NCBI GenBank assembly: GCA_963786935.1
Contig: CAWBAN010000001.1
Coordinates: 1,345,566-1,409,565 of the forward strand
Source of the DNA: an uncultured bacterium
Lineage (GTDB): Bacteria > Krumholzibacteriota > Krumholzibacteriia > Krumholzibacteriales > Krumholzibacteriaceae
Length of the DNA: 64,000 nt
Reading direction: 5' to 3'
The notes below the pieces were generated by a model. That model worked only from the letters and a program-made list of their open reading frames with translations, did not search any database and had not been told where the DNA came from. Position numbers and translations under genes: made by a program. Below, piece after piece: positions 1 through 64,000 of the stretch. Positions within the stretch are counted from its first letter, which is position 1, and every line of letters starts with the position of its first letter.

Positions 1-120
1 CCCGGAATCGAGCCATGGGTCCCCCCTTAGATCTATGGTGCTCATCGAAAAATAGCCTACCGGCAATCGCTTCGCAATGGAAAATCAGAAAGGACCGGGG
101 AATACGCGCGTCCCGCGCCG

Positions 121-888
121 CTACGGGCGGCGCCGCGGTTTCGAAAACGAGAGCAGCATCGCTTCGGTCGAAGTCTCGCGCGGGCGGGACGACGCGGGAG
201 CGCCTGCGCTCTCCGTGCGGCTCTTCTTCTCGACCGCGCTTCTCACGAGACCCCAGAGAGGAACGTCGCGGGAGATCCAGAGCCGGCTGCGCTCCTCCTC
301 GACCCGCCGCGCCGCCGTTCCGCCGAGATCCACGGTCTTCGTTTCGTTCCGCCAATACTCGGCCCCCTCGCACGCGAACGTCCCGGCCGGCACGGAGACG
401 CGCGCGGAGCCGAGCGGAGCGCGCGCGAACCGGTCGCCCGGACGGAGAAAGATCGATTCGATGTCCAGACGATCGAGCTCCTGCGCCGTCGGCGCACGGA
501 ACGCGCCGGTTCCCTCCTTGACGGCGACGTCGAGCAGGCAGGACCGGACCGCCTCGGGCGACGTCGCGGACATCACGCGCTCCGCGATCCGGAGCCGGAT
601 CGTGACGCTCTCCTTCTTCGAGCGCGGATAGGGGGACGTGACGACCTCGAGACGGAACGCCCCTCCCTTCCGGTCGAGAACGCGGAGCTCGACGTAGGAC
701 GAGTCGGCGGCGCCGAACGATTTCGAAACGACGAGATAGGAAACGCGGGCTCCCGGCTCGATGGAAAGGGCTTCGAGCGACATTCCCGGAACGAGAAAAT
801 CGACGCCGGCGGCGCGGGCGGCGGACGGCGCGAGCGCGGCGGCGGCCGCGACGACGATCGAAACGACGATATGCCGTATGCGGCTCAT
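121..888 (-). CDS. hypothetical secreted protein (N-terminal signal peptide MSRIRHIVVSIVVAAAAALAPSAARAAG); C-terminal ~40 aa look low-complexity, end uncertain
   Basis: Internal ATG at 886-888 of ORF 121..1239 is followed by a classical signal peptide; no recognisable catalytic motif. Confidence 0.45.
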   Translation of the reverse strand: MSRIRHIVVSIVVAAAAALAPSAARAAGVDFLVPGMSLEALSIEPGARVSYLVVSKSFGAADSSYVELRVLDRKGGAFRLEVVTSPYPRSKKESVTIRLRIAERVMSATSPEAVRSCLLDVAVKEGTGAFRAPTAQELDRLDIESIFLRPGDRFARAPLGSARVSVPAGTFACEGAEYWRNETKTVDLGGTAARRVEEERSRLWISRDVPLWGLVRSAVEKKSRTESAGAPASSRPRETSTEAMLLSFSKPRRRP

Positions 889-2300
889 AGGCCGTCCGCG
901 CGTCCGCAGTGAGGAACGCGGCTCCAGTACAGCTGATAATCGAAATCGGGGCTCCATTTCGACGTATGACACGTTCTGCACGACTGGCGCGCCGCGGACG
1001 CATAGGAGCCGTCCCGGGAATGCGCCGTGCCGGGACCGTGGCACGACTCGCACTGAACGCCGAGAAGATACGGAGCGCCCTCCTTCTCCGCGGCCGGATC
1101 GTATCCGCCCGGCCTCCGGTACCCGGTCGTGTGGCATGCGAGGCATTCCGGATTGGATTCCTGCCCGCGCTGGCGCAGCGTTTCGAAAGCGCGGAAATGC
1201 CTGCCGCCGACGAATCGGGGCATGAGATCGGCGTGGCATCGCCTGCAGATGTCCATGCCGAGATACCGATCGACGATCCTGCCCGTCGAGGCGTCGCGCG
1301 AGAGCGCCCGGCTGACCTGCAGCTCCCGCTGCTTCATCCGCTCCTCGGAACGGTACGCGGCGAGATCCCGCGCCGCGGCGGAATCGTCCGGCACGCTCGC
1401 GTCGAGACGGATCAGCGCGCTCTCCATGACTGCGGGGCCCTTCCCCCCGACGCCGGCGATGGTGACGAGCCCGAGATTCCTCCCGCGCTCCCCCGAGAAG
1501 AACACGGGAACGCCGCCGGGCTCGGACGCCGCCGACAGCGTATCGACGCAGCTCTCGCGCTCCCGTTCCCCCTCGCCGCCGTGCCCCCGGATGACGACGT
1601 CGATTCCCTCGAGCGACGGGAGAATCTCATGCAGCTTCTCCCGCCGCATATGGGCGAGCAGCACGACACAGTCGCACTGCCGGCGAAGCGCCGCGAGCGC
1701 CTCCCGCCCCTCGAGCGCCGGGTCGCGGACCTCGACGCCGTCGATATCGCGCGGCGCCTCGCCGAGGAGCGCCATGACGCCTACCGTGGCCCCGCCGACG
1801 CGCCTGATGACGAACGGCGGAAACATGCGCGCGCCGTTTTCGTAGAGATTCGCGCAGACGATCGGAAGCCCCGCCTCCGCGTGCGATTTGAGCGCGCGGG
1901 TTCCGTAGTTCAGATCCCGCTCGCCGACGGCCGCGGCGCCGAAGCCCGCGTCGATCATCGTGCGGACGAGAAACCGGGTCCGGTACATCTCGATGATGCC
2001 CGTTTCCCCAGAATAATCCCCCGCCGAGAGCAGGAGAAGCTGTGGATCGAGATTCCGGCGCTCCTTGATCGCGGTGGCCCGCCGGGCCACCCCGCCCGTG
2101 GCGTGGTCCCCTCAGCCGGCGGGAACGATCCAGCCCCGCTCGTCCCCGGCGAAAAGAATCGTCAGCGACGACTCCTCGCGGCAACCCGCGGCGAGCGCGA
2201 CGACGGCGGCCAGAACGAACAACATGATTCGCTTCATGGTTGAACTATAAATGGAAAGGGCAAAGAAAGCGAGCTTCCTTTGCCCCGGATCATTAGCCAT
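885..2300 (-). CDS. lipoprotein with 5'-nucleotidase/calcineurin-like metallophosphoesterase domain fused to C-terminal tetraheme cytochrome c domain; interrupted by in-frame TGA at 2112-2114
   Basis: ORFs 2112..2300 and 885..2090 are in the same frame, separated only by one TGA. The N-terminal piece carries the lipobox signal MKRIMLFVLAAVVALAAGC and SLTILFAGD. The body has GDYSGETG...GERDLNYG...IVCANLYENG...VVIRGHGGEG, a 5'-NT-like pattern with a degenerate GNHE. The C-terminus has four CxxCH motifs (CRRCH, CLACH, CESCHGPG..H, CRTCH), typical of paired-CXXCH multiheme cytochromes. Confidence 0.55.
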
Positions 2301-2301
2301 C

Positions 2302-2595
2302 CTACTTCGCGATGCGGGCCTTGAGCGCCTTGCCGGCCGCGAACGCGGGAAACTTCGTCGCCGGAATCGAAATCGCTTCGCCGGTCTGCGGATTGCGTCC
2401 CATGCGTTTCTTTCTCCTGCGGGTCATGAAGGTGCCGAAGCCGGTAATCTGGACCTTCCTCCCGGCCGCGAGCTCTCCGGCGAGAATGCCGTCCTTGAGA
2501 GAGGTGCTGAATATCGCCTCGACGACGCCCCGCGAATCTTTCAGAGTGAGTCCGGTCTTCTTCGCTACCTTGTCGATCAATTCGGTCTTGTTCAT
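2302..2595 (-). CDS. hup: HU family DNA-binding protein
   Basis: [11 protein letters not shown]...GFGTF...RNPQTGE signature of HU/IHF fold; SD AGGAGGTG upstream. Confidence 0.9.
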
Positions 2596-2756
2596 GGTTC
2601 ACCTCCTTCGTGTTGTGAGTGGATTCAGCGCTACCGTACGCCCCGTTCCCCGCGTTGTCAACATTTTTGTCGCGGTTTCCCGGCGCGGATACGGCGTATT
2701 CGGGGCATCGCCGAAAGCGCCGCGGGCGGGCCGCGTCGTTCGGCGCGCCGCCGCCG

Positions 2757-5700
2757 CTAGTAGCCGCTGTAGGAGGACTGGATTCCGCGCGTCCCGCGCT
2801 CGTACTTGATCTCGGGATGCGCTTTGATCCTGATTTCGAAGTAGTACCGCCAATCGCTCCCGGTTCTCTCGTGGACGAAGCTCGCGCTCCAGCAATGGAG
2901 GTCGCGCTCGAGCTGATACCGCTGCTGCGTGAAATCGCGCTCCTCGATGTTGTAATAGCCGTTGACGGTGAGCTTCCACCCGCGGGAGAGCTGCGCGGCC
3001 CCCGTGTACCTGAGATTGCTCTGCATCGTCCGCGGCGAGTTCTCGCTCCACGCCTCGCTCAGGTTGTATCCGACGCTGAGCGACCAGCCCGGCGATCCGC
3101 TCCCGCCGGACGGAATGAGGTCGGGGGACGGCGGCGGCGCGCCGCTCTTTTCGCCCTCGAGGGACGGCGCGATCCGCTCCCGCTCGGGCAACGCCCACAC
3201 GGCCGGGTAGGTCAGGGAGCCCCGCAGGGAGAAGTTGAAATTCATGCCGAAATCGTGCGACAGCATCTTGCCGCGGTACGGCGAGTACCTGCTGTTGAGG
3301 TTGAACGACATTAGATTGCCGATACGGAGCTGCGACCTGCTCGAGATATCCGAGAACGCCGTGCTCGCGGGGAGCTCGGGATTGTAGCTTCCGGAGACGT
3401 ACCAGGCGAGGACGTCGCTCGATTTCGTCTCTTTCCCGCCTCTCTTGAGCTTGAGATCGATCGAGTTGTCGACTCCCCACTGAAACGACTGGGACCGCCG
3501 CTGGTCATCGCTCAACTTCGGCGAGATGCCGTAGCGCACGCTCGGCGTCAACGTGTGGCGGAGGCCGACGAGCGACCCGATGCGCGGGTAGAAGGTCCCG
3601 TAGACCTTCGTGCTCATATCGGCGCCGAGGTTCATGGTGAACTCGTTCGTTTCCCGGGGACGGCTGGCCGGGCCGTAGAAGCTTTCGTAACCTTCGTTGA
3701 TCTTGTACGTGAGCAGCTTCGCGTACGCCCAGCCCATGTTGACGCTCGGATTGATCCCGAGGAATCCGAGGCGCACCTGCCGGTTGAATCCCATGCCGTA
3801 GCCGCTCGTCACCCGCGAGTAGCTGCGCGCCATGCTCTCCTCGCTCGTCACGGTCGCCGCTACCTTCGGCGTGAACAACACGCTCCCGAGGCCGCGCTCC
3901 CAGAGGCCCTGCGTCCCCGCCGCGTGCCGCTCGCCGAACCAGAGGGACCGCTGGGGAAAATTGAGCGAGAACGACGGCAGCGTCATCGAGACGCGGGGCT
4001 CCGTCGGGATGGTCACGTTGAGCTTCTGGTCGCGGGTCCCCGAGAGGCTGAGACTCGTCCCGTTCCAGCTTTTCCGGTAGCTGGCGGTCGAGTACACGCG
4101 CCGGTCGATGAACCGCGTGAGATCCTGCGCCTGGTCGACCGCCGATTGGGCCTGATCGCTGCTCACGAACTTGAGGTTGCTGGTGAGGCTCGCCGACGGC
4201 GAGAAGGTCTGATTGTGTCTCGACTCGAATATCCATTCGTTCGACGTGACGTACTTGCTCTGCGTGCCGCCGAACTGCCGCACGTAATCGAGCCGCGCCT
4301 CCCCGTCCAGCATATAGCGGATCGCGTAGTTGTTCACGAGGTGGAACCGGAGGCTCCGCCGTTCGTTGAAATCCCCCGTCAGGAGGAAGTCGGTGTATTC
4401 GTTCGTCGCCCAGTAGTAGCCGAGGCCCTGGACGAACCTCCCCTCGCGGCTCCCGAATCCGATGTCGACGTTCGGCTTGAGGAACCCCGAGGCGCGCGTG
4501 TGGCGGAGCGAGTTGACCATGAAGGGGAGGAAGAAGACCGGCATCTCCCCGATGTGGAGAAAGATCGGCCCCGTCACGATCTTGTCGTCGATGTACACCT
4601 TCATCCTGTTCGCGTGGAACGAGTAATGGGGATTGGTGTAATCGCACGTCGTGTAGGTCGAGTTGTAGACCTTGAGCACGTCCTCGCCGACCTTGAATAT
4701 GTGCTCCCCCTGATAGTATCCCTCGCCGTACTTCGTCGAGCCTTCGACGATCACGCCCCCCTCGGAATCGAGATCGTATCCCATGTCGTCGCCGAACATC
4801 TTCTGATCCTTCTCCTCGAGCACGGGAGCCCCCGTCGCCTCGAGCAGGTTGAGGCGCGAGTTGTAGTCGATCCGCTTGGCCGTCAGGCTCGAGTTCTGGT
4901 ACTTGAGATAGGCGCGGCCGTTGAGGAGAACGTTCTCGGTCGGCGCGAAGTACTCGATCCGGTCGGCGTTGTACTGGACGCGCTGGTTCGACTTCTCGAA
5001 GCTCTTGTACGTGAGCGAGCTGTCGATGGAGGCGGCGAGGCTGTCGATCGTCTCCTGCCGCGAGAGGTTGACGTACTTGTAGAGGCCGGTGGACGCCCCC
5101 GATATCTTGATGTAATCGAGCTCCCCCTCACGGAAGACGAAGAACATCCGGTCTCCGGTCGAGAAGTTGTTCGAGACCTTGGTCGAATCCCCCTCGATCG
5201 GGTAGTACATCGACTTCGCGTTCTTCTGGATGAGGACGGAATCGACGCGCTCGTTCGAGAGGTAGATGGCGATCGAGTCCCCCTCGATCCACGAGTCCTC
5301 CGTCCAGGGAGAACCCGGCCTCGGGGCGTCGGCGAGGCGGCCGGTTTCGGGGAGCACGATGCGCTCCACCTCGTCCTCGTTGTACCAGAGCAGCATCCGC
5401 TTGCCGCTCATGGACGAGGAGCCGTTCCGCGCCCGCGGATTGCCAGTGAGCTCCGCACGCTGCTCCGCGTCCCGGATGACGGCGGAATCGCAGCTCGCCC
5501 TCGTCTCTCCCTTCGCGATCTGCACGTCCCCCTCGGCGACGCCGATCTTCCGGTCGACGTCGAAGCGCATGATACGGCTCGTGACCGTCCCCCGCTCCTC
5601 CGATTTCAGGTCGAAGGTGAGAATGGGGCGATCGTCAACGACCGCTTCCTTCCCGATCCGGTCGAAGCGGGCGTGCCTGCCCGCGAGCGAATAGTCGTCG

Positions 5701-6271
5701 ACGTCGTCGATGATCACGACCTTGCCGGTGGCGTCCGCCGTCTCGCGGTCGCGGTTGTAGACGACCGTGTCGGCGTACATCGTGCGGGTGCTGTCCTGCG
5801 CGTTCACGTTGCCGGTCAGCACGGCGATCCGCCGGTCCCGGTCGTATTTCGCGCGGTCGCAGCGGGCCTTCCATCCGCGATCCGAGAATCGCACGCGGCC
5901 GACGAGCTCGAGCGTGTTCGTCAGGCCGAAATACTCGCCGACGTCGCTCGTCATCACCGCCGACCCGTCGATGACACGGACGCTGTCGTAGAGCACGATG
6001 TAGCGACGGAGGGGATAGTGCTTTCCGCGGGCGCTCGTCACCGTCGTCGTGGCGTGATCGATCCGAACGCCCCCCTCGAGGTATACGACGCGCTCCCCCC
6101 CTCGAAGCTCGACCGGAGCCGGGACGACGTCACGCGGTAGACGGCCGAGTCGGATGCCGCCTGCGCGATCTGTTCGCCCGGCCGCGGCGGCTCCTGGGAA
6201 TCCGCGCGCGGCGGCCCGGCGGCCCCGAGGAGACCGAGAGCGGCGAGCACGACGAATGCAGACTGCTTCAT
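2757..6271 (-). CDS. lptD: LPS-assembly outer membrane protein LptD (OstA-like N-terminal domain + large beta-barrel); apparent frameshift in N-terminal region
   Basis: The 1094-aa ORF has an OstA-like N-terminus (VLTGNVNAQDSTRTMYADTVVY) and a long beta-barrel-type C-terminus ending in an aromatic residue. The signal peptide MKQSAFVVLAALGLLGAAGP sits in ORF 6038..6373 in a different frame. The frames join at the C7 run at 6095-6101, and the body frame stays open up to 6311 with no start codon. Confidence 0.75.
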
Positions 6272-6311
6272 GGCGATCCTGTAGGCCGCGGGCTGCGCGC
6301 CCGCGCCGCTT

Positions 6312-7289
6312 TCACGCGCGACGCGCCGGTCGCCGGCGGCCGCGCAATCCGCCGAGCGCGAGGAGCGAGACACCGATGAACGATGCGCTGTTCCCGAGCT
6401 CGGCGGGCACGATCCGCACCGAGGCCATCGCCTCGTCCATCACGCAGCTCCGCACCGTCGCGCGGGCCGGCTCGAGAATCGAATCCCCCGCGCCCGCTAC
6501 CCCGCCGCCGATCGCGATCGCCTCGGGCGCCAGTATGTGGACGACGTTCGTGAGCGCGATGCCGAGGTACCGTCCCGTTTCCTCGAGCGCCGCCGCGGCG
6601 ACCGCGTCCCCGGCGGCCGCGGCGCGCGAAATCGCCTCGACCGTCGGCGGATCGCCCCAGGGGGCGCCCGCTCCGCCGCCCGCACGGAGCATGCCGACCG
6701 CCCGATCGACGATCGCCTTCGCGCCGATGATCGCCTCGAGGCATCCGCGATTCCCGCATGCGCAGGGTGGCCCGTCGGCGATGATGACCGCGTGACCGAT
6801 TTCCCCCGCGAATCCCGACGAACCCCGATAGAGCGCCCCGTCGATGACGATGCCGCCGCCGACGCCGGTCCCGAGGGTGAGGCACACGAACGTTCCGAGC
6901 CCGCGCCCCGCCCCCCGCGCCCACTCCCCGTACGCCGCGGCGTTCGCGTCGTTCTCGATGACGGCCGGAACGCCGAGGGCGCGTTCGAAGATGTCCCGAA
7001 GCGGCACGTTCTTCCAGCCCGCCAGATTGGGCGATACGTGCAGGAACCCGCGCTCGCCGTCGATGAGCCCGGCGCAGTCGACCCCCGCCGCGACGACCGC
7101 TCCGGCGCCCCGGCCGTTGTCCGCCAGCCACGCGCGCACGCGCGACGCGGCCGCCACGGGACCTTCGACCGCCCTGGTCGGTATCTTTCCCGATTCCCGG
7201 ATCGAGCCGTCCCGATCGACGAGCCCCAGCTTGATATCCGTTCCGCCGATATCGACGCCGAGAACGAGATCCATGGATATTCCTTTCAT
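6312..7289 (-). CDS. ROK family sugar kinase (glucokinase/N-acetylglucosamine kinase-like)
   Basis: LGVDIGGTDIKLGLV, ENDANAAAYGE and the CACGNRGCLE zinc motif; ATG at 7287-7289 overlaps the folC stop (TGATG); alternative start MDLV at 7274. Confidence 0.8.
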   Translation of the reverse strand: MKGISMDLVLGVDIGGTDIKLGLVDRDGSIRESGKIPTRAVEGPVAAASRVRAWLADNGRGAGAVVAAGVDCAGLIDGERGFLHVSPNLAGWKNVPLRDIFERALGVPAVIENDANAAAYGEWARGAGRGLGTFVCLTLGTGVGGGIVIDGALYRGSSGFAGEIGHAVIIADGPPCACGNRGCLEAIIGAKAIVDRAVGMLRAGGGAGAPWGDPPTVEAISRAAAAGDAVAAAALEETGRYLGIALTNVVHILAPEAIAIGGGVAGAGDSILEPARATVRSCVMDEAMASVRIVPAELGNSASFIGVSLLALGGLRGRRRPARRA

Positions 7290-8614
7290 CAGAGAAACCG
7301 GGCCGCTTCTTCCACCGTGACGTGCGACCCCAGGATGACGATCGTGTCGGACGGCGCGGCGCACGAGCGCGCCGTGCGGATCGCTTCCCCGATCCCGCGC
7401 GCCACGCGGACGGACGCCGCCCGTCCCCGGGTCGATCTGCGCGCCGCTCTGAATATTCCGCCGAGCCGCTCCCCCGGCGCGCTCCGGTCGTCTCCGAGCG
7501 GCGCGACGATGACCGAGCGGGCCGCCGCCACGGCGCGCGCGGGAAAGGCGCCGAGCTCCTTGTGCGCGAGCACCGAGAAGACGAGCGTCGTGCGTTCGGG
7601 GGACGACACCCGCCGGACGGTGTCGAGCGAAGCGAGGAGCGATTCCTCGTTGTGCGCGACGTCGAGAACGATGCGGGGGCGTTCGGCGACCGTCTGGAAC
7701 CTCCCCGCGAGGAACGCGGCGGCCACGCCGCGCCGGAACGTCGCCGCCCCGGCCCGCCTCAGCACGCCCGCGTCCTCGAGCATCTCGAGCGCGCGGATCG
7801 CCGTCGCCACGTTTCGCGCCTGCGCTCGTCCGATCATTCGCGTTTCGAGCGCTCCATAATCGCGCCGCGGCGTGCGGACGCGCACGATCATGCGGGACGC
7901 GGAGCAATCAGCGATGGAGTGCTCGACTTCGTCCGGCACCGAATGGAACGGAGCCCCCGCCGCCGCGCAGTGCGCCGCGGCCTGCGCAATGAGCGGGCGC
8001 GGGACAAGGTTCGCCACGAGCGGGACGCCCGCCCGGACGACGCCGAGCTTCTCGGCGAGGATCGTCCGCTTCGTGCGCCCGAGATGTTCCCGGTGATCGT
8101 GCGAGATGCCGGTGATCGCCGTGACCGCCGCGTTCACGAGATTCGTCGCGTCGAGCCGCCCGCCGAGCCCGACCTCGAACACGGCCGCGTCGACGCGCCG
8201 CTCGAGAAAATACCGGGCCGCGGCGGCGGTGAGACATTCGAAGTAGGTCAGGGGAATCTCCCGCGCCTCCGCGCGCACGCCGCCGATGAGCCGGTCGAGC
8301 GCGCGCGAGGAAATCTCCTCGCCGTCGAGGCGGATTCGCTCGTGCGGCCGGAAGATGTGGGGAGAATAGAACGTCCCGACGCGGAGCCCCGCCACGCGCA
8401 GGACGGACGTGACGTACGTCGTCACGGAGCCCTTGCCGTTCGTGCCGGCGACGAGGACCGCCGGATAGCGACGCTGCGGATCACCCATCCGCCCGAGGAG
8501 CGCGGCGATGTTCTCGAGGCTCAAATTCATCCGGGACGGCTTCATCGCGGCGAGCCGCGCGACGTTTCGAAACGGCGCATACCCTTCCCCGGGAACGGAT
8601 CCGTGCGCGGACAT
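7289..8614 (-). CDS. folC: bifunctional folylpolyglutamate synthase / dihydrofolate synthase
   Basis: VAGTNGKGS P-loop, ITGISHDH and Mur-ligase family layout; start may be one of the internal Met codons. Confidence 0.8.
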   Translation of the reverse strand: MSAHGSVPGEGYAPFRNVARLAAMKPSRMNLSLENIAALLGRMGDPQRRYPAVLVAGTNGKGSVTTYVTSVLRVAGLRVGTFYSPHIFRPHERIRLDGEEISSRALDRLIGGVRAEAREIPLTYFECLTAAAARYFLERRVDAAVFEVGLGGRLDATNLVNAAVTAITGISHDHREHLGRTKRTILAEKLGVVRAGVPLVANLVPRPLIAQAAAHCAAAGAPFHSVPDEVEHSIADCSASRMIVRVRTPRRDYGALETRMIGRAQARNVATAIRALEMLEDAGVLRRAGAATFRRGVAAAFLAGRFQTVAERPRIVLDVAHNEESLLASLDTVRRVSSPERTTLVFSVLAHKELGAFPARAVAAARSVIVAPLGDDRSAPGERLGGIFRAARRSTRGRAASVRVARGIGEAIRTARSCAAPSDTIVILGSHVTVEEAARFL

Positions 8615-8752
8615 GATCGTGCCCTCTTCCTCGGCGTTCGCTGCGGTCGCGGCCTCGCATTCGGGAGCGGCCGCTCAACTCCCTGAAAATCAGCGCGATG
8701 GTACCAATTCCTCGGGGAAGCAAAAAGAGCTTTTTTCGACGCGATCGCGCCG

Positions 8753-9589
8753 CTACGCGCCTTCGGGCCGCCGGAGAAACGCGGCGATGAGCGCGCCGAG
8801 CGAACGGGCGCCGGCCTCGCCGCCGGCGAGAACGTCCTCATGATCGGTTCGCCCGCCCGAGAGGGCGGCGGTGTCGTTCGTGATCCAGCTCAGGCAGGCG
8901 GCCTCGATTCGCAGGCGCCGGGCCGCGATCAGCTCGGGAAGCGACGACATCGACGCCGCATGAGCGCCCATGAACGCCGCCACCCGGGCTTCCGCCGCCG
9001 TTTCGTAGGTCGGCCCGCCCGTCCAGCAGAGGATTCCCTTCGCGAGCGGCACGCGCGCCTCGAGCGCCGCCCGTTCCAGCGCGGCCGAGAAGCCCGCCGA
9101 AACGAGGGATATCCCGCCGCTCCGCCCGGCCGGCCCGGGGAGGCCGCCGGGGGGCTCGCGGCCGAGGACGGCCCGCCCCCCCGAGGGAACGGCGACCACG
9201 TCGGTCGCGAGCATCCACGAACGCGTCCGCACCCGCCCCGAGAGGCTGCCCGCCGCGTTCGTCACGATGATGCGCGAGCAGCCCGCGCGCTTCGCGAGCG
9301 AGACGGGAGCGGCGAGCGTGTCCGCCCCCGCCCCTTCGTACGCGTGGAATCTCCCCGCGAAGAAGAGCACGGTCGAGCCCGCGAAGCGGCACAGCGACGC
9401 GAAGCCGGGATGCCCTTCGACGGACGTCCGCCCGAATCCGGGGATGCTTCCGTAGGGAACGCGGGCGAGCGATTCGACGCCGTCGAGGAGCTTCGAGAGA
9501 CCGCTCCCCAGAACGACGGCGCAGGAGGCCGCGCCGCGCATCTCGCGCAGCCGCTCAGCCGCCGAACCGGTATTCCATGATGATCGCAT
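8753..9589 (-). CDS. punA: purine nucleoside phosphorylase (trimeric PNP/PunA/MTAP family)
   Basis: VVLGSGLS...GHPGF...GRFHAYEG motifs. Confidence 0.8.
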   Translation of the reverse strand: MRSSWNTGSAAERLREMRGAASCAVVLGSGLSKLLDGVESLARVPYGSIPGFGRTSVEGHPGFASLCRFAGSTVLFFAGRFHAYEGAGADTLAAPVSLAKRAGCSRIIVTNAAGSLSGRVRTRSWMLATDVVAVPSGGRAVLGREPPGGLPGPAGRSGGISLVSAGFSAALERAALEARVPLAKGILCWTGGPTYETAAEARVAAFMGAHAASMSSLPELIAARRLRIEAACLSWITNDTAALSGGRTDHEDVLAGGEAGARSLGALIAAFLRRPEGA

Positions 9590-10007
9590 CTTCGTCCGTA
9601 TCGCTGTAGTACCGGCGCCGCGTGCCGACGTCGACGAATCCGTGCTTCCGGTAGAAGGCGCGCGCCGCCGCGTTCCCCTCGCGCACCTCGAGTATCACGC
9701 GGGCGGCCTCACGAAACCTTCCGCGCTCCATGACCGCCCCGAGCATCGCGCTCCCGAGACCGCTCCGGCGACGCGCGGGATCGACGGCGATGCTGAGCAG
9801 GTGGAGCTCGTCGCACGCCGCCCACGCGGCCGCGTAGCCGGCGACGGCGCCGTCGGCGACGAGCACGAGATTGATCGCCTGATCCTTGAACCTGATCTGG
9901 GACCTGAACATCCCCTCGGTCCACGGCGTCACGAAGCTCGCGCGTTCGATCTCCATGACGGGCGCGATGTCATCCGCGGCCATTTCGCGGATCTCCGGCG
10001 CGGTCAC
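9555..10007 (-). CDS. rimI: ribosomal-protein-alanine N-acetyltransferase (GNAT)
   Basis: GNAT core (ERASFVTPW...LHLLSIAVDPARRRSGLGSAML...FYRKHGF); GTG at 10005-10007 with SD GGGGGAGG, overlapping the tsaB stop (GTGA). Confidence 0.75.
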   Translation of the reverse strand: MTAPEIREMAADDIAPVMEIERASFVTPWTEGMFRSQIRFKDQAINLVLVADGAVAGYAAAWAACDELHLLSIAVDPARRRSGLGSAMLGAVMERGRFREAARVILEVREGNAAARAFYRKHGFVDVGTRRRYYSDTDEDAIIMEYRFGG

Positions 10008-10741
10008 GGCGGGCCTCCCCCGGATTTCCGGAGACGCGCGGTGTCGGGGAGGCGCGCGTCCGGCGGGCGGATGTAGAGCGGCTCGAGCGAAAAGAGCTCG
10101 CGGTACGGGATCGGCTCCCGTTCGAGCGCGAGCAGCGCGCACAGAGACGCCGAGGGCACCGCCCACCGCGCGGCCGCGAATCGGCTGCCGCGGGGAACGA
10201 TCGCCTCGAGCTCCGCCCGGTAGCGGAGCGCGCCGGTGCCGCACACGACGAGGGGGCGCGCCGCCGCGTGCCGTTCGAGGATGCCCCCGACCGCTTCCGG
10301 TTTCGCCGAGAACAGCGGCACGGTTTCACGCGGCGCGCCGGACGCCGTTTCGTAGAGCGCGCCGTACACCTCGCCGCGGCGGGCGTCGATGAGCGTGAGC
10401 ACGGGATCGGCCGCGTACGGGAACGCCGCGGCGAGCACCGCGCAGCTCTCGACGGGAACGACGGGAGCGCGGCGCACCGCCGCGAACGCCTTCACCGTCG
10501 CGAGCGCGATCCGCAGCCCCGTGAAACTGCCCGGGCCGCTCACGACCGCGAAGAGATCGACGTCGGCGAGCGCGATCTTCGCCGCGGAAATGCACGCGTC
10601 GACCCCCGGCAGCAGCGTCGCCGAATGCGTGTCGCTCGCGTCGAAGAGTATCTCCGCGAGCACTTCCTCGCCGCGGCACACCGCCGCGCTTCCGCGCCGG
10701 TGAGACGCGTCAAGCGCGAGCACGACCGGCGCCGTTTTCAC
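10004..10741 (-). CDS. tsaB: tRNA threonylcarbamoyladenosine biosynthesis protein TsaB (YeaZ)
   Basis: VLALDASHRRGSAAV...VVSGPGSFTGLRIALATVKAFA; GTG start overlaps the tsaE stop. Confidence 0.8.
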   Translation of the reverse strand: MKTAPVVLALDASHRRGSAAVCRGEEVLAEILFDASDTHSATLLPGVDACISAAKIALADVDLFAVVSGPGSFTGLRIALATVKAFAAVRRAPVVPVESCAVLAAAFPYAADPVLTLIDARRGEVYGALYETASGAPRETVPLFSAKPEAVGGILERHAAARPLVVCGTGALRYRAELEAIVPRGSRFAAARWAVPSASLCALLALEREPIPYRELFSLEPLYIRPPDARLPDTARLRKSGGGPP

Positions 10742-11277
10742 GCGATGCTCCTTTCGAGCGCGTCGAGGAAACCGCCCGGCGCTTCGATCGCGAGCCGGCG
10801 GCTCCGGTCGCCCGTTATCTCCATGACGATCCGCACGTCCGCGCCGAGGGCTTCGCCGGGAAGCCGATCCCCCCATTCGACGATCACGACGTTCCTGCCG
10901 TCGATGGCGTCGAAGAGGCCGATGCGCGCGACTTCGTCGACGCTCCCGAGCCGGTAGAGGTCGAAATGGAGCACGGGCAGGGCGCCCGCGTACTCCTCGG
11001 CGAGCACGAAGCTCGGGCTCGTCACCTCGTCGGAAACGCCGAGCCCGGCGCAGATGCCCTTCGCGATGAGCGTCTTCCCCGCGCCGAGCCCCCCCTCGAG
11101 CGAGAGCACGGCGCCGGGCGGCAGGAGCGCGCCGATCGAGCGTCCCGCCGCGAGCGTCCAATCGGGCGATTCGCTCGCGAACGCGGCGCGACGGCGCTCC
11201 CCTTCGAAGCGATCGAGGCGCCGTCCCGTCGCTCCCCCGTCCTCTTCCGATTCGCGCCGGCCGGGACGCGGAGGCAT
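10738..11277 (-). CDS. tsaE: tRNA threonylcarbamoyladenosine biosynthesis ATPase TsaE (YjeE)
   Basis: GGLGAGKTLIAKGICAGLG...SPSFVLAEEY...HFDLYRL. Confidence 0.8.
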   Translation of the reverse strand: MPPRPGRRESEEDGGATGRRLDRFEGERRRAAFASESPDWTLAAGRSIGALLPPGAVLSLEGGLGAGKTLIAKGICAGLGVSDEVTSPSFVLAEEYAGALPVLHFDLYRLGSVDEVARIGLFDAIDGRNVVIVEWGDRLPGEALGADVRIVMEITGDRSRRLAIEAPGGFLDALERSIA

Positions 11278-11280
11278 GGC

Positions 11281-12834
11281 CTACCTCGGGGTGAGGGTGA
11301 CGCACGGGATGATCATCTCGTCGAGTGAGATGCCTCCGTGCTGAAACGTTCCCATGTACTGCCGCTCGTACTCGTGGAATTTCGTCGGGTAGACGAAGTA
11401 GAAATTCTCCTTCGCGAGGATGTAGTTCTTGGCGGGGCCCTCCGCGGGAAGGTTGTACTCGTTCGGTTTGCGGATGAGCAGCGTCTGCCGCGGATCGCCG
11501 TTGATGTTTTCGCCGAATTTGTACCTGAGGTTCGTCGAGGTGTCCCGGTTCCCGTGCACGAGGCTCGCCCGCGCGCCGAGGATCGAGCCGTGATCGGTCG
11601 TGATGACCACGGTCGCGCCGTGCTTCGAGATCCGCTGGAGGATGTCGAAGAGCGCCGAATGAACGAACCACGAGCGCATGAGCGACCGGAAGGCGCTCTC
11701 GTCGGGGGCGATCTCCTGCAGAATTTCGCTCTGGCTGCGGCCGTGCGCGAGGATATCGAGAAAATTGAACACCATGGACACGAGATCGATCTTCCGGTAG
11801 CTGTCGACCTGCTTGCGGATCTCGTTCGCCTCCTCGATCTCGTAGATCTTGATGTACTTCGTCGCCACGCCGGGGAAACCCGCCCGGCCGAGCTGCTCCT
11901 GCAGGAAAACGGACTCGAACCGGTTCTTGCTGAACTCGTCCTTCGACCGCTCGAGCCATTGCTCCGGCGTGCGCCGCTGGATCTCGGACGGAAATGCGCC
12001 CGCGAAGATCGCGTTCCGCGCGTACGGCGTCGCGGTCGGCAGGATGGAGTAGTAGCACTCCCGCTCGATGTTGTACGAGGGCGCCAGCAGATCCTCGATC
12101 TTGAGCCACTGGTCGTACCGCATGCAGTCGATGAGGATGAAGTAGACCTTCTTCCCTGCCTTGAGGTGCGGGAGCACCCAGCGCTTGATCACGTCGACGC
12201 TCATCGGCGGCCGCTCCGCGCCGCGCATCCATTCCGGGTAGACACGCTCGATGTAGCGGGCGAAATCGGCGTTCGACTTCTTCCTGAGATCCTGCTGCGT
12301 CTGCTCGAGCCCCGTCGCGCTGAAGCGGTCGAACTCGACGTCCCAGAGGGAGAGCTCCTGATGGATATCGATCCAGCCGCGCCAGTCGGGGCTCGCGTGA
12401 AGCTTCCCGTCGATCCGCTGGTACGCCTGCAGGTAATCCTTGCTGAGCACGGTTTCCTGGATACGGTGCGCGTCGAGGATACGCTTCGCGGCCGAATAGA
12501 TCTGGAGGGGATTCACCGGCTTGAGGAGGTAGTCGTCGATCTTCATGCCGATGGCCTGCTCGACGAGGCCTTCCGCCTCGTTCTTCGTGATCATGATGAC
12601 GGGCAGGTTCGAATCGATCTCCTTGATCTCCTGCAGCGTCTCGAGCCCGCTCTTGCCGGGCATCGTCTCGTCGAGGAGCACGAGATCGAACCGCCCGCGT
12701 TTGAGCGCGGCGATGCCTTCGTCCCCGCTCGAGGCGGACGTCACCGCGTACCCCTTCTCCCCGAGAAAGATGATGTGGGAGTTCAGGAGATCGATTTCAT
12801 CGTCGACCCAGAGAATCCGCTTTTCTTTCGCCAT
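11281..12834 (-). CDS. response regulator with N-terminal REC domain and C-terminal PglZ (alkaline-phosphatase-like) domain, PorX-like
   Basis: RILWVDDEIDLL...DLVLLDETMPGKSG...DYLLKP is a CheY-like receiver with the phospho-acceptor Asp. The remaining ~380 aa have PglZ-type architecture (YFILIDCMRYDQW, TTDHGS). Confidence 0.8.
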   Translation of the reverse strand: MAKEKRILWVDDEIDLLNSHIIFLGEKGYAVTSASSGDEGIAALKRGRFDLVLLDETMPGKSGLETLQEIKEIDSNLPVIMITKNEAEGLVEQAIGMKIDDYLLKPVNPLQIYSAAKRILDAHRIQETVLSKDYLQAYQRIDGKLHASPDWRGWIDIHQELSLWDVEFDRFSATGLEQTQQDLRKKSNADFARYIERVYPEWMRGAERPPMSVDVIKRWVLPHLKAGKKVYFILIDCMRYDQWLKIEDLLAPSYNIERECYYSILPTATPYARNAIFAGAFPSEIQRRTPEQWLERSKDEFSKNRFESVFLQEQLGRAGFPGVATKYIKIYEIEEANEIRKQVDSYRKIDLVSMVFNFLDILAHGRSQSEILQEIAPDESAFRSLMRSWFVHSALFDILQRISKHGATVVITTDHGSILGARASLVHGNRDTSTNLRYKFGENINGDPRQTLLIRKPNEYNLPAEGPAKNYILAKENFYFVYPTKFHEYERQYMGTFQHGGISLDEMIIPCVTLTPR

Positions 12835-12856
12835 GCGATCCGATCCGTTTCCCCGC

Positions 12857-14098
12857 TCAGTCGACCGGGAAGGTGATGAGAAACGTCGCTCCTCTGCCGG
12901 GCTGCGACTCGAGCACCTTGATCGTGCCGCCGTGGATATCCTCGACGATGCGCTTCACGAGGGAAAGCCCGAGACCCCAGCCGCGGCTCTTCGTCGTGAA
13001 TCCCGGCGAGAAGACGCGCTTGCGCACCCCGGGGCTCATGCCCTTCCCGTTGTCGCTGAAGCGAATCTCGACGCGGCGGTCGCGCTCGTTCATCCGGCAC
13101 TGGATGTGAATCTTCCCCTCGTCCCCCGAGGTCGCGTCGAGCGAATTCTTGATCATGTTCTCGAGCACCCAGCCGATGAGCTCCGCGCTGCACCGGATGA
13201 GGGGAAGCTCGTCCGACTCGGTCGTGATCGTCGAATTGATCTTGAGCGACGGACGCCGCCGCTCGAAGTAACGCACCGTCTCGTCGACGATCGGGGCGAG
13301 CTCGCGCAGCTCGAGTTTCGGCGCCGATCCGATCTTGCTGAAGCGCGCGGAGATCTTGCTCAGCCGGTCGACGTCCGTTTCGACCTCGTCGATCGCCATC
13401 GAGAGCTTCTCCGAACCGCGCGAGGCTGTGAGCTCTTCGCGTATCATGGCGATCCATCCCATGATCGAGGAGAGCGGCGTGCCGAGCTGATGGGCCGTCT
13501 CCTTCGCCATGCCCACCCAGATCGACCGCTGCTCTCCGCTCTTCACGGCGCGGAAGCCGAGGAATCCGAAGAGGACGAAGACCCCGAAGACGCCGATCTG
13601 GACGTACTGCGCGACGGCGAGCTCCCGCGAGAGCGACGACGGGCCGTAATGGAGCACCGCCCGCAGCTTCTCCGACTCGATCGACACCGGCTCGTTCACG
13701 CGGTCGTACGCGATCGCCTTCCGCTGGACCTTTTCGAGCAACGAGTCGTTCGGCGCGGCGGGATCGTAGCCGATCAGCCGGCCGTACTCGTCCGGACCGA
13801 GCGGGGGGATCCCGATCTGCTGATTCCAGATCATCGGCCTGCCCGCGGCGTCGGTGATGATGAACGGCGCGTTCAGGTCGCGGAGCGTCTCGCGAATGAA
13901 TTCGATGCTGCCCCGGTCGTCGAGCCGGTCGATCTGCAGTCCGATGAAGCGGGCATACTGGCTCGTCGTCCGCGCGGACTGCGCTTTCATCTTCTTGATG
14001 ATGCCGTTATTGTACACGAGGGCGAACGCGACGACGATGACGCTGCCCGCGATGATATACACCTTGAGGAGAAACGGAAAATTGCGTGGCGCCCTCAT
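12857..14098 (-). CDS. sensor histidine kinase (2 TM, HisKA + HATPase_c), cognate of the PorX-like regulator
   Basis: H-box ETAHQLGTPLSSIMG and N/G boxes (ENMIKNSLDAT...DNGKGM...GWGLGLSLV); ATG at 14096-14098 chosen to avoid overlap with serS. Confidence 0.8.
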   Translation of the reverse strand: MRAPRNFPFLLKVYIIAGSVIVVAFALVYNNGIIKKMKAQSARTTSQYARFIGLQIDRLDDRGSIEFIRETLRDLNAPFIITDAAGRPMIWNQQIGIPPLGPDEYGRLIGYDPAAPNDSLLEKVQRKAIAYDRVNEPVSIESEKLRAVLHYGPSSLSRELAVAQYVQIGVFGVFVLFGFLGFRAVKSGEQRSIWVGMAKETAHQLGTPLSSIMGWIAMIREELTASRGSEKLSMAIDEVETDVDRLSKISARFSKIGSAPKLELRELAPIVDETVRYFERRRPSLKINSTITTESDELPLIRCSAELIGWVLENMIKNSLDATSGDEGKIHIQCRMNERDRRVEIRFSDNGKGMSPGVRKRVFSPGFTTKSRGWGLGLSLVKRIVEDIHGGTIKVLESQPGRGATFLITFPVD

Positions 14099-14105
14099 GG
14101 TTCGA

Positions 14106-15377
14106 TCAGGCCTCGAGGTATTCCCTGCCCCCCAGGTAGGGGACGAGGGCACGGGGGACGCGGACCTTGCCGGTCGGCGTCTGGTTGAGCTCGAGGATCG
14201 TCGCGATGACCCGCGGGAGCGCGAGCCCCGAGCCGTTCAGCGTATGCACGAACTCGGGCTTCTCGTTCGGCCGCCGCTTGAAACGGATGTTCGCGCGGCG
14301 CGCCTGAAAATCCTCGAAGTTGCTGCATGATGAAACCTCGAGCCAGCGTCCCATCGCGGGCGCGAACGTCTCGAGGTCGTAGCACTTCGCGGCGCCGAAG
14401 CTCATATCCATCGTGCAGAGCTCGATGACGCGATGGGGAATTTCGAGTGCCTCGAGCACGGCGGTCGCGTCGCGGGTGAGCGATTCGAGCTCCTCGTACG
14501 ACGACTCGGGGTGCGCGAGCTTCACCATCTCGACCTTGTCGAACTGATGCACGCGCACGAGCCCCTTCGTGTCCTGCCCGTAGCTCCCCGCTTCGCGGCG
14601 GAAGCACGGGCTGAACGCGGTGAGCTTGACCGGCATGCGCGCGGCGTCGAGCACGGCGCCGCGGTACATGTTGGTGAGCGGCACTTCCGCGGTCGGAATG
14701 AGGAACAGATCGTCCTTTTCGCTGTGGTACATGTCTTCGGCCAGCTTCGGGAGCTGTCCCGTGCCGATCATGCAGTCGCGATTCACGAGGTACGGCACCG
14801 AAACCTCCTCGTACCCCTGCGCGCGATGCAGGTCGATCATGAAGTTGACGAGCGCCCGCGACAGATGCGCGCCCTCGCCGCGAAGCACGACGAAGCCCCT
14901 GCCGCTCAGGCAGCTGCCGGTGGCGACGTCGAGGATCCCGAGCTTCTCGCCGATATCCCAGTGCGGGAGGATGCCGTCGAACGGCTCGGGAACCGCCCCC
15001 CAGGACCGCCGCACCACGTTGTGATCCGGGCAGGTCCCGTACGGCGCCGACTCGTGGGGAAGATTCGGGATGAGGAGCGCCTGCTCGTCGATCCGCGCGC
15101 CGAGCTCCTTGAGCTCCGCGTCGATTTCCTTGATCCGGTCGGAGGACCGTTTCATCCGAGCGAGAATCTCGGTCGCGTCGCGGTTCTCCTTCTTGAGGCG
15201 CGATATCTCCTGTGAAGCCTCGTTGCGCTCGTGTTTGAGCGTTTCCGTCTCCTGAATGAGCGCGCGCAGCTTCTCGTCGAGCGCGATGAACGCGTCGAGA
15301 TCGAACGACGAGCCCTTTCGCCTGAGGCCCTCCCGCACCCGTTCGGGATCTTTTCGAATGAGTTTCCGGTCGAGCAT
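14106..15377 (-). CDS. serS: seryl-tRNA synthetase
   Basis: Full-length class II aaRS with SerS motifs (TAEVPL, FSPCFRREAGS, GSGLALPR). Confidence 0.95.
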   Translation of the reverse strand: MLDRKLIRKDPERVREGLRRKGSSFDLDAFIALDEKLRALIQETETLKHERNEASQEISRLKKENRDATEILARMKRSSDRIKEIDAELKELGARIDEQALLIPNLPHESAPYGTCPDHNVVRRSWGAVPEPFDGILPHWDIGEKLGILDVATGSCLSGRGFVVLRGEGAHLSRALVNFMIDLHRAQGYEEVSVPYLVNRDCMIGTGQLPKLAEDMYHSEKDDLFLIPTAEVPLTNMYRGAVLDAARMPVKLTAFSPCFRREAGSYGQDTKGLVRVHQFDKVEMVKLAHPESSYEELESLTRDATAVLEALEIPHRVIELCTMDMSFGAAKCYDLETFAPAMGRWLEVSSCSNFEDFQARRANIRFKRRPNEKPEFVHTLNGSGLALPRVIATILELNQTPTGKVRVPRALVPYLGGREYLEA

Positions 15378-15381
15378 ACCG

Positions 15382-16317
15382 TCAGCCGTTTCCCCTCGGT
15401 TTCCTGAACGAGGCGACGATCTCCTCCCCGCCGGCCGCGAGAAGCTCGCCGGCGAGCTTCTCGACGATCCGCGCGCGGTCCGAGATCGCCCCGCTCATGA
15501 TCCCGGTGATCTTTTCCGATCCGTCGACGGCGACGATCGCCGCCTCGATCTCGAACTGATTCTCTTCGACGTTGGCGAGCACGCCGACGGGGGCCCGTCC
15601 GTCCTTCGCGACGCGCTCGAGGAACATCCGCTCGATCTCGACTTCCGTCGCCGCCGATCGATCGCCGACGTCGCGGAGCATCGCGACGATCTCCTTCTTA
15701 TCGCGATGGCCGACGAGCGCGAGCGCGCCCTGCCCCGCGACGGGCGTGCAGATCGACGTCGTGAATACCTCGGCGACGTGCTCCTGCTGATTGAGCATCT
15801 CGACGTCGGAAGCCGGATACACGAACGCGTCGACCCTTCCGCGGTTCATCGCCGCGAAGAAACCGTTAAAATCGTCGTCGCCGCTCACGATCTTGAGATC
15901 GCTCCGGTAATAGAGAATCTGCCCGCGTTTCACCGGATCGCCGACCGCGACGCTCGCGCCCTCGGGCTGTTCGTCGAGAATGAGGCTCTCGAGCGATACG
16001 AGCGCGTCGAAGGGATTCGTGCGGGCGAATACCGCGGCGATCTCGAGCGCGCCGGCGATCTGGAGCGGAATCATGCACGCGTCCAGCACGGCGACGTCGA
16101 TCTCCCCTTTTCCGAGACGCTGGAGCAGGGTCGCCGCCCGGCGCGCGCCGAGCTTCCGGCCCGCCGGCGCCCGATCCTCGCGCGCCGGCCCGTCCGGACC
16201 GTCGACGAACCCCGCGCTCGGGTGCGCCTCGGCGAGCGCGGCGCGCACGCGGGCGCGGCCGAGCATCGAGAGCACATCCCCCACGCTTCCGACGATGATA
16301 TGTTTCGCCCGTCCCAT
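15382..16317 (-). CDS. hemC: hydroxymethylbilane synthase (porphobilinogen deaminase)-like protein, divergent
   Basis: Collinear with HemC (DVAVLDACMIP ~ DIAVHSMKDVP; NPFDALVSLES ~ DPRDAFVSNN; VAGQGALAL). The region aligned to the cofactor-binding GGCQVPIG reads KDGRAPVGV, with no Cys. Confidence 0.6.
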   Translation of the reverse strand: MGRAKHIIVGSVGDVLSMLGRARVRAALAEAHPSAGFVDGPDGPAREDRAPAGRKLGARRAATLLQRLGKGEIDVAVLDACMIPLQIAGALEIAAVFARTNPFDALVSLESLILDEQPEGASVAVGDPVKRGQILYYRSDLKIVSGDDDFNGFFAAMNRGRVDAFVYPASDVEMLNQQEHVAEVFTTSICTPVAGQGALALVGHRDKKEIVAMLRDVGDRSAATEVEIERMFLERVAKDGRAPVGVLANVEENQFEIEAAIVAVDGSEKITGIMSGAISDRARIVEKLAGELLAAGGEEIVASFRKPRGNG

Positions 16318-16425
16318 GACTTCTCCCCTGCGCGCGTGCGACACGCAAAAAATCCCGAGCACGAAGCTATCACAGCGCTCCGAAAAACGCAATTGGAAAG
16401 ACGGCGGCGCGGAACGAAGACCGGG

Positions 16426-17532
16426 CTATCGCTGGCGCGCGACGCCCTGCGTGGAGGTGATGCCGCACACGCCGAGGATTTCCTCCTCGGCCGCGACGGG
16501 AAGCTTGAAGCGCACCATCGACCGGAGCGACGCGACGAACACGAGCAGCGCGAGGGCGAACGCCGCGCCCAGCGCGACGGCGTTCCCCCGCATCGTCAGA
16601 ACGCCGAGCGCGCCGAATACGGCGGACACTCCCCAGAGGATGAGATCGACGCTCCGCGCCGAACGATACCGGTAGAGGAGCATGTGATGGATATGCCGGT
16701 GATCGGCTTCGAACACGGGACGGCGTGTGAGGATCCGCCGCGTGAACGCGAGCGACGTGTCGAGGATCGGCACGGCGAGAATCATGACGTTTCCGGCGAT
16801 CCGGTAGAAGACACGTTCTCCCGGCACCACGAGGAGCAGCGAAACGAGCCCGAACAGGAGGCCGAGGAAGAGACTGCCCGAATCTCCCATGAAGATCGTC
16901 GCCGGCGGAAAATTGTATCTGAGGAAGGAGAGCGCGGCGCCGCACACGACGAGCGAAACCGCGACGACGAGCGGCTGGCCGAAGAGTTGGCCGGCGACGG
17001 CGAACGACACTCCCGCGATGAACGCGAGCCCCGAGGCGAGCCCGTCGAGCCCGTCGATCAGGTTGAACGAGGTCGTCACGACGAGCATCCAGACGGCGAT
17101 CGCGACGAACAGCGGCGGCAGCAGATGCGCGGCGATGCGCGACGCGCCGAAATGCAGGAGGAGCGCGAGCCCCACGGCGGCCACGAAAACGGAAACGGCG
17201 ACCTGCAGGATGAGCTTATATATATAATGAAGGCTCCGCAGATCGTCGATGATGCCGAGGAGAAAGACGAGAAAACCGCTCGCGATCAGCACCGGCGTGA
17301 ACGCCTGGACGACCGGACTGTGGGGAAGGAAAAACAGGAAGAGGGGAAGGAGCGTAAAGAGTATCGCGCCGATGATGCCGACGCCGCCGATATGAACGAT
17401 GTCCCTGCTCGTGCGGCCGTTCGGCTTCTCGCATATTCGCAGCCGCGACGCCATGCCGCGAACGAGCGGCGTGAAAAGCGACCCGAGCGCGAACGAAAGA
17501 ACGACCGCCAGCAAAAGCCCGATTCTCGTCAC
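16426..17532 (-). CDS. glycosyltransferase family 4 phospho-sugar:undecaprenyl-phosphate transferase (WecA/MraY-like)
   Basis: Polytopic membrane protein with DDxxD-like IIDDLRSL, NLIDGLDGLA and the FMGDSGSLFLG motif. Confidence 0.8.
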   Translation of the reverse strand: MTRIGLLLAVVLSFALGSLFTPLVRGMASRLRICEKPNGRTSRDIVHIGGVGIIGAILFTLLPLFLFFLPHSPVVQAFTPVLIASGFLVFLLGIIDDLRSLHYIYKLILQVAVSVFVAAVGLALLLHFGASRIAAHLLPPLFVAIAVWMLVVTTSFNLIDGLDGLASGLAFIAGVSFAVAGQLFGQPLVVAVSLVVCGAALSFLRYNFPPATIFMGDSGSLFLGLLFGLVSLLLVVPGERVFYRIAGNVMILAVPILDTSLAFTRRILTRRPVFEADHRHIHHMLLYRYRSARSVDLILWGVSAVFGALGVLTMRGNAVALGAAFALALLVFVASLRSMVRFKLPVAAEEEILGVCGITSTQGVARQR

Positions 17533-17656
17533 GCTTCCTCTCCTCGGTATCCGTGCTTCTCTTTAAAGCATTGAACATCCGGACTGACGTGTCAAGCGGG
17601 AGTTTCGGCGAAACGCCGGGCGCGATCGCGCGCGGAACGCGCGGGCGCGCGACGGA

Positions 17657-19122
17657 TCATTTCCCGACGGGAAGCAGGCTTCTCGCGCGCCGCAGGTCGT
17701 CTTTCCCGATGACCCGCAGGGCGCACAGCATCGCGGCGAATCCCCCCAGCAGAGCGAACCGGTGCCAGAGCTCGAGCCCGACGCGGTAGTGCAGGTAGTA
17801 GTAGACGAGTCCGGTGACGATGACGGTCGCCAGAATCCTCGCGAGCTTCCCGAACTCGTAGGCGACCGGATATATCCTGCGCGTGACGAGGAAGAGCGAG
17901 ACGGCCATGGTAACATAGCTGGCCAGCACGGCGAGCGCGGCTCCCATGATTCCCAGCCGCGGGATCAGCAGAAGGTTGGCCGCCACGTTGACCAGCGCGC
18001 CCGCCCCGGTCACCAGGGGGAAGTACTTCGTCTTTTCCTCTATATATATCCCGGCCTGCAGGTTGACGTAGATGCCGTTGAAAAGATAGGCCAGCAGGAT
18101 GACCGGCACCACGACGAGCCCGGGAAGGAAATGCCCTTCGATGAGCGTCCGTCCGGCGGCGTATTCGAGGGAAGCGATGTCGTCGATGAACAGGGAAACG
18201 ACGACCCAGAGCACGCTCGCGGCCAGGACGAACAGCGTCATGATCGTGGCGAACATCTCCTTGGCGTTCTTCTCCCGGGCGTTGTTCAGGAAGAACGGCT
18301 GCCAGGCGTACTGGAACATGGAAACCACGAGCATCATGAAAATGCCGAGCTTGTGCCCGGTCTGGTACAGCCCGAGCGTGTCGGCGTCGGTCAAGGCCAG
18401 GACGATCGGGCGATCGATGACCTGCACCATCATCGATGCCAGGCTGGCCGGCAGATAGGGCAGGCCGAAGCGCAGCATCTGTCGCAGCTGAAATCCTTGG
18501 ATCCGGAAGCACAGCCTCGGCCAGATCTCCGGCAGGAGCGCGAGGAACGTCACGGCGGAGGCGATCAGATTGGCGACGAAAATGGCCTCGATGCCCAGGT
18601 GGAACGTGATGAAGAACAGGAGGTTCAATCCGAGGTTGAGCAGGATGTTGCACGAGCTTGATGGCGGCGAATTTGCTTCGCCTTCCGCTCCAGGCGCAGA
18701 TTGGCGAAGGGTATCAACGCCGCGGTGTCGAAGAGCAGGATGAAGATGACGTAGAAGACCAGCTTGCGGTACAGGCCGGGGACGGCCATCAGCTGCCGAA
18801 GGGCGCGCGCAGCACCAGCAGCAGCGCGGTGAGGGCCACGGTCGACAGGACGACGAACAGGTAGGCCGTCGAAAACACTCTGTTTCTTCTGCTCCGGGAC
18901 GGCCAGCGAGCTGTATTTCATGAACGCGGCGTCCATCCCGTAAATGTAGACGATGTTCAGGAACGCCAGGTACGCGTAGATGTTGGCGTAGACGCCCATG
19001 TCGGCGGGCGAGATGAAATGGGTATAGAACGGAACGAGCAGAAAGCCGAGGAAACGGCCCACGATGGTGGAAATGCCGTAGATCGCCGTGTCCCTGGTCA
19101 GCTCCTTGATCTTTTCACGCAT
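17657..19122 (-). CDS. Wzx-like polysaccharide flippase (MOP superfamily), reading frame disrupted at several points
   Basis: Two ORF pieces (18625..19122, 17657..18628) are both polytopic and Wzx-like. An alternative frame between ~18780-18870 encodes the TM-like STAYLFVVLSTVALTALLLVL, indicating multiple small indels. Confidence 0.5.
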
Positions 19123-19157
19123 GTTTCCCGCCGGGGATTGGCCGATCCGTCGCGCGA

Positions 19158-20250
19158 TCAGGCCGGGAACTGCCGTTCGAGAACGTCGGCGATCCGCTCC
19201 GCGGTCCTCCCGTCCCAGAGGGGCGGAACGCGATGGGGGCGCGCGGGACCCGCGAGAATGCGCGCCGCCTCGTCACGGATCGCGCCGGGATCGGATCCGA
19301 CGAGAACGTTCGTGCCGATCTCGACCGTGATCGGCCGCTCGGTGTTCTCGCGCACCGTGATGCACGGCACGCCGAGCACCGTCGTCTCTTCCTGGATGCC
19401 GCCCGAATCGGTGATGACGATGCGCGCGTGGCGCATCGCCTTGACGAAATCGAGGTAGCCGAGCGGCTCGATGAGCTTCAGCCCGTCGGGAATCTCGACC
19501 GCGCCGCGCGACGAATCGATCGTTTTGCGCGTCCGCGGATGGACCGGAAAGATCACGGGAGATCGAGCGCGAGAGCCCGGCGAGCGCCTCCATGATGCCG
19601 GCGAACACCCCTCCCTCGTCGACGTTGGACGGCCGGTGCAGCGTGACGAGCACGTATCCGCCGGGAGCGGCGCCGAGATCATCGAGCGCGCGGGAGCGCT
19701 CCGCCTTCTCGAGGTAGAACAGGAGCGAATCGATCATGATGTTGCCGACGAAAAAGATCCGCTCGGGCCCCACTCCCTCGCGCAGCAGATTCGTCTCCGC
19801 TTCCGGAGAGGTCGTGAAACAGTAGCGCGAGAGGATATCGGTGACCATGCGGTTGATCTCCTCGGGCATCGCGAGATCGAAGCTCCGGAGCCCCGCCTCG
19901 ACGTGGGCGACGGGGACGAGCGCCTTCGCCGCGACGAGCGAGCATGCCAGGGTCGAGTTCACGTCCCCGACGACGATGATGAGATCGGGACGCTCGCGCG
20001 CGACGACCGCTTCGAACGCGATCATGATCCGCGCGGTTTGCTCCGCGTGGGATCCGGAGCCGACGCCGAGATGAATATCGGGCTCGGGAAGCTCGAGATC
20101 GTGGAAGAAGACCCGCGACATGTTCTCGTCGTAGTGCTGCCCCGTATGGATCAGCGTGCATTCGAAGCGGCCGCGCTTCCGGAACTCGCGGATGAGCGGC
20201 GCCGCCTTCATGAAATTCGGGCGGGCGCCGACGATGACGGTCGCCTTCAC
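19158..20250 (-). CDS. wecB: UDP-N-acetylglucosamine 2-epimerase (non-hydrolysing); single-base frameshift near 19568-19570
   Basis: N-terminal piece VKATVIVGARPNFMKAAPL...HTGQHYD and C-terminal piece PVIFPVHPRTRK...DSGGIQEE lie in different frames; restoring one C gives the conserved DLPVIFPVHP; GTG start with SD AGGAGA, GTGA overlap with rfbB. Confidence 0.75.
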
Positions 20251-21281
20251 CGTTTCTCCTTTCGCCGGGACGACTCCCCGATCCGCGAACGGTAGAGCTT
20301 CGCGTAGTATCGCTTGAAGCTCCCCTCCTTGACCGGCTTCCACCAGAGCGCGTTCCGCTCGTACCAGCGCACGGTGCGCTCGAGGCCCTCGTCGAATTCG
20401 ACCTGCGGACGCCACCCGAGGGCGCGGATCTTCCGCGCGTCGAGGGAGTAGCGCCAGTCGTGCCCCGGGCGATCGGAGACGAATGTGAGGAGCTTCTCGT
20501 CGGCGCCGGTGAGCTCGATGATCGCGCGGGCGATCTCGATGTTCGGACGCTCCTCGCCCGCGCCGATGTTGTACGCCTCCCCCACGGCCCCGCGGCGCCC
20601 GACGAACTCGATCGCGCGGCAGTTGTCCTCGACGTAGATCCAGTCGCGGACGTTCGAGCCGTCGCCGTAGATCGGGAGCGGCTTGCCCTCGATCGCGTTC
20701 GTGATGAAGAGCGGGATGAATTTCTCCGGGTGCTGGTACGGCCCGTAGTTGTTCGAGCTCCGCGTGATCACCGCGGGAAAGCCGTACGTCTTGTGGAACG
20801 CGCGCACGAGGAGATCGGCGCCCGACTTGCTCGCCGAGTAGGGGCTGTTCGGCTGCACGGGATCGCTCTCGCGGAAGCTCCCGCGCGCCGTGCTGCCGTA
20901 TACCTCGTCCGTCGACACCTGGACGAACCGGGGCACGCGCGCCTTGAGCGCGCGCTGCAGGAGCACGTACGTGCCGAGCACGTCCGTCTTCACGAAGCTC
21001 CCCGCCTCGAGAATCGAGCGGTCGACGTGCGTCTCCGCGGCGAAGTTGTATACGATGTCGACGCCGGGGAGCAGCTCGTCGAGCAGACGCGCGTCGCAGA
21101 TGTCGCCGCGAACGAACCGGAAATCCTTCCGCCCCATGAATTCGCGCAGGTTGTCGAGATTGCCGGCGTAGGTGAGCTTGTCGAGAACGACGATCTCCGC
21201 CCTCCGCCGCTGCCGGCGGAGATACCGGATGAAATTCGATCCGATGAATCCCGCTCCGCCCGTGATAAGGATCTTCCGCAT
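20247..21281 (-). CDS. rfbB: dTDP-glucose 4,6-dehydratase
   Basis: ILITGGAGFIGSNF, SPYSASK and DWIYVEDNCRAI motifs of RmlB. Confidence 0.9.
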   Translation of the reverse strand: MRKILITGGAGFIGSNFIRYLRRQRRRAEIVVLDKLTYAGNLDNLREFMGRKDFRFVRGDICDARLLDELLPGVDIVYNFAAETHVDRSILEAGSFVKTDVLGTYVLLQRALKARVPRFVQVSTDEVYGSTARGSFRESDPVQPNSPYSASKSGADLLVRAFHKTYGFPAVITRSSNNYGPYQHPEKFIPLFITNAIEGKPLPIYGDGSNVRDWIYVEDNCRAIEFVGRRGAVGEAYNIGAGEERPNIEIARAIIELTGADEKLLTFVSDRPGHDWRYSLDARKIRALGWRPQVEFDEGLERTVRWYERNALWWKPVKEGSFKRYYAKLYRSRIGESSRRKEKR

Positions 21282-21323
21282 CGGCGCCTCCTTGCGGCCC
21301 GGCTGCGGGAGTCGCGCGGTCCG

Positions 21324-22637
21324 CTACCGCGCCGATCTCCCGAACGAATGATACCTGAATCCCATCCGGTCCATCGTCTCCGGCTGGTAGACGTTCCGGC
21401 AATCGATCACGACGGGGCTCCGGAGCAGCTGTTTCACCCGATCGAGATCGAGCACCCGGAACTCGTTCCATTCGGTCATGATGACGAGCGCGTCGGCGCC
21501 CCGGACGGCGCCGTACGAGTCCTCGCCGTACGCGATCCGCGCGCCGTGAATCCGGCGCACGTTGTCCATCGCCGCGGGATCGTACGCGTTGACGCGCGCC
21601 CCGGCGGCGAGCAGGCGCTCGACGAGGCGGAGCGCCGGCGACTCGCGCACGTCGTCCGTGTTCGGCTTGAACGAGAGCCCGAGCACCGCGATCGTCTTCC
21701 CCGCCAGCGCCGGCAGCTCGCTCCCGATCTTCTCCATGAGCCGGTCGAGGAGCGCCCGATTCACCTCGGACGCCGCCCTGATGACGCGAAGGGGCACGCC
21801 CGTCTCGTCGGCCGTGTGGATGACCGCCGCCACGTCCTTCGGCAGGCACGACCCGCCGTATCCGATGCCCGCGTGCAGGAACTTCGGCCCGATCCGGCGG
21901 TCGAGGCCCATCGCCCGCGCGACCTCGTCGACGTCGGCTCCCACCTTTTCGCAGAGCTCGGCGATCTCGTTGATGAACGAGATCTTCGTCGCGAGGAACG
22001 CGTTGCTCGCGTACTTGATGAGCTCGGCCGTCCGGATGGACGTGAAAACGATCGGCGTTTCGAGGAGGTACAGCGGCCGGTAGATCTCGCCCATGATCTC
22101 CCGCGCGCGTTCGCTCTCGACGCCGATGACGACGCGGTTCGGGCGCATGAAATCCTCGATCGCCGAGCCTTCCCGGAGAAACTCGGGATTCGACACGCGG
22201 TCGAATTCGACCGGTCCCCGGAGGTTCTCCCGGATGATCTCTCCGACGCGCTCGGACGTTCCGACGGGCACCGTGCTCTTCTGCACGAAGACGCGGTACT
22301 CGCGCATATGCGTGGCGATATCCTTCGCGACGGTGAACACCGACGACAGGTCGGCCGAGCCGTCCTCGCGCTCGGGCGTCCCGACCGCGCTGAAGATGAC
22401 CTGCGAATCCTCGACGGCCGATTTGAGATCGGACGAGAACACGAGGCGTCCCGCCGAATAGTTGTGCGCGACGAGATCCTTGAGCCCCGGCTCGTAAATC
22501 GGCATGATTCCGTCGCGGATCGAGTCGAGCCGCGCCTCGTCGATGTCGACGCAGATCACGCGATTACCGAAATCGGCGAGACACGCGCCGCTCACGAGCC
22601 CCACGTAGCCGGTGCCGACCATGCAAATCTTGAACAT
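21324..22637 (-). CDS. ugd: UDP-glucose 6-dehydrogenase
   Basis: GTGYVGL Rossmann motif and the catalytic GYGGSCLPKD motif. Confidence 0.9.
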   Translation of the reverse strand: MFKICMVGTGYVGLVSGACLADFGNRVICVDIDEARLDSIRDGIMPIYEPGLKDLVAHNYSAGRLVFSSDLKSAVEDSQVIFSAVGTPEREDGSADLSSVFTVAKDIATHMREYRVFVQKSTVPVGTSERVGEIIRENLRGPVEFDRVSNPEFLREGSAIEDFMRPNRVVIGVESERAREIMGEIYRPLYLLETPIVFTSIRTAELIKYASNAFLATKISFINEIAELCEKVGADVDEVARAMGLDRRIGPKFLHAGIGYGGSCLPKDVAAVIHTADETGVPLRVIRAASEVNRALLDRLMEKIGSELPALAGKTIAVLGLSFKPNTDDVRESPALRLVERLLAAGARVNAYDPAAMDNVRRIHGARIAYGEDSYGAVRGADALVIMTEWNEFRVLDLDRVKQLLRSPVVIDCRNVYQPETMDRMGFRYHSFGRSAR

Positions 22638-23612
22638 TCACGTCTCCCTTGCGATCCGTTCCCAGTATTCGAACAGCGCGCCGAGCATATCCTCCGTCGA
22701 ATGCTCCCGCCGCCACGCGCAGGCGCGCCGCAGACGCGCGTTGTCGCCGACGAGCACCGGAATATCCACCGGGCGCACGAGCCCCGGATCCTCCTCGACC
22801 CGCGCCGGGACGCCGCACGCGCGGATGAGGAAATCGAGCGCGTCGCGCAGCGGCACCCCCTCCCCCGAGCACACGTTGTACACGCCCGGCTCGCTCGCCT
22901 CCTCGGCGAGCATCCGGTACGCGCGGACGACGTCGCGCACGTCGAGAAAATCGCGCACGACGTCGAGGGTGCCGACCTTCACGACCGGCTCGCGCTTCCC
23001 CGCGCGTATCTCCGCGCACTGGCGCGCGAACGCGGGGAGCACGAACCGCGCGGTCTGCCCCGGCCCCGTATGCCCGAAGCTCCGCACGGCGACGACGTCC
23101 ATCCCGAAGGCGCGCTCGTACTGGAGCGCGAGCATCGTCTGCGCCGCCTTGCTCACCGCGTACGGGCTCACGGGCTCGATCGGGCTCTCCTCGCCGAGCG
23201 GCATCGCGCCGCGCGGCCGCCGCCCGTACTCCTCGCTCGAGCCGACGGAGAGGATGCGGGTCTTCCCCGAACGCGTACGCGCGCCCGGGCACGCGTACGG
23301 CTGGAACCGGATGCTCTCGAACAGGTTGAGCGTGCCGAACACGTTCGTCTCGAGCGTCGAGCGCGGATCGTCGAACGAGCGCGCCGCCGAACTCTGCGCG
23401 GCGAGATGAAATATGCAATCGGGGCGGACGTCGGCGACGAGCGCCTTCACGGCGGCGCCGTCGAGAAGGTCGCAGCGCCGGCGCGCGATGTCTTTCGGAA
23501 ACCCTACGGGCTCGACGACATCGGTCGCGATGACCTCGTGTCCCGCGGAGGCGAGCTCCCGGACGAGATACGCGCCGACGAAGCCGCCGGCCCCGGTGAC
23601 CAGTGAACGCAT
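22638..23612 (-). CDS. NAD-dependent epimerase/dehydratase, GDP-mannose 4,6-dehydratase / Rmd-like
   Basis: TGAGGFVGAYL, SPYAVSKA (YxxxK), GTLDVVRDFLDVRDVVRAY resembling Gmd GNLDAKRDWG. Confidence 0.75.
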   Translation of the reverse strand: MRSLVTGAGGFVGAYLVRELASAGHEVIATDVVEPVGFPKDIARRRCDLLDGAAVKALVADVRPDCIFHLAAQSSAARSFDDPRSTLETNVFGTLNLFESIRFQPYACPGARTRSGKTRILSVGSSEEYGRRPRGAMPLGEESPIEPVSPYAVSKAAQTMLALQYERAFGMDVVAVRSFGHTGPGQTARFVLPAFARQCAEIRAGKREPVVKVGTLDVVRDFLDVRDVVRAYRMLAEEASEPGVYNVCSGEGVPLRDALDFLIRACGVPARVEEDPGLVRPVDIPVLVGDNARLRRACAWRREHSTEDMLGALFEYWERIARET

Positions 23613-23634
23613 GGCAACTCCCGCCCGGCGGCCG

Positions 23635-24597
23635 CTATCTCCTGCCGGGATTGTTCCGCCAGAAATCGAGGAGATCCCTGAGCGTCTGTTCGAACGGTAT
23701 CTCGGGCTTCCAGCCGGTATCCGCCCGGAATTTCTCGTTGGAACCCTCGAGGTGCGGGACGTCGCTCGGCCTGAGCCGCGCGGCGTCCTGCTCGATCGCG
23801 GCCTTCACGCCCGCGAGCGACAGGAGCATCTCGAGAATCTCGCCGATGCGATAGCTCGTTCCCGAGCAGAGGTTGTACACTTCGCCGCTCTTCCCCTTCT
23901 CCAGCGCGAGCCAGTACGCCCGCACGATGTCCCGCACGTCGGTGAAATCGCGGCGCGCCTCGAGGTTGCCGACGCGGATGACCGGTTTGCGGGCGCCGCG
24001 CCCGATGTCGATGATCTGCTTGGCGAAATCGGAGCAGACGAAGATCGCAGGGCGCCGGGGTCCCGTGTGGTTGAAGCCGCGCGTCCGCACGACGTCCGTG
24101 CGGTAGCTCATGAAGTACTGGTAGGCGAGCATGTCCTGCCCGACCTTGCTCACCGCGTAGGGGCTCAGGGGCCGCAGGGGATTCGTCTCCTTGATGGGAA
24201 CCTCCCCCGGATAGACCATGCCGTACTCCTCGCTCGAGCAGGCGATCTGGATCCGGCAGGCGAGCTTGATCTTGCGCACCGCTTCGAAGACGTTGAGCTG
24301 CCCGACGATGTTGGTGACGAGCGATTCGGTCGGCGCGTTCCACGAAGTGGGAACGAAGCTCTGCGCGGCGAGGTGGAAGATGTAGTCGGGGCGGATCTCC
24401 TCGATCGCGTCGCGGGTGGACGTCGCGTCGCGGAGGTCGCATTCGAGGAGCTTCACCCGGTCCCAGATATGCTCGATGTTCTCGGTCCTGCTCCGCCACC
24501 GGACGATCCCGAAGAGCTCGACGCCCTTCTTCGTGAGACAGAGATCGGCGAGATGGCTTCCGGCGAAGCCCGTGATGCCGGTAATGAGAACTCTCAT
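23635..24597 (-). CDS. NAD-dependent epimerase/dehydratase, second Gmd/Rmd-like paralogue
   Basis: ITGITGFAGSHLA, SPYAVSKV, VGNLEARRDFTDVRDIVRAY; tandem paralogue of 22638..23612. Confidence 0.75.
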   Translation of the reverse strand: MRVLITGITGFAGSHLADLCLTKKGVELFGIVRWRSRTENIEHIWDRVKLLECDLRDATSTRDAIEEIRPDYIFHLAAQSFVPTSWNAPTESLVTNIVGQLNVFEAVRKIKLACRIQIACSSEEYGMVYPGEVPIKETNPLRPLSPYAVSKVGQDMLAYQYFMSYRTDVVRTRGFNHTGPRRPAIFVCSDFAKQIIDIGRGARKPVIRVGNLEARRDFTDVRDIVRAYWLALEKGKSGEVYNLCSGTSYRIGEILEMLLSLAGVKAAIEQDAARLRPSDVPHLEGSNEKFRADTGWKPEIPFEQTLRDLLDFWRNNPGRR

Positions 24598-24689
24598 CGC
24601 GTTCCCCTTTGCAAATGGTATGCGAGGCCGGCGCCCCGGACGCGTGCGGGCGCGTGCCCGGCGGAACGTCCCGGCGCGGAGCTTAACTT

Positions 24690-24730
24690 TTGAATTGTAA
24701 TGAAATTACCCGGGGGCCGTCAATGCGAAT
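24690..24730 (-). promoter_or_regulatory. sigma70-type promoter (TTGACG-N18-TACAAT) upstream of the epimerase/glycan operon
   Basis: Read on the minus strand, a near-consensus -35/-10 pair lies in the only AT-rich patch of the 24598-24747 intergenic region. Confidence 0.4.
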
Positions 24731-24747
24731 CGAGACCCGCGCGGGCC

Positions 24748-26028
24748 TCAGCGGTAGACGAACCAGAGCGCGACGTAGGAGGCGGCTACCGCGACGATGG
24801 TGAAGGGCAGCCCCATTTTCATGAATCCAAAGAAGGATATCGGACGCTTGTCCCGGTGGAGCAGCCCCACCGCGACGACGTTGGCCGAGGCGCCGATCGG
24901 CGTGATGTTCCCGCCGAGGCATGCGCCGATGAGGAGCCCGAAGGCGAAGAGCTCGACCGGCAGCGCCGCCTCGGTCGCGAACCGGATCACGACGGGGAGC
25001 ATCGCGGTGACGTACGGCACGTTGTCGATGAAGCCCGAGAGGAGCACGGAGGCCCAGACGACGACGGAGTAGAGCACGAATGGGTGCGCTCCCCTGAGAG
25101 CGCCGAGCCGTTCGACGATCGCCTCGATGACGCCGCGGTTGTCGAGCATGCCGACGAGCACGAAGACGCCGGCGAGGAACGCGGCCGTCGCCCAATCGAA
25201 CTCCCGCACGATTCTCCGGACGCGCCGGTGGTCGTGAAAGCTGTACCAGACGCAGCCGACGAGGGCCATCGCCATGCAAACGGCGCCCCCGAACCAGACG
25301 AAGCCCGGATCGACGAAGGTCGCGCTGGCGAGGAGCAGGATCGTGAGGATCAGGAGGAGGGTCGGAACGACGCTGAAGATCTTCGTCACGGGAATCGGCT
25401 CGAGCTTCCGCTTCATGCCCTTGAAGAAAAAGAAGAGAACGCCGATGCTCACGATCGCGCCGATCTGCACGAACCAGAAGATCCCCGGCTTCACCGCGGC
25501 GGAGCCGTCCCGCATCGGATACACGATGAACTCCATGAAGTTCATCTTCATCGCGGCGCCGAGGATCATGCTCGGTGGATCGCCGATGAGCGTCGCCGTG
25601 CCCTGCAGATTCGACGAGATGGCGATGCCGATGATCACCGGCACCGGGGAGACGCCGGCCTTCCGCGCGAGCGTGAGGGCGATCGGCGCCACGATGAGCA
25701 CGGCGGCCACGTTCTCGACGAACATCGAGAGCACGGAGGTGAACGCGACGATCACGAGAAACGCCATGCCGAGATTCGCGCTGCGGTTGATGAGGACGTC
25801 CGCGATCGTTTCGGGCACCTTCGAAATGATGAAGAGCTCGGCCAGCACGAGCGTGCCGGCGAAGATGCCGAGCACGTTCCAGTTGATGCTCGGGACGATT
25901 TCCCCGAACTTGAGCGTGCCGAGGGCCAGGGCAATCCCGATCCCGGCCCAGGTGACGTGGGCGCGGTGATGCCGGAACACGACGAGGCCGACGTACACGA
26001 CGACGAATATGACGATCGCAAGCAGCAT
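24748..26028 (-). CDS. ion transporter superfamily permease (ArsB/NhaD/CitMHS-like)
   Basis: ~12-TM protein with the duplicated ArsB/NhaD-type helical-hairpin architecture; lies 8 nt downstream of pyrF. Confidence 0.7.
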   Translation of the reverse strand: MLLAIVIFVVVYVGLVVFRHHRAHVTWAGIGIALALGTLKFGEIVPSINWNVLGIFAGTLVLAELFIISKVPETIADVLINRSANLGMAFLVIVAFTSVLSMFVENVAAVLIVAPIALTLARKAGVSPVPVIIGIAISSNLQGTATLIGDPPSMILGAAMKMNFMEFIVYPMRDGSAAVKPGIFWFVQIGAIVSIGVLFFFFKGMKRKLEPIPVTKIFSVVPTLLLILTILLLASATFVDPGFVWFGGAVCMAMALVGCVWYSFHDHRRVRRIVREFDWATAAFLAGVFVLVGMLDNRGVIEAIVERLGALRGAHPFVLYSVVVWASVLLSGFIDNVPYVTAMLPVVIRFATEAALPVELFAFGLLIGACLGGNITPIGASANVVAVGLLHRDKRPISFFGFMKMGLPFTIVAVAASYVALWFVYR

Positions 26029-26035
26029 CGCGCCG

Positions 26036-26764
26036 CTACTCCCCCCTCAGTTCCTCGAGAATGCGCTCCGCCGCCGCGCGCGGGGAGTCCGCCTCGATGA
26101 TCGGACGGCCGACGACGAGGAAATCGCTCCCCGCCTCGCGCGCCGCGCGCGGCGTCGCCACGCGCTTCTGATCCCCCGCCGCCGCCCCCGCGGGACGGAT
26201 GCCCGGCGTGACGACCTTGAAGCCGGCGCCGAGCGCCTCCTTGACCGCGCGCGCCTCCTCGACGGAGGCGACGATTCCGTCGAGCCCCGCCTCGCGCGCC
26301 TGTCCCGCGAGGCGCATGACGAGATCGCGCACCGCGCCCGGCGCGCCGAACGTGCGCGAGAGATCTTCGCCCGAGAGGCTCGTCAGCACGGTGACGCCGA
26401 CGATGAGCGGCCGCGCGACGCCGAGGCGCTTCGATTCCGTCGACGCGGCCCGCGCCGCGGCCCGCATCATCTCGGCGCCCCCCGACGTGTGAATCGTCAT
26501 CATCGACGCGCCGAGCGCCGTCGCCGCCCGCACGGCCCCCTCGACGGTCGCGGGTATGTCGTGGAACTTGAGATCGAGAAACACGGAAGCGCCGAGCGCT
26601 CTGATCTCCCCGACGATTCCGGGGCCTTCGGCGGTGAAGAGACGGCTTCCGATCTTGTACATGCGGATCGCGTCGCCGCACGCGGCGACGAGATCGAGCG
26701 CCTTCGAGCGCTCCTCGACGTCGAGCGCGACGATGACCTCGGGGCGTTTCGACTGCGCGTTCAT
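26036..26764 (-). CDS. pyrF: orotidine 5'-phosphate decarboxylase
   Basis: IVALDV...FLDLKFHDIP...catalytic Lys/Asp context. Confidence 0.9.
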   Translation of the reverse strand: MNAQSKRPEVIVALDVEERSKALDLVAACGDAIRMYKIGSRLFTAEGPGIVGEIRALGASVFLDLKFHDIPATVEGAVRAATALGASMMTIHTSGGAEMMRAAARAASTESKRLGVARPLIVGVTVLTSLSGEDLSRTFGAPGAVRDLVMRLAGQAREAGLDGIVASVEEARAVKEALGAGFKVVTPGIRPAGAAAGDQKRVATPRAAREAGSDFLVVGRPIIEADSPRAAAERILEELRGE

Positions 26765-27676
26765 TCAGCACTCCCTCGATGACGGTTTCGCTCCGACGGC
26801 GCGGGGAATCCCGCGCTTCGCGAGCGCCGCGGCGATGCGCTCGGGAAGGCCCGGATCGGCGAAGATCGCCGTGCCGACCTGCACGGCGGAGGCTCCCGCC
26901 GCGAAGAACTTCTCCGCGTCCGCCACGGACGATATGCCGCCCGACCCGATGACGGGGATGTCGACGGCGCGCGCGATCCTCCAGACGGCCTCCAGCGCCA
27001 CCGGGAGAATCGCCGGTCCCGAGAGGCCCGCTCTCACGCGCCGGAAGACGGGCGCGCGCAGGTCGGGACACAGATCCGCGCCGACGACCGTGTTGATCGC
27101 GGTGAGCGCGTGCGCTCCCGCGGAGGCCGCCGCGGCCGCGAGAACGGTGACGTCGCTCACGTTCGGCGTGAGCTTCGCGACGACGGCGCTTCCCGCGAGC
27201 GTCTCGACGGCGCGCCGCACGTATTTCGCGAGGAGCTCGGGATCGTTCCCCACGGACATGCCCCCCCGCTCGACGTTGGGGCACGAGAGATTGATCTCGA
27301 AGACGCCGGCGGCGGCGCAATCGGCCGCGGCGTCGAGGAGCCGGCAGTAGTCATCCCAGTCCTCGGCGCCGAGGCTGACGACCGGCGTGGCGCCCGCCGC
27401 GGCGAGCGCCGGGAGCTTCTCGGCGAAGAAGACCGCCGCCCCCACGTTCTCGAGCCCGATGCTGTTGAGGAGCCCCGCGCTCGTCTCCCAGAGCCTCCGT
27501 CCCGGATTGCCGGCCCGCGGACGGAGCGTGACCGTCTTCGTGACGACGCCGCCGAGCCGGTCGAGCCTGATGAAATCGGCGTACTCCATACCGTATCCGG
27601 CCGGACCGGACGCGAGAAACACGCGGTTCCTGAACGCCGCGGGACCGATCGAGAATCGCGCCGGGCTTCCCTTCAT
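26765..27676 (-). CDS. pyrD: dihydroorotate dehydrogenase catalytic subunit (class 1B)
   Basis: NLSCPN...GSGGI motifs; start ATG 27674-27676 overlaps the pyrK stop. Confidence 0.9.
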   Translation of the reverse strand: MKGSPARFSIGPAAFRNRVFLASGPAGYGMEYADFIRLDRLGGVVTKTVTLRPRAGNPGRRLWETSAGLLNSIGLENVGAAVFFAEKLPALAAAGATPVVSLGAEDWDDYCRLLDAAADCAAAGVFEINLSCPNVERGGMSVGNDPELLAKYVRRAVETLAGSAVVAKLTPNVSDVTVLAAAAASAGAHALTAINTVVGADLCPDLRAPVFRRVRAGLSGPAILPVALEAVWRIARAVDIPVIGSGGISSVADAEKFFAAGASAVQVGTAIFADPGLPERIAAALAKRGIPRAVGAKPSSREC

Positions 27677-28488
27677 TCCTCCCACTCCTCCCAGGCGATA
27701 TCGGCCGCGTCGAAGACCGTGCCGTCGCCGCATACGGTCCGGAGCGCCGTCGATCCCCCGGCCTTGACGGGGACGACACAGCCGCGGCACGCGCCGACGC
27801 CGCACGCCATGACCGACTCGAGCGACGTGTAATGGGCCCGGAACGCGCCCCGAACCGCGTCGTCGAGCGCGCGGACCATGCCGCGCGGCCCGCACGAGTA
27901 GAGCGTTCCGGCGGGGAGGCGCTTTTCGCGGACGAGCGCGCGGCAGAGCGCTACGACATCCCCGTGAAATCCCGACGAGCCGTCGAGGGTGGCGAACGAG
28001 CGCGAGGAAAATTCCTTCTTCACGAGATCGCCGAGCAGCTCGGCGCGGTTCGCGGCGCCGTAGAGCATGATGATTCTCCCCGCGACGCCCTTCCGGCGCC
28101 ACGCGCGGGCGGCGAAGAGGAGCGGCGCGAGCCCGGTTCCCCCCGCGACGAAAACGGCGGGCGCCCCGGCCGGCTCGGGAAACGAGGACCCGCCGAGCGG
28201 GCCCATGATGTCGAGCGTATCGCCGGGCTTCCGCGCGGCGATCGCCGTCGAGCCGCGGCCGATGACCTTGACGAGGAGCGAGAGCGTTCTCGGCGAGCAA
28301 TCCATGACGCTGTACGGACGCCGCAGGAGCGGCACCGGCGAATCGGAAACCCGTATCGAGACGAACTGACCGGGCCGCGCGTCGGGAAAACCGTCCGGGC
28401 GTTCGAGCACGAGCAGGGCGCAGGACGGGGAAAGCCGCGCGTTTCTCTTGAGCACGGCGTTGAAACAGCCTCTGCGATCCCGCTTCAT
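27673..28488 (-). CDS. pyrK: dihydroorotate dehydrogenase electron transfer subunit
   Basis: FAD/NAD-binding fold (RPYSV, GGTGLAP) and C-terminal 2Fe-2S cluster Cys (CGVGACRGC...C). Confidence 0.85.
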   Translation of the reverse strand: MKRDRRGCFNAVLKRNARLSPSCALLVLERPDGFPDARPGQFVSIRVSDSPVPLLRRPYSVMDCSPRTLSLLVKVIGRGSTAIAARKPGDTLDIMGPLGGSSFPEPAGAPAVFVAGGTGLAPLLFAARAWRRKGVAGRIIMLYGAANRAELLGDLVKKEFSSRSFATLDGSSGFHGDVVALCRALVREKRLPAGTLYSCGPRGMVRALDDAVRGAFRAHYTSLESVMACGVGACRGCVVPVKAGGSTALRTVCGDGTVFDAADIAWEEWEE

Positions 28489-30074
28489 CGCGCGCCTCCC
28501 TGCCCCGGCGGGCGCAGCGTATCGACGACCGCCGTGTCGGCGCGCGTCGCGCCGGCCCCTCTCGTGCCGACGGCCCCCGCGCCGGCTCGCACCGTGTCGG
28601 CGCGCGTCGCATCCGCGCTCGCCGCGCGGGCTGGCGGCGGCCCGGCGTGCGCCGTGTCGGCGAGCGCCGAATCGCGGTAGGCCTCGAGACGCGCCGCGAT
28701 GGAATCGGCGCCCGCGCTCCTGAGCTGGCCGAGCGCCCCTTTCGCCTGGTAGGAGCGCGGATAGCGCTCGACGAGGACCCGCCAGCTCTCGATCGCCGCC
28801 TCGTTCTCCTTGAGCGTGTTCTGGCGGATCCACGCGATCGCGTACGCGGCCTTCGGGGCGGCGGACGTCCCGGGGAAGCTGTCGAGCACGGCCTGGTACC
28901 CGGCGAGCGCCGTCGGGATATCCCCGAGCCGGGTCAGCTGGATCTCGGCGGCCATGAACCGCTTGTCGGCGGCCTGCTCGGCGCTCTCGCCCGCTCCGCC
29001 CGCTTTCTGCAGCTCGAGGAGACGTTTGATGCTGCTGCTCCGCTCGAGGGAAACGGCGGCGAACTCGGAGTTCGCGTACTCGGCCCCCACCTTGGCGAAC
29101 GCGTCGGCGGCGAGCCGCAGCGAATCGAGCCGCTCCTGATATATGATACCCATGCGGTAGCTCGCTTCGGCCGAAAAGGTCGACTTCGGATATTTCGTGC
29201 CGACGACGCGGTACTCGGCGAGCGCGCGGGGAAGCGAATCCATGCACTGGTAGCTCGCGGCCCGTCCGAGGAGCAGCGGCGGCATCTCGAGGGAAACCGT
29301 CGTCTTCGGGATGAGCTCCTCGAAGAGGGCGAGCGCCTCGGCGCACGCGCCGGTCATCGTGAGACATTCGCCGAGCGCGAGCGATATCTCGTACCGCCGC
29401 TCCCAGGGGAGACCTTTCCGCAGCACCTTTTGATAGCTCGCCGCCGCCAGGGCCCACTCCCCGCGGCTGTGGTAGAGCTCGGCGCTCTTGAGCCGCGCCT
29501 CGTCGACGATTTCCTTCTTGTTCGCCTCAGAGGCGACGATGCCGTAGTACTGGAGCGCGCCGTCGTAATCCTCGAGGGCGCGCTTGACGTCTCCGCCGAG
29601 GAACAGCGCATCGAAGCGCAGATCGTGCCGCGGATACTCCGTGAGGAACCGCTCGACGTGCGCGAGCGCCTGCGCGTTGTCCCCCTTCAAATGCGAGGCG
29701 AGCGCGAGCCAATAGATCGATTGCGGAACGTAATCGCTCTCCGGAAAGTTCGTCTGGATCTCCTGGAACTTCCGTATCGCCTTGTCGTACTCCTCCTGCC
29801 GCACGAGCGCCTCCCCCATGAGGAACATCGCGTCGTCGACCCACCGGCTCTTCGGATGGTCCTGGATCATCTGCGCGCATTTCTGCACGACCTGTTTGTA
29901 TTTCTCGCGCTGGTCGCGGGCGGCGGCGTCGGTCGTCGCCGCCTTCTCCGCCTCCCCGTAGATCCGGCGCGCGTTGTACAGCGTGTTGAAATAGGCGCAC
30001 GACTGCGTCGACGCCGCGGCGACGAGCGCGGAGACGGCGAACACCCGGATGACGCGAGACGCGGACAGGCCCAT
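28485..30074 (-). CDS. tetratricopeptide-repeat lipoprotein (BamD/YbgF-like), low-complexity Ala/Thr/Arg-rich C-terminus
   Basis: Signal peptide plus lipobox (ALVAAASTQSC), multiple TPR helices, C-terminal ADTxRAGAGA repeats; embedded in the pyr operon and overlaps pyrK by 4 nt. Confidence 0.7.
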   Translation of the reverse strand: MGLSASRVIRVFAVSALVAAASTQSCAYFNTLYNARRIYGEAEKAATTDAAARDQREKYKQVVQKCAQMIQDHPKSRWVDDAMFLMGEALVRQEEYDKAIRKFQEIQTNFPESDYVPQSIYWLALASHLKGDNAQALAHVERFLTEYPRHDLRFDALFLGGDVKRALEDYDGALQYYGIVASEANKKEIVDEARLKSAELYHSRGEWALAAASYQKVLRKGLPWERRYEISLALGECLTMTGACAEALALFEELIPKTTVSLEMPPLLLGRAASYQCMDSLPRALAEYRVVGTKYPKSTFSAEASYRMGIIYQERLDSLRLAADAFAKVGAEYANSEFAAVSLERSSSIKRLLELQKAGGAGESAEQAADKRFMAAEIQLTRLGDIPTALAGYQAVLDSFPGTSAAPKAAYAIAWIRQNTLKENEAAIESWRVLVERYPRSYQAKGALGQLRSAGADSIAARLEAYRDSALADTAHAGPPPARAASADATRADTVRAGAGAVGTRGAGATRADTAVVDTLRPPGQGGAR

Positions 30075-30087
30075 GGCGGTTATCCTC

Positions 30088-31386
30088 TCAGATCGCGCTC
30101 TGCCATTTCCCCTCGAGGAACACCCCCTGCACGCGGCCGGTGAAGCGGGCGCCGACGAGCGGCGTGTTCTTCGATCGGGAGCGGATGAGCCGCTTCTCGA
30201 AGGTCCATTCCTCCGCCGGATCGACGAGCACGAGATCGGCAGCGGCGTCCCGCGCGATGCGGCCGCCGGGGAGCCCGAGCACGGACGCGGGCTTGATCGT
30301 CAGGAGCTTCACGAGATCGAGCAGGTCGAGCGCGCCCTTCGCGACGAGCTCGGTGTGGAGCTGGGCGAACGCCGTCTCGAGCCCGATCATCCCGGCGGGC
30401 GCCTCGTCGAACTCGACGTCCTTGTCGATCTCGCTGTGCGGGGCGTGATCGGTGGCGACGCAGTCGATCGTGCCGTCGAGAAGCCCCGCACGGAGCGCCT
30501 CGACGTCCTTCGCGCCCCTGAGCGGGGGATTTACCTTGAAATTGGGATCGTACCCGTCGAGGAGGCGGTCGTCGAGGGTGAGGTGGTGCGGCGTCGCCTC
30601 GGCGGTGACCCGCACGCCTTTCTTCTTCGCCCGCCGCACGAGCTCGACGGCGCCGGCCGTCGAAACGTGCGCGACGTGGAGCCGCGCGCCGGTGAGCTGC
30701 GCGAGCGCGAGATCGCGCGAGACGGCGATCTCCTCGGCGGCCGCGGGCGAGCCCTTGAGCCCGAGGCGCGTCGACGTGTAGCCCTCGTTCATCTGGGACG
30801 CCTGCGCGAGAAACGAATCCTCGCAGTGCGCGATGACGGGAAGCGCGTGGAGATCCGCGTATTCGAGCCCGCTTCGCATCACCTGGCTGTTCGTCACCCA
30901 GGCGCCGTCGTCGCTCAGCGCGACGACTCCCGCGCGCTTGAGGTGAAAGTACTCGTTGATGATCTCCCCGAGACGCCCCTTCGTGAGCGCGCCCGCGACG
31001 TACACGCGGCACCGGCCCACTTCCCGGGCGCGGCAGGAGATATACTCGACGACGCTCGGATCGTCGATCGCGGGATTCGTGTTCGCCATGCAGACGACGC
31101 TCGTGTATCCTCCCGCCGCCGCCGCGGCCGATCCGGTCTCGATCGTCTCCTTCTCCTCGAATCCCGGCTCCCGCAGGTGCGTGTGGAGATCGACGAAGCC
31201 GGGCGCCAGCACGAAGCGCTCGGCGTCGAGCACGGGGAGGTCCGTTTCGACGCTCTTCTGCCAGACGATATCGGTGATCTTTCCCTTCTGCACGCAGACC
31301 GAGCCGACGCGGAGCCGCTCCGCCTCGGGATCGGCGATCTTCGCGCCCGCGATCCAGAATTCCCGTTTGTCTTTCCAGTCGATCAT
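30088..31386 (-). CDS. pyrC: dihydroorotase
   Basis: DLHTHLREPG metal site, FKVNPPLR, DHAPH. Confidence 0.9.
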   Translation of the reverse strand: MIDWKDKREFWIAGAKIADPEAERLRVGSVCVQKGKITDIVWQKSVETDLPVLDAERFVLAPGFVDLHTHLREPGFEEKETIETGSAAAAAGGYTSVVCMANTNPAIDDPSVVEYISCRAREVGRCRVYVAGALTKGRLGEIINEYFHLKRAGVVALSDDGAWVTNSQVMRSGLEYADLHALPVIAHCEDSFLAQASQMNEGYTSTRLGLKGSPAAAEEIAVSRDLALAQLTGARLHVAHVSTAGAVELVRRAKKKGVRVTAEATPHHLTLDDRLLDGYDPNFKVNPPLRGAKDVEALRAGLLDGTIDCVATDHAPHSEIDKDVEFDEAPAGMIGLETAFAQLHTELVAKGALDLLDLVKLLTIKPASVLGLPGGRIARDAAADLVLVDPAEEWTFEKRLIRSRSKNTPLVGARFTGRVQGVFLEGKWQSAI

Positions 31387-31420
31387 TGAATCTCCTCTGC
31401 CGTATGCGTCAAACCACCGC

Positions 31421-32371
31421 TCATTCGGGCGTCCCCGAGTCGAAGCTGCCCCCCGCGACGAGGAAGAGCACCGCCATGCGCACCGCGACGCCGTTCGTCA
31501 CCTGTTCGAGAATGACCGCGCGGTCGCCGTCCGCGATCTCCTGGGCGATTTCGACTCCCCGGTTCATGGGGCCGGGATGCATGACGATGCAGTGCTCCGG
31601 AGCGGATTCGAGCACTTCCGGCGTCACGCCGAACACTTCGAAATACTCTCGCATGCTCGGAAAGAGCCGGGCCTTCTGGCGCTCGAGCTGGATTCTGAGG
31701 ATGTTGATCGCGTCCGCCTCGGCGATCGCCGTACGGAGGTCGTACTCGACCGTGACGCCCCCGTCGCCGAGCCGCTCGATCTCGGCGGGCATCATGGTCG
31801 ACGGCCCGCAGAGGGTGACCTTCACCCCGAGCTTCGTGAGCCCCCAGATGTTCGAGCGCGCCACGCGGCTGTGCATGATGTCGCCCACGAGCGTCACCTT
31901 CTTGCCGTCGAGCGGGCCGAGATGCTGGCGCATCGTCATCATGTCGAGGAGCCCCTGCGTCGGATGCTCGTGCTGTCCGTCCCCCGCGTTGACGATCGAG
32001 GCGTCGAGGAAATTCGCGAGGAACCGGTGAGCCCCCGACGAGCCGTGCCGCATGACGACCATGTCGACCTTCATCGCGCGGATGTTCTCGACGGTGTCGC
32101 GGAGCGTCTCCCCCTTCGACACGGACGAGCCCGCCTTCGAGAAGCTCACCGTGTCCGCGCTGAGGCGCTTCTCGGCGAGCTCGAAGCTGATGCGCGTCCG
32201 CGTGCTCGGCTCGTAGAAGAGGTTTGCGATCGTTTTGCCCCTGAGGGCGGGAACCTTCTTGATCGGCCGCTCGGAGATCTCCTTGAAGGTATCGGCCGTG
32301 TCGAGGATGGTCGTGATTTCCTCGGCGGTGAGCTCCTCGAGGGCGAGAAGGTGCTTTCTGGTAAACGGCAC
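31421..32371 (-). CDS. pyrB: aspartate carbamoyltransferase catalytic subunit
   Basis: STRTR, HPTQ, HPGP(M)NRG motifs. Confidence 0.95.
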   Translation of the reverse strand: MPFTRKHLLALEELTAEEITTILDTADTFKEISERPIKKVPALRGKTIANLFYEPSTRTRISFELAEKRLSADTVSFSKAGSSVSKGETLRDTVENIRAMKVDMVVMRHGSSGAHRFLANFLDASIVNAGDGQHEHPTQGLLDMMTMRQHLGPLDGKKVTLVGDIMHSRVARSNIWGLTKLGVKVTLCGPSTMMPAEIERLGDGGVTVEYDLRTAIAEADAINILRIQLERQKARLFPSMREYFEVFGVTPEVLESAPEHCIVMHPGPMNRGVEIAQEIADGDRAVILEQVTNGVAVRMAVLFLVAGGSFDSGTPE

Positions 32372-32470
32372 GGTGAGCCTCCCCTGTCGGTGACCGGCGC
32401 CCGCCGGGCGCGGGGGAAACGAGACCCCGGAAGGGGCCCCCGCTTCCCCGCTTCCCGGAAGGACGGACCG

Positions 32471-33270
<800 letters not shown>

Positions 33271-33341
33271 GCCGGAATCGTAGCGGAAGGGGGAAGCGGA
33301 GCGCAAGGTTTTTTTCGAATAATTCGCGGGGGCGCCGGCGG

Positions 33342-34186
33342 TCAGCGGATCGCGAGCAGCACGATCGCCGCGGCCGCGACGGCGAGCCCGGCGACGCCGG
33401 AGCCGCGCAGCCGCTCCTTCCAGAGCAGAAAGCCCGCGAGCGTCGAGCCCACGATGACGGTGAGATTGATGAAGGGGAACGCGATCGACGCGGGGACGGC
33501 GCGGAGCGCGAGCAGCGTGAATACGGTGCTGAAGAGATTGGGAACGCCGAGCGCGAGCCCGAGCGCGAACGTCCGCGCGTCGAGACGCGCGCGCCGCGCC
33601 GCGATGAGAATCCACGTGATGACGGCCGCCGACGTGAAGAGGATCCACGTGAACGCGAGGCGGTCGAGATCGCTCCCCGTTTCGCGGAACGCCTTGAGCG
33701 CGACGTCCCCGAGCCCGAGCACGACGAAGAGCGCCAAAACGATCGGCGCGCTCCGCGTCCCCCCCGCCGCCGGGCGCGAGGGGCCGGAAAAGCTCCGGGC
33801 GAAGATCAGAACGGCGACGAGCCCGAGCGCCAGACCGATCCACTGGAACATCCCGGGGCGCTCGCCCCAGAGCAGCAGGGCGACGGCGACCGGCAGCGCG
33901 ACCGACAGGCGCGCGATCGTGACCGGCACGGCGAGCGGCAGCCGCGCGATCGCCGCCATGAGGAGCAGGAATCCGAGGACGAAGACGATCCCCGCCGCGA
34001 TCCCGAGCGCCGCCGTTCCCCGCCCCGGTTCGGGCACGCGGCCGCCGAGCATGAAAAAGGAGATCGCCGAGGCGGACAGGTAGTTCGCCCCGGCGATCAG
34101 GATGCGGCTTCCCCCCTCCCCTCGTTCACCTTGAGGATGAGGGCGATCGCAATCGAGCAAAGCGCCGCCGGCAGCAACCAGATCAA
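33342..34186 (-). CDS. DMT/EamA-family membrane transporter; apparent frameshift at the C6 run 34111-34116
   Basis: Hydrophobic N-terminus (IWLLPAALCSIAIALILKVNEG) in one frame continues as ...ILIAGANYLSASAISFFMLGG... in the next frame at a homopolymer. Confidence 0.55.
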
Positions 34187-35889
34187 GGGGCGGCCTTCAC
34201 GAATTGCTCGGCGAAGTACTTCGCCGTGAGCGGCTCGCCGGTCGCCGACTCGACGAGCTTGTTCCACGGCATGACGTCCCCCTTCGAGTACAACGACTCC
34301 ATGAGGTACGCGCCGACCGAAGCGTTGCCGTAGATGCCGACGGGATTCTCCGTGCCGCCGAGCACCGTCGCGTCGATATGGTGCTTCAGCTGGGAGGCGA
34401 TGAGCTCCCCGAGCAGGTAGTTGTGATAGTACACCGGGCTCATGACGATATGGATCTTCGTCGCCCAGTCGGGCTCGTTCCGTCCCTCGGGGCGCTTCAC
34501 GAACTGGTAGCGCTCGACGAGATCCCACCAGAGCGTGTTGAGATCCTGATCGGGATTCTTGTACAGCGCCCGCTCGAAGTGGAACATCACCTGGCACCAA
34601 CGCGCGAAGATGAGCTGCTTCATGCGCAGCGATTCGGCCAGCACGGGCGCGACCTTCTCGAGATCCTTGTCGCCGAGACCGAGCGCCGCCTTCATCCACG
34701 CCGGATCCTGCGAGAACCGCCCGAAGTACTCGGCCGAGGCCTCCGTCACGCAGAGATGCGGGTACGTCCGCAGGAGGAACGGGAGATTCATGTCGAGGTT
34801 CTTGTCGTAGACGCCGTGCCCGAGCTCGTGGAGGATCGTCTCCATCCAGTAGCCGTTGTCCTTCATGTTCGCGAGAATCCTGATATCCTGCCCGCGGTCG
34901 ATGTCGGTGCAGAAGGCGTGCGGGTTCTTGCCCTGCTTCTCGTAGAGGTCGCTCCGCGCGAGGATGTCGTCGACGGGCATGCCGATCCCCGCGAAGAAGA
35001 CCTTCGCGATCTCGACCGGATCGGCGCCTCTGTAGTACTTGTCGAGATCGATCTCCCCCACCTGCGGCAGCTCCTGGAAATATGGATCGTGGTAATGCCA
35101 GGGGCGGAGATCGTCGATCTTGATTTTGTAGCTGTTCGCGAGATCCGCGTCGAGCTTGTTCTTCATGAGGAGGAACGGCTCGCGGGTCAGCTCGTCGAGC
35201 TCGGCGAAGAGCTTCACGAGCTCGTCCTCGTTCTGCTCGGCCAGCGTGAGCGACATCGTGTAGAAGTTGTCGAATCCGACCTTCCGCGCCGATTCGTTGC
35301 GGAGCTTCACGAGCTGGAGCAGGCTGTCGAGCACGATCGGCCCGACCCCCTTGCTCGCCTCCCACGTCGCGCGGCGCATCGCGCTGTTCTTTTCCTCGCC
35401 GAGGATGCGGTAGACGTCGTTCGTCGTCATCTCCTTCCCGCCGACGACAGGACGATAGACCGTGAAGCGGTTCTCCACGGCGGCGGCGATATCGATCATC
35501 TGCTTGAGGAGAAGCGAATCGGTCTGATTGCCGAGATACCGCAGGTAGAGGAGATCGGCCGTGCGCTGGAGCTGCGGATCCTTGAGCTTGAGCGACTCCT
35601 TCGCCCGCTTCACGAACGCGAACTCCTCGGCGTTCGTGTAGAGCTTCTCCATCCTGAGCTGCGCCTCGGAATATTTCTTGTAATCCTCTTCCTTGCCCGA
35701 AACCGCCGCCCGCCAGTAGGCGAGATTCGACTCCTTCTCGAGCGGCTCGAGCTTCGCGACGTGAGCCTGGACAAATTCCTTGAACTGCATTTCAACGCCC
35801 TTCGAGCACGAGATGAACGATGCGAGCCCCGCGATCAAAAGGAGGAGAAATGCATGCCGTGCGCCCGTTCTCATTGCTCTGCCCTCCAT
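34183..35889 (-). CDS. zinc metallopeptidase lipoprotein (HEXXH, M2/M3-like oligopeptidase)
   Basis: Signal peptide plus lipobox (LASFISCSKG); ILHELGHGVYD zinc-binding motif with a downstream Glu; ~560 aa typical of M2/M3 oligopeptidases. Confidence 0.75.
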   Translation of the reverse strand: MEGRAMRTGARHAFLLLLIAGLASFISCSKGVEMQFKEFVQAHVAKLEPLEKESNLAYWRAAVSGKEEDYKKYSEAQLRMEKLYTNAEEFAFVKRAKESLKLKDPQLQRTADLLYLRYLGNQTDSLLLKQMIDIAAAVENRFTVYRPVVGGKEMTTNDVYRILGEEKNSAMRRATWEASKGVGPIVLDSLLQLVKLRNESARKVGFDNFYTMSLTLAEQNEDELVKLFAELDELTREPFLLMKNKLDADLANSYKIKIDDLRPWHYHDPYFQELPQVGEIDLDKYYRGADPVEIAKVFFAGIGMPVDDILARSDLYEKQGKNPHAFCTDIDRGQDIRILANMKDNGYWMETILHELGHGVYDKNLDMNLPFLLRTYPHLCVTEASAEYFGRFSQDPAWMKAALGLGDKDLEKVAPVLAESLRMKQLIFARWCQVMFHFERALYKNPDQDLNTLWWDLVERYQFVKRPEGRNEPDWATKIHIVMSPVYYHNYLLGELIASQLKHHIDATVLGGTENPVGIYGNASVGAYLMESLYSKGDVMPWNKLVESATGEPLTAKYFAEQFVKAAP

Positions 35890-36090
35890 GCATGCGCCTG
35901 GAACTCCTCTGTGCCGCGTGGCGTGCGCGCCACGCGCCGCGCCGCTCCGCCCCCGCCGCGTCCCGCGGCGCGAAAAGCGAAGGGGGCGTGAGTATACATG
36001 AAAAACCCGCCGTTGGCAAGCTCGGGCGCGCGGAATCGAACCGGATCGCCGCGCCCGCCGCGCCGGGCCTCCGGGACGCCGCGGGCGATT

Positions 36091-37539
36091 CTACCCGACG
36101 CGCCCCTTTTCGAGCCGCACGATCCGGTCGGCGCTCCCGCCGAGGAAGCTCTCGTCGTGCGAGGCGGCGACGATCGCCGCCCCACGCGACGAGAGCCGTT
36201 CGAGCGCCGCGCCGAGACGGCGCCGGGCCGCGCCGTCGAGAAAGATCGTCGGCTCGTCGAGGAGGTAGAGCTCCGCGCCGATGACGAGCGCCGAGGCAAG
36301 GGCGACGAGCCTTTTTTCCCCCTGCGAGAGACGGAACGGGCTCCGATCGAGAAATTCCGCGGGATCGAGCCCCACGTCGCTCAGCGCGCGGGAGACGGCC
36401 GCCGCCGTCCCGCCGCCTCCCGCGAGCCGCCGGCGCGCGAGTCCGATCTCGTCGCGCACGGTCGGCGCGAAGAAGCCCTCCTCGGGGCTCTGAAAAAGAA
36501 AAACCGCCCTCCCCGCGGGAAAATCGCGCCTCGTGGCCACGCGCCGTCCGAAGAGCGAGACGGCGCCGCTCCGCGGAGCAAGGAGCCCCGCGCAGGCGAG
36601 GAGCAGCGTCGTCTTGCCCGATCCCGATGGCCCGCACACGCCGAGCCGCTCCCCCGGCGAAATCGAGAGCGCGGGGATCTCGAGAACGAATTCGCCGTCC
36701 CCCGGTGAAAAACGCGCCTCGCGAATCTCGACGGCGGCGCTCGGGCCGCCCGGCGTCCCGGATCGCGCCTCGACGGCTCGACCGGAAGGCGCCGGGGCCC
36801 GATCCGCTTCCGGCCGTCGGAACACGAGCGAGCGCTCGAGATCGTCGCGCGGGATCGAGCGCGCGAGATCGGCCGGAGCGCCGTCGAACCGGATACCGCC
36901 CTTCTCCATATAAATGACGCGGTCCGCGAGCCCGATCTCGCCGGCGTCGATCGTGGACCAGACGATCGCGTTCCCCTCGCGGCGGAAGGAGCCGCGGAGC
37001 GCATCGAGGAACTCGCGCCGCGCGCCGGCGTCCAGGAACGAAAACGGCTCGTCGAGAATCAGGTGCCGCGGCCGCATCGCCCAGAGGCACGCGAGCAGCG
37101 CGCGCTGCTTTTCGCCGCCCGAGAGCGTGTGCGGATTCCGTGCGAGCAGGCCGTGGAGCGAGAACGCGCGCGATGACGCGGCGAGCCGGCTCGACATCTC
37201 GTCGGGTCCGGCCCCGAGATTCTCGAGGCCGAATAGGATCTCGCGCTCGACGCTCGGCGTGACGAACTGGCTGTCGGGGTTCTGAAAGGCGATGCCGACC
37301 GCCGGAGCGGCCGCGGCGCCGCGGGGAGCGCGGGCCGGATCCGCTCCGTCGATCTCGACCGATCCCGCGCGCGGTTTCGCGAGACCCGCCATGAGCCGGC
37401 AGAGGGTCGTCTTGCCCGATCCGTTCCCCCCCGCGACGGCGATCCACTCCCCGTCGCGCGCCTCGAGATTCACCCCTTCGAGGAAATCGCGCCCGGGCGC
37501 TCCCGGGAACGCGAACGAAACGTCCCGCAGCCGGATCAC
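36091..37539 (-). CDS. ABC transporter ATP-binding protein with two fused ATPase domains (ECF/CbiO-like)
   Basis: Two Walker A motifs (GGNGSGKTT, GPSGSGKTT), two LSGGE signatures and two Walker B motifs; GTG start 37537-37539 overlaps upstream stop (alternative ATG at 37599). Confidence 0.75.
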   Translation of the reverse strand: MIRLRDVSFAFPGAPGRDFLEGVNLEARDGEWIAVAGGNGSGKTTLCRLMAGLAKPRAGSVEIDGADPARAPRGAAAAPAVGIAFQNPDSQFVTPSVEREILFGLENLGAGPDEMSSRLAASSRAFSLHGLLARNPHTLSGGEKQRALLACLWAMRPRHLILDEPFSFLDAGARREFLDALRGSFRREGNAIVWSTIDAGEIGLADRVIYMEKGGIRFDGAPADLARSIPRDDLERSLVFRRPEADRAPAPSGRAVEARSGTPGGPSAAVEIREARFSPGDGEFVLEIPALSISPGERLGVCGPSGSGKTTLLLACAGLLAPRSGAVSLFGRRVATRRDFPAGRAVFLFQSPEEGFFAPTVRDEIGLARRRLAGGGGTAAAVSRALSDVGLDPAEFLDRSPFRLSQGEKRLVALASALVIGAELYLLDEPTIFLDGAARRRLGAALERLSSRGAAIVAASHDESFLGGSADRIVRLEKGRVG

Positions 37540-38300
37540 CGCTTCGCCCCTCCCGCGCGTTCGAGCGCCTTGAGATGCGCCCGCGCCGAATCGGCCCATT
37601 CCCCTTCGGGATCGAGCGCGAGATACCGGCGAAACCGCTCCTTCGCCTCATCGGCCGCGCCGCGCTTCTCGAGCACGACGCCGAGCGAGAAGATCGACTT
37701 CCGGTGATCCGGCTCGACGGCGAGCGCGGCGAGAAAGGCCCGCTCCGCCCCCTCCAGATCGCCGGCGCCGTAGCGCGAGACGCCGAGCGCGTATCGGTAT
37801 GCCGTGTTCTCCGGGGCGACGGCGACGAGATCGCCGAGGATCGCCGCCGCCTTCCCGTGATACCCGAGCTTTTCGTATGCGATGCCGAGATTGTACGAGG
37901 CGTCGACGAGACCGGGATCGAGCTTGATCGCTTCCGAGAAACGCCCGATCGCCGCCGCGAAGTTCCCCTCCGCGGCGAGATCGAGCCCCACGTTGTACTC
38001 ACGCGCCGCGTCGAGCCTGTTCCTCACGCGCTCCGCGTCGCGCTTGCTCAGAAAGATGCGCACGCCCGATCCGGCGCGCGGCTCGACCGAAGCGTCCATG
38101 CCGTTGTCGCGCGCGATCACGGCGGCGCGATCCCCGTCGCCGTAGAAGTCGCGGGCGAGCGAGCGCCACGTATCCCCCTGAGCGACGCGATGCGTGACGA
38201 CCTGCTCGATGGGCTCCCGCTGTCCCGGCGCGGGGCGCTCCCCGGCGCACGAGATCATCGCGGTGCAGGCGAAGAGAGCGGCGATAGAGGCTGATCTCAT
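37536..38300 (-). CDS. LysM-domain and TPR-repeat lipoprotein
   Basis: Lipobox LFACTAMISC; LysM-like HRVAQGDTWRSLARDFYGD; three or more TPR repeats. Confidence 0.7.
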   Translation of the reverse strand: MRSASIAALFACTAMISCAGERPAPGQREPIEQVVTHRVAQGDTWRSLARDFYGDGDRAAVIARDNGMDASVEPRAGSGVRIFLSKRDAERVRNRLDAAREYNVGLDLAAEGNFAAAIGRFSEAIKLDPGLVDASYNLGIAYEKLGYHGKAAAILGDLVAVAPENTAYRYALGVSRYGAGDLEGAERAFLAALAVEPDHRKSIFSLGVVLEKRGAADEAKERFRRYLALDPEGEWADSARAHLKALERAGGAKR

Positions 38301-39511
38301 GGTGCGCTTTTTGCGCGTCGGCGCTTCCCGCGCGCTCCGGACGAACGGGCCGCGCGCGCCGCCCGCGGACGGCCGCGCCGCGCCGCTTCATACGCGCTCG
38401 CGAGCGGCACGCCCCGCGAGCCGGCGGCGTCCCTGCACGATTCGAATTCCGGCTTGGTTTTCGTCGTCCCGTCGCCGAGGCGGGCGCGCTTCACCAGCAT
38501 CGGGCCGTATTCCGTGTCGACCTTCTCGACCCAGCGCTCGAGCTCCGCGCGCGATTCGCCGCTCACGCGGACGCCGAGGGTCGTCGTCTCCCGGAAGATG
38601 ACGTCGAGCAGGGCATCCGCCGCTTCCTTCCCGCAGAGCGCGGTGAGAAGCACGCCCGGGCGCCCCTTCTTCATGATGACCTGCGTGAGGTAGACGTCGA
38701 GCGCGCCGGCGCCGAAGAGACGCTCCGTCACCCATCCGTAGAGCTCGGGATTCATATCGTCGATCGTCGTGCGGAGCACGGTGATCTCGCTCCCGCGCTC
38801 AGGCGTTTCCGCTTCGATGAGGCGCAGCATGCCGGGCGCCGGCCCCGTCTCGCGCGTGCCCGCCGCGTACACGACGCACCGGGGAACGAGCGGCGCGAGC
38901 GCGGGGAGCTCATCGGCGAGCGCTTTCATGAGCGCGGCGCCGGTCGGCGTCACGACTTCCCCCTCGCCGTCGAGGATCACGGTCCTTCCGCGGAGGATCT
39001 CGATCGTGGCCGGCGCGGGGACCGGATGCCTCCCGTGCGAGAACTCGACGAAACCGCTCCCGAGCCGCAGGGGCCGGTGATGGAGCGAAGGAAATCCCAG
39101 CATCTCGAGCGCGGCCGCGGCGCCGACGATATCGACGATCGAATCGACCGCCCCCACCTCGTGGAAATGAACGTGATCGGCCGCCACGCCGTGAACCTTC
39201 CCCTCCGCCGCTCCGATGATCCGGAACGTTTTCGCCGAGAGATCCTTCACGTGCGCGCCGAGACGCGATTTCTCGATCATGTCGAGGATGGAAGCGAGGT
39301 CCCGCTCGCGGGCCCGCCCCGGCGAGCGCACCGTCGCGCGCGTCGCGGCGATGCCCCCGCGATTCACGCGCTCGATCCTGATCGTGAAGGGCTCGAGCCC
39401 GCGGAGCTTCCGCACCTCGAGCGCGACCCGTTTCGGGTCGGCGCCGAGGGCGAAGAGTCCCGCGAGGAACATGTCGCCGCTCAAACCTCCCGCGGCGTCG
39501 ACGACGATCAT
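38297..39511 (-). CDS. larC: nickel-pincer cofactor biosynthesis protein LarC (nickel insertion, DUF111 family)
   Basis: MIVVDAAGGLSGDMFLAGLFALGAD N-terminus and overall LarC architecture. Confidence 0.8.
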   Translation of the reverse strand: MIVVDAAGGLSGDMFLAGLFALGADPKRVALEVRKLRGLEPFTIRIERVNRGGIAATRATVRSPGRARERDLASILDMIEKSRLGAHVKDLSAKTFRIIGAAEGKVHGVAADHVHFHEVGAVDSIVDIVGAAAALEMLGFPSLHHRPLRLGSGFVEFSHGRHPVPAPATIEILRGRTVILDGEGEVVTPTGAALMKALADELPALAPLVPRCVVYAAGTRETGPAPGMLRLIEAETPERGSEITVLRTTIDDMNPELYGWVTERLFGAGALDVYLTQVIMKKGRPGVLLTALCGKEAADALLDVIFRETTTLGVRVSGESRAELERWVEKVDTEYGPMLVKRARLGDGTTKTKPEFESCRDAAGSRGVPLASAYEAARRGRPRAARAARSSGARGKRRRAKSAP

Positions 39512-39558
39512 CCGCGACGAGCGCTTCGTTCCGGACCGAAATGCCACGTTGCCCTCCT

Positions 39559-40320
39559 TCACGGGCATCCCCGCCGCGCGCGCCTGACGATCGTCGCGGC
39601 GGCGTAGCCCGCTCCGAAGCCGTTGTCGATATTGACCACCGTCACGCCCCCCGCGCAGCTGTTGAGCATCGTCAGCAGCGCCGAGAGGCCGCCGAAGCTC
39701 GCCCCGTAGCCGACGCTCGTCGGAACGGCGATGAGCGGCGCGTCGGCGATCCCCGCCACGACGCTCGCGAGGGCTCCTTCCATGCCGGCGACGACGATGA
39801 TGCAGTCCGCGCCGCGGAACCGATCCCACGACGAGAGGAGCCGGTGGATGCCCGCGACGCCGACGTCGTAGAGCCGGTCGACCCCGCACCCCAGATAGTG
39901 CGCGGTAAGCGCCGCTTCCTCGGCGACCGGCCGGTCCGAGGTGCCCCCCGAGACGACGGCGACGAGACCGGAGCGCTTCGTCTTCGCGCGCTCGATCGCG
40001 AACAGGTTTCCCTCGGGATGGTAGGTCGCGCCCCGGAGCGACCGCGATACCTTCCTGAACAGCGACGGATCGCAGCGCGTCGCGAGCAGGTTCGCCCCCC
40101 GGGACGTCACGTTCTTCGCGATCTTCGCGATCTCGGCGGCGGTCTTTCCCTCGCAGAAGATCACCTCGGGAAATCCCCGCCGGATCGCGCGGTGGTGGTC
40201 CACCTTGGCGAATCCGAGATCCTCGAAGGGAAGCACCTTGAGGCGTTCGATCGCCCCGGCGACTTCGACCTTCCCCGCCGCCACCTGTTCAAGAAGCCGT
40301 TTGAGCCGCGCCTCGTCCAT
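39559..40320 (-). CDS. larB: nickel-pincer cofactor biosynthesis protein LarB (PurE-like carboxylase/hydrolase)
   Basis: PurE-like fold (LVAVVSGGTSD...IIVVAGMEGALASVVAG...PLIAVPTSVGYG). Confidence 0.8.
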   Translation of the reverse strand: MDEARLKRLLEQVAAGKVEVAGAIERLKVLPFEDLGFAKVDHHRAIRRGFPEVIFCEGKTAAEIAKIAKNVTSRGANLLATRCDPSLFRKVSRSLRGATYHPEGNLFAIERAKTKRSGLVAVVSGGTSDRPVAEEAALTAHYLGCGVDRLYDVGVAGIHRLLSSWDRFRGADCIIVVAGMEGALASVVAGIADAPLIAVPTSVGYGASFGGLSALLTMLNSCAGGVTVVNIDNGFGAGYAAATIVRRARRGCP

Positions 40321-41293
40321 GGTTCACGTTCTCCTCTCTGATGCGCTTGATGATTTCGAGAATCCCGGCACGCGTCTCCGCGCTCGTGAGCTCCGCGCGG
40401 TATTTCTTGATGCCCTCGAACGATCTCAGATACCAGCGGTAGAATTTTCTCAATTCCCGGATGCCCGCCCCCTCTTCGAAGCAGGTCGTCTGGAGCTTCA
40501 CGTGCCGCTCGAGCGCGTCGAGCCGCTCGGCGTTCGTGGCGCCCCGCGGATCCTTTCCCTCCGCGATCGCGCGGACGTCGCGGAAGATGAACGGATTGCC
40601 GATCGCCCCCCGCCCGATCATGACGATCGAGCATCCGGTGACGCGCACGATCTCACGATAATCCGCCGCCGACTTGACGTCCCCGTTCGCGATGACGGGG
40701 ACGGAGAGCGCCTCCCTGAGCCGCGCGATGTCGTCCCAGTGCGCCTGACCGGTGAATCCCTGGCTCCGCGGCCGCGGATGCAGCGTGATCGCCGCGATGC
40801 CGCACCCCTCGAGGACGGCGCCCGCCTCGAGGTAGTTCCGCTCCCCGGCGCTCCAGCCGCTCCGTATCTTCGCCGTGACCGGAACGCCGGCTTCCGCGAC
40901 GACCGCGCGGGTGATCCGCTCCATGAGCGCGAGATCGCGCATGATCGCCGCGCCCCCGTTCTTCGTCACGACCTTCTTGACCGGGCAGCCGAAATTGAGG
41001 TCCACGAACGAGGCGCCGGAGGCCCCTGCCGCGGCCGCCGCGCGCGCGAGCGTCTCCGGATTCGAGCCGAAGAGCTGCACGCCGAGCGGCGCTTCCCCCT
41101 CGAGACGGTCGAGGAGCGCCGCGCTCTTCTTCATGCCGCGCGCGAGGCCGTCGGCGCTCACGAGCCCGGTGAAGGCGAAATCCGCGCCGAGCTCCGCGCA
41201 GACGAGGCGGAACGGCGCGTCGGAATATCCCGCCATCGGCGCGAGGCAGGCGCGAAGCCCGCCGAACAAGCTCTTTGAAGTGCCGACCAGCAT
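40289..41293 (-). CDS. dus: tRNA-dihydrouridine synthase
   Basis: LAPMAGYSDAPFR, DLNFGCP, TLHPR flavin-dependent Dus motifs. Confidence 0.85.
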   Translation of the reverse strand: MLVGTSKSLFGGLRACLAPMAGYSDAPFRLVCAELGADFAFTGLVSADGLARGMKKSAALLDRLEGEAPLGVQLFGSNPETLARAAAAAGASGASFVDLNFGCPVKKVVTKNGGAAIMRDLALMERITRAVVAEAGVPVTAKIRSGWSAGERNYLEAGAVLEGCGIAAITLHPRPRSQGFTGQAHWDDIARLREALSVPVIANGDVKSAADYREIVRVTGCSIVMIGRGAIGNPFIFRDVRAIAEGKDPRGATNAERLDALERHVKLQTTCFEEGAGIRELRKFYRWYLRSFEGIKKYRAELTSAETRAGILEIIKRIREENVNHGRGAAQTAS

Positions 41294-41312
41294 GCGGCTC
41301 CCCGCGCTCCCG

Positions 41313-42140
41313 TCAGATGCTGTGCGGGAGGATGAACAGGGCGAGGCTCACGAGGAAGCACGCGATGACGGCGATCGCGAACGAGCGTCGACCGAGACGA
41401 TCCTTCTCCTCCCCCTTGCCGATGAAGCTCCCCCACGCGAGGAGCAGGCTCACGAGCCAGAGCACGAAGATCACCTGCGTCTTGTTGTCGGTGACGTCGT
41501 ACCCGAAGGGGAAGCCCTCCCACAGCGTGCCGAACGTCTGATAGTTGAGGATGAAGCCGAGCGGCCAACCGCCGATGAAGGAGGCCGCGAGCGCCCACCG
41601 CGCCGCCCGCACCGCGTTTTTCTTGTCCTCGCGCCCCCGGAGGATATCGATCGCGAAGAGCGCGCTCATGACCATGAAGAAGAACGCCGCGAACATGAAG
41701 ACCACATGCGCGACGATCACGACCGTCGACGCCGTTCCCTTGTATTTGAGAATGCCGAATTTTCCGTTGTCCGCCGGCACGCGCACCTTCGTCTGCTCGA
41801 CGTTCGTCACGGCGATCCAGTAGGTGAACGTCGTCCCCTTCTCCATCGGAGGAAGACACGCCTCATGAACCCCCGGCCGAATCTCGAACATGCCGCGGCC
41901 CCGGATCTCCGTCGACGGGGGCTGCATCCAGCGCACGACGAGCGCGGCTTTCTGCGCGGGCTCGACCCGCGCCTTCAGGCACGGCTGGCCCGGGCCGACC
42001 TGCTCGGTGACCGTCCGGTGATAGACCTTCAATCCCGGCGCCTCGGACACGAGATCCTCCGGCCTCCCCGACGCGAGCCGGCGCGCGGCCGCGAGGACTA
42101 TGAGCGTCAGGACGACGCTGATGATGATTCTTCTTGCCAC
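41313..42140 (-). CDS. hypothetical membrane protein (N-terminal anchor, ~130-aa periplasmic domain, C-terminal 4-TM region)
   Basis: Clear TM segments and a strong ORF; no recognisable family. Confidence 0.55.
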   Translation of the reverse strand: MARRIIISVVLTLIVLAAARRLASGRPEDLVSEAPGLKVYHRTVTEQVGPGQPCLKARVEPAQKAALVVRWMQPPSTEIRGRGMFEIRPGVHEACLPPMEKGTTFTYWIAVTNVEQTKVRVPADNGKFGILKYKGTASTVVIVAHVVFMFAAFFFMVMSALFAIDILRGREDKKNAVRAARWALAASFIGGWPLGFILNYQTFGTLWEGFPFGYDVTDNKTQVIFVLWLVSLLLAWGSFIGKGEEKDRLGRRSFAIAVIACFLVSLALFILPHSI

Positions 42141-42216
42141 GGTTCACCCCCGCTTCTATACAATACGGAGACAATCATAACGGACGAAAACGCGTATTGC
42201 AAGGACGGCCTTCGCG

Positions 42217-43101
42217 TTGGAAACGATCGTCAGGGAAATCGAGATTCGCTCGCCGGGGGCGCTCCCGGTGCGCGCCGACCTGAGGACGGGGAGCGGCGGC
42301 GCGGGGCGCGCCCTGATCGTCGTGTGCCACGGCTTCCTCGGCCACAAGCGGTGGGGCTTCTTCCCGTACCTCTCCGAGCGCCTCGCCGCCGCGGGATTCG
42401 ACGTTCTCACGATGAGCTTCTCCCTGAACGGCGTCGACGAGGCGACCGGGCTCATCGAGCGCCCCGCCGATTTCGCCCGCAACACCGTCTCCGCCGAGAT
42501 CGCCGATCTGCGCCGCGCGCTCGACTACGTGCGCGGCGGCGCGCTGACCCCCGCGGGAGTCCGCGCGGAAACGATCGGGCTCTTCGGGCACAGCCGCGGC
42601 GGGGCGGTCGCGATCATCGCCGCCGCCGGGAGCGCCGCGGTGCGCTCGATCGTCACCTGGTCGACCGTCGCGCGGCTCGACCGCTACACGATCCGCCGGA
42701 AGGCGGCGTGGAAACGGGACGGAGCGCTCGCCTTCAGCGACGGGCGCGCGCGGGGTCCGCTCGAGCTCGATTACGCGTACTACGAGGACATCGACGCGAA
42801 CCGGGACACGTTCGACGTCCGGCGCGCCTCCGCCGCGCTCGCGATCCCGCACCTCATGGTCCACGGCGATCGGGACGCCGCGGTGACGCTGCGGGAGGCC
42901 CGAACGCTCCTCGCGGAACCCGGGCCCGCCGCGCCGCGGCTCGAGGTCGTCCACGGCGCCGGGCACACGTTCAACGTCGCTCACCCGATGCGGCGGCCGC
43001 CGGCCGCCCTCGAGCGCGCCGTCGAGCTGACCGCGGACTGGTTCGCTCGAACCCTCACCGCAGATGGAAAGGACAGGCCATGCACCGGAAACAGATCGTG
43101 A
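42217..43101 (+). CDS. alpha/beta hydrolase (dienelactone-hydrolase-like)
   Basis: GHSRGG nucleophile elbow, HG oxyanion-type VVCHGFLGH, C-terminal His; TTG start. Confidence 0.7.
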   Translation: METIVREIEIRSPGALPVRADLRTGSGGAGRALIVVCHGFLGHKRWGFFPYLSERLAAAGFDVLTMSFSLNGVDEATGLIERPADFARNTVSAEIADLRRALDYVRGGALTPAGVRAETIGLFGHSRGGAVAIIAAAGSAAVRSIVTWSTVARLDRYTIRRKAAWKRDGALAFSDGRARGPLELDYAYYEDIDANRDTFDVRRASAALAIPHLMVHGDRDAAVTLREARTLLAEPGPAAPRLEVVHGAGHTFNVAHPMRRPPAALERAVELTADWFARTLTADGKDRPCTGNRS

Positions 43102-43457
43102 TCGCGATCGCCGCGGTCGTCGCCGTGGCCGCGATCGTCGTCATGCTCGTCTCGTCGCGGCAGTGGATCGCCCATCGCTCGTACGACCGGGCGGGCGCCG
43201 GGCTCGCGTCGCGATTCAACGACGCCCAGGAGAAGAAATACGGCAAGGACCTGCGCTACACGCTCGATAAGTTCTGGGAATTCTACGAGAAGGGGCTCGT
43301 CTCCCGAAACGACCTCAACGACGTCGTCGAGAAGACGCGATCGCTCCGCGCCCAGAAGGAGATCACCGACATGGATATCTTCGATTACATCGGGTACGTG
43401 AGCGGGCTCTACACGGAAGCGATGCGGCGGCGTCAGAGCGATATGTTTCCCGAATGA
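43090..43457 (+). CDS. small membrane-anchored hypothetical protein
   Basis: ATG followed by a hydrophobic anchor (IVIAIAAVVAVAAIVVMLV) and a 100-aa soluble domain; overlaps the hydrolase 3' end. Confidence 0.45.
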
Positions 43458-44113
43458 AGGATGAAGCGGTCGGTGAGCTCGCGCTCGATGTCCCGAAAAT
43501 TCTCGAACGGGATGTGCTCGATCCCCTGCGCGCGGCAGTGATCGAGGAGCTCGCCCTTGGCGAAGACGACGTCGGCGTGCTCGGCGGGGCAGCGGTCGCT
43601 GTATCCGTTCCCGATGTACACGGTCGTCGAGCCGTCCGCCTTGAGCTTCTCGAGATGGAACCGCTTGCAGTTCCCGCACCGCGTGCACTCCATGAGGTTG
43701 TAGTGCGGAAATTCGATGGCGCGCAGCGTCCCGTCCTCGACGACGAGGTGATTCGCCTTGAACTCGAGGTATCCGAGGCCGAATCGTATGAGGAGCCGGT
43801 CGATGTAGTAGTCGAGCCCGTCGCTCGTGACGAGGATGCTGCTCGAGCGGCGCTCGCAGAAATCGACGAAATCCTTGAAATAGGGATCGAGCCCCTCGTT
43901 ATCGGCGAAGGTGTCGAGATCCTCCTGGTCGGCGCGCATGAGGGCGAACTCGCTCTCGAGGCACTCCCGCGAGCTGATGAGGCCGAGACGCCACTGCTGG
44001 AGAATCTCCAGCCAGCGCGCGTAGTCGGGGATGAACGTGCCGAAGAAATGGTGGCCGACGTCCCGTCGCGAGATCGTGCCGTCGAAGTCGCTGATGAGAA
44101 CGACCTTCTTCAC
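43433..44113 (-). CDS. HAD-family phosphatase (HAD-IB, MtnX/PSP-like)
   Basis: DFDGTIS motif I and C-terminal Cys cluster typical of MtnX-like HAD proteins. Confidence 0.75.
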   Translation of the reverse strand: MKKVVLISDFDGTISRRDVGHHFFGTFIPDYARWLEILQQWRLGLISSRECLESEFALMRADQEDLDTFADNEGLDPYFKDFVDFCERRSSSILVTSDGLDYYIDRLLIRFGLGYLEFKANHLVVEDGTLRAIEFPHYNLMECTRCGNCKRFHLEKLKADGSTTVYIGNGYSDRCPAEHADVVFAKGELLDHCRAQGIEHIPFENFRDIERELTDRFILHSGNISL

Positions 44114-45774
44114 CGCTTCTGGGCCTCCGCCGTCTTCCCCGATGCCTCCGCCGTCTTCTTCGACGCCTCCGCCGTCTTCATCTGATCGTCCACGTACGCG
44201 AACATCTCCTTCAGGGTCGGCGCGGCGCGGAACATCGCGAGCACCTTGTTCACCTCTTCATCCTTCGGGAGGGTGGCGATGTACGCGCCCTTCGTGCTCA
44301 TCAGCTTGCGGAACACCTCGCGCTTGACCGCGAGCTTCATGTAATCGACGTTCTCGGGCGACGTCCACGAGGAATCCGCAGCCACGAACTTGTTTTCGGC
44401 GCAGTAGGTCCGGAAATCGGCGATCACGTCGTCGCCGGGCTCGAACTTCTCGGTGATCTTGTGTTTCACCGAATAGTGCACGGCGAAGTTGAAGAAGAGA
44501 TTCCGCAGCTCGAGATCGCGCTCGAAATCGGTGAATGCCGGGAGCGTGATCGCCCAGTCGGGAGTGATGCCTCCCCCGCCGTACACGACGCGGCCGCCGG
44601 AGGTGTGGAACTCCTGACGGGGCTCGTCGGATTTCTCCGCGCCGGCCTCGCCCTCCCCGGGGCCCTGCGGCGATTCCTCGTTGCCGAGCGCGAGATCCTC
44701 CCCGTCGCGCGGGCGATCCTTGTGGATGCAGCGGCCGCTCGGCGTGAAGTACTTCGCCGTCGTGAGCTTCAGCGCGTCCTTGCCGATCATGAACACGGTC
44801 TGGACGGAACCCTTGCCGAATGAGGTCTGGCCGACGACGACCGCGCGGTCCCAATCCTGGAGCGCGCCGGCGACGATCTCGGACGCTGAGGCGCTCCCCT
44901 CGCTGATGAGCACGACGACGGGGACCTGATCGTGAACCTTCGTCGAGCGCGAGTAGTATTTCACGTTGTGGCTCGGGATGCGGCTCTCCGTGTACACGAG
45001 CAGCTTGTCCTTCTCGAGGAAGAGCTCGCAGACCTCGCGCGCCGATTCGAGGAGACCGCCGGGATTGCCCCTCAGGTCGATGATGAGCCCCTTGATCTTC
45101 TGCTTTTCGAGATCCCTGATGATCGCGTCGAGCTCGCTCGCCGTCCGCTCGGCGAATCGCATGACGCGGACGTACCCGATCCCGTCGAGATCCGTCGAAT
45201 ACGTGATGCTCGGCACGCGGATGACCTCGCGCGTGATCGTGTAATGGAGCGAATCGGGGAGCCCCTCCCGCGTGATGGTGATGCCGACCTGCGTGCCCTC
45301 GCGCCCGCGGAGCTTCGTGACCGCCTGCTCCGATTTCCAGTCCTTCGTCGAGACCCCTTCGATCTCGACGATCTTGTCCCCGCCCTGGATCCCGAGACGG
45401 TACGCCGGCGTTTCCTCGAGGGTCGTGACGACCGTGGGATATCCGTCAACCGTGCCGAGCGTGATTCCGAGCCCGCCGAACTCCCCCTTCGTGTCGATCA
45501 TGAGGTTCTCGTACTCGTAGCTGTCCATGTAGATCGAGTGCTCGTCGAGCTGCTCGAGCATGCCGTCGATCGCCGCCCTGATCAGCTTCTCCGCGTCGAT
45601 CTCGTCGACGTAGTAATTGAGAATCCGGTCGAGCACGGCGCCGAACTGCTCGAGATTCTGGTAGACGGTCTCACGCTGCTTCTCCTCGCGATCCCCCGCC
45701 ATGACGAAGATGGCCACGGCGGTGAGGGCGCACAGAAGCAGGAGACCGATGACGGCTTTCTTGTTCAATTTCAA
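44110..45774 (-). CDS. ctpA: carboxyl-terminal processing protease (S41, PDZ domain)
   Basis: GLGI PDZ region and GSASASEI catalytic Ser context; TTG start with SD GGAGG (alternative upstream ATG at 45864); C-terminal KTAEAS repeats. Confidence 0.8.
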   Translation of the reverse strand: MKLNKKAVIGLLLLCALTAVAIFVMAGDREEKQRETVYQNLEQFGAVLDRILNYYVDEIDAEKLIRAAIDGMLEQLDEHSIYMDSYEYENLMIDTKGEFGGLGITLGTVDGYPTVVTTLEETPAYRLGIQGGDKIVEIEGVSTKDWKSEQAVTKLRGREGTQVGITITREGLPDSLHYTITREVIRVPSITYSTDLDGIGYVRVMRFAERTASELDAIIRDLEKQKIKGLIIDLRGNPGGLLESAREVCELFLEKDKLLVYTESRIPSHNVKYYSRSTKVHDQVPVVVLISEGSASASEIVAGALQDWDRAVVVGQTSFGKGSVQTVFMIGKDALKLTTAKYFTPSGRCIHKDRPRDGEDLALGNEESPQGPGEGEAGAEKSDEPRQEFHTSGGRVVYGGGGITPDWAITLPAFTDFERDLELRNLFFNFAVHYSVKHKITEKFEPGDDVIADFRTYCAENKFVAADSSWTSPENVDYMKLAVKREVFRKLMSTKGAYIATLPKDEEVNKVLAMFRAAPTLKEMFAYVDDQMKTAEASKKTAEASGKTAEAQKR

Positions 45775-45889
45775 CGTCGAACCTCCGCAATCGCTACGTT
45801 CGAGGAAAACGGGAAGGCGCACAAACGCCGCCCCTCGCGTCGGACGCATCAAAAACGATGCCACGGCGGGACGCGCGCGGCTCCATTCC

Positions 45890-45930
45890 GGTTCCGGCCA
45901 TAATATAACAAGCCCATTCCCGGAATCAAA
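45890..45930 (-). promoter_or_regulatory. sigma70-type promoter (TTGATT-N16-TATATT) for ctpA
   Basis: AT-rich patch upstream of the ctpA leader, read on the minus strand. Confidence 0.35.
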
Positions 45931-45940
45931 AGCATATTGG

Positions 45941-46632
45941 TCATGCAGTTAGTGATACGCCGAAGAGCCCTTCGAGGTTCCCGAGAATCGCCCGGACGAC
46001 CTCCTCGAGGGGGCGCGAGGCGTCGATGACGAGGATCCGCGACGGTTCGCGTTTCGCGAGCCGCAGGTAACCCTCGCGGACACGCTCGTGGAAGCTCGCC
46101 TCCTCGCGTTCGAGGCGGTCCGGGGCCGCGGTGCCCTCGGCTTCGCGGCGCGCCGGGCCGCGGCGGAGCCCCTCCGCCACGGCGAGATCGAGGAGAAAGG
46201 TCCGGTCGGGAACGGTGTCTCCGACGGCCGCGGCGTTCAGCCCGGCGACGAGCTCCTCGCCGAGCCCGCGCGCCCATCCCTGGTAGGCGACGGACGCGTC
46301 GAGGTACCGGTCACAGACGACCGATCTCCCCGCGGCGAGCGCGGGCCGGATCACTTCGGCGACGAGCTGCGCCCTGCTCGCGAGGTAGAGAAACAGCTCC
46401 GCCTTCGGATCCATCTCCCGCCGCGCGGGATCGAGCAGGAGGCCGCGGATCGCCTCCGAGACCGCCGTCCCCCCGGTTCCCGGACGTGCGTGACGAGCGC
46501 CCCGGCGCCTTCGAGCGCGCGGCGGATCTCGCGCGAGACGACCGTTTTCCCCGATCCCTCGATCCCTTCGAATGTGATGAAGCGCGATTTCACGCGACCC
46601 TCCGCGAGCCGCCCCGCCGGCGGCGGGCTCAT
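45941..46632 (-). CDS. tmk: thymidylate kinase; apparent frameshift at the C6 run 46469-46474
   Basis: N-terminal ORF carries FITFEGIEGSGKT; C-terminal ORF carries ELFLYLASRAQ...DRLE...FHERVREGY; adding one G restores EPGGTAVSEAIRGLLLDP. Confidence 0.7.
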
Positions 46633-47238
46633 TTCGCCGAAGCGCCTTTCGCCGCGGCCAACCGATGGACGTGCACGATGCGCTGGACGGTGGTGACGAG
46701 GGTGAGCGCCGCGAGACACGCGATGACGGCGAAGAGAACGGTCCCGCCGAAGAGCAGCCCGAGCACGAGCAGGGTGACGCGCTCGGGGCGCTCGAGCAGT
46801 CCGACCCGGCAGTCCATGCCGAGCCCCTCGGCCCGGGCGCGGGTGTAGCTCGTGAGGATCGAGCCGGCGAGCGCGACGATGACGAGCGGCACGGCGAAGC
46901 GGCCCCCGTCCTCCCGCGCGGCGTAGTACACGACGAGGGCGCCGAACGATGCGAGCTCGGCGACGCGGTCGAGCGTCGAATCGATGAAGGCGCCGAACAC
47001 GCTCTCTCTGCCGGAGCGCCGCGCGAGCGACCCGTCGAGCGCGTCGCAGATTCCCGAGAGGACGAGAATCACGGCGCCCGCGACGAGCTCCCCCGGGCGA
47101 TCGCGACCGCGCCGGCGAGGCTCAGCACGAATCCGGCGACCGTGACCGCGGTCGGCGAAATCCCCGCCTTGACGAGAAGGCCCACGATCGGATCGAGGAG
47201 CCGGCGCAGCCTGTTCTTGATCGTCACTTTATCGTTCA
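46629..47238 (-). CDS. pgsA: CDP-alcohol phosphatidyltransferase (PgsA-like); apparent frameshift at the C5 run 47089-47093
   Basis: DALDGSLAR...G...D...D motif in ORF 46629..47072; upstream frame encodes MNDKVTIKNRLRRLLDPIVGLLVKAGISPT, the typical N-terminus. Confidence 0.65.
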
Positions 47239-47296
47239 TGGTCCGGTGCGTCCTCTCGAAACGGCCGCGGTATTATGAATCGCCCCGCGTCGTCTG

Positions 47297-48049
47297 TCAA
47301 CCCGTTCGGTCCGGATCGGCGTCATCTTCCGGGCCGGGGGAGCTCTCCGCGCCGGCGCGCGCCCCGCGGCGCCGCCCGAGCCCGCGCACGAGAAGGGTCA
47401 GCTCGCCCCGGGGCGGCGTCGCTCCGAATCGCTCGAGAAGGCCGGCGGAAGTCCCGCGCAGCACCTCCTCGTGGAGCTTCGTGAGCTCGCGGGCGACGAC
47501 GACCTCGCGTTCGCCGAGGATCCGGGAGAACGCATCGAGCGTCTTGAGGAGACGGTGGGGGCTCTCGTAAAAGATGCTCGTATAGGGATTCGCGGCCGCT
47601 TCGCGGATCAGGCCTTCGCGCTCGCCCGGCTTCCGCGGAACGTACCCGTAGAACGTGAATCGGTCCGGGGGGAGACCGGAAAGAACGAGCGCCGTCGTCA
47701 CCGCGCACGGGCCGGGGATCGCGGTGACGGCGATCCCCTCCTCGGCGAGCGCCCGCACGAGCGGGTATCCCGGATCCGACACGAGCGGCGTGCCGGCGTC
47801 CGAGACGAGCGCGAAGCGCTTCCCCTCCTTGATCTCGCGTATGATTACCGGCGTCATCTGCCGCTCGTTGTGATCGTGATACGAGCGGACCTGCGCGCGG
47901 ATGCCGAGCCGGTCGAGGAGCACGCGCGCCTTCCTCGTGTCCTCGGCGAGCACGCAGTCGACCGAGCGGAGCGTTTCCGCCGCGCGGGCGGAGAGATCCT
48001 CGAGGTTCCCGATGGGCGTACCGACGAGATAGAAGGGATACGGTTTCAT
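47297..48049 (-). CDS. rsmI: 16S rRNA (cytidine1402-2'-O)-methyltransferase
   Basis: LVGTPIGNLEDLS...LAEDTR tetrapyrrole-methylase-fold motifs. Confidence 0.9.
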   Translation of the reverse strand: MKPYPFYLVGTPIGNLEDLSARAAETLRSVDCVLAEDTRKARVLLDRLGIRAQVRSYHDHNERQMTPVIIREIKEGKRFALVSDAGTPLVSDPGYPLVRALAEEGIAVTAIPGPCAVTTALVLSGLPPDRFTFYGYVPRKPGEREGLIREAAANPYTSIFYESPHRLLKTLDAFSRILGEREVVVARELTKLHEEVLRGTSAGLLERFGATPPRGELTLLVRGLGRRRGARAGAESSPGPEDDADPDRTG

Positions 48050-48083
48050 GGGCGGTTCGACCCTTCGCGCGGCGGATGTCCCG

Positions 48084-49121
48084 TCACGCCGCGAGGATCC
48101 GGGGCAGGAGACGCTCGAGCCGCTCCATGTCTCCGGCGCCGAAATCGAGATGCGTGACCATGCGCATGAAGCGCTCCGCGAACGGCAGCGCCAGAATTCC
48201 CGCGTTCCGAAGCGCCTCGTCGAGCTTCGAGATCCCGGCGTCCTCGTCGACCGGCCCGAAGATGATGATGTTCGTCTCGACGGGGAACGTGAGCCGGTAG
48301 CGGCCGGACTCCTCGACCATCCGGCCGATCCGCGCGGCGCGCTCGTGATCCTCGGCGAGACGCGCCACGTTGCGGTCGAGCGCGTAGAGACACGCGGCGG
48401 CCAGAATCCCGACCTGCCGCATTCCCCCGCCGAGACGCTTGCGCCACACGCGGGCCTTCGCGATCGTCGCCGCGTCGGACATGAGGACGGAGCCGACCGG
48501 GGCGCCGAGCCCCTTCGAGAAGCAAAAGCTGATGGAATCGACGAGAGCCCCGTATCGCTCGAACGGTATCCCCGTCGCCACCGCCGCGTTCGCGAGACGG
48601 GCGCCGTCCATATGGATCCGCAGCCCCCGCTCGCGGGCGAACCGGGAGACCGCCTCGATCTGATCGAACGGATAGATCCTGCCCCCGGCGCGGTTATGCG
48701 TATTCTCGATCGCGACGAGCGACGTGCGCGGATGGTGGATGTTCGCGGGGCGAACCGCGGACGGGAGCGCCTCGACCGGGAGAAGCCCCGCCGGGCCGTC
48801 CATCGGAAAGAGCTGGAGACCGCCGAGGACGGACGCCGCCCCGACCTCGTAATTGAATATGTGGCATCTCCGGTCGAGGATCACCTCGTCGCCGGGGCTG
48901 GTCTGCGAGAGGAGTGCCAGCGTGTTCGACATCGTGCCGCTCGGGACGTACACGGCCGCCTCCGTGCCGAGCAGCGCCGCCATCCGCTCCTCGAGGCGCT
49001 TCACCGTCGGATCGTCCCCGAAGACGTCGTCGCCGACGTCCGACCGCGCGATCGCCTCGCGCATGCCGGGGGACGGTCTCGTGACCGTATCGCTTCGAAG
49101 GTCGATGATGCTCTCCGCCAT
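48084..49121 (-). CDS. ltaE: low-specificity L-threonine aldolase
   Basis: DLRSDTVTRP, SGTMSN, FCFSKGLGAP PLP-Lys context. Confidence 0.85.
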   Translation of the reverse strand: MAESIIDLRSDTVTRPSPGMREAIARSDVGDDVFGDDPTVKRLEERMAALLGTEAAVYVPSGTMSNTLALLSQTSPGDEVILDRRCHIFNYEVGAASVLGGLQLFPMDGPAGLLPVEALPSAVRPANIHHPRTSLVAIENTHNRAGGRIYPFDQIEAVSRFARERGLRIHMDGARLANAAVATGIPFERYGALVDSISFCFSKGLGAPVGSVLMSDAATIAKARVWRKRLGGGMRQVGILAAACLYALDRNVARLAEDHERAARIGRMVEESGRYRLTFPVETNIIIFGPVDEDAGISKLDEALRNAGILALPFAERFMRMVTHLDFGAGDMERLERLLPRILAA

Positions 49122-49226
49122 GACGCTCCAAACCTCCGTGAATTCGGCGGGCAGGGTTCCGACGCGCCGCGAGCCGCGCGGAACGAGGCGCCTCGATGAA
49201 TATAAGGAAGGACTGCGGGCCGGACG

Positions 49227-49505
49227 TCAGGACTGCGCCACGAGCTCCTTCAATTCCCGCGATACCTTGAACACGGGAACCTTGCGGTCGGGAACGGGAA
49301 CGGCCTCGCCCGTCCTCGGATTCCGGGCCATCCGGGACTTGCGCGCCTTCACCTTGAACGTTCCGAAACCGCGGATCTCGTAGTGTTTCCCCTCGGCGAG
49401 ACCCTTGGCGATGCAATTGAGGAAATTATCGACAGCTTCGGCCACTTCTTTCTTCGTCAACCCTGTTCGGCTGGAGATGTTCTCCACAATCTCGGCTTTG
49501 GTCAT
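49227..49505 (-). CDS. HU/IHF family DNA-binding protein (IHF-like)
   Basis: GFGTF...RNPRTGE signature; SD GGAGGA upstream. Confidence 0.85.
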   Translation of the reverse strand: MTKAEIVENISSRTGLTKKEVAEAVDNFLNCIAKGLAEGKHYEIRGFGTFKVKARKSRMARNPRTGEAVPVPDRKVPVFKVSRELKELVAQS

Positions 49506-49554
49506 CGGACATCCTCCTTATCTAGTACCAGGGTTGTGAGTCCCCTCCCTGCGG

Positions 49555-49600
49555 AAATCGTTGTCTTCAAGTATATATTGTTTTTAATGCGGGACTTACA
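49555..49600 (-). promoter_or_regulatory. sigma70-type promoter (TTGACA-N17-TTAAAAAC/TATATA region) for the IHF-like gene
   Basis: AT-rich TTGACAACCTGTAAGTCCCGCATTAAAAACAATATATAC on the minus strand. Confidence 0.35.
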
Positions 49601-49964
49601 GGTTGTCAAGACATTTCTCCGGGTCTCCGGACCTCCGCATCCGTCCCGCCGGGAGCGCCGCCGTTGCGGATGCGCACGAGCGCGCGTGCAAAAGCGCAAA
49701 CATCGTGACGATCGCGGCCTTCGGGCGCGGGAAGGATCGGGAACAACGGGGAGCGGCCTGCAGCCGCCCCGGTCCCGCATCCCGTGCGGAACACGTTGCG
49801 CTCCAGACGTTTGCGCCTCGAGCGCACGAGCGCGCCGAAAAACTGGTATGCCCTTTGCTCTGATTCGACTTCGCTGCGAGGTGGTCGCCGCCTTCACGAA
49901 CCCGACCCTGCATCGTACTATCTCGCAGCACTTTTTATTTTCCCCCCCGTTTCCCCCGCATTTC

Positions 49965-50708
49965 CTACGGAAGTCCCAGCAGCCGATGGCACTGGGGGAT
50001 CACCCGAACGTCGTCGAGATGCGCGGCCGCCTCCGCGTGGCAGGCGAGGAGCGCGTTTCCCGGGACCGTGTCGCATCCCGGGACCGGCGTCGCGGGCTGG
50101 ATGACGAACGTCGTTCGGCGGTCGCACTCCGCGACGATCCGCGCCGCTTCGGCGAGCTCCGCCATGGAAAAGCCTTCCGCGACGACCGCCTTGCAGAACA
50201 GGCGCGCCCCCCGGAACAGGGGAAGCACGCGGCGGTAACCGTCGAGCGAGACGCCGGCGCAGAGGGACGGGAGCTTCAGGTCGAGCGACACGTAATCGAC
50301 GAGCCCCGCGACGGCCCTCGCCGCCTCGGCGTGAAGGCCGTTCGTTTCGAGGTATACGGGGATGCCCGCGGCGCGGCTTCGCCCGAGGAAGCGGGCGAGA
50401 AACGCGGGCTGCTCGAGCGGCTCGCCGCCCGTGACCGCCATCGAATGGAATCCCGGCGCGTCCGCGAGCGTGCTGACGGCCGACACGAGATCCTCGACCG
50501 ACACGGGATTCACGAGGTTCCTCGCCCCGGCGGGACCGCGCACGGCGCATTCGGCGACGCGGCCGCGCGCATCCGTCGAGTCGCAGTACCGGCACCGCGC
50601 CGAGCATCCCGAGAATCGCACGAACGCCTGCAGCACGCCGACCGAGGGACCTTCCCCCTGAATCGAGCGGAACACCTCGTGAACGTATCCGCCGGCGGGC
50701 GGGATCAC
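49965..50708 (-). CDS. queE: 7-carboxy-7-deazaguanine synthase (radical SAM)
   Basis: EVFRSIQGEG and CSARCRYC radical-SAM cluster; GTG start overlapping the upstream stop (GTGA). Confidence 0.8.
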   Translation of the reverse strand: MIPPAGGYVHEVFRSIQGEGPSVGVLQAFVRFSGCSARCRYCDSTDARGRVAECAVRGPAGARNLVNPVSVEDLVSAVSTLADAPGFHSMAVTGGEPLEQPAFLARFLGRSRAAGIPVYLETNGLHAEAARAVAGLVDYVSLDLKLPSLCAGVSLDGYRRVLPLFRGARLFCKAVVAEGFSMAELAEAARIVAECDRRTTFVIQPATPVPGCDTVPGNALLACHAEAAAHLDDVRVIPQCHRLLGLP

Positions 50709-51286
50709 GCCACCCCCCGCACCTTCCGGAGCGCGCGCTCGATCGATTCGCACTCGCTCTCGTACCGGACGAGCACGGCGTTGCCGAATTGCTTCGGATC
50801 GATGTCGAACTTCTTGAGACCGACCGCGGAGACCGGCGCGCCCGCCGGGTTCACGTTGATGCCGAAGTGAAACACCGTCGACAGGGCCGACGCGGTGCAG
50901 ATGGCCACGGTGAGCTTGCGTCCGTTGATGTAGAGATCGTCGCCGTCGCGCTTCACCGCGATCCCGGGCGACATCTCCTCGAGCGTCTCTTTCACGATCG
51001 ACGCGAAGAGCCTGAGCCGCACGTTCCCCTCGCGAAGCGGCTGCTGGAAATGCTCGGCGATGAAGTGGAGCATCCGCTTCGAGACGATCTCGTGCTGCTC
51101 CTCCGCGTCCTCGAGATCGACGAGGCGGGTTCCCGAGACGCCGCACGCCCCGATGAACGCGATGACGCCGTCCCACACGATCCCGGATTTCTCGCGGACG
51201 AAATGGCTCCGGAGCTCAGCCCCGGTGTACGTGATCTCCTCGGCGAGAAAAACCGTCTCGATCGGCACGTACCTTCGATCCTTCAT
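50705..51286 (-). CDS. conserved hypothetical protein embedded in the que operon (possibly DUF366-like)
   Basis: 193-aa ORF with SD AAGGAGGA, translationally coupled to queC (ATGA) and queE (GTGA); no catalytic motif recognised. Confidence 0.6.
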   Translation of the reverse strand: MKDRRYVPIETVFLAEEITYTGAELRSHFVREKSGIVWDGVIAFIGACGVSGTRLVDLEDAEEQHEIVSKRMLHFIAEHFQQPLREGNVRLRLFASIVKETLEEMSPGIAVKRDGDDLYINGRKLTVAICTASALSTVFHFGINVNPAGAPVSAVGLKKFDIDPKQFGNAVLVRYESECESIERALRKVRGVA

Positions 51287-51984
51287 GCGTCCTCCTTTGC
51301 GAAATGCACACGCCCCTCCGCGGGCGTTCCCTCGACGGCGCGCTTGAGCCGCAGGCACGACTCGCACGAACCGCACTGCAGATCCCCGCCGCGGTAGCAG
51401 CTCCAGAGGAGCTCCCACGGGAAGTCGACGCCGAGCGCGCGCGCAGCGATCTCCCGCTTCGTCATGCCGAGCGTCGGCGCGACGACGCGCACGGCGGCGG
51501 CGAGCGAGAGCTCGAGCGCGCGGTTGATCCGGTCGACGAACTCCGCGCTGTTGTCGGGAAACGCCGCGGCCTCCTCCCGGTTGAATCCGACGACGACCGC
51601 GTCCATTCCCCGCTCGGCCGCGCAGAACGCGGCCGCGTTGACGAAGACGCCGTTCCGGTTCTCGACCCACACGGCGCGCGGGGCGTCGTCGTCGAGCCGG
51701 CCGGCGGTCCATCGCGGCGGCTCGGCCCCCGCCGCGACGAGCGCCGACTTCGAGAGCCTCGCCATCCAGGGAAGCTCGATCCGCTCGAAGGGGAGCGCGA
51801 AGCGCCCGGCGATCTCCCGCGCAGCGCGCTCCTCGTTCCGGGCCGCGCGCTGCCCGTAGTCGAAGAAGAGAGCGGCGGACGGCTCGTATCCGGCCTCCGG
51901 CGCGAGCATCGCGGCGGCGGCGGAATCGAGCCCGCCGGAGAGAAGAACGATCGCTTTTCCCGGGGTATGCCCTCTAATCCTCAC
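51283..51984 (-). CDS. queC: 7-cyano-7-deazaguanine synthase
   Basis: VLLSGGLDSA PP-loop and C-terminal CxxC...C zinc motif. Confidence 0.9.
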   Translation of the reverse strand: MRIRGHTPGKAIVLLSGGLDSAAAAMLAPEAGYEPSAALFFDYGQRAARNEERAAREIAGRFALPFERIELPWMARLSKSALVAAGAEPPRWTAGRLDDDAPRAVWVENRNGVFVNAAAFCAAERGMDAVVVGFNREEAAAFPDNSAEFVDRINRALELSLAAAVRVVAPTLGMTKREIAARALGVDFPWELLWSCYRGGDLQCGSCESCLRLKRAVEGTPAEGRVHFAKEDA

Positions 51985-52357
51985 GGTACCGCACCATGTC
52001 GGTGGGCGACTCCCACAGCTCCACTTCGCGCAGCTCGCCCGACGGAATTCGCGCCTCTTCGCGGCAGAGCTTGTAGATCTCGGCGGCGATGTTCTCGGAG
52101 GTCGGATTCACGGTGTCGAACGGGGGGATGTCGTTCAGGTGGCGATGGTCGAAGCGGAGCAGAATCACGCGCTCGAGAACGGTCCGCAGCTCGCGATAGT
52201 CGATCGTGAGCCCCCGTTCGTCGACGAGCGAAAACTCGTAGTAGACGCGGACGACCCAATTGTGCCCGTGCATGCGCGAGCAGTCTCCCCGGTAGCCCAA
52301 GAGCGCATGGGACGAGGAGAAATGGACTTCCGTCGAAACGACGTATGTCGCGCCCAT
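51974..52357 (-). CDS. queD: 6-carboxy-5,6,7,8-tetrahydropterin synthase
   Basis: FSSSHAL...CSRMHGHNW (Cys-x-x-x-His-Gly-His) PTPS-family motif. Confidence 0.85.
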   Translation of the reverse strand: MGATYVVSTEVHFSSSHALLGYRGDCSRMHGHNWVVRVYYEFSLVDERGLTIDYRELRTVLERVILLRFDHRHLNDIPPFDTVNPTSENIAAEIYKLCREEARIPSGELREVELWESPTDMVRYRED

Positions 52358-52569
52358 GGCGATCAAGGCCTCCTTCCGGGTGCATCCGCCGGCCGGGGAC
52401 GGGTCGCTTCGCATATTGCAACGGCCCACTGCCCTCCCCCCGACGCACCGGCGCAACTTTACACCTAACTGCACCATTTATCAACAATTAAAGAGGCGGC
52501 AAAAAAAGAGGGGGACTGGTACGCATTTCGCTCTCTATTGAATTGGAATACTTTACGCCGGAGTACCAT

Positions 52570-55500
52570 ATGAAAGACTTGCTGACGGGGAAAGTGCCCC
52601 TGTTTCTCACGCCCGAAAAAGCGCTCAAGAAAGTGCACCAGGAACGCTCGCGCGGGGACCTGGCGAGGGCCCGGAAGACCGCGGTCGACGCGCTCGAGAA
52701 ATGGCCCGAGGACTACGACCTCGCCGTCGAGGCCGCGCAGGCGTGTCTCGATCTCTCGGATTATCCCCAGGCCACGAATATCCTCAAGAACGCGCACAAG
52801 CGCCACGCGGACAGGCGGGACGAGATTCTCGATCTCGCGCGGGGCGCGTTCACCCAGTCGTTCAGCACGCTCCTCGGCAGCTTCATCGTCGAGACGCTCC
52901 TCAAGGCGCGGAACATCGAGGGGCTCGCGGACATCCTGCGCGAAAGCCCCGAATCGTTCGCCGCCGATCTCACGAAGCGCGGCGAAACGAGATCGAAGAA
53001 CCTCGCGGGAGAGGGGCAGGGCAAAACGCCGTTCTTCGCCGAGAACGAGCTGCTTCTCGGCGTCCTGCACAAACAGTGCGGGCGTTACGCGGAATCGGTC
53101 GAGTCGCTCGGGAGAGCGCTCGAGATGCTCCCCGCCGACGCGCATGCGATCGGCGGGCTCCTCGTCGAGATCGAGCACGAGCTTCCCGCGAACGCCTTCG
53201 CGAAATACTGCCTCGGGCTCGCCTCGCTGCTCCTGTCGCATCCCGACAAGGCCGAGGTCCGCTTTTTCCAGGCGCTCGAGCTCGAGTCGCCGCCGCTCGA
53301 TCGGATCCTGTCCGCGATCGAGACGTCGAAGCCGCCGTGTCCGAACGGACCCATCCTCACGGGAGAGATACTTTCCCGGACGGGGAGAGCCGCGGACGGG
53401 GCCGCTCTCATGCGCGGATTCCTGTTTCCCGCCGCGCCCCCCGGCGGCCGGGCCGGCGACCCGGCGATCGAGGAGCGGATGCGGCTCGCGGAGCGGCGCC
53501 TCGCGGCCCTTCCGGAAGCGGCATTCGCGGTGAGCGAGATCTCGTTCCTCTACTGCGACGTCGCCGCGGCGCTCGGACTCGTGAAGGAAGCGGTCGCCGT
53601 GCTCGAGCTCATCGCCGCCGACCCCGGCCGGCGGGACGCGGTCGTCGCGTGGCTCGAAACGAACGAAACCGCGGCGCTCACGGCCCCGGCGCAGAATCTC
53701 CTCGCGCGGGCGTACATCGCCGGAGGCTCCGCCGCCAGGGGAGCCCATGCCGCGCGGCGCGCCGTCGAGCTGAACGCGACGCTCGCTCCCGGCCTCATCG
53801 AGTTCGTTCGCGCCGCCGTCGAACGCGCGCCCGGCTGCGCCCCCGGCCTCAAGGCGCTCCTCGCGGAGCTCTACGCCCGCGTCGACGACCGGACGAGCGC
53901 CGAGGAGGTCTTCGGCGCGCTCAAGCGCTCGCGGGACCTCGACGACGCCGCGCTCGTCGCGCTCTCGGCCGAGATCATGAAGCACTGCGGGCTGTTCCTC
54001 ACGGGGGTCGTCTCCGCGCTCGAGATCGCGCTCGACGGCGACGGCGCGGACGACGTGTATCCGCAGGTCCTGGCCCTCTACCGCGAAAAGCCCGAGGAGC
54101 ACGGAGCGCTCGCCTCCTCGATCGAGGAACTCGCCGGCAGCGGCGAGGCGCGCTGGAAAGCGATCGCCGGCATCGTCGACCGCCTCGCGAAGGAAGAGCA
54201 CCTCTCGGATCCGTTCCGCTTCCTGCAGGCGTCCGCGCATTTCTTCATGGGGGGCGTGGAGCGGTCGATCTTCGAGTTCGATCAAATTCTCATGCGCGAC
54301 GGCGGCCTGAAATACCGCGTCATCGAAATCTACAAGAAGGGGCTCGCTCGCTTCGACGCGAACGCGACGCTCCATCTCGCTCTGTACCACCTGTATCTCG
54401 AGGAGGAGATGTTCTCCGACGCCGCCCGCCACCTCTGCCGCACGCTCGAGCTCGATCCGGGCCAGATCCGCGACGTCGTCGCGCAGTTCGGCAAGCTCGT
54501 GGAGCGGGATCCGGGCAACCTCGCCATATGGGAGGAGATGCTCAAGACGGCGCTCGCGATGAGCCGAACGGGGCTCGCCGCGGAAGTGCTCGGGCGGGCC
54601 GTCGCGGCCCTGCCCGCGGAGAAGGCGGCGGCGCTTAACGGCTACGGGGCGAAAATCGCCGCCGCGGACGGAAAATGGGACGACGCGCTCCGGTACATCT
54701 CCCTCGCGCTCGCCGCTGCCGAGACCGACGTCAGAATGCTGGAGGCGGACATCCGCGCGATCGTCGCGCGCGATCCGTCGAACCCGCAGGCGCAGATCCT
54801 CCTCGGAGAGACGCTCCTGCGCCTCGGCCGGGACGCCGAGGCAATCGCCGCGATGAAGCGCTGCATCGACCTCGCGCCCGGCATGCGGGTGCAGGTCGCG
54901 ACGATCCTTGAGCGGTTCCTGCCCCTCAGCGTCGAGCCATGGCACCTCTCCTCGATCCTCGGCGAGATCGCGTGGATCGAAGACCTCCCCGACGAGGCGT
55001 TTCGGCATTTCACCGCGGCGCAGAAGGGTCCCCGCGCGGCGCTCCCGACCCTCAGCGCCTCAATCGAGCGAATCAGGGAGCGCTCCCCCCGGAACGACCG
55101 GCTCGAAACGCTCTACGCGCGGAATCTGGCGCTCGAGGGGCGCTGCGCGGAAGCGGTCGGCATTCTCGAGAGCCTCATTGCCGCGGACGCGGCGCACACG
55201 CGCGCCGCGACCGATATATGCCTCGCGATCGTGGGCGAAGCGCCGGCGCAGCTCGAGGCGAATACGCTCCTCGCCCGCGTCTTCGCCGCGGCCGGGGAGA
55301 CGGAAGAGTCGCGACGCGCGATCGTCAGAATCCTCGCGGACAAGGAAGGGGATCCCGCGCGCCTCGACGCCGCCGTGTCCGAATTTCTCCCGGCCCACGA
55401 GGGGAGCGGAGAATTCCTCGCGCGCTACGCGGCCCTCAAGGCGCGAAGGGGCGAGATGATCGAATCGATCGCGAGGTACCGGCAGGCCCTCGCGATCGAT

Positions 55501-56430
55501 CCCTCCCGCTCCGGAGAGATTCTCTCCGGGCTCGATCGGAGCGAGTGGCCCCGCGATCTGGCCGCGGCCGAGCGTCTCCTCCGCGTCGACTGCCTCATCG
55601 CGGCGGGCACGGATGACGAGGCGTTCTCGCTCCTCGACGCCTTCCCGGCGCAGGAGGGCGCGCTCGTCGACGAGATCGTCGCCCGCATCGAGATCATCGT
55701 CCAGCGGGGACCGAAACGAGAGCATTACTCGCTCGGCGCGGCGCGGCTCGCCGGCGCCGGACGGGTCGCGGAGGCCGAAAGCCTGATCGCGCGGGGGCGC
55801 GGGGCGCTCGGACGGGACGACGCCCTCGACCTCGCGGTCGAGCTCGCCGAGATCCACCTCGGCGCGGGGAACGAGGATCGGGCGGAGCGGCTCTTCGCCG
55901 AAGCGCTCGAGAGCGCTCCCGAGAAGAGCGGCGTGCTCGAGCGCATCGAACGGTCCTGCGCCCGGCGGACCGATCGCGAGATCCGCGATCTCTCCGCGCG
56001 CCTCGAATCGGGCGCGGCGGCCGAAACGGACATCGCGCGTCTCGTGCGACTCGCCGCCGATCGATCGGGCGCGGAGGACGCGCTGGAAATACTCTCGCGC
56101 TGCGCGGTTTCGCGGACGCTTCGGAGAGACCTGCTCGGCGCCGTCTATTTGAGCATGGATCGGCCGGCGCTGGCGTGCGCCGCGTTCGGCGCCGCCGGGG
56201 ACACCGACTTCGGTTCGGACCAGGAACGGTACGATCACCTGTACCTCGCGGGCGTCGCCCGCGAGAGAACGGGGGATCACGGGATGGCGGCCTCTCTCTT
56301 CGCGGCGATCGCGGGAGAGCGGGCCGATTTCAAGGACAGCCGGGAACGGGCCCTGAGGAACTATGCCCGGTTCATCGAATCGAGCTGCGGGGAACGCGCG
56401 CTCGTGCTGGAAAAAACGCAATCGATCTGA
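52570..56430 (+). CDS. very large TPR/helical-repeat protein (~1287 aa), first gene of plus-strand signalling operon
   Basis: Continuous 3.9-kb ORF with alpha-helical repeat composition; ATG with SD GGAG (ORF-track TTG at 52543 less likely). Confidence 0.65.
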   Translation: MKDLLTGKVPLFLTPEKALKKVHQERSRGDLARARKTAVDALEKWPEDYDLAVEAAQACLDLSDYPQATNILKNAHKRHADRRDEILDLARGAFTQSFSTLLGSFIVETLLKARNIEGLADILRESPESFAADLTKRGETRSKNLAGEGQGKTPFFAENELLLGVLHKQCGRYAESVESLGRALEMLPADAHAIGGLLVEIEHELPANAFAKYCLGLASLLLSHPDKAEVRFFQALELESPPLDRILSAIETSKPPCPNGPILTGEILSRTGRAADGAALMRGFLFPAAPPGGRAGDPAIEERMRLAERRLAALPEAAFAVSEISFLYCDVAAALGLVKEAVAVLELIAADPGRRDAVVAWLETNETAALTAPAQNLLARAYIAGGSAARGAHAARRAVELNATLAPGLIEFVRAAVERAPGCAPGLKALLAELYARVDDRTSAEEVFGALKRSRDLDDAALVALSAEIMKHCGLFLTGVVSALEIALDGDGADDVYPQVLALYREKPEEHGALASSIEELAGSGEARWKAIAGIVDRLAKEEHLSDPFRFLQASAHFFMGGVERSIFEFDQILMRDGGLKYRVIEIYKKGLARFDANATLHLALYHLYLEEEMFSDAARHLCRTLELDPGQIRDVVAQFGKLVERDPGNLAIWEEMLKTALAMSRTGLAAEVLGRAVAALPAEKAAALNGYGAKIAAADGKWDDALRYISLALAAAETDVRMLEADIRAIVARDPSNPQAQILLGETLLRLGRDAEAIAAMKRCIDLAPGMRVQVATILERFLPLSVEPWHLSSILGEIAWIEDLPDEAFRHFTAAQKGPRAALPTLSASIERIRERSPRNDRLETLYARNLALEGRCAEAVGILESLIAADAAHTRAATDICLAIVGEAPAQLEANTLLARVFAAAGETEESRRAIVRILADKEGDPARLDAAVSEFLPAHEGSGEFLARYAALKARRGEMIESIARYRQALAIDPSRSGEILSGLDRSEWPRDLAAAERLLRVDCLIAAGTDDEAFSLLDAFPAQEGALVDEIVARIEIIVQRGPKREHYSLGAARLAGAGRVAEAESLIARGRGALGRDDALDLAVELAEIHLGAGNEDRAERLFAEALESAPEKSGVLERIERSCARRTDREIRDLSARLESGAAAETDIARLVRLAADRSGAEDALEILSRCAVSRTLRRDLLGAVYLSMDRPALACAAFGAAGDTDFGSDQERYDHLYLAGVARERTGDHGMAASLFAAIAGERADFKDSRERALRNYARFIESSCGERALVLEKTQSI

Positions 56431-56455
56431 CTCAATCCGGAGGAGAGGTGTACCC

Positions 56456-57655
56456 ATGAAGATCTGCCCGTTGGTCACGCAGGCGTCGATTCTCGACGAC
56501 AAGGAGCTGCTCGTCCACGAGATCGACGACGTGGAGCCGGCGGCGAAAGCCCCGGCGGCTGAAACGCAGCACAGCGGAGTCGAGGACGAGATATTCATCA
56601 ATCCGGAGCCGAGGCCGCATCCGGAAATATCGCCCGCCGACGCGATCATGCCCGCCGTGCCGATCCGCTTTCTCGCGAAATCGTACCGCGGCCGGGTCGA
56701 ATGCCTCGGCGAGCTGTGCAGGTTCCACGACGGCGAGACGCTCGCCTGCCGCCTCGACCGCCTGATCGACGGCGGATCGTCGCGCGACGGCGGCGAACTC
56801 CTCGACGGAATGAAGAAGCTGCGCGAGGCGAGCGAAGCGGTCGCCGCGGAGCTCACCGCGACCGTGGCGCGCCGGTTCGATGAGATCGCGAGCCTCATTC
56901 GCTCGACCTCGGAAGAGAAGCAGAAAGCGATCGAGGCGATATCCCTTACCCTCGACGCGAAGACCGACGAAATCGAGCGTAAGATCGAGTCGGGCGCCGA
57001 GGCGTTCGAGGCCTTCCGCGGCGACGTGTCCGGCTGGCGGGAGGCGCTCGCGAAAAACATCGAGAACCTGGAATCCGGCCTCGGGGAGCACCGGAAGCTC
57101 GTGCGGGAGCTCACGGACAATCATACCGGCATCATGAATCTCGTCGAGGATCAGAAGAAGAGCATCGAGGAGGAGGAGAAGAAGCGCCGCACGACCGAAG
57201 CGCGGCTCATCAACAACGGCGGCGTCATGTCCTACCACAACGGCCAGTACGAGAAAGCGCTCGATCTCTTCAAGAAGGCGATCGACCTCGATCCGACGAT
57301 GACCGAGGCGTATAACAACCTCGGCCTCACCTACACCGAGATCAACGAGGAGGAGAAGGCGACGGAGGCCTTCAAGACGGCGATATCGCTCAGCCCCGAG
57401 CTCGCCGCCGCCTACAACAATCTCGGCTACGTGTTCTACCGTCTCGGCTCGTACCGGGAAGCGATCGAGATGTACAACGAGGCGATCGGCCGGAGCAAGG
57501 ACTCGAGCTCGGCGTACACGAATCTCGGAAACGCCTACTACAAGCTCGAAAAGATCGAGGACGCGATCGGCGCCTGGAAGAAAGCGCTCGCGCTCGATCC
57601 GGCGAACGAAAAGGCCCGGCGCAACCTCAAGCGCTTTCACGCCGAAGTGAAATAG
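56456..57655 (+). CDS. Cys-containing N-domain + coiled-coil + C-terminal 4xTPR protein
   Basis: ATG with SD GGAGGAGAGG 25 nt after the previous stop; canonical TPRs (AYNNLGLTYTE, AYNNLGYVFYRLG, AYTNLGNAYYKLE). Confidence 0.65.
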   Translation: MKICPLVTQASILDDKELLVHEIDDVEPAAKAPAAETQHSGVEDEIFINPEPRPHPEISPADAIMPAVPIRFLAKSYRGRVECLGELCRFHDGETLACRLDRLIDGGSSRDGGELLDGMKKLREASEAVAAELTATVARRFDEIASLIRSTSEEKQKAIEAISLTLDAKTDEIERKIESGAEAFEAFRGDVSGWREALAKNIENLESGLGEHRKLVRELTDNHTGIMNLVEDQKKSIEEEEKKRRTTEARLINNGGVMSYHNGQYEKALDLFKKAIDLDPTMTEAYNNLGLTYTEINEEEKATEAFKTAISLSPELAAAYNNLGYVFYRLGSYREAIEMYNEAIGRSKDSSSAYTNLGNAYYKLEKIEDAIGAWKKALALDPANEKARRNLKRFHAEVK

Positions 57656-57680
57656 CGCGGCGAACGGAGCGATCGGCGAG

Positions 57681-58922
57681 ATGAACAGGCTGCAGGTGCC
57701 GTACCGGATCGTCCTGATGAATCCGCGCGATTTCGATCCATCCGAATTCGACGCGATCATCAGGGATTACGCGACGCGGAGCCGGAAGACCCCGGTCGTC
57801 ATCGAGGTGTTCAACGATCACATCCAGTACTTTCTCTTCCTGAACGAGGGGCAGCTGTACTGGGCGTGCGCGAGCGCCGGCGACGGCTTCCGCCCGCTCC
57901 GGCTGCGCGATTTCCTCCTCGAGGTCAACCGGACCCAGTTCCCGAAGATCATCGTGTACGAGGCCGACATCATCCTGTACCACTCGCTCCTCGTGTACCT
58001 GCAGAAGAAGCCCGACCTAAAGGTCTCCTCGGCGCTCGTCGATCTCGAGGAGCTCATCGTGCGCGCCGAGAAGGATCGCTACAGCGCGATCGTCTCCGCG
58101 CGGAATCCGGGGGTTTTCTTCTTCGTCCGGTTCCAGACCGGAAAGGCGATCGCCTGCTACAGCCTGCGGTCCGAGAAGGGCCCCGCGCCGACCGCGCGGG
58201 AGGATTTTCTCGTCAAGGTCTTCACGATCTCGGCGAAACGCCCGCTCGAAATCAACATGTTCACCGATCTCGCCGTGACGCACGCCGAGGACGTCCGCTC
58301 GATCCCGTCCGACCATACGGGCTCGATCTCGTCGTTTTACCTGAGCCAGCCGCCGCACCTCGTCGTCCGCCTGAAGGGCCGCCCGCTCAAGACGTACCCG
58401 TTCACCGGCGGAGAGATCTCGATCGGGCGGCTCCCGGAAAACGACATCGTCATCGACAATCTGAGCGTGTCGCGCAAGCACGCCGTCATCGCGTCCCGCG
58501 GGGGCGAGTACCTGCTGAGCGACCTCGCGAGCAAGAACGGCACGCTCCTCAACTATCGGCCCGCGACCGAGGCGAAGCTCGTCGACGGCGACGTGATCAC
58601 GATCGGGAAGTACGAGATCCTGTTCCAGATTCCGACGCTCGAGGCGTCGCATCCCGAGGATCTCGACCAGACCGTCGTCATACCGCATTTCAGGCGCCGC
58701 GCGGACGGCGGCGCGCAACAGCCGGGGTCCGCTTCTCCCCGCGTCTCTTCAGAAAATCGGCCATGGAGGAGTATCCGCTCGACAAGGAGCGGATCCGTAT
58801 CGGACGCGGGAAGGATTCCGACATCCGGCTCTCGGGCCTGTTCGGACCCCGCGTCACCGTGGAGGTCGTCCGCCGCGGCTCCGAATACGTGCTGCAGAAG
58901 ACCGGCGGCCGGCGCAAGGTGA
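57681..58922 (+). CDS. FHA-domain protein with ~230-aa uncharacterised N-terminal domain; C-terminal end uncertain (see 58763..59011)
   Basis: FHA core (ISIGRLPENDIVIDNLSVSRKHAVI...SKNGTLLN...DGDVITIG); Arg-rich tail after residue ~340 looks out of frame. Confidence 0.6.
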   Translation: MNRLQVPYRIVLMNPRDFDPSEFDAIIRDYATRSRKTPVVIEVFNDHIQYFLFLNEGQLYWACASAGDGFRPLRLRDFLLEVNRTQFPKIIVYEADIILYHSLLVYLQKKPDLKVSSALVDLEELIVRAEKDRYSAIVSARNPGVFFFVRFQTGKAIACYSLRSEKGPAPTAREDFLVKVFTISAKRPLEINMFTDLAVTHAEDVRSIPSDHTGSISSFYLSQPPHLVVRLKGRPLKTYPFTGGEISIGRLPENDIVIDNLSVSRKHAVIASRGGEYLLSDLASKNGTLLNYRPATEAKLVDGDVITIGKYEILFQIPTLEASHPEDLDQTVVIPHFRRRADGGAQQPGSASPRVSSENRPWRSIRSTRSGSVSDAGRIPTSGSRACSDPASPWRSSAAAPNTCCRRPAAGAR

Positions 58923-59011
58923 CGATCAACGGCGAGGAGATGGACGAGAAGACGCTCGAGGGAGAAGACCTCATCGCGATCGGCTCGGAGGAGTTCATCT
59001 TCAAGGATTGA
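58763..59011 (+). CDS. small FHA-domain protein, or second FHA domain of the preceding gene
   Basis: IRIGRGKDSDIRLSG...GEDLIAIG FHA motifs; ATG lacks a Shine-Dalgarno sequence; the frames would merge at the A4 run at 58753-58756. Confidence 0.5.
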   Translation: MEEYPLDKERIRIGRGKDSDIRLSGLFGPRVTVEVVRRGSEYVLQKTGGRRKVTINGEEMDEKTLEGEDLIAIGSEEFIFKD

Positions 59012-59014
59012 GGC

Positions 59015-59743
59015 ATGAGAATTCTCGTTTTTTCCGATATTCACGGGAACGTCGAGGCGCTCGAGCGGGTGTGCGAGGAAGCCGCCATGCTGCGGCCGGA
59101 CCTGATCGTGTCGCTCGGGGACGTCGTCGGCTACGGCGCGAATCCGAACGAATGCGTCTCCATCGTCCAGGAAACGGCGCAGATCCGCGTCGGCGGGAAC
59201 CACGACGTGGCCGCCGCGGGACTCATCGGCACGGACACCTTCAGCGGAACCGCCCGGAGCGCGATCAAGTGGACCTCGCGCGAGATCCATCCGCGGCACC
59301 GGGACGTCCTCGGCGAATACGACACGGTGCGGCGCTGCGACGATTGCGTCTTCGCCCACGCCTCGCCGCTCTCGCCGATGAGCTGGGAATACGTGTACAC
59401 GATCAACCAGGCGAACGCGATCTTCGAGGGAATCCGCGAACGATTCGCCTTCATCGGCCACACGCACGTGCCCGCGATCATCGAGCATCGCGAGGAGCGG
59501 GGCGCGCGGGTCGTGCGCGGCACGTTCACCGCGATCCAATCCGGTTCCCGGTACCTCGTCAACGTGGGCAGCATCGGACAGCCGCGGGACGGCATCGCGG
59601 CGGCGAGCTTCGCCCTCCTCGACGCGCAGAAGGGAACGATCACGATACGGCGCGTTCCCTACGACATCCGGTCGGCGCAGGAAAAGATCAGGAGCTCGGG
59701 GCTTCCCGAATCGCTCGCGGAAAGGCTGGCGACGGCGCGATGA
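59015..59743 (+). CDS. calcineurin-like metallophosphoesterase (probable Ser/Thr phosphatase partner)
   Basis: ILVFSDIHGN, GDVVGYG, GNHD, GHTHV metal-binding motifs. Confidence 0.8.
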   Translation: MRILVFSDIHGNVEALERVCEEAAMLRPDLIVSLGDVVGYGANPNECVSIVQETAQIRVGGNHDVAAAGLIGTDTFSGTARSAIKWTSREIHPRHRDVLGEYDTVRRCDDCVFAHASPLSPMSWEYVYTINQANAIFEGIRERFAFIGHTHVPAIIEHREERGARVVRGTFTAIQSGSRYLVNVGSIGQPRDGIAAASFALLDAQKGTITIRRVPYDIRSAQEKIRSSGLPESLAERLATAR

Positions 59744-61578
59744 ACGGCACAACCACGAAGAAGTACGAAATCTGCAACACGCTCGCGACCGGCGGCACGG
59801 CCGTGCTCTACAAGGCGATCCAGACGTCGCTCGACCGCCCCGTCGTCATCAAGAAGCTCCACTCGCACCTCATCTCCGATCCGAACTTCACGCGACGGTT
59901 CGAGTTCGAGGCGAAGGCGATCGCGAGCCTCGACCACGAGAACATCGTGCGCATCATCGATTTCGGATCCGCCGAGGGGAGCTGCTTCATCGTGATGGAA
60001 TACATCGACGGACCGTGCCTCCGGGACGTGCTCTCGTCCCGGCGCGTCATCGCCGAGGACCTCGCGCTCATCGTGGCCCGCGAGATCTGCCTCGGCCTCG
60101 ATCACGCGCACCAGCGCGGCATCATCCACCGGGACATCAAGCCGGCCAACATCATGCTGACGATGGACGGACAGGTGAAGATCACGGACTTCGGTCTCGC
60201 GAAGCTCCACCAGAGCCAGACGCAGCAGACGGTCGCCTCGACGCTCCTCGGCACACCCCTCTACATGTCCCCCGAGCAGGCGATCGGCGATTCGATCGAC
60301 GGAAGGAGCGATCTCTTCTCTCTCGGCACGATCTGCTACGAGGCGATGACGGGAACGCAGCCGTTCCTCGGCGGCACCTACGCCGCCGTCATCCAGAACA
60401 TCGTGAGCGGCGGCGTCCCCGCGCCCTCGCGCATCCGGCGCGATCTCAGCGCCGGCGCGGAGGCGATCGTGATGAAAGCGCTCCACCGGGAACCGGGCAA
60501 GCGATTCAGGAGCGCCCTCGAGATGGCGCGCGCCATCGAAACGCACCTCGGCCCCGACGCGATGGCTTCTGCCCGCGAGCGGCTCAGACGGCTCGCCGGC
60601 GGCGAGGACGACCTCGCTCCCGGCGCGCGGCGCCGGGCCCGGAAGCTCCCGTCGCGAAAACGCCTGCTCTTCTTCGGCGCCGCCGCCCTCTGCGTGGCCT
60701 TCGCGGCGGCCGCCGTTCACATGAATCCGGGCGGCGTCGCTCGGCTCGCCGGCGCGGTCCGGGCGATCCGCGCGTCCGATCCGGCTGCCCCGCCCGCGGC
60801 GGCGCCGATTCTCGCGGGCCAGGGCGAGCAGATCCCCGGCGTGTCGATGACGCTCCTCGCCGAGCAGCCGGCGGCGGCGCCGGCAACGATCGAACCGGCG
60901 GCGGTCGGCACCGCGGCGGCCGCGGAGGAGACGCTCCCCGACTCGGGACTCGTCCTCGAGAGCAGCACGGCGCGCCTCTCGCTCCCCGACGCGGAAGAGA
61001 CGAGAAAGGCCGAGCTGGAAAAGGCGAAACTCCTGCAGCAGCCGCTGTCGCCCGTCGAGAAACCCGCCGAGCCTCCGGCCCCGGCGGCCGCGGAGAAGAC
61101 AGCGGCCGCTCACGCGGCGGGCCCCCGGGACGAGGCGCCCGCGACGGGATTCATCGATATCGTCGTCGATCCCGCGGCGGAAATCTCGATCGACGGACGG
61201 CGCCGCACGTTCGCCGAACGTCTCACGATGCTCGAGCTGCCGACGGGATCGCACGAGATCGCCTGCCGCAGCGACGGGTACCGCGACTACGTCGAAACGC
61301 TGCAGGTGAAGCGGGGAGAGCTCTCGCGCAGGAGAATCGATCTCGAGAGGCTCACCGGATCGCTCGTGTTCGAAACGGCGGCGGGCACCCGGATCTTCGT
61401 CGACGGAACGTTCAAGGGCACGGTTCCCCTCGCCGCTCCGCTCGACCTGCCCGTCGGAACGCATCGCATCGAGCTCAAGAATCCCGGGTTCCAGGCGTGG
61501 TCGAACACCGTTTACGTGCCGATCGACGAGACCGTGCGGCTCGCGATCAGCCTCGTGCCGCTCGCCGCTTCAGAGTAG
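59740..61578 (+). CDS. Hanks-type Ser/Thr protein kinase with TM segment and C-terminal PEGA-like domain
   Basis: [27 protein letters not shown] subdomains; TM ([18 protein letters not shown]); C-terminal FIDIVVDP...[14 protein letters not shown]...[13 protein letters not shown] repeat pattern; ATGA overlap with the phosphatase. Confidence 0.85.
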
Positions 61579-62670
61579 CGTCGCGGCCGCCCCGACGACT
61601 TCCTCCACCCCGACCGATTCGACGCTCCCGTCCTTCCCGCGAACCGCGACGACCGATGCGGAGACCGGTTTCCACCGTGCCGGATCCGTCGGCCCGAACA
61701 CGGCGACGCATCGCGCGCCGACCGCGCCCGCGATGTGCATGATGCCCGTGTCGTTGCAGAGGGTGATCACCGCGCGTTTCATGAGGGCGCCGAGAAATCC
61801 GAGCGACGGACACGGGAGCACGAACGGCCGCGTCCCGCACGCCCGGAGAAAGGCGTCGAGCGCTTCGGCGTCGAGCGGTCCCCCCGTCGCGACGACGCCG
61901 CACCGGTACCGTTCGGAGAGAATGCCCGCGGCCTCCGCGTACCTGCTCCCCGGCCACACGTTCGCCGCCTTCCCCGCCCCGGGATGGACGACGATGAACC
62001 GCGCCGGCGACCCGAACGATTCGGCGACGAATCGCTCGCAGTCGCGCTCGTCCTCCACCGGCGGAATGAACACGGAGGAGAGGTCCGCGACGCGGACGCC
62101 GATCGCGGACAGCGGATAGATGTTGTGCGCGCTCTCGTGCATGGAGTCGAGCTGCCCGCGCGGCGGCAGCGGCAGCTCGAGATGATAGAAGCGGGACGAG
62201 AGATCGTGGCCGAAGGGCTCGCTCGTGGAGCCGATCCGCGCGCGGGCGCCGCTCGCGACGGCGAGCAGCATGCTCGTCACCGAAAAGGATACGGTATTGA
62301 GGACGATCGCCGCGTCGAAGCGCCGCTTCCTGAGATCGGCGATGAACCGCGCGAGCGCGAAGGGTGCGCCGAGCCCCTTCTTTCGAGGCAGCACGAGCAC
62401 CTCGTCGACGTACGGATTGCGCCGCATGCAGGCCGCGTTGACCGGCGAAGCGAGGAGCGTGATCCTCGCGTCTCCGAAGCGCGCCCGGAGCCCTCGGAAC
62501 GCCGGAACGGCGAGGAGCATGTCTCCCATCTGGTGGTGCTGCCTGATGACGAGGAGCCGCCTAACCGGCATGAGCTCGAATTCCCGGGCGGTCATGCGGC
62601 GCTTCGACAGAAAGAGGGAGACGAGGCGCGCGAGCGCCAGTTTCCCCCGCCTCTCGATCCCTTTGATCAT
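61570..62670 (-). CDS. glycosyltransferase family 9 (LPS heptosyltransferase-like)
   Basis: RLLVIRQHHQMGDMLLAVPAF and C-terminal TGGPLD...CNDTGIMHIAGAVG GT9 signature. Confidence 0.8.
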   Translation of the reverse strand: MIKGIERRGKLALARLVSLFLSKRRMTAREFELMPVRRLLVIRQHHQMGDMLLAVPAFRGLRARFGDARITLLASPVNAACMRRNPYVDEVLVLPRKKGLGAPFALARFIADLRKRRFDAAIVLNTVSFSVTSMLLAVASGARARIGSTSEPFGHDLSSRFYHLELPLPPRGQLDSMHESAHNIYPLSAIGVRVADLSSVFIPPVEDERDCERFVAESFGSPARFIVVHPGAGKAANVWPGSRYAEAAGILSERYRCGVVATGGPLDAEALDAFLRACGTRPFVLPCPSLGFLGALMKRAVITLCNDTGIMHIAGAVGARCVAVFGPTDPARWKPVSASVVAVRGKDGSVESVGVEEVVGAAATLL

Positions 62671-62735
62671 CGGCTCCTCCGAAAAAAAGAAAAATCGCCG
62701 GAACTTTTTTCGCCCCCTCGCGTATTACCCCCAGA

Positions 62736-62773
62736 GAGCGGGTGTTTTACCCCCATCCCACAATCCCTTCTTG
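62736..62773. terminator. perfect 10-bp inverted repeat hairpin (GATGGCGGCC-N10-GGCCGCCATC) followed by T5 on the plus strand
   Basis: Direct inspection; lies between two minus-strand genes, so the T-tract is on the unexpected side. Confidence 0.35.
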
Positions 62774-62863
62774 CGGATGGCGGCCTCCCCCAAAAGGCCG
62801 CCATCATCTTTTTCGGCCCCGGGGAGGCGCCCGCCCGCGGCGCCGGCTTCGTGAAAACGGCGC

Positions 62864-63868
62864 TCATGCCTGCCGCTTCAGGCTCCGCTCGTCGGGCACG
62901 CTTTCGAGGATCTTGAGATAGCTCTCGAACCGCCCGCGCGCGATGTCCCCCCGCTCGACCGCGTCCTTCACGGCGCAATCGGGCTCGTGACTGTGCGTGC
63001 AGGTCGCGAAGCGGCAGCCGTCGCGGTACGGGGCGAAATCGCGGAAGAATCCCGCAAGCTTCTCCTTCGACACGCCCCAGATGCCGAACTCCCGGACTCC
63101 CGGCGTGTCGCCGAGGTACCCGCCCCGCGCGAGGGGATGAATCTCGAAATGGCTCGTCGTATGCGTCCCCTTGCCGGTCCGCGCGCTCACGCTTCCCACG
63201 GCCAGCTCGAGGCCGGGCTGCACGCGGGAGACGAGCGAGCTCTTCCCGCTCCCCGAAGGCCCCGTGAAGATCGAGAGCTTGCCGGCGAGCGCCCCCGCGA
63301 GCTCGTCGACTCCTTCCCCGGTGCGGGCGCTCGCGCAGACGCACGCGTACCCCATCGTCCGGTAGGGGGCGAGCGACTCGTCGATGCCGGAGCGGGCATC
63401 GGCGAGATCCATCTTGTTGACGCAGATGAGCGCATCCATGGAGCCGCACGACGCCGAGACGAGCATGCGGTCGAGGAGCCGCAGGTTCAGCGCGGGCTCC
63501 TTCACCGCGAAGACGAGGATCGTCTGATCCATGTTGGCGCCGAGGATCCGGTATCCCTTCCGCTGCGACGGATCGGTCCGTGCGAGGATCGACCGCCGGG
63601 CCTCGAGCTCGACGATCACCCCCTGCCGCGCACCGCCGCCGCGCTCGACCCTGACCTGCACGATGTCGCCGACGACGGGCAGCACTTCCTCGGGCACGCT
63701 CCCGAGACGAAACCGCCCGCGGAGCGAGCAACGAATCTCCCCGGAGCCGGTTTCGACGAAGAACGCCGCACCCTTGCCCCGAACGACGAGCCCTCGAATG
63801 ATCTCCATAGCCTCCATGGCGCGAACATCCCTTTCCCGCGCGCGAAAATCCCTCATCGAGCGTAGCAA
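62864..63868 (-). CDS. rsgA: ribosome small-subunit-dependent GTPase A
   Basis: NKMDL, GPSGSGKSSL and C-terminal Cys-His zinc cluster (CRFATCTHSHEPDC). Confidence 0.85.
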   Translation of the reverse strand: MLRSMRDFRARERDVRAMEAMEIIRGLVVRGKGAAFFVETGSGEIRCSLRGRFRLGSVPEEVLPVVGDIVQVRVERGGGARQGVIVELEARRSILARTDPSQRKGYRILGANMDQTILVFAVKEPALNLRLLDRMLVSASCGSMDALICVNKMDLADARSGIDESLAPYRTMGYACVCASARTGEGVDELAGALAGKLSIFTGPSGSGKSSLVSRVQPGLELAVGSVSARTGKGTHTTSHFEIHPLARGGYLGDTPGVREFGIWGVSKEKLAGFFRDFAPYRDGCRFATCTHSHEPDCAVKDAVERGDIARGRFESYLKILESVPDERSLKRQA

Positions 63869-63938
63869 AATTATTTTCCCCTAAAAAGGTGAAATTGTTA
63901 TAGAATGTTCAACGGGGCATGCTATATTATGAGGAGTA

Positions 63939-64000
63939 TGGAAGCAAGCAAGCTGATTTCGTTCTTCGAAGAGGATCTTTGCATATTTCATCTCCGGTCG
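63939..64000 (+). CDS. 5' end of an unidentified ORF with AT-rich codon usage (partial)
   Basis: GAGGAG SD then ATG GAA GCA AGC AAG CTG ATT TCG TTC TTC GAA...; the surrounding 130 bp are far below the window's GC content. Confidence 0.3.

Follow-up and report, generated by a model that had tools for sequence, protein, structure and literature searches.

A predicted selenocysteine-containing lipoprotein with four haems in a Krumholzibacteriia bacterium, a divergent branch of the UshA-like selenoprotein family

Background

Does the TGA at positions 2114..2112 of the minus strand end a short open reading frame, or is it a codon within a longer gene? The question arises in a stretch of 64,000 nucleotides from a Krumholzibacteriia bacterium (hereafter the window), where the original prediction had placed a lipoprotein signal upstream of this triplet and a nucleotidase-like domain fused to a four-haem cytochrome domain downstream of it, and had offered a substitution error, a pseudogene lesion and a recoding event such as selenocysteine as explanations. 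Here we ask how the triplet is most probably read, to which family the gene belongs, and what its product might do.

A single reading frame across the TGA

The layout proposed originally agrees with our frame analysis (Table 1): the ORF encoding the signal peptide (2300/2237..2115) and the 401-aa ORF (2090..885) share the same minus-strand frame without a frameshift, and the TGA is the sole stop between them. The likely start codon is the ATG at 2237 (MKRIMLFVLAAVVALAAGC), as the equivalent Met starts the orthologues; conservation of the upstream ATG at 2300 is absent among them. A single gene of ~430-480 aa is also found in the orthologues and in the Cys-type homologues, and because the arrangement recurs in 68 related full-length genes, the architecture is not a chance feature. 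A putative lipoprotein signal is present as predicted: judged by eye, MKRIMLFVLAAVVALAAG-C matches a lipobox, whose Cys is kept in 7/7 of the loci that have the P-A-G-U loop of the window protein (PAGU loci). L087, the deepest member of this clade, which has P-V-G-U instead, has no lipobox Cys. The best explanation is that the gene product is one exported lipoprotein of ~47 kDa.

The public annotation depicts two genes instead, one a short ORF for the signal peptide and the other a 401-aa cytochrome with its own start at GTG 2090, and it is true that gene callers give the 401-aa product and that a separate 55-aa ORF is found in L087. However, the 401-aa product has no signal peptide, yet the attachment of c-type haem requires export, and it also lacks strand 1 and motif I of its fold. 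Moreover, the Cys-type homologues are continuous across the junction, and the NCBIfam model NF041198, the best HMM match of the window protein (E 1.5e-67), covers both parts in two stretches spanning both domains. We see virtually no chance that these are two genes.

Table 1. Position of the features of the locus in the window
Feature	Coordinates	Strand	Basis or remark
Complete gene of the predicted selenoprotein	885..2237	-	450 codons including Sec42 and its own stop TGA 887..885; single frame
Predicted signal peptide with lipobox L-A-A-G-C	2181..2237	-	Cys19 at 2183..2181; read from sequence
UGA, probable Sec codon, residue 42 in the loop P39-A40-G41-U42	2112..2114	-	UGA/Cys alternation in relatives
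Bacterial SECIS-type hairpin	2073..2091	-	stem GGUGGCCC/GGGCCACC, loop GGC 2083..2081
5'-nucleotidase (UshA/CD73)-like N-terminal domain with degenerate dimetal site	1338..2168	-	phmmer, profile and model matches
G105-E106-R107-D108, counterpart of the GNHE metal/catalytic motif	1914..1925	-	aligned with human CD73
Cys230 (RESCVDT), clade-specific invariant Cys	1548..1550	-	candidate replacement for the lost Cys40
Cytochrome c554-like tetrahaem domain	888..1265	-	Pfam PF13435, phmmer to 1bvb
Downstream gene, 255-aa secreted protein	121..888	-	ATG overlaps the stop as ATGA; translationally coupled

The TGA as a probable selenocysteine codon

Family loci were obtained with an alignment-based scan; scans with a single protein gave one locus in metagenome contigs and none in genome contigs. 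At the position of codon 42, the related loci have TGA at 62 sites, distributed over many phyla, and TGC or TGT in 9. All orthologues examined, whose identity ranges from 88% to 44%, have the TGA, Cys codons occur in gammaproteobacterial and other homologues, and Sec42 aligns with the second Cys of the PCGC motif of full-length homologues. Upstream of the TGA, the frame is conserved through the signal peptide and the first strand, and coding is conserved on both flanks; an in-frame UGA aligned with Cys and flanked by conserved coding on either side is what the general test for bacterial selenoproteins looks for. According to the original prediction, a sense codon at this position in orthologues was to count as a refutation. 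Such codons do exist in distant homologues, but the refutation did not follow, because what these homologues carry is Cys, the pattern expected of a genuine Sec site, which inverts the meaning of the test.

The search for a SECIS-like hairpin suggested originally was successful. A GC-rich hairpin with an 8-bp stem is located 20 nt downstream of the TGA, with a spacing of 28 nt between UGA and loop and an energy of -15.5 kcal/mol; as in the rest of the family, it lies within the coding stretch for GG-x-A-R-R. The stem covaries, with both-side changes in 68 cells; shuffling gave 32 (0/500), and the slid controls gave 17-28. The hairpin is much weaker in Cys loci (median -4.2 kcal/mol) than in Sec loci (median -12.8 kcal/mol; p=0.001). 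No SECIS family of Rfam matched it at the gathering threshold or at E <= 10; it shows all four features that were published as criteria for bacterial SECIS elements and are quoted in PMC13188914.

Because homologues have Cys at this position, most relatives have UGA, and a covarying hairpin follows downstream, codon 42 is in all likelihood read as Sec. On this comparative evidence we consider both the assignment of the gene and the decoding of its TGA as Sec highly probable, and of the explanations offered originally it is recoding that is borne out. An error of sequencing or assembly, or else a lesion in a pseudogene, which would mean that the codon is really a sense codon or that the gene is dead, could be suspected for a single MAG-derived sequence whose TGA is treated as a stop by public gene callers. 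However, the sequence around the TGA is identical in an independent Logan assembly made with a second assembler, and the conservation of the TGA across phyla, the Cys codons elsewhere, the conserved in-frame flanks and the covarying hairpin exclude both for practical purposes, leaving them extremely improbable.

The UGA might also be read through with a residue other than Sec, either by a near-cognate tRNA inserting Trp or Cys or under an alternative genetic code. Decoding of UGA as Sec in bacteria depends on SelB and tRNA-Sec, and it could be counted in favor of such readthrough that no match to selA, selB or selD was obtained in the 64-kb window and the fetched loci when the E. coli proteins served as tblastn queries, and that no tRNA-Sec was found in either; ARAGORN detected no tRNA of any kind in the 64-kb window. 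On the other hand, the hairpin is specific to UGA loci, the alternation of Cys and UGA is the classical Sec signature, and curators list the family as a selenoprotein. TGA serves as an ordinary stop in the window more often than any other triplet and also terminates the gene 885..2237 itself, which rules out a genetic code with UGA as a sense codon. We therefore regard readthrough with a non-Sec residue as very improbable. A GC3 screen for further genes with in-frame TGA had little power at the 67% GC of the window and returned ordinary gene junctions only, and our literature search found nothing on selenocysteine in Krumholzibacteriota.

A nucleotidase-like domain fused to a tetrahaem cytochrome

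The calcineurin-fold, nucleotidase-like domain of the original prediction is supported by phmmer matches of the window protein to CD73 and snake-venom 5'-nucleotidase (E 3e-9, ~250 residues) and by the AF2 model of the Cys homologue P0116, standing in for the window protein in the structural comparison, which matches 5'-nucleotidases (3ivd, CD73) with E 1e-20. NCBIfam models for UshA, SoxB and nucleotidases match far below their cutoffs. These similarities establish homology of the N-terminal domain to the metallophosphatase domain of 5'-nucleotidases. In the HMM searches suggested originally, Pfam Cytochrome_C554 (PF13435) matched with 59.2 bits (cutoff 20.8) and Paired_CXXCH_1 was borderline (20.4 vs 20.6), whereas Metallophos gave no match in the window protein at E <= 1 and 5_nucleotid_C gave none, the C-terminal region being taken by the cytochrome domain.

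The four CxxCH motifs predicted for this domain are CRRCH (1247..1233), CLACH (1145..1131), CESCH (1052..1038) and CRTCH (980..966), all on the minus strand, and phmmer finds cytochrome c554 (1bvb) with E 4e-7. Four such motifs are present in 68/71 readthrough relatives and in all 68 full-length family proteins, where they are invariant together with H347 and H406, while H443 is conserved in 82%. The nucleotide-binding C-terminal domain of 5'-nucleotidases has thus been replaced by a c554-like four-haem domain. With cytochrome c554 of Nitrosomonas europaea (1bvb/1ft5; PF13435) this domain shares the CxxCH spacing (C-x-x-CH-x-G-[YF] ... G-V-x-CE-x-CHGPG) and the presence of only three conserved distal His for four haems; one haem of c554 is five-coordinate. 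In contrast to the domain described here, which is fused to a catalytic-looking domain, cytochrome c554 is a free electron carrier.

With the 5'-nucleotidases (UshA, CD73; COG0737), the N-terminal domain has in common the alpha-beta-beta-alpha fold, the GGVARR helix, the GD motif and the (S/C)-A-N motif; a Sec-bearing loop after motif I sets it apart. In place of the canonical D-x-H, G-D, G-N-H-E, H and G-H, the window protein reads D-E-R, G-D, G-E-R-D, H and G-H, so that the dimetal and catalytic set is incomplete. In the alignment with human CD73, each residue of GERD, which the original prediction had recognized as a degenerate GNHE, falls opposite its GNHE counterpart. Among 68 family members, Glu predominates at the Asn position of this motif, the His position varies, and residue 108 is Asp or Glu throughout; no member of the family has His at the His position of D-x-H, and other ligand positions vary. 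Invariant throughout the family are P39, G41, U/C42, G48, G49, G73 and N130 (N130 in 99%), and the only functional residues among them are those of the P-x-G-U loop between strand 1 and helix 1. The window clade retains D32, D74, E106, H196 and H219, more of the old metal ligands than the core members of the family do, and one metal site could survive there, which would make metal-based chemistry possible.

The N-terminal domain might accordingly be seen as a working metallophosphoesterase, nucleotidase or SoxB-like hydrolase to which Sec and haems are accessory. The fold with its GGVARR helix, the retention of D32, D74, H196 and H219 in the window clade, and weak matches of SoxB models to PCGU members are compatible with this. 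However, the window protein has Arg in place of both the motif-I His and the catalytic His, and Glu in place of the metal-binding Asn; none of the three positions is conserved family-wide whereas the Sec loop is invariant, the substrate-binding C-terminal domain is missing, and the SoxB model TIGR04486 gives the window protein 28 bits against a cutoff of 550, which places it outside that family. An active hydrolase is therefore very improbable. Binding of nucleotides or phosphate, which had been suggested originally in place of hydrolysis, likewise found no support: 5_nucleotid_C is absent and the invariant functional residues are confined to the P-x-G-U loop.

A divergent branch of a catalogued family

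The original prediction had considered the architecture not to be a textbook one; existing catalogues already contain it. The family is the 'UshA-like (seleno)protein' of NCBIfam (NF041198, UshA_like_PCGU), it has been listed since 2008 as the selenoprotein 'COG0737, UshA-like, CxU' (PMC2398784), and it is named 'UshA-like protein' in PMC9312934 and PMC13188914. The general architecture and the selenoprotein nature are thus already known; our literature search found no functional or experimental study of the NF041198 family and no mention of the PCGU motif.

The window clade is a divergent, sub-threshold branch of this family. Scored with U written as C, the window protein reaches 228.3 bits and its orthologue L002 217.5 bits, below the curated cutoff of 275, compared to 275.7 for the PCGU relative L012 and 325-356 for core members (L034, L054, L079). 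It shares with NF041198 the fusion of a UshA-like domain with four CxxCH motifs, a Sec or Cys at the same loop position, and export. Instead of P-C-G-U or P-C-G-C, however, the window clade has P-A-G-U (P-V-G-U in its deepest member), and it differs further by its putative lipoprotein signal and a clade-specific Cys230. A second curated family, NF049981 ('UshA-like (seleno)protein family 2', CxxU), resembles the window protein in the N-terminal strand and loop (29.8 bits); its cutoff of 140 is far above this score, its motif is CxxU, and its model of 262 positions has no cytochrome domain.

Because the curated HMM that would rescue such genes scores this one below its threshold, public calls lack the signal peptide and Sec: those examined for the clade are a 401-aa 'multiheme c-type cytochrome', a 'hypothetical protein', or nameless. 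A corrected annotation would give Krumholzibacteriota a selenoprotein and, by implication, a selenocysteine trait, and the family as a whole is predicted to be an exported selenium enzyme that is widespread in sediment anaerobes.

A possible role in periplasmic redox chemistry

Since the phosphoesterase fold has not kept its dimetal ligands throughout the family, the likeliest function is that of a periplasmic redox enzyme based on selenium and wired by four haems, a proposal in which we have middling confidence. The protein would then be an oxidoreductase of the periplasm and not a phosphoesterase; the selenol of Sec42 would form the reactive center, and the four haems might relay single electrons between it and the periplasmic electron-transfer pool. 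As to the substrate, our best guess, a doubtful one drawn by analogy, would be an inorganic sulfur or selenium species, because SoxB (thiosulfohydrolase) is the nearest enzyme of non-nucleotide chemistry. SoxB belongs to the same superfamily, is periplasmic and acts in inorganic sulfur chemistry, and its weak HMM similarity is greater in PCGU members. It retains a dinuclear Mn site and lacks both haems and Sec.

Typical family members (C-G-U) have a neighboring Cys that would both make a selenenyl-sulfide with Sec and resolve it. This first Cys of C-x-U, residue 40, is Cys in 61/68 family members; Ala replaces it in 7 loci and Val does so in L087. Position 230, in contrast, is occupied by Cys in 7/7 PAGU loci, as it is in each of the 31 orthologue proteins that were checked and that reach down to 44% identity, but in 0/61 PCG[U/C] members. 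With Cys40 replaced by Ala or Val, Cys230 is a candidate partner of Sec42 in the window clade. The clade represents a natural experiment in which the partner Cys of C-x-U was lost and another Cys gained, and it helps to decide whether a selenenyl-sulfide belongs to the mechanism.

A more specific and rather unlikely idea is that Sec42 either coordinates one open haem axially or is its direct reaction partner, which would create a His/Sec haem center on a recycled nucleotidase scaffold, the partner Cys having moved from 40 to 230 in the window clade. We consider this because there are three family-conserved distal His for four haems and Cys40 and Sec42 are the only conserved ligand-capable residues of the N-terminal domain; the open haem aligns with the five-coordinate haem II of cytochrome c554.

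Genomic neighborhood

Clustering of the neighborhoods of 68 loci revealed no partner conserved across phyla and lineage-specific synteny only (lptD, hup and the gene of the 255-aa protein). Pfam searches of the downstream genes were uninformative. The 255-aa protein has no Pfam match, and its gene immediately follows the one described here in every PAGU locus and in four of the PCGU loci.

Gene structure and the in-frame TGA codon

The window gene had been predicted to encode a lipoprotein whose signal and body share one frame and are split by a TGA alone, with a 5'-nucleotidase-like domain carrying GERD in place of GNHE and a C-terminal cytochrome domain with four CxxCH motifs. This observation was confirmed in all details. 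With the TGA, the sole interruption of the frame, counted as residue 42, the gene product comprises 450 residues. Pfam recognised only the haem part of the protein (Cytochrome_C554, 59 bits; Paired_CXXCH_1 slightly below threshold), and a phmmer search of PDB sequences aligned residues 42-297 with CD73 and venom 5'-nucleotidases (E 3e-9), placing GGVARLFT opposite GGVARRAT and GNHE opposite GERD. A 444-aa ORF antisense to the gene (909-2243, plus strand) was dismissed as a shadow ORF typical of 67% GC DNA (GC3 0.69); other long antisense ORFs of like kind occur at several places across the window.

Features of the window gene and its neighbours
Feature	Position	Strand	Remarks
Gene with in-frame TGA	ATG 2237 to stop TGA 887..885	-	one frame
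Signal peptide with lipobox, MKRIMLFVLAAVVALAAG-C	N-terminus	-	read from sequence
In-frame TGA, TILFAGDERGWIVPAG-[TGA]-GDHATGGVARRATAI	2114..2112, after signal peptide	-	context read from sequence
SECIS-type hairpin, GGUGGCCC-GGC-GGGCCACC	2091..2073	-	20 nt past UGA; folding energy -15.5 kcal/mol
Cys230 codon (RESCVDT)	1550..1548	-	
CRRCH, CLACH, CESCH, CRTCH	C-terminal region	-	four CxxCH motifs, read from sequence
255-aa secreted protein of unknown function	121-888	-	ATG overlaps selenoprotein stop (ATGA), translationally coupled
HU-family DNA-binding protein (hup)	2302-2595	-	directly upstream
LptD, 1094 aa	2757-6041	-	upstream, with hup

It is highly probable that the feature is real and that the TGA is a selenocysteine (Sec) codon, a recoding considered in the original prediction. 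In the protein database, the gene calls for about 70 orthologues at 44-88% identity uniformly give products of approximately 401 aa that start directly past the TGA codon. At the DNA level, three related loci, L001 (67% identity), L002 (48%; Krumholzibacteriota MAG, GCA_003369535.1) and L087 (44%), share the layout of the window, i.e. a signal peptide and then, in the same frame, (F)TGD..G..P-[A/V]-G-TGA-G-[DE]-...GGVARRA. An alignment-based scan of species-representative genomes added 80 loci from Krumholzibacteriota, Eisenbacteria, Latescibacterota, Acidobacteriota, Myxococcota, Desulfobacterota, Nitrospirota, Rokubacteria and Gammaproteobacteria. The homologous codon is TGA at 62 sites versus TGC or TGT (Cys) in 9 mostly gammaproteobacterial loci, full-length Cys-type homologues from the protein search carry P-C-G-C exactly at the P-x-G-U position, and all 68 full-length readthrough translations contain four CxxCH motifs. 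The sequence recurs identically in a Logan assembly made independently from run ERR10755939. A genetic code with UGA as a sense codon is excluded because elsewhere in the window TGA is the most frequent stop, and it also terminates this gene. One locus, L052, encodes tandem paralogues of the family (3921 and 4977) with an in-frame TGA in both, the first having the motif P-C-A-U, not P-C-G-U.

SECIS element and selenocysteine machinery

A SECIS-like hairpin, a check suggested with the original prediction, is present downstream of the TGA. Across 62 aligned UGA-bearing sequences, its eight stem pairs form in 79% of cells, and changes on both sides of the stem (e.g. GUGG/CCAC, CUCG/CGAG, GUUG/CGAC, CUAG/CUAG) were counted in 68 cells versus 32 +/- 4 in shuffles, the observed 68 being reached in 0 of 500 shuffles; the count fell to 17-28 when the partner column was slid. 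Because the stem overlaps the codons for G-[LV]-A-R-R-A-[TS], loci with a Cys codon, which encode a similar peptide, served as a control for coding constraint, and the equivalent stretch folds far more weakly there (median -4.2 versus -12.8 kcal/mol in UGA loci; Mann-Whitney p=0.001). No Rfam family matched the hairpin. An acidobacterial subgroup (L037, L041, L053, L058, L064, L068; ~4971-5024 in most) keeps the TGA but encodes GGLYKKAT and lacks a hairpin at the usual position; it must use a SECIS at a different site or of a different kind.

The 64-kb window contains no tRNA gene, and neither the window nor the fetched loci encode homologues of E. coli SelA, SelB or SelD; we infer that the organism possesses the Sec machinery.

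Relationship to the UshA-like family

The architecture is already catalogued. 'COG0737, UshA-like' with a CxU motif was described among the major selenoprotein families of GOS metagenomes (PMC2398784), and two reviews carry NF041198 as 'UshA-like protein', CxU (PMC9312934, PMC13188914); our literature search found no functional or structural study of this family. NF041198 (UshA_like_PCGU) is the single strong NCBIfam match of the window protein and spans both halves (E 1.5e-67, 228 bits; curated cutoff 275 bits), the UshA, nucleotidase and SoxB models matching far more weakly. Scored against NF041198, readthrough proteins from the loci form three tiers: Rokubacteria and deltaproteobacterial members well above the cutoff (325-356 bits); the Krumholzibacteriota PCGU member L012 barely above it (275.7 bits), with the other PCGU/PCGC members tested (L008, L075, L072) below it (225-250 bits); and the window's clade, which stays below it (228 and 217 bits). 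The window gene is a divergent, sub-threshold variant, a predicted lipoprotein with P-A-G-U and Cys230, whereas typical members have a P-C-G-U loop. In Krumholzibacteriota and neighbouring lineages, 26 loci, the PAGU ones and many with PCGU, have the gene order lptD-hup-selenoprotein. This shared order makes the window gene the positional orthologue of PCGU genes, as opposed to an unrelated fusion.

Public records for the clade (P0001-P0071) are cut at the Sec codon and appear as a 401-aa 'multiheme c-type cytochrome', as 'hypothetical protein' or nameless; every record examined for the window gene is either truncated at this codon or without a name. For L087, the N-terminal part is annotated as a 55-aa ORF of its own (2812-2979). 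The labels of protein P0027 (Bathyarchaeia) and locus L005 (Patescibacteria) are probably binning errors.

Conserved residues and possible function

In the N-domain of the 68-sequence family alignment, P39, G41, U/C42, G48, G49, G73 and N130 (99%) are invariant and Cys40 occurs in 90%. Conservation does not extend to the classical dimetal ligands: in D-x-H the last position is never occupied by His (most often by K or R), the Asn position of GNHE is mostly Glu and its catalytic His position variable, and H196 and H219 occur in only ~60-65% of members. The Cys-type homologue P0116, modelled with AF2 (mean pLDDT 80, >90 in the N-domain), matched 5'-nucleotidase structures (E ~1e-20). In the model, P-C-G-C lies in the loop joining strand 1 to the GG-initiated helix 1, the one bearing motif I in the 5'-nucleotidase fold. 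The protein couples a nucleotidase-like fold, in which the metal site is dismantled and the Sec loop invariant, to four haems. Cys230 is present in all seven Ala40 sequences and in L087 (Val40), and in 0 of 61 sequences with Cys40. These sequences form a single clade, so the exchange probably reflects a single evolutionary event rather than independent replication; at the sequence level, loss of Cys40 with gain of Cys230 is the pattern expected had the cysteine that partners Sec changed its position.

Alignments place the haem domain on haems of cytochrome c554 (E 4e-7) and on the multihaem 'uncharacterized protein' 6i5b. Because the 68 sequences conserve only three non-motif His (H347 and H406 in 100%, H443 in 82%) against four haems, one haem is either five-coordinate, like haem II of cytochrome c554, or ligated from elsewhere. 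With low probability, Sec42 may ligate or directly face that haem.

The signal peptide and c-type haem motifs indicate export of the protein, and comparative and RNA-structure evidence indicates that codon 42 is decoded as Sec. In the likeliest mechanism, the Sec42 selenol would act as reactive centre in a periplasmic oxidoreductase, and the four haems would link it to the electron-transfer chain; a selenenyl-sulfide would be formed and resolved by Cys40 in ordinary members and by the candidate Cys230 in the window's clade. Kinship with SoxB leads us to guess, tentatively, at an inorganic sulfur or selenium compound as substrate.

Genomic neighbourhood

No partner gene near the family genes is conserved across phyla, and the lptD-hup-selenoprotein order looks like lineage synteny rather than a functional link. 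The gene for the 255-aa secreted protein, which had no Pfam match and to which the selenoprotein gene is translationally coupled in the window's clade, is conserved as the immediate downstream neighbour in every PAGU locus as well as in four with PCGU (L008, L020, L026, L028). The next downstream gene, just past the window's left end and seen in L084 (6860-9241), is kept in PAGU loci and encodes a 793-aa protein with weak matches to FlgD_ig and Por_Secre_tail, a type IX secretion sorting domain.

What the first reader, a model, noticed from the sequence alone, without database searches (positions are those of the whole stretch)
11281..14098. Adjacent PorX/PorY-like two-component system (REC-PglZ regulator next to its kinase)
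The regulator combines a CheY-like receiver with a PglZ alkaline-phosphatase-fold domain, the architecture of the Bacteroidota type IX secretion regulator PorX. In Porphyromonas gingivalis, PorX and its kinase PorY are encoded at separate loci. Here a histidine kinase sits immediately upstream in the same transcriptional direction, suggesting a cognate pair. In a high-GC lineage this may mark T9SS-like or gliding regulation outside Bacteroidota, or a different output for the PglZ phosphodiesterase domain.
Basis: partly seen in the sequence, partly recalled or inferred. Interest (0 to 1): 0.55.

Follow-up and report, generated by a model that had tools for sequence, protein, structure and literature searches.

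The report
Linked PorY-PorX two-component genes
This bacterium, from the little-studied phylum Krumholzibacteriota, carries true counterparts of the PorY sensor kinase and PorX regulator side by side, whereas the gum pathogen Porphyromonas gingivalis keeps them far apart; this is an ordinary member of a known system with an informative gene order.

Summary
On the minus strand, a 413-aa histidine kinase (12857-14098) ends 22 nt before a 517-aa REC-PglZ regulator (11281-12834).

- **PorX:** the regulator matches NCBIfam equivalog NF052313 at 637.7 bits (cut-off 300). It aligns end to end with solved PorX structures (E about 1e-127). Every phospho-acceptor, zinc-binding and nucleophile residue is kept.
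- **PorY:** the kinase aligns full length with P. gingivalis PorY (34% identity, E 6e-69), sensor domain included. It scores 291 bits on a profile built only from Bacteroidota PorY; unrelated kinases score 78 or less.
- **Lineage:** Krumholzibacteriota, which I recall being placed in the FCB superphylum.
- **Gene order:** serS-porY-porX-tsaE recurs in Eisenbacteria, Zixibacteria and some MAGs labelled Ignavibacteria; porY-porX alone recurs in Poribacteria. In all, 17 of 72 testable loci have porY upstream. None of the MAGs labelled Balneolales, Rhodothermales, Cytophagia or Bacteroidota does.
- **Not shown:** the 64-kb window holds no T9SS core gene and no cargo with a T9SS sorting domain. The T9SS link is therefore inferred, not tested.

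Verdict: a new member of a known kind. The gene linkage gives independent support that PorY is PorX's cognate kinase. Interest is modest.

The parts
14106..15377 (-). serS (seryl-tRNA synthetase), immediately upstream of the kinase with a 7-nt gap
   Evidence: Pfam tRNA-synt_2b 135.6 bits and Seryl_tRNA_N 101.9 bits. Junction sequence. serS lies upstream of porY in 15 of 17 linked loci.
12857..14098 (-). porY orthologue: 413-aa sensor histidine kinase
   Evidence: BLASTP against P. gingivalis PorY BAG34519.1: 34% identity, E 6e-69, residues 9-411 against 15-389. Scores 291 bits on an HMM built from 10 Bacteroidota PorY. HisKA and HATPase_c present.
13997..14080 (-). PorY transmembrane helix 1 (about residues 7-34)
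   Evidence: Kyte-Doolittle 19-residue windows above 1.6 start at residues 6-16.
13622..13996 (-). PorY periplasmic sensor domain (about residues 35-159), PDC/sCache-like fold
13541..13621 (-). PorY transmembrane helix 2 (about residues 160-186), joined to the DHp helix with no HAMP domain
   Evidence: Hydropathy peak at windows starting 159-168. H203 lies only about 17 residues after the helix, and Pfam finds no HAMP.
13490..13492 (-). Codon of PorY H203, the predicted autophosphorylation site in the motif KETAHQLGTPLSS
   Evidence: Motif position. The motif is near-invariant from P. gingivalis to this lineage.
11281..12834 (-). porX orthologue: 517-aa REC, three-helix bundle and PglZ/alkaline-phosphatase-fold regulator
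   Evidence: NCBIfam NF052313 T9SS_RR_PorX equivalog, 637.7 bits (cut-off 300), residues 6-517 on model positions 2-513 of 513. PDB PorX 8ted and 7pv7, E about 1e-127, end to end.
12670..12672 (-). Codon of PorX D55, the receiver phospho-acceptor (equivalent to P. gingivalis D58)
   Evidence: Ungapped alignment to 7pv7, positions, residue roles from PMC9757075. D11, D12, T83, Y102 and K105 are also kept.
12028..12030 (-). Codon of PorX T269, the PglZ catalytic Thr (equivalent to P. gingivalis T272) in the motif LPTATPYAR
   Evidence: The residues D236, D360, H364, D414, H415 and H499, plus R273 and N357, match P. gingivalis D239, D361, H365, D415, H416, H500, R276 and N358, which PMC9757075 lists as metal-coordinating or nucleotide-binding.
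10738..11277 (-). tsaE/ubK homologue, starting 3 nt after the porX stop codon
   Evidence: Pfam TsaE 107.3 bits. Junction. tsaE lies downstream of porX in 67 of 79 loci. UbK1 is encoded downstream of porX in P. gingivalis and phosphorylates PorX in vitro (PMC13241743).
10004..10741 (-). tsaB, whose start overlaps the tsaE stop by 4 nt
   Evidence: NCBIfam TIGR03725, 146.9 bits (cut-off 69.3). Junction.
9555..10007 (-). rimI-like GNAT acetyltransferase, the next gene in the same direction
   Evidence: Pfam Acetyltransf_1 63.6 bits. Gene table of the identical Logan contig L001.

Best explanation
This is a genuine PorY-PorX two-component system in a Krumholzibacteriota bacterium. It sits in a tightly packed, co-directional gene row: hemC-serS-porY-porX-tsaE-tsaB-rimI.

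Shown here:
- PorY has two transmembrane helices around a periplasmic sensor domain of about 125 residues with a PDC/Cache-like fold. The second helix runs straight into the DHp helix that carries H203, followed by an intact ATP-binding domain.
- PorX has a complete receiver site (D11, D12, D55, T83, K105).
- PorX has a complete two-zinc phosphodiesterase site (D236, T269, D360, H364, D414, H415, H499).
- PorX keeps the PglZ dimer-interface serines (S384, S388).

Inferred from work on P. gingivalis and F. johnsoniae:
- A periplasmic signal makes PorY autophosphorylate on H203 and pass the phosphoryl group to PorX D55.
- Phospho-PorX dimerises, which switches on zinc-dependent cleavage of short linear or cyclic oligonucleotides.
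- Dimerisation also lets PorX act on partner proteins: in Bacteroidota these are the T9SS motor protein PorL and an ECF sigma factor. This adjusts type IX secretion.

The 22-nt spacing and the conserved gene order suggest that the two genes are co-transcribed here. The unlinked 'orphan' state in P. gingivalis is then one side of a deep split in gene order.
For: - PorX equivalog hit: 637.7 bits against a cut-off of 300, full length.
- End-to-end alignment to solved PorX from F. johnsoniae and P. gingivalis, E about 1e-127.
- All functional residues named in PMC9757075 are conserved.
- The kinase is 34% identical to P. gingivalis PorY over its full length, E 6e-69, including the periplasmic domain.
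- A profile of 10 Bacteroidota PorY scores the porX-adjacent kinases at 256-353 bits. Other kinases in the same loci score 78 bits or less.
- porY lies upstream of porX in 17 of 72 testable loci, labelled Krumholzibacteriia, Eisenbacteria, Zixibacteria, Poribacteria and some Ignavibacteria. Of these, 15 of 17 share serS upstream, so the arrangement is inherited rather than assembled repeatedly.
- Gene junctions are 7, 22, 3 and -4 nt. No promoter-like or minus-strand terminator-like site lies between serS and rimI.
- The sensor-domain model has pLDDT 86, and its best fold matches are the sensor domains of WalK and CusS.
- PorY-to-PorX phosphotransfer is shown biochemically in P. gingivalis (PMC4800418).
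Against: - No T9SS core gene (gldK/L/M/N, sprA, porV, porU) and no protein with a T9SS C-terminal sorting domain was found in the 64-kb window.
- I found no paper that links Krumholzibacteriota to T9SS. The secretion output is therefore extrapolated.
- The genes sit among translation-related housekeeping genes rather than secretion genes.
- Co-transcription is inferred from spacing only. The promoter scan covers sigma-70-type sites, which may not apply to this lineage.
- In P. gingivalis a porY deletion has a weaker phenotype than a porX deletion (PMC8050853). PorX may therefore have further inputs.
Confidence: 0.8

Rival explanations
1. The pair is an orthologous PorY-PorX system, but in this lineage its output is not type IX secretion. 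It would instead control a general envelope or nucleotide-signalling response. That response would be tied to the housekeeping genes it travels with (serS, tsaE/ubK, tsaB, rimI), for instance by degrading short oligoribonucleotides or through cross-talk with the TsaE/UbK ATPase-kinase.
For: No T9SS gene lies within 64 kb. The porX-tsaE adjacency is kept in 67 of 79 loci across many phyla. UbK1 phosphorylates PorX in vitro, and its authors argue for PorX roles beyond T9SS (PMC13241743). F. johnsoniae PorX has only modest effects on secretion.
Against: The protein passes an equivalog-level model named for the T9SS regulator. According to PMC10951265, a comparative genomic study found that porX and porY co-occur with T9SS genes. 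The UbK1 target Tyr79 is Asn76 here. Absence from one 64-kb window says little about a genome of several megabases. tsaE-tsaB-rimI is a common housekeeping cluster, so the adjacency may be historical.
Confidence: 0.17
2. The kinase and the regulator are neighbours by accident, and the kinase signals to a different response regulator.
For: Adjacency alone does not prove pairing. PorX in P. gingivalis is suspected of receiving input from other kinases.
Against: The adjacency is conserved in 17 loci from at least five differently labelled lineages, with gaps mostly under 50 nt and overlapping genes in Poribacteria. The kinase is orthologous to the very kinase shown to phosphorylate PorX. The DHp helix after the His and the PorX receiver helix alpha-1 are both highly conserved with P. 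gingivalis. No other response regulator is encoded nearby.
Confidence: 0.02
3. The PglZ protein belongs to a BREX-type phage-defence system.
For: Domain-level PglZ matches: NCBIfam BREX_PglZ_3 at 90.9 bits and PADLOC PglZ at 75.6 bits.
Against: The score is far below the BREX cut-off (90.9 against 250) and covers only the shared C-terminal domain. The N-terminus is a receiver domain. No pglX, brxA/B/C/L or any other defence gene lies nearby. The PorX model scores seven times higher.
Confidence: 0.01

Closest known systems
PorX (PGN_1019) of Porphyromonas gingivalis and PorX of Flavobacterium johnsoniae (PDB 7PV7, 7PVA, 7PVK, 8TED, 8P6F)
   Same: Same length (517 aa here; the solved PorX chains are 520-540 residues). 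Same REC, three-helix-bundle and PglZ architecture. E about 1e-127 over the full length. All receiver, zinc-binding, nucleophile and dimer-interface residues are identical. A tsaE/ubK gene follows directly downstream, as in P. gingivalis.
   Different: The host is Krumholzibacteriota rather than Bacteroidota. The cognate kinase gene lies immediately upstream instead of at a distant locus. The UbK1 phosphosite Tyr79 is Asn76. A link to T9SS is not demonstrated here.
PorY (PGN_2001) of Porphyromonas gingivalis and its Bacteroidota orthologues
   Same: Same topology: TM, periplasmic domain, TM, DHp, CA, with no HAMP domain. Similar size (413 against 395 aa). The H-box KETAHQLGTPxSS and the C-terminal RGWGLGLSL motif are near-identical. 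The sensor domain is homologous.
   Different: Encoded next to porX, behind serS. The sensor domain has diverged (few invariant residues) and carries a short lineage-specific insert near residues 100-115. Its ligand is unknown; in P. gingivalis the CTD protein PorA is reported as the ligand (PMC12152298).
BREX PglZ proteins
   Same: They share the PglZ alkaline-phosphatase-fold domain and its metal ligands.
   Different: BREX PglZ proteins give only domain-level, sub-threshold matches here, cover only the C-terminal PglZ part of this protein, and belong to multi-gene defence loci that are absent here.

Membership tests
PorX (NCBIfam NF052313, T9SS response regulator signal transducer) | Whole-protein score above the curated equivalog cut-off, with full-length coverage | tested here: met
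   637.7 bits against a cut-off of 300; residues 6-517 on model positions 2-513 of 513.
PorX (NCBIfam NF052313, T9SS response regulator signal transducer) | N-terminal CheY-like receiver with the Asp-Asp, Asp, Thr and Lys active site and the Thr/Tyr switch pair | tested here: met
   D11, D12, D55, T83, K105 and Y102 align without gaps to P. gingivalis D14, D15, D58, T86, K108 and Y105.
PorX (NCBIfam NF052313, T9SS response regulator signal transducer) | C-terminal PglZ/alkaline-phosphatase-fold domain with two-zinc ligands, a catalytic Thr and dimer-interface serines | tested here: met
   D236, T269, D360, H364, D414, H415 and H499, plus R273, N357, S384 and S388, match P. gingivalis D239, T272, D361, H365, D415, H416, H500, R276, N358, S385 and S389.
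PorX (NCBIfam NF052313, T9SS response regulator signal transducer) | Zinc-dependent phosphodiesterase activity and phosphorylation-induced dimerisation | not testable with these tools
   Needs biochemistry. Only residue conservation was shown.
PorX (NCBIfam NF052313, T9SS response regulator signal transducer) | [quoted passage not shown] | tested here: inconclusive
   No T9SS core gene or CTD cargo lies in the 64-kb window. The only hint is a TPR lipoprotein with a sub-threshold PorW/SprE match (76 against 250 bits), which fits YbgF better.
PorY sensor histidine kinase | Full-length homology to experimentally characterised PorY, well separated from other kinases | tested here: met
   BLASTP E 6e-69 over residues 9-411. 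PorY-only HMM gives 291 bits against 78 or less for other kinases. The best generic NCBIfam kinase model reaches only 128 bits, and only on the catalytic half.
PorY sensor histidine kinase | Two transmembrane helices around a periplasmic sensor domain, then DHp and CA with no cytoplasmic HAMP or PAS domain | tested here: met
   Hydropathy peaks at residues 7-34 and 160-186; H203 lies 17 residues after TM2; Pfam finds only HisKA and HATPase_c. The sensor-domain model has a PDC-like fold.
PorY sensor histidine kinase | Phosphotransfer to PorX | not testable with these tools
   Supported indirectly by conserved gene linkage in 17 loci and by biochemistry in P. gingivalis (PMC4800418).
BREX PglZ (phage defence) | Score above the BREX PglZ model cut-off and presence of BREX partner genes | tested here: not met
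   NF033449 scores 90.9 bits against a cut-off of 250. PADLOC gives domain-level hits only. No BREX gene lies in the window.

The most novel reading that the evidence does not exclude
serS-porY-porX-tsaE-tsaB-rimI may be an ancient operon of the non-Bacteroidota FCB lineages. In it, PorXY signalling would be functionally coupled to the TsaE/UbK ATPase-kinase and to translation-related housekeeping. PorX's oligonucleotide phosphodiesterase would serve a general stress or nucleotide-signal role. Control of type IX secretion, and the separation of porY from porX, would then be later specialisations of the Bacteroidota branch.
Probability: 0.15. Interest if true: 0.6.

Novelty: new member of a known kind. 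Interest (0 to 1): 0.35.

Why it matters
In P. gingivalis the PorX and PorY genes are unlinked 'orphans'. Because a porY deletion is milder than a porX deletion, some authors doubt that PorY is PorX's main kinase. A conserved porY-porX gene pair in several other phyla is independent comparative evidence that the two proteins form a cognate pair. It also offers organisms in which the pair is presumably co-expressed, which would make stoichiometry and signalling easier to study. The near-universal porX-tsaE/ubK adjacency extends a neighbourhood so far reported only within P. gingivalis strains. Finally, public records for this lineage call these proteins only 'response regulator' or 'PglZ domain-containing protein', so the PorXY assignment improves annotation. 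It also predicts a T9SS in Krumholzibacteriota, which can be checked directly on complete genomes.

Tried and rejected
- **T9SS genes in the window.** I scanned about 50 predicted proteins covering most of the 64 kb with Pfam and selected ones with NCBIfam. None was a T9SS core gene or carried a Por_Secre_tail domain. A few stretches with ambiguous gene calls (about 6.0-7.3, 26.8-28.5, 49.1-51.3 and 59.7-61.6 kb) were only inspected as ORF lists.
- **Reaching the rest of the genome.** The exact PorX sequence lies on a 1.59-Mb public contig, but the look-up returned only a 5.7-kb Logan contig. T9SS presence in the genome therefore stays untested.
- **Literature.** Searches for Krumholzibacteriota together with T9SS or secretion found nothing. 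Two broad multi-phylum searches were uninformative.
- **BREX/defence reading.** Rejected on scores and context.
- **Regulatory RNA or tRNA near the operon.** No Rfam family and no tRNA in the window.
- **Promoter and terminator scan.** No more hits than in shuffled sequence, so it neither supports nor contradicts an operon.
- **P. gingivalis porY neighbourhood.** I tried to see whether serS flanks porY there, but the stored annotation file was cut before PGN_2001.
- **Ancestral gene order.** A midpoint-rooted neighbour-joining tree places all linked loci in one half but cannot say which arrangement is ancestral.
Full report
**What is there.** The window is GC-rich (63-73%), and real genes are recognisable by GC3 of 0.8-0.9. 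Both genes of the finding lie on the minus strand. ORF 11281-12834 encodes a 517-aa protein with a Response_reg domain (residues 7-115, E 2.3e-24) and a PglZ domain (228-419, E 1.2e-20). ORF 12857-14098 encodes a 413-aa protein with HisKA and HATPase_c domains. The stated coordinates run exactly from the regulator's stop codon to the kinase's Met start. That start is supported by many homologues of 411-418 aa that cover 100% of the query.

**The regulator is PorX.** It matches the NCBIfam equivalog NF052313, 'T9SS response regulator signal transducer PorX', at 637.7 bits against a curated cut-off of 300, over the full length of both protein and model. It aligns end to end with the crystallised PorX proteins of F. 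johnsoniae (8TED, 8P6F) and P. gingivalis (7PV7, 7PVK) at E about 1e-127. The alignment to P. gingivalis PorX has no gaps across the receiver domain. I mapped the residues that Schmitz et al. (PMC9757075) describe.
- Receiver site: D11, D12, D55, T83, K105 and the switch Tyr Y102 correspond to D14, D15, D58, T86, K108 and Y105.
- Nucleotide contacts R273 and N357 and the dimer-interface serines S384 and S388 are also kept.
- BREX-type PglZ models match only at domain level (90.9 bits against a cut-off of 250; PADLOC 75.6 bits). No defence genes lie nearby.

**The kinase is PorY.** No curated PorY model appeared among the NCBIfam hits. The best generic kinase model (AtoS) reached 128 bits, and only on the catalytic half. 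I therefore took PorY sequences from the supplement of PMC7323717.
- BLASTP against P. gingivalis PorY (BAG34519.1) gives 34% identity and E 6e-69 over residues 9-411 against 15-389. This covers the transmembrane and periplasmic parts as well.
- An HMM built only from ten Bacteroidota PorY sequences scores the window kinase at 291 bits. It scores every kinase found next to porX in related loci at 256-353 bits. All other kinases in those loci score 78 bits or less.
- The H-box KETAHQLGTPLSS and the RGWGLGLSL motif are almost invariant. In the sensor domain P78, D83 and Y151 are conserved in at least 90% of sequences.
- Hydropathy places transmembrane helices at about residues 7-34 and 160-186. 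H203 lies 17 residues after the second helix, so there is no HAMP domain, despite that word in some public names.

**Lineage.** Kinase homologues at 81% identity and PorX homologues at 85% identity are named Candidatus Krumholzibacteria or Krumholzibacteriaceae. The closest species-level genome is CP070727.1, 'bacterium bin44', with 73% PorX identity. The NCBI taxonomy lists Krumholzibacteriota as a separate phylum. Its placement in the FCB superphylum is from my own knowledge. Public names for these proteins in this lineage are generic: 'response regulator', 'PglZ domain-containing protein' or 'bifunctional response regulator/alkaline phosphatase family protein'.

**Context and conservation.** The genes sit in a tight co-directional row:
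- hemC, 4 nt, serS
- serS, 7 nt, porY
- porY, 22 nt, porX
- porX, 3 nt, tsaE
- tsaE overlaps tsaB by 4 nt, and rimI follows.

No promoter-like site and no minus-strand terminator-like site falls between serS and rimI. The scan is weak evidence, and its hit counts do not exceed those in shuffled sequence.

Among the 80 species-level loci that encode the closest PorX relatives, 72 have enough upstream flank to test. In 17 of these a PorY-family kinase lies upstream on the same strand.
- In 13 the gap is under 200 nt, and in the two Poribacteria loci the genes overlap.
- In three loci an ORF-bearing insert of 0.9-1.9 kb separates the two genes.
- In 15 of the 17, serS also lies upstream of porY.

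The linked loci are labelled Krumholzibacteriia, Eisenbacteria, Zixibacteria, Poribacteria, several 'Ignavibacteria' MAGs and some unclassified MAGs. None of the loci labelled Balneolales, Rhodothermales, Cytophagia, Bacteroidota, Kapaibacteria, Chlorobiota, Cloacimonadota or Calditrichaceae has a kinase within the available flank. In a midpoint-rooted neighbour-joining tree of PorX, all linked loci fall in one half and P. gingivalis and the Bacteroidota proper fall in the other. The linkage is therefore inherited and phylogenetically coherent. Which state is ancestral cannot be decided without an outgroup. MAG labels are as deposited and may be wrong; one linked locus is labelled 'Limnocylindria'.

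**How it most likely works.** Shown here: a complete kinase with an extracytoplasmic PDC-like sensor; a complete receiver; a complete two-zinc PglZ active site; and conserved gene linkage. Inferred from published work: PorY autophosphorylates and transfers the phosphoryl group to PorX (PMC4800418). Phosphorylation or zinc binding dimerises PorX and activates cleavage of linear and cyclic oligonucleotides (PMC9757075; PMC11320123). PorX then acts through PorL and the SigP cascade on T9SS genes. Co-transcription of porY and porX here is inferred from the spacing.

**What could not be shown.** The window holds no T9SS core gene and no protein with a T9SS sorting domain. One TPR lipoprotein (28485-30074) has a sub-threshold PorW/SprE match (76 against 250 bits) but passes the YbgF model (129.8 against 90.1). 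I could not reach the rest of the genome, and I found no paper linking Krumholzibacteriota with T9SS. T9SS genes are reported in other FCB phyla (PMC11285876; PMC12398890), so a T9SS here is plausible but untested. The main rival is that the same orthologous pair has a broader or different output in this lineage. I give that about 0.17.

**Comparison with what is known, and novelty.** The literature treats porX and porY as unlinked orphan genes (PMC4800418, PMC10951265, PMC11320123). It also notes that a porY deletion is milder than a porX deletion, which has prompted proposals of other kinases for PorX. The conserved linkage found here is independent support for the cognate pairing. I did not find it described in the papers searched. 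The proteins themselves are ordinary orthologues with unchanged architecture and active sites. This is a new member of a known kind with an informative gene order, not a new system. Interest is modest (0.35).

**Seen in passing.**
- The porX-tsaE adjacency holds in 67 of 79 loci. A 2026 paper reported it only within P. gingivalis strains and showed that UbK1, the tsaE-family protein, phosphorylates PorX Tyr79. That Tyr is Asn76 here.
- An unrelated gene at 885-2237(-) has an in-frame TGA followed by a strong hairpin. It matches the 'UshA-like (seleno)protein' family below the cut-off.

Noticed in passing
window 10738-11277(-), and loci L003-L081: A tsaE/ubK homologue starts 3 nt after the porX stop. 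The same porX-tsaE adjacency holds in 67 of 79 testable loci across many phyla, whereas it had been reported only within P. gingivalis strains (PMC13241743). The window TsaE keeps the Walker A (GAGKT), SPS, HFDLYR and EW motifs. The UbK1 target Tyr79 of P. gingivalis PorX is Asn76 here.
   Followed up: partly
window 885-2237(-), TGA at 2112-2114: A gene for a UshA-like 5'-nucleotidase fused to a multihaem cytochrome is interrupted by an in-frame TGA (…IVPAG-TGA-GDHATGG…). The 70 nt from the TGA fold at -32.8 kcal/mol, with a GC-rich hairpin downstream of the TGA. NCBIfam 'UshA-like (seleno)protein' scores 193 bits without read-through and 228 bits with it (cut-off 275). This is a candidate selenocysteine codon.
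   Followed up: partly
L004 1970-3010; L005 4430-5309; L007 4060-5979: In three relatives, a 0.9-1.9 kb insert separates porY from porX. It carries a small ORF in at least two of them; L005 was not inspected. The L007 ORF (4610-5368) has a signal-peptide-like start and, judged by eye, dockerin-like repeats. Function unknown.
   Followed up: no
L012, L013, L017, L022, L024, L028, about 5 kb downstream of porX: A second, unrelated histidine kinase (53-78 bits on the PorY profile) recurs at the same relative position in six linked loci, three labelled Ignavibacteria-type and three unclassified.
   Followed up: no
window 28485-30074(-): A 529-aa TPR lipoprotein passes the YbgF/CpoB model (129.8 against 90.1 bits). 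It also has a sub-threshold match to the T9SS lipoprotein PorW/SprE (76 against 250 bits, TPR region only). This is the only T9SS-flavoured hit in the window.
   Followed up: partly
window 52543-58922(+): Three consecutive genes of unknown role: a 1295-aa all-TPR protein, a 430-aa TPR protein that looks coiled-coil-rich by eye, and a 413-aa protein with a C-terminal FHA domain. This looks like a signalling or assembly module.
   Followed up: no
window 17657-20250(-): A polysaccharide-export (flippase-like) gene appears split into two ORFs (17657-18628 and 18625-19122). The UDP-GlcNAc 2-epimerase ORF (19158-19682) matches only the C-terminal third of its Pfam model. These may be frameshifts or assembly errors.
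   Followed up: no
window 2757-6041(-): A 1094-aa outer-membrane protein matches Pfam LptD_2 (PF19838), which I recall as a Bacteroidota-type LptD family; if so, it fits an FCB-type cell envelope.
   Followed up: no
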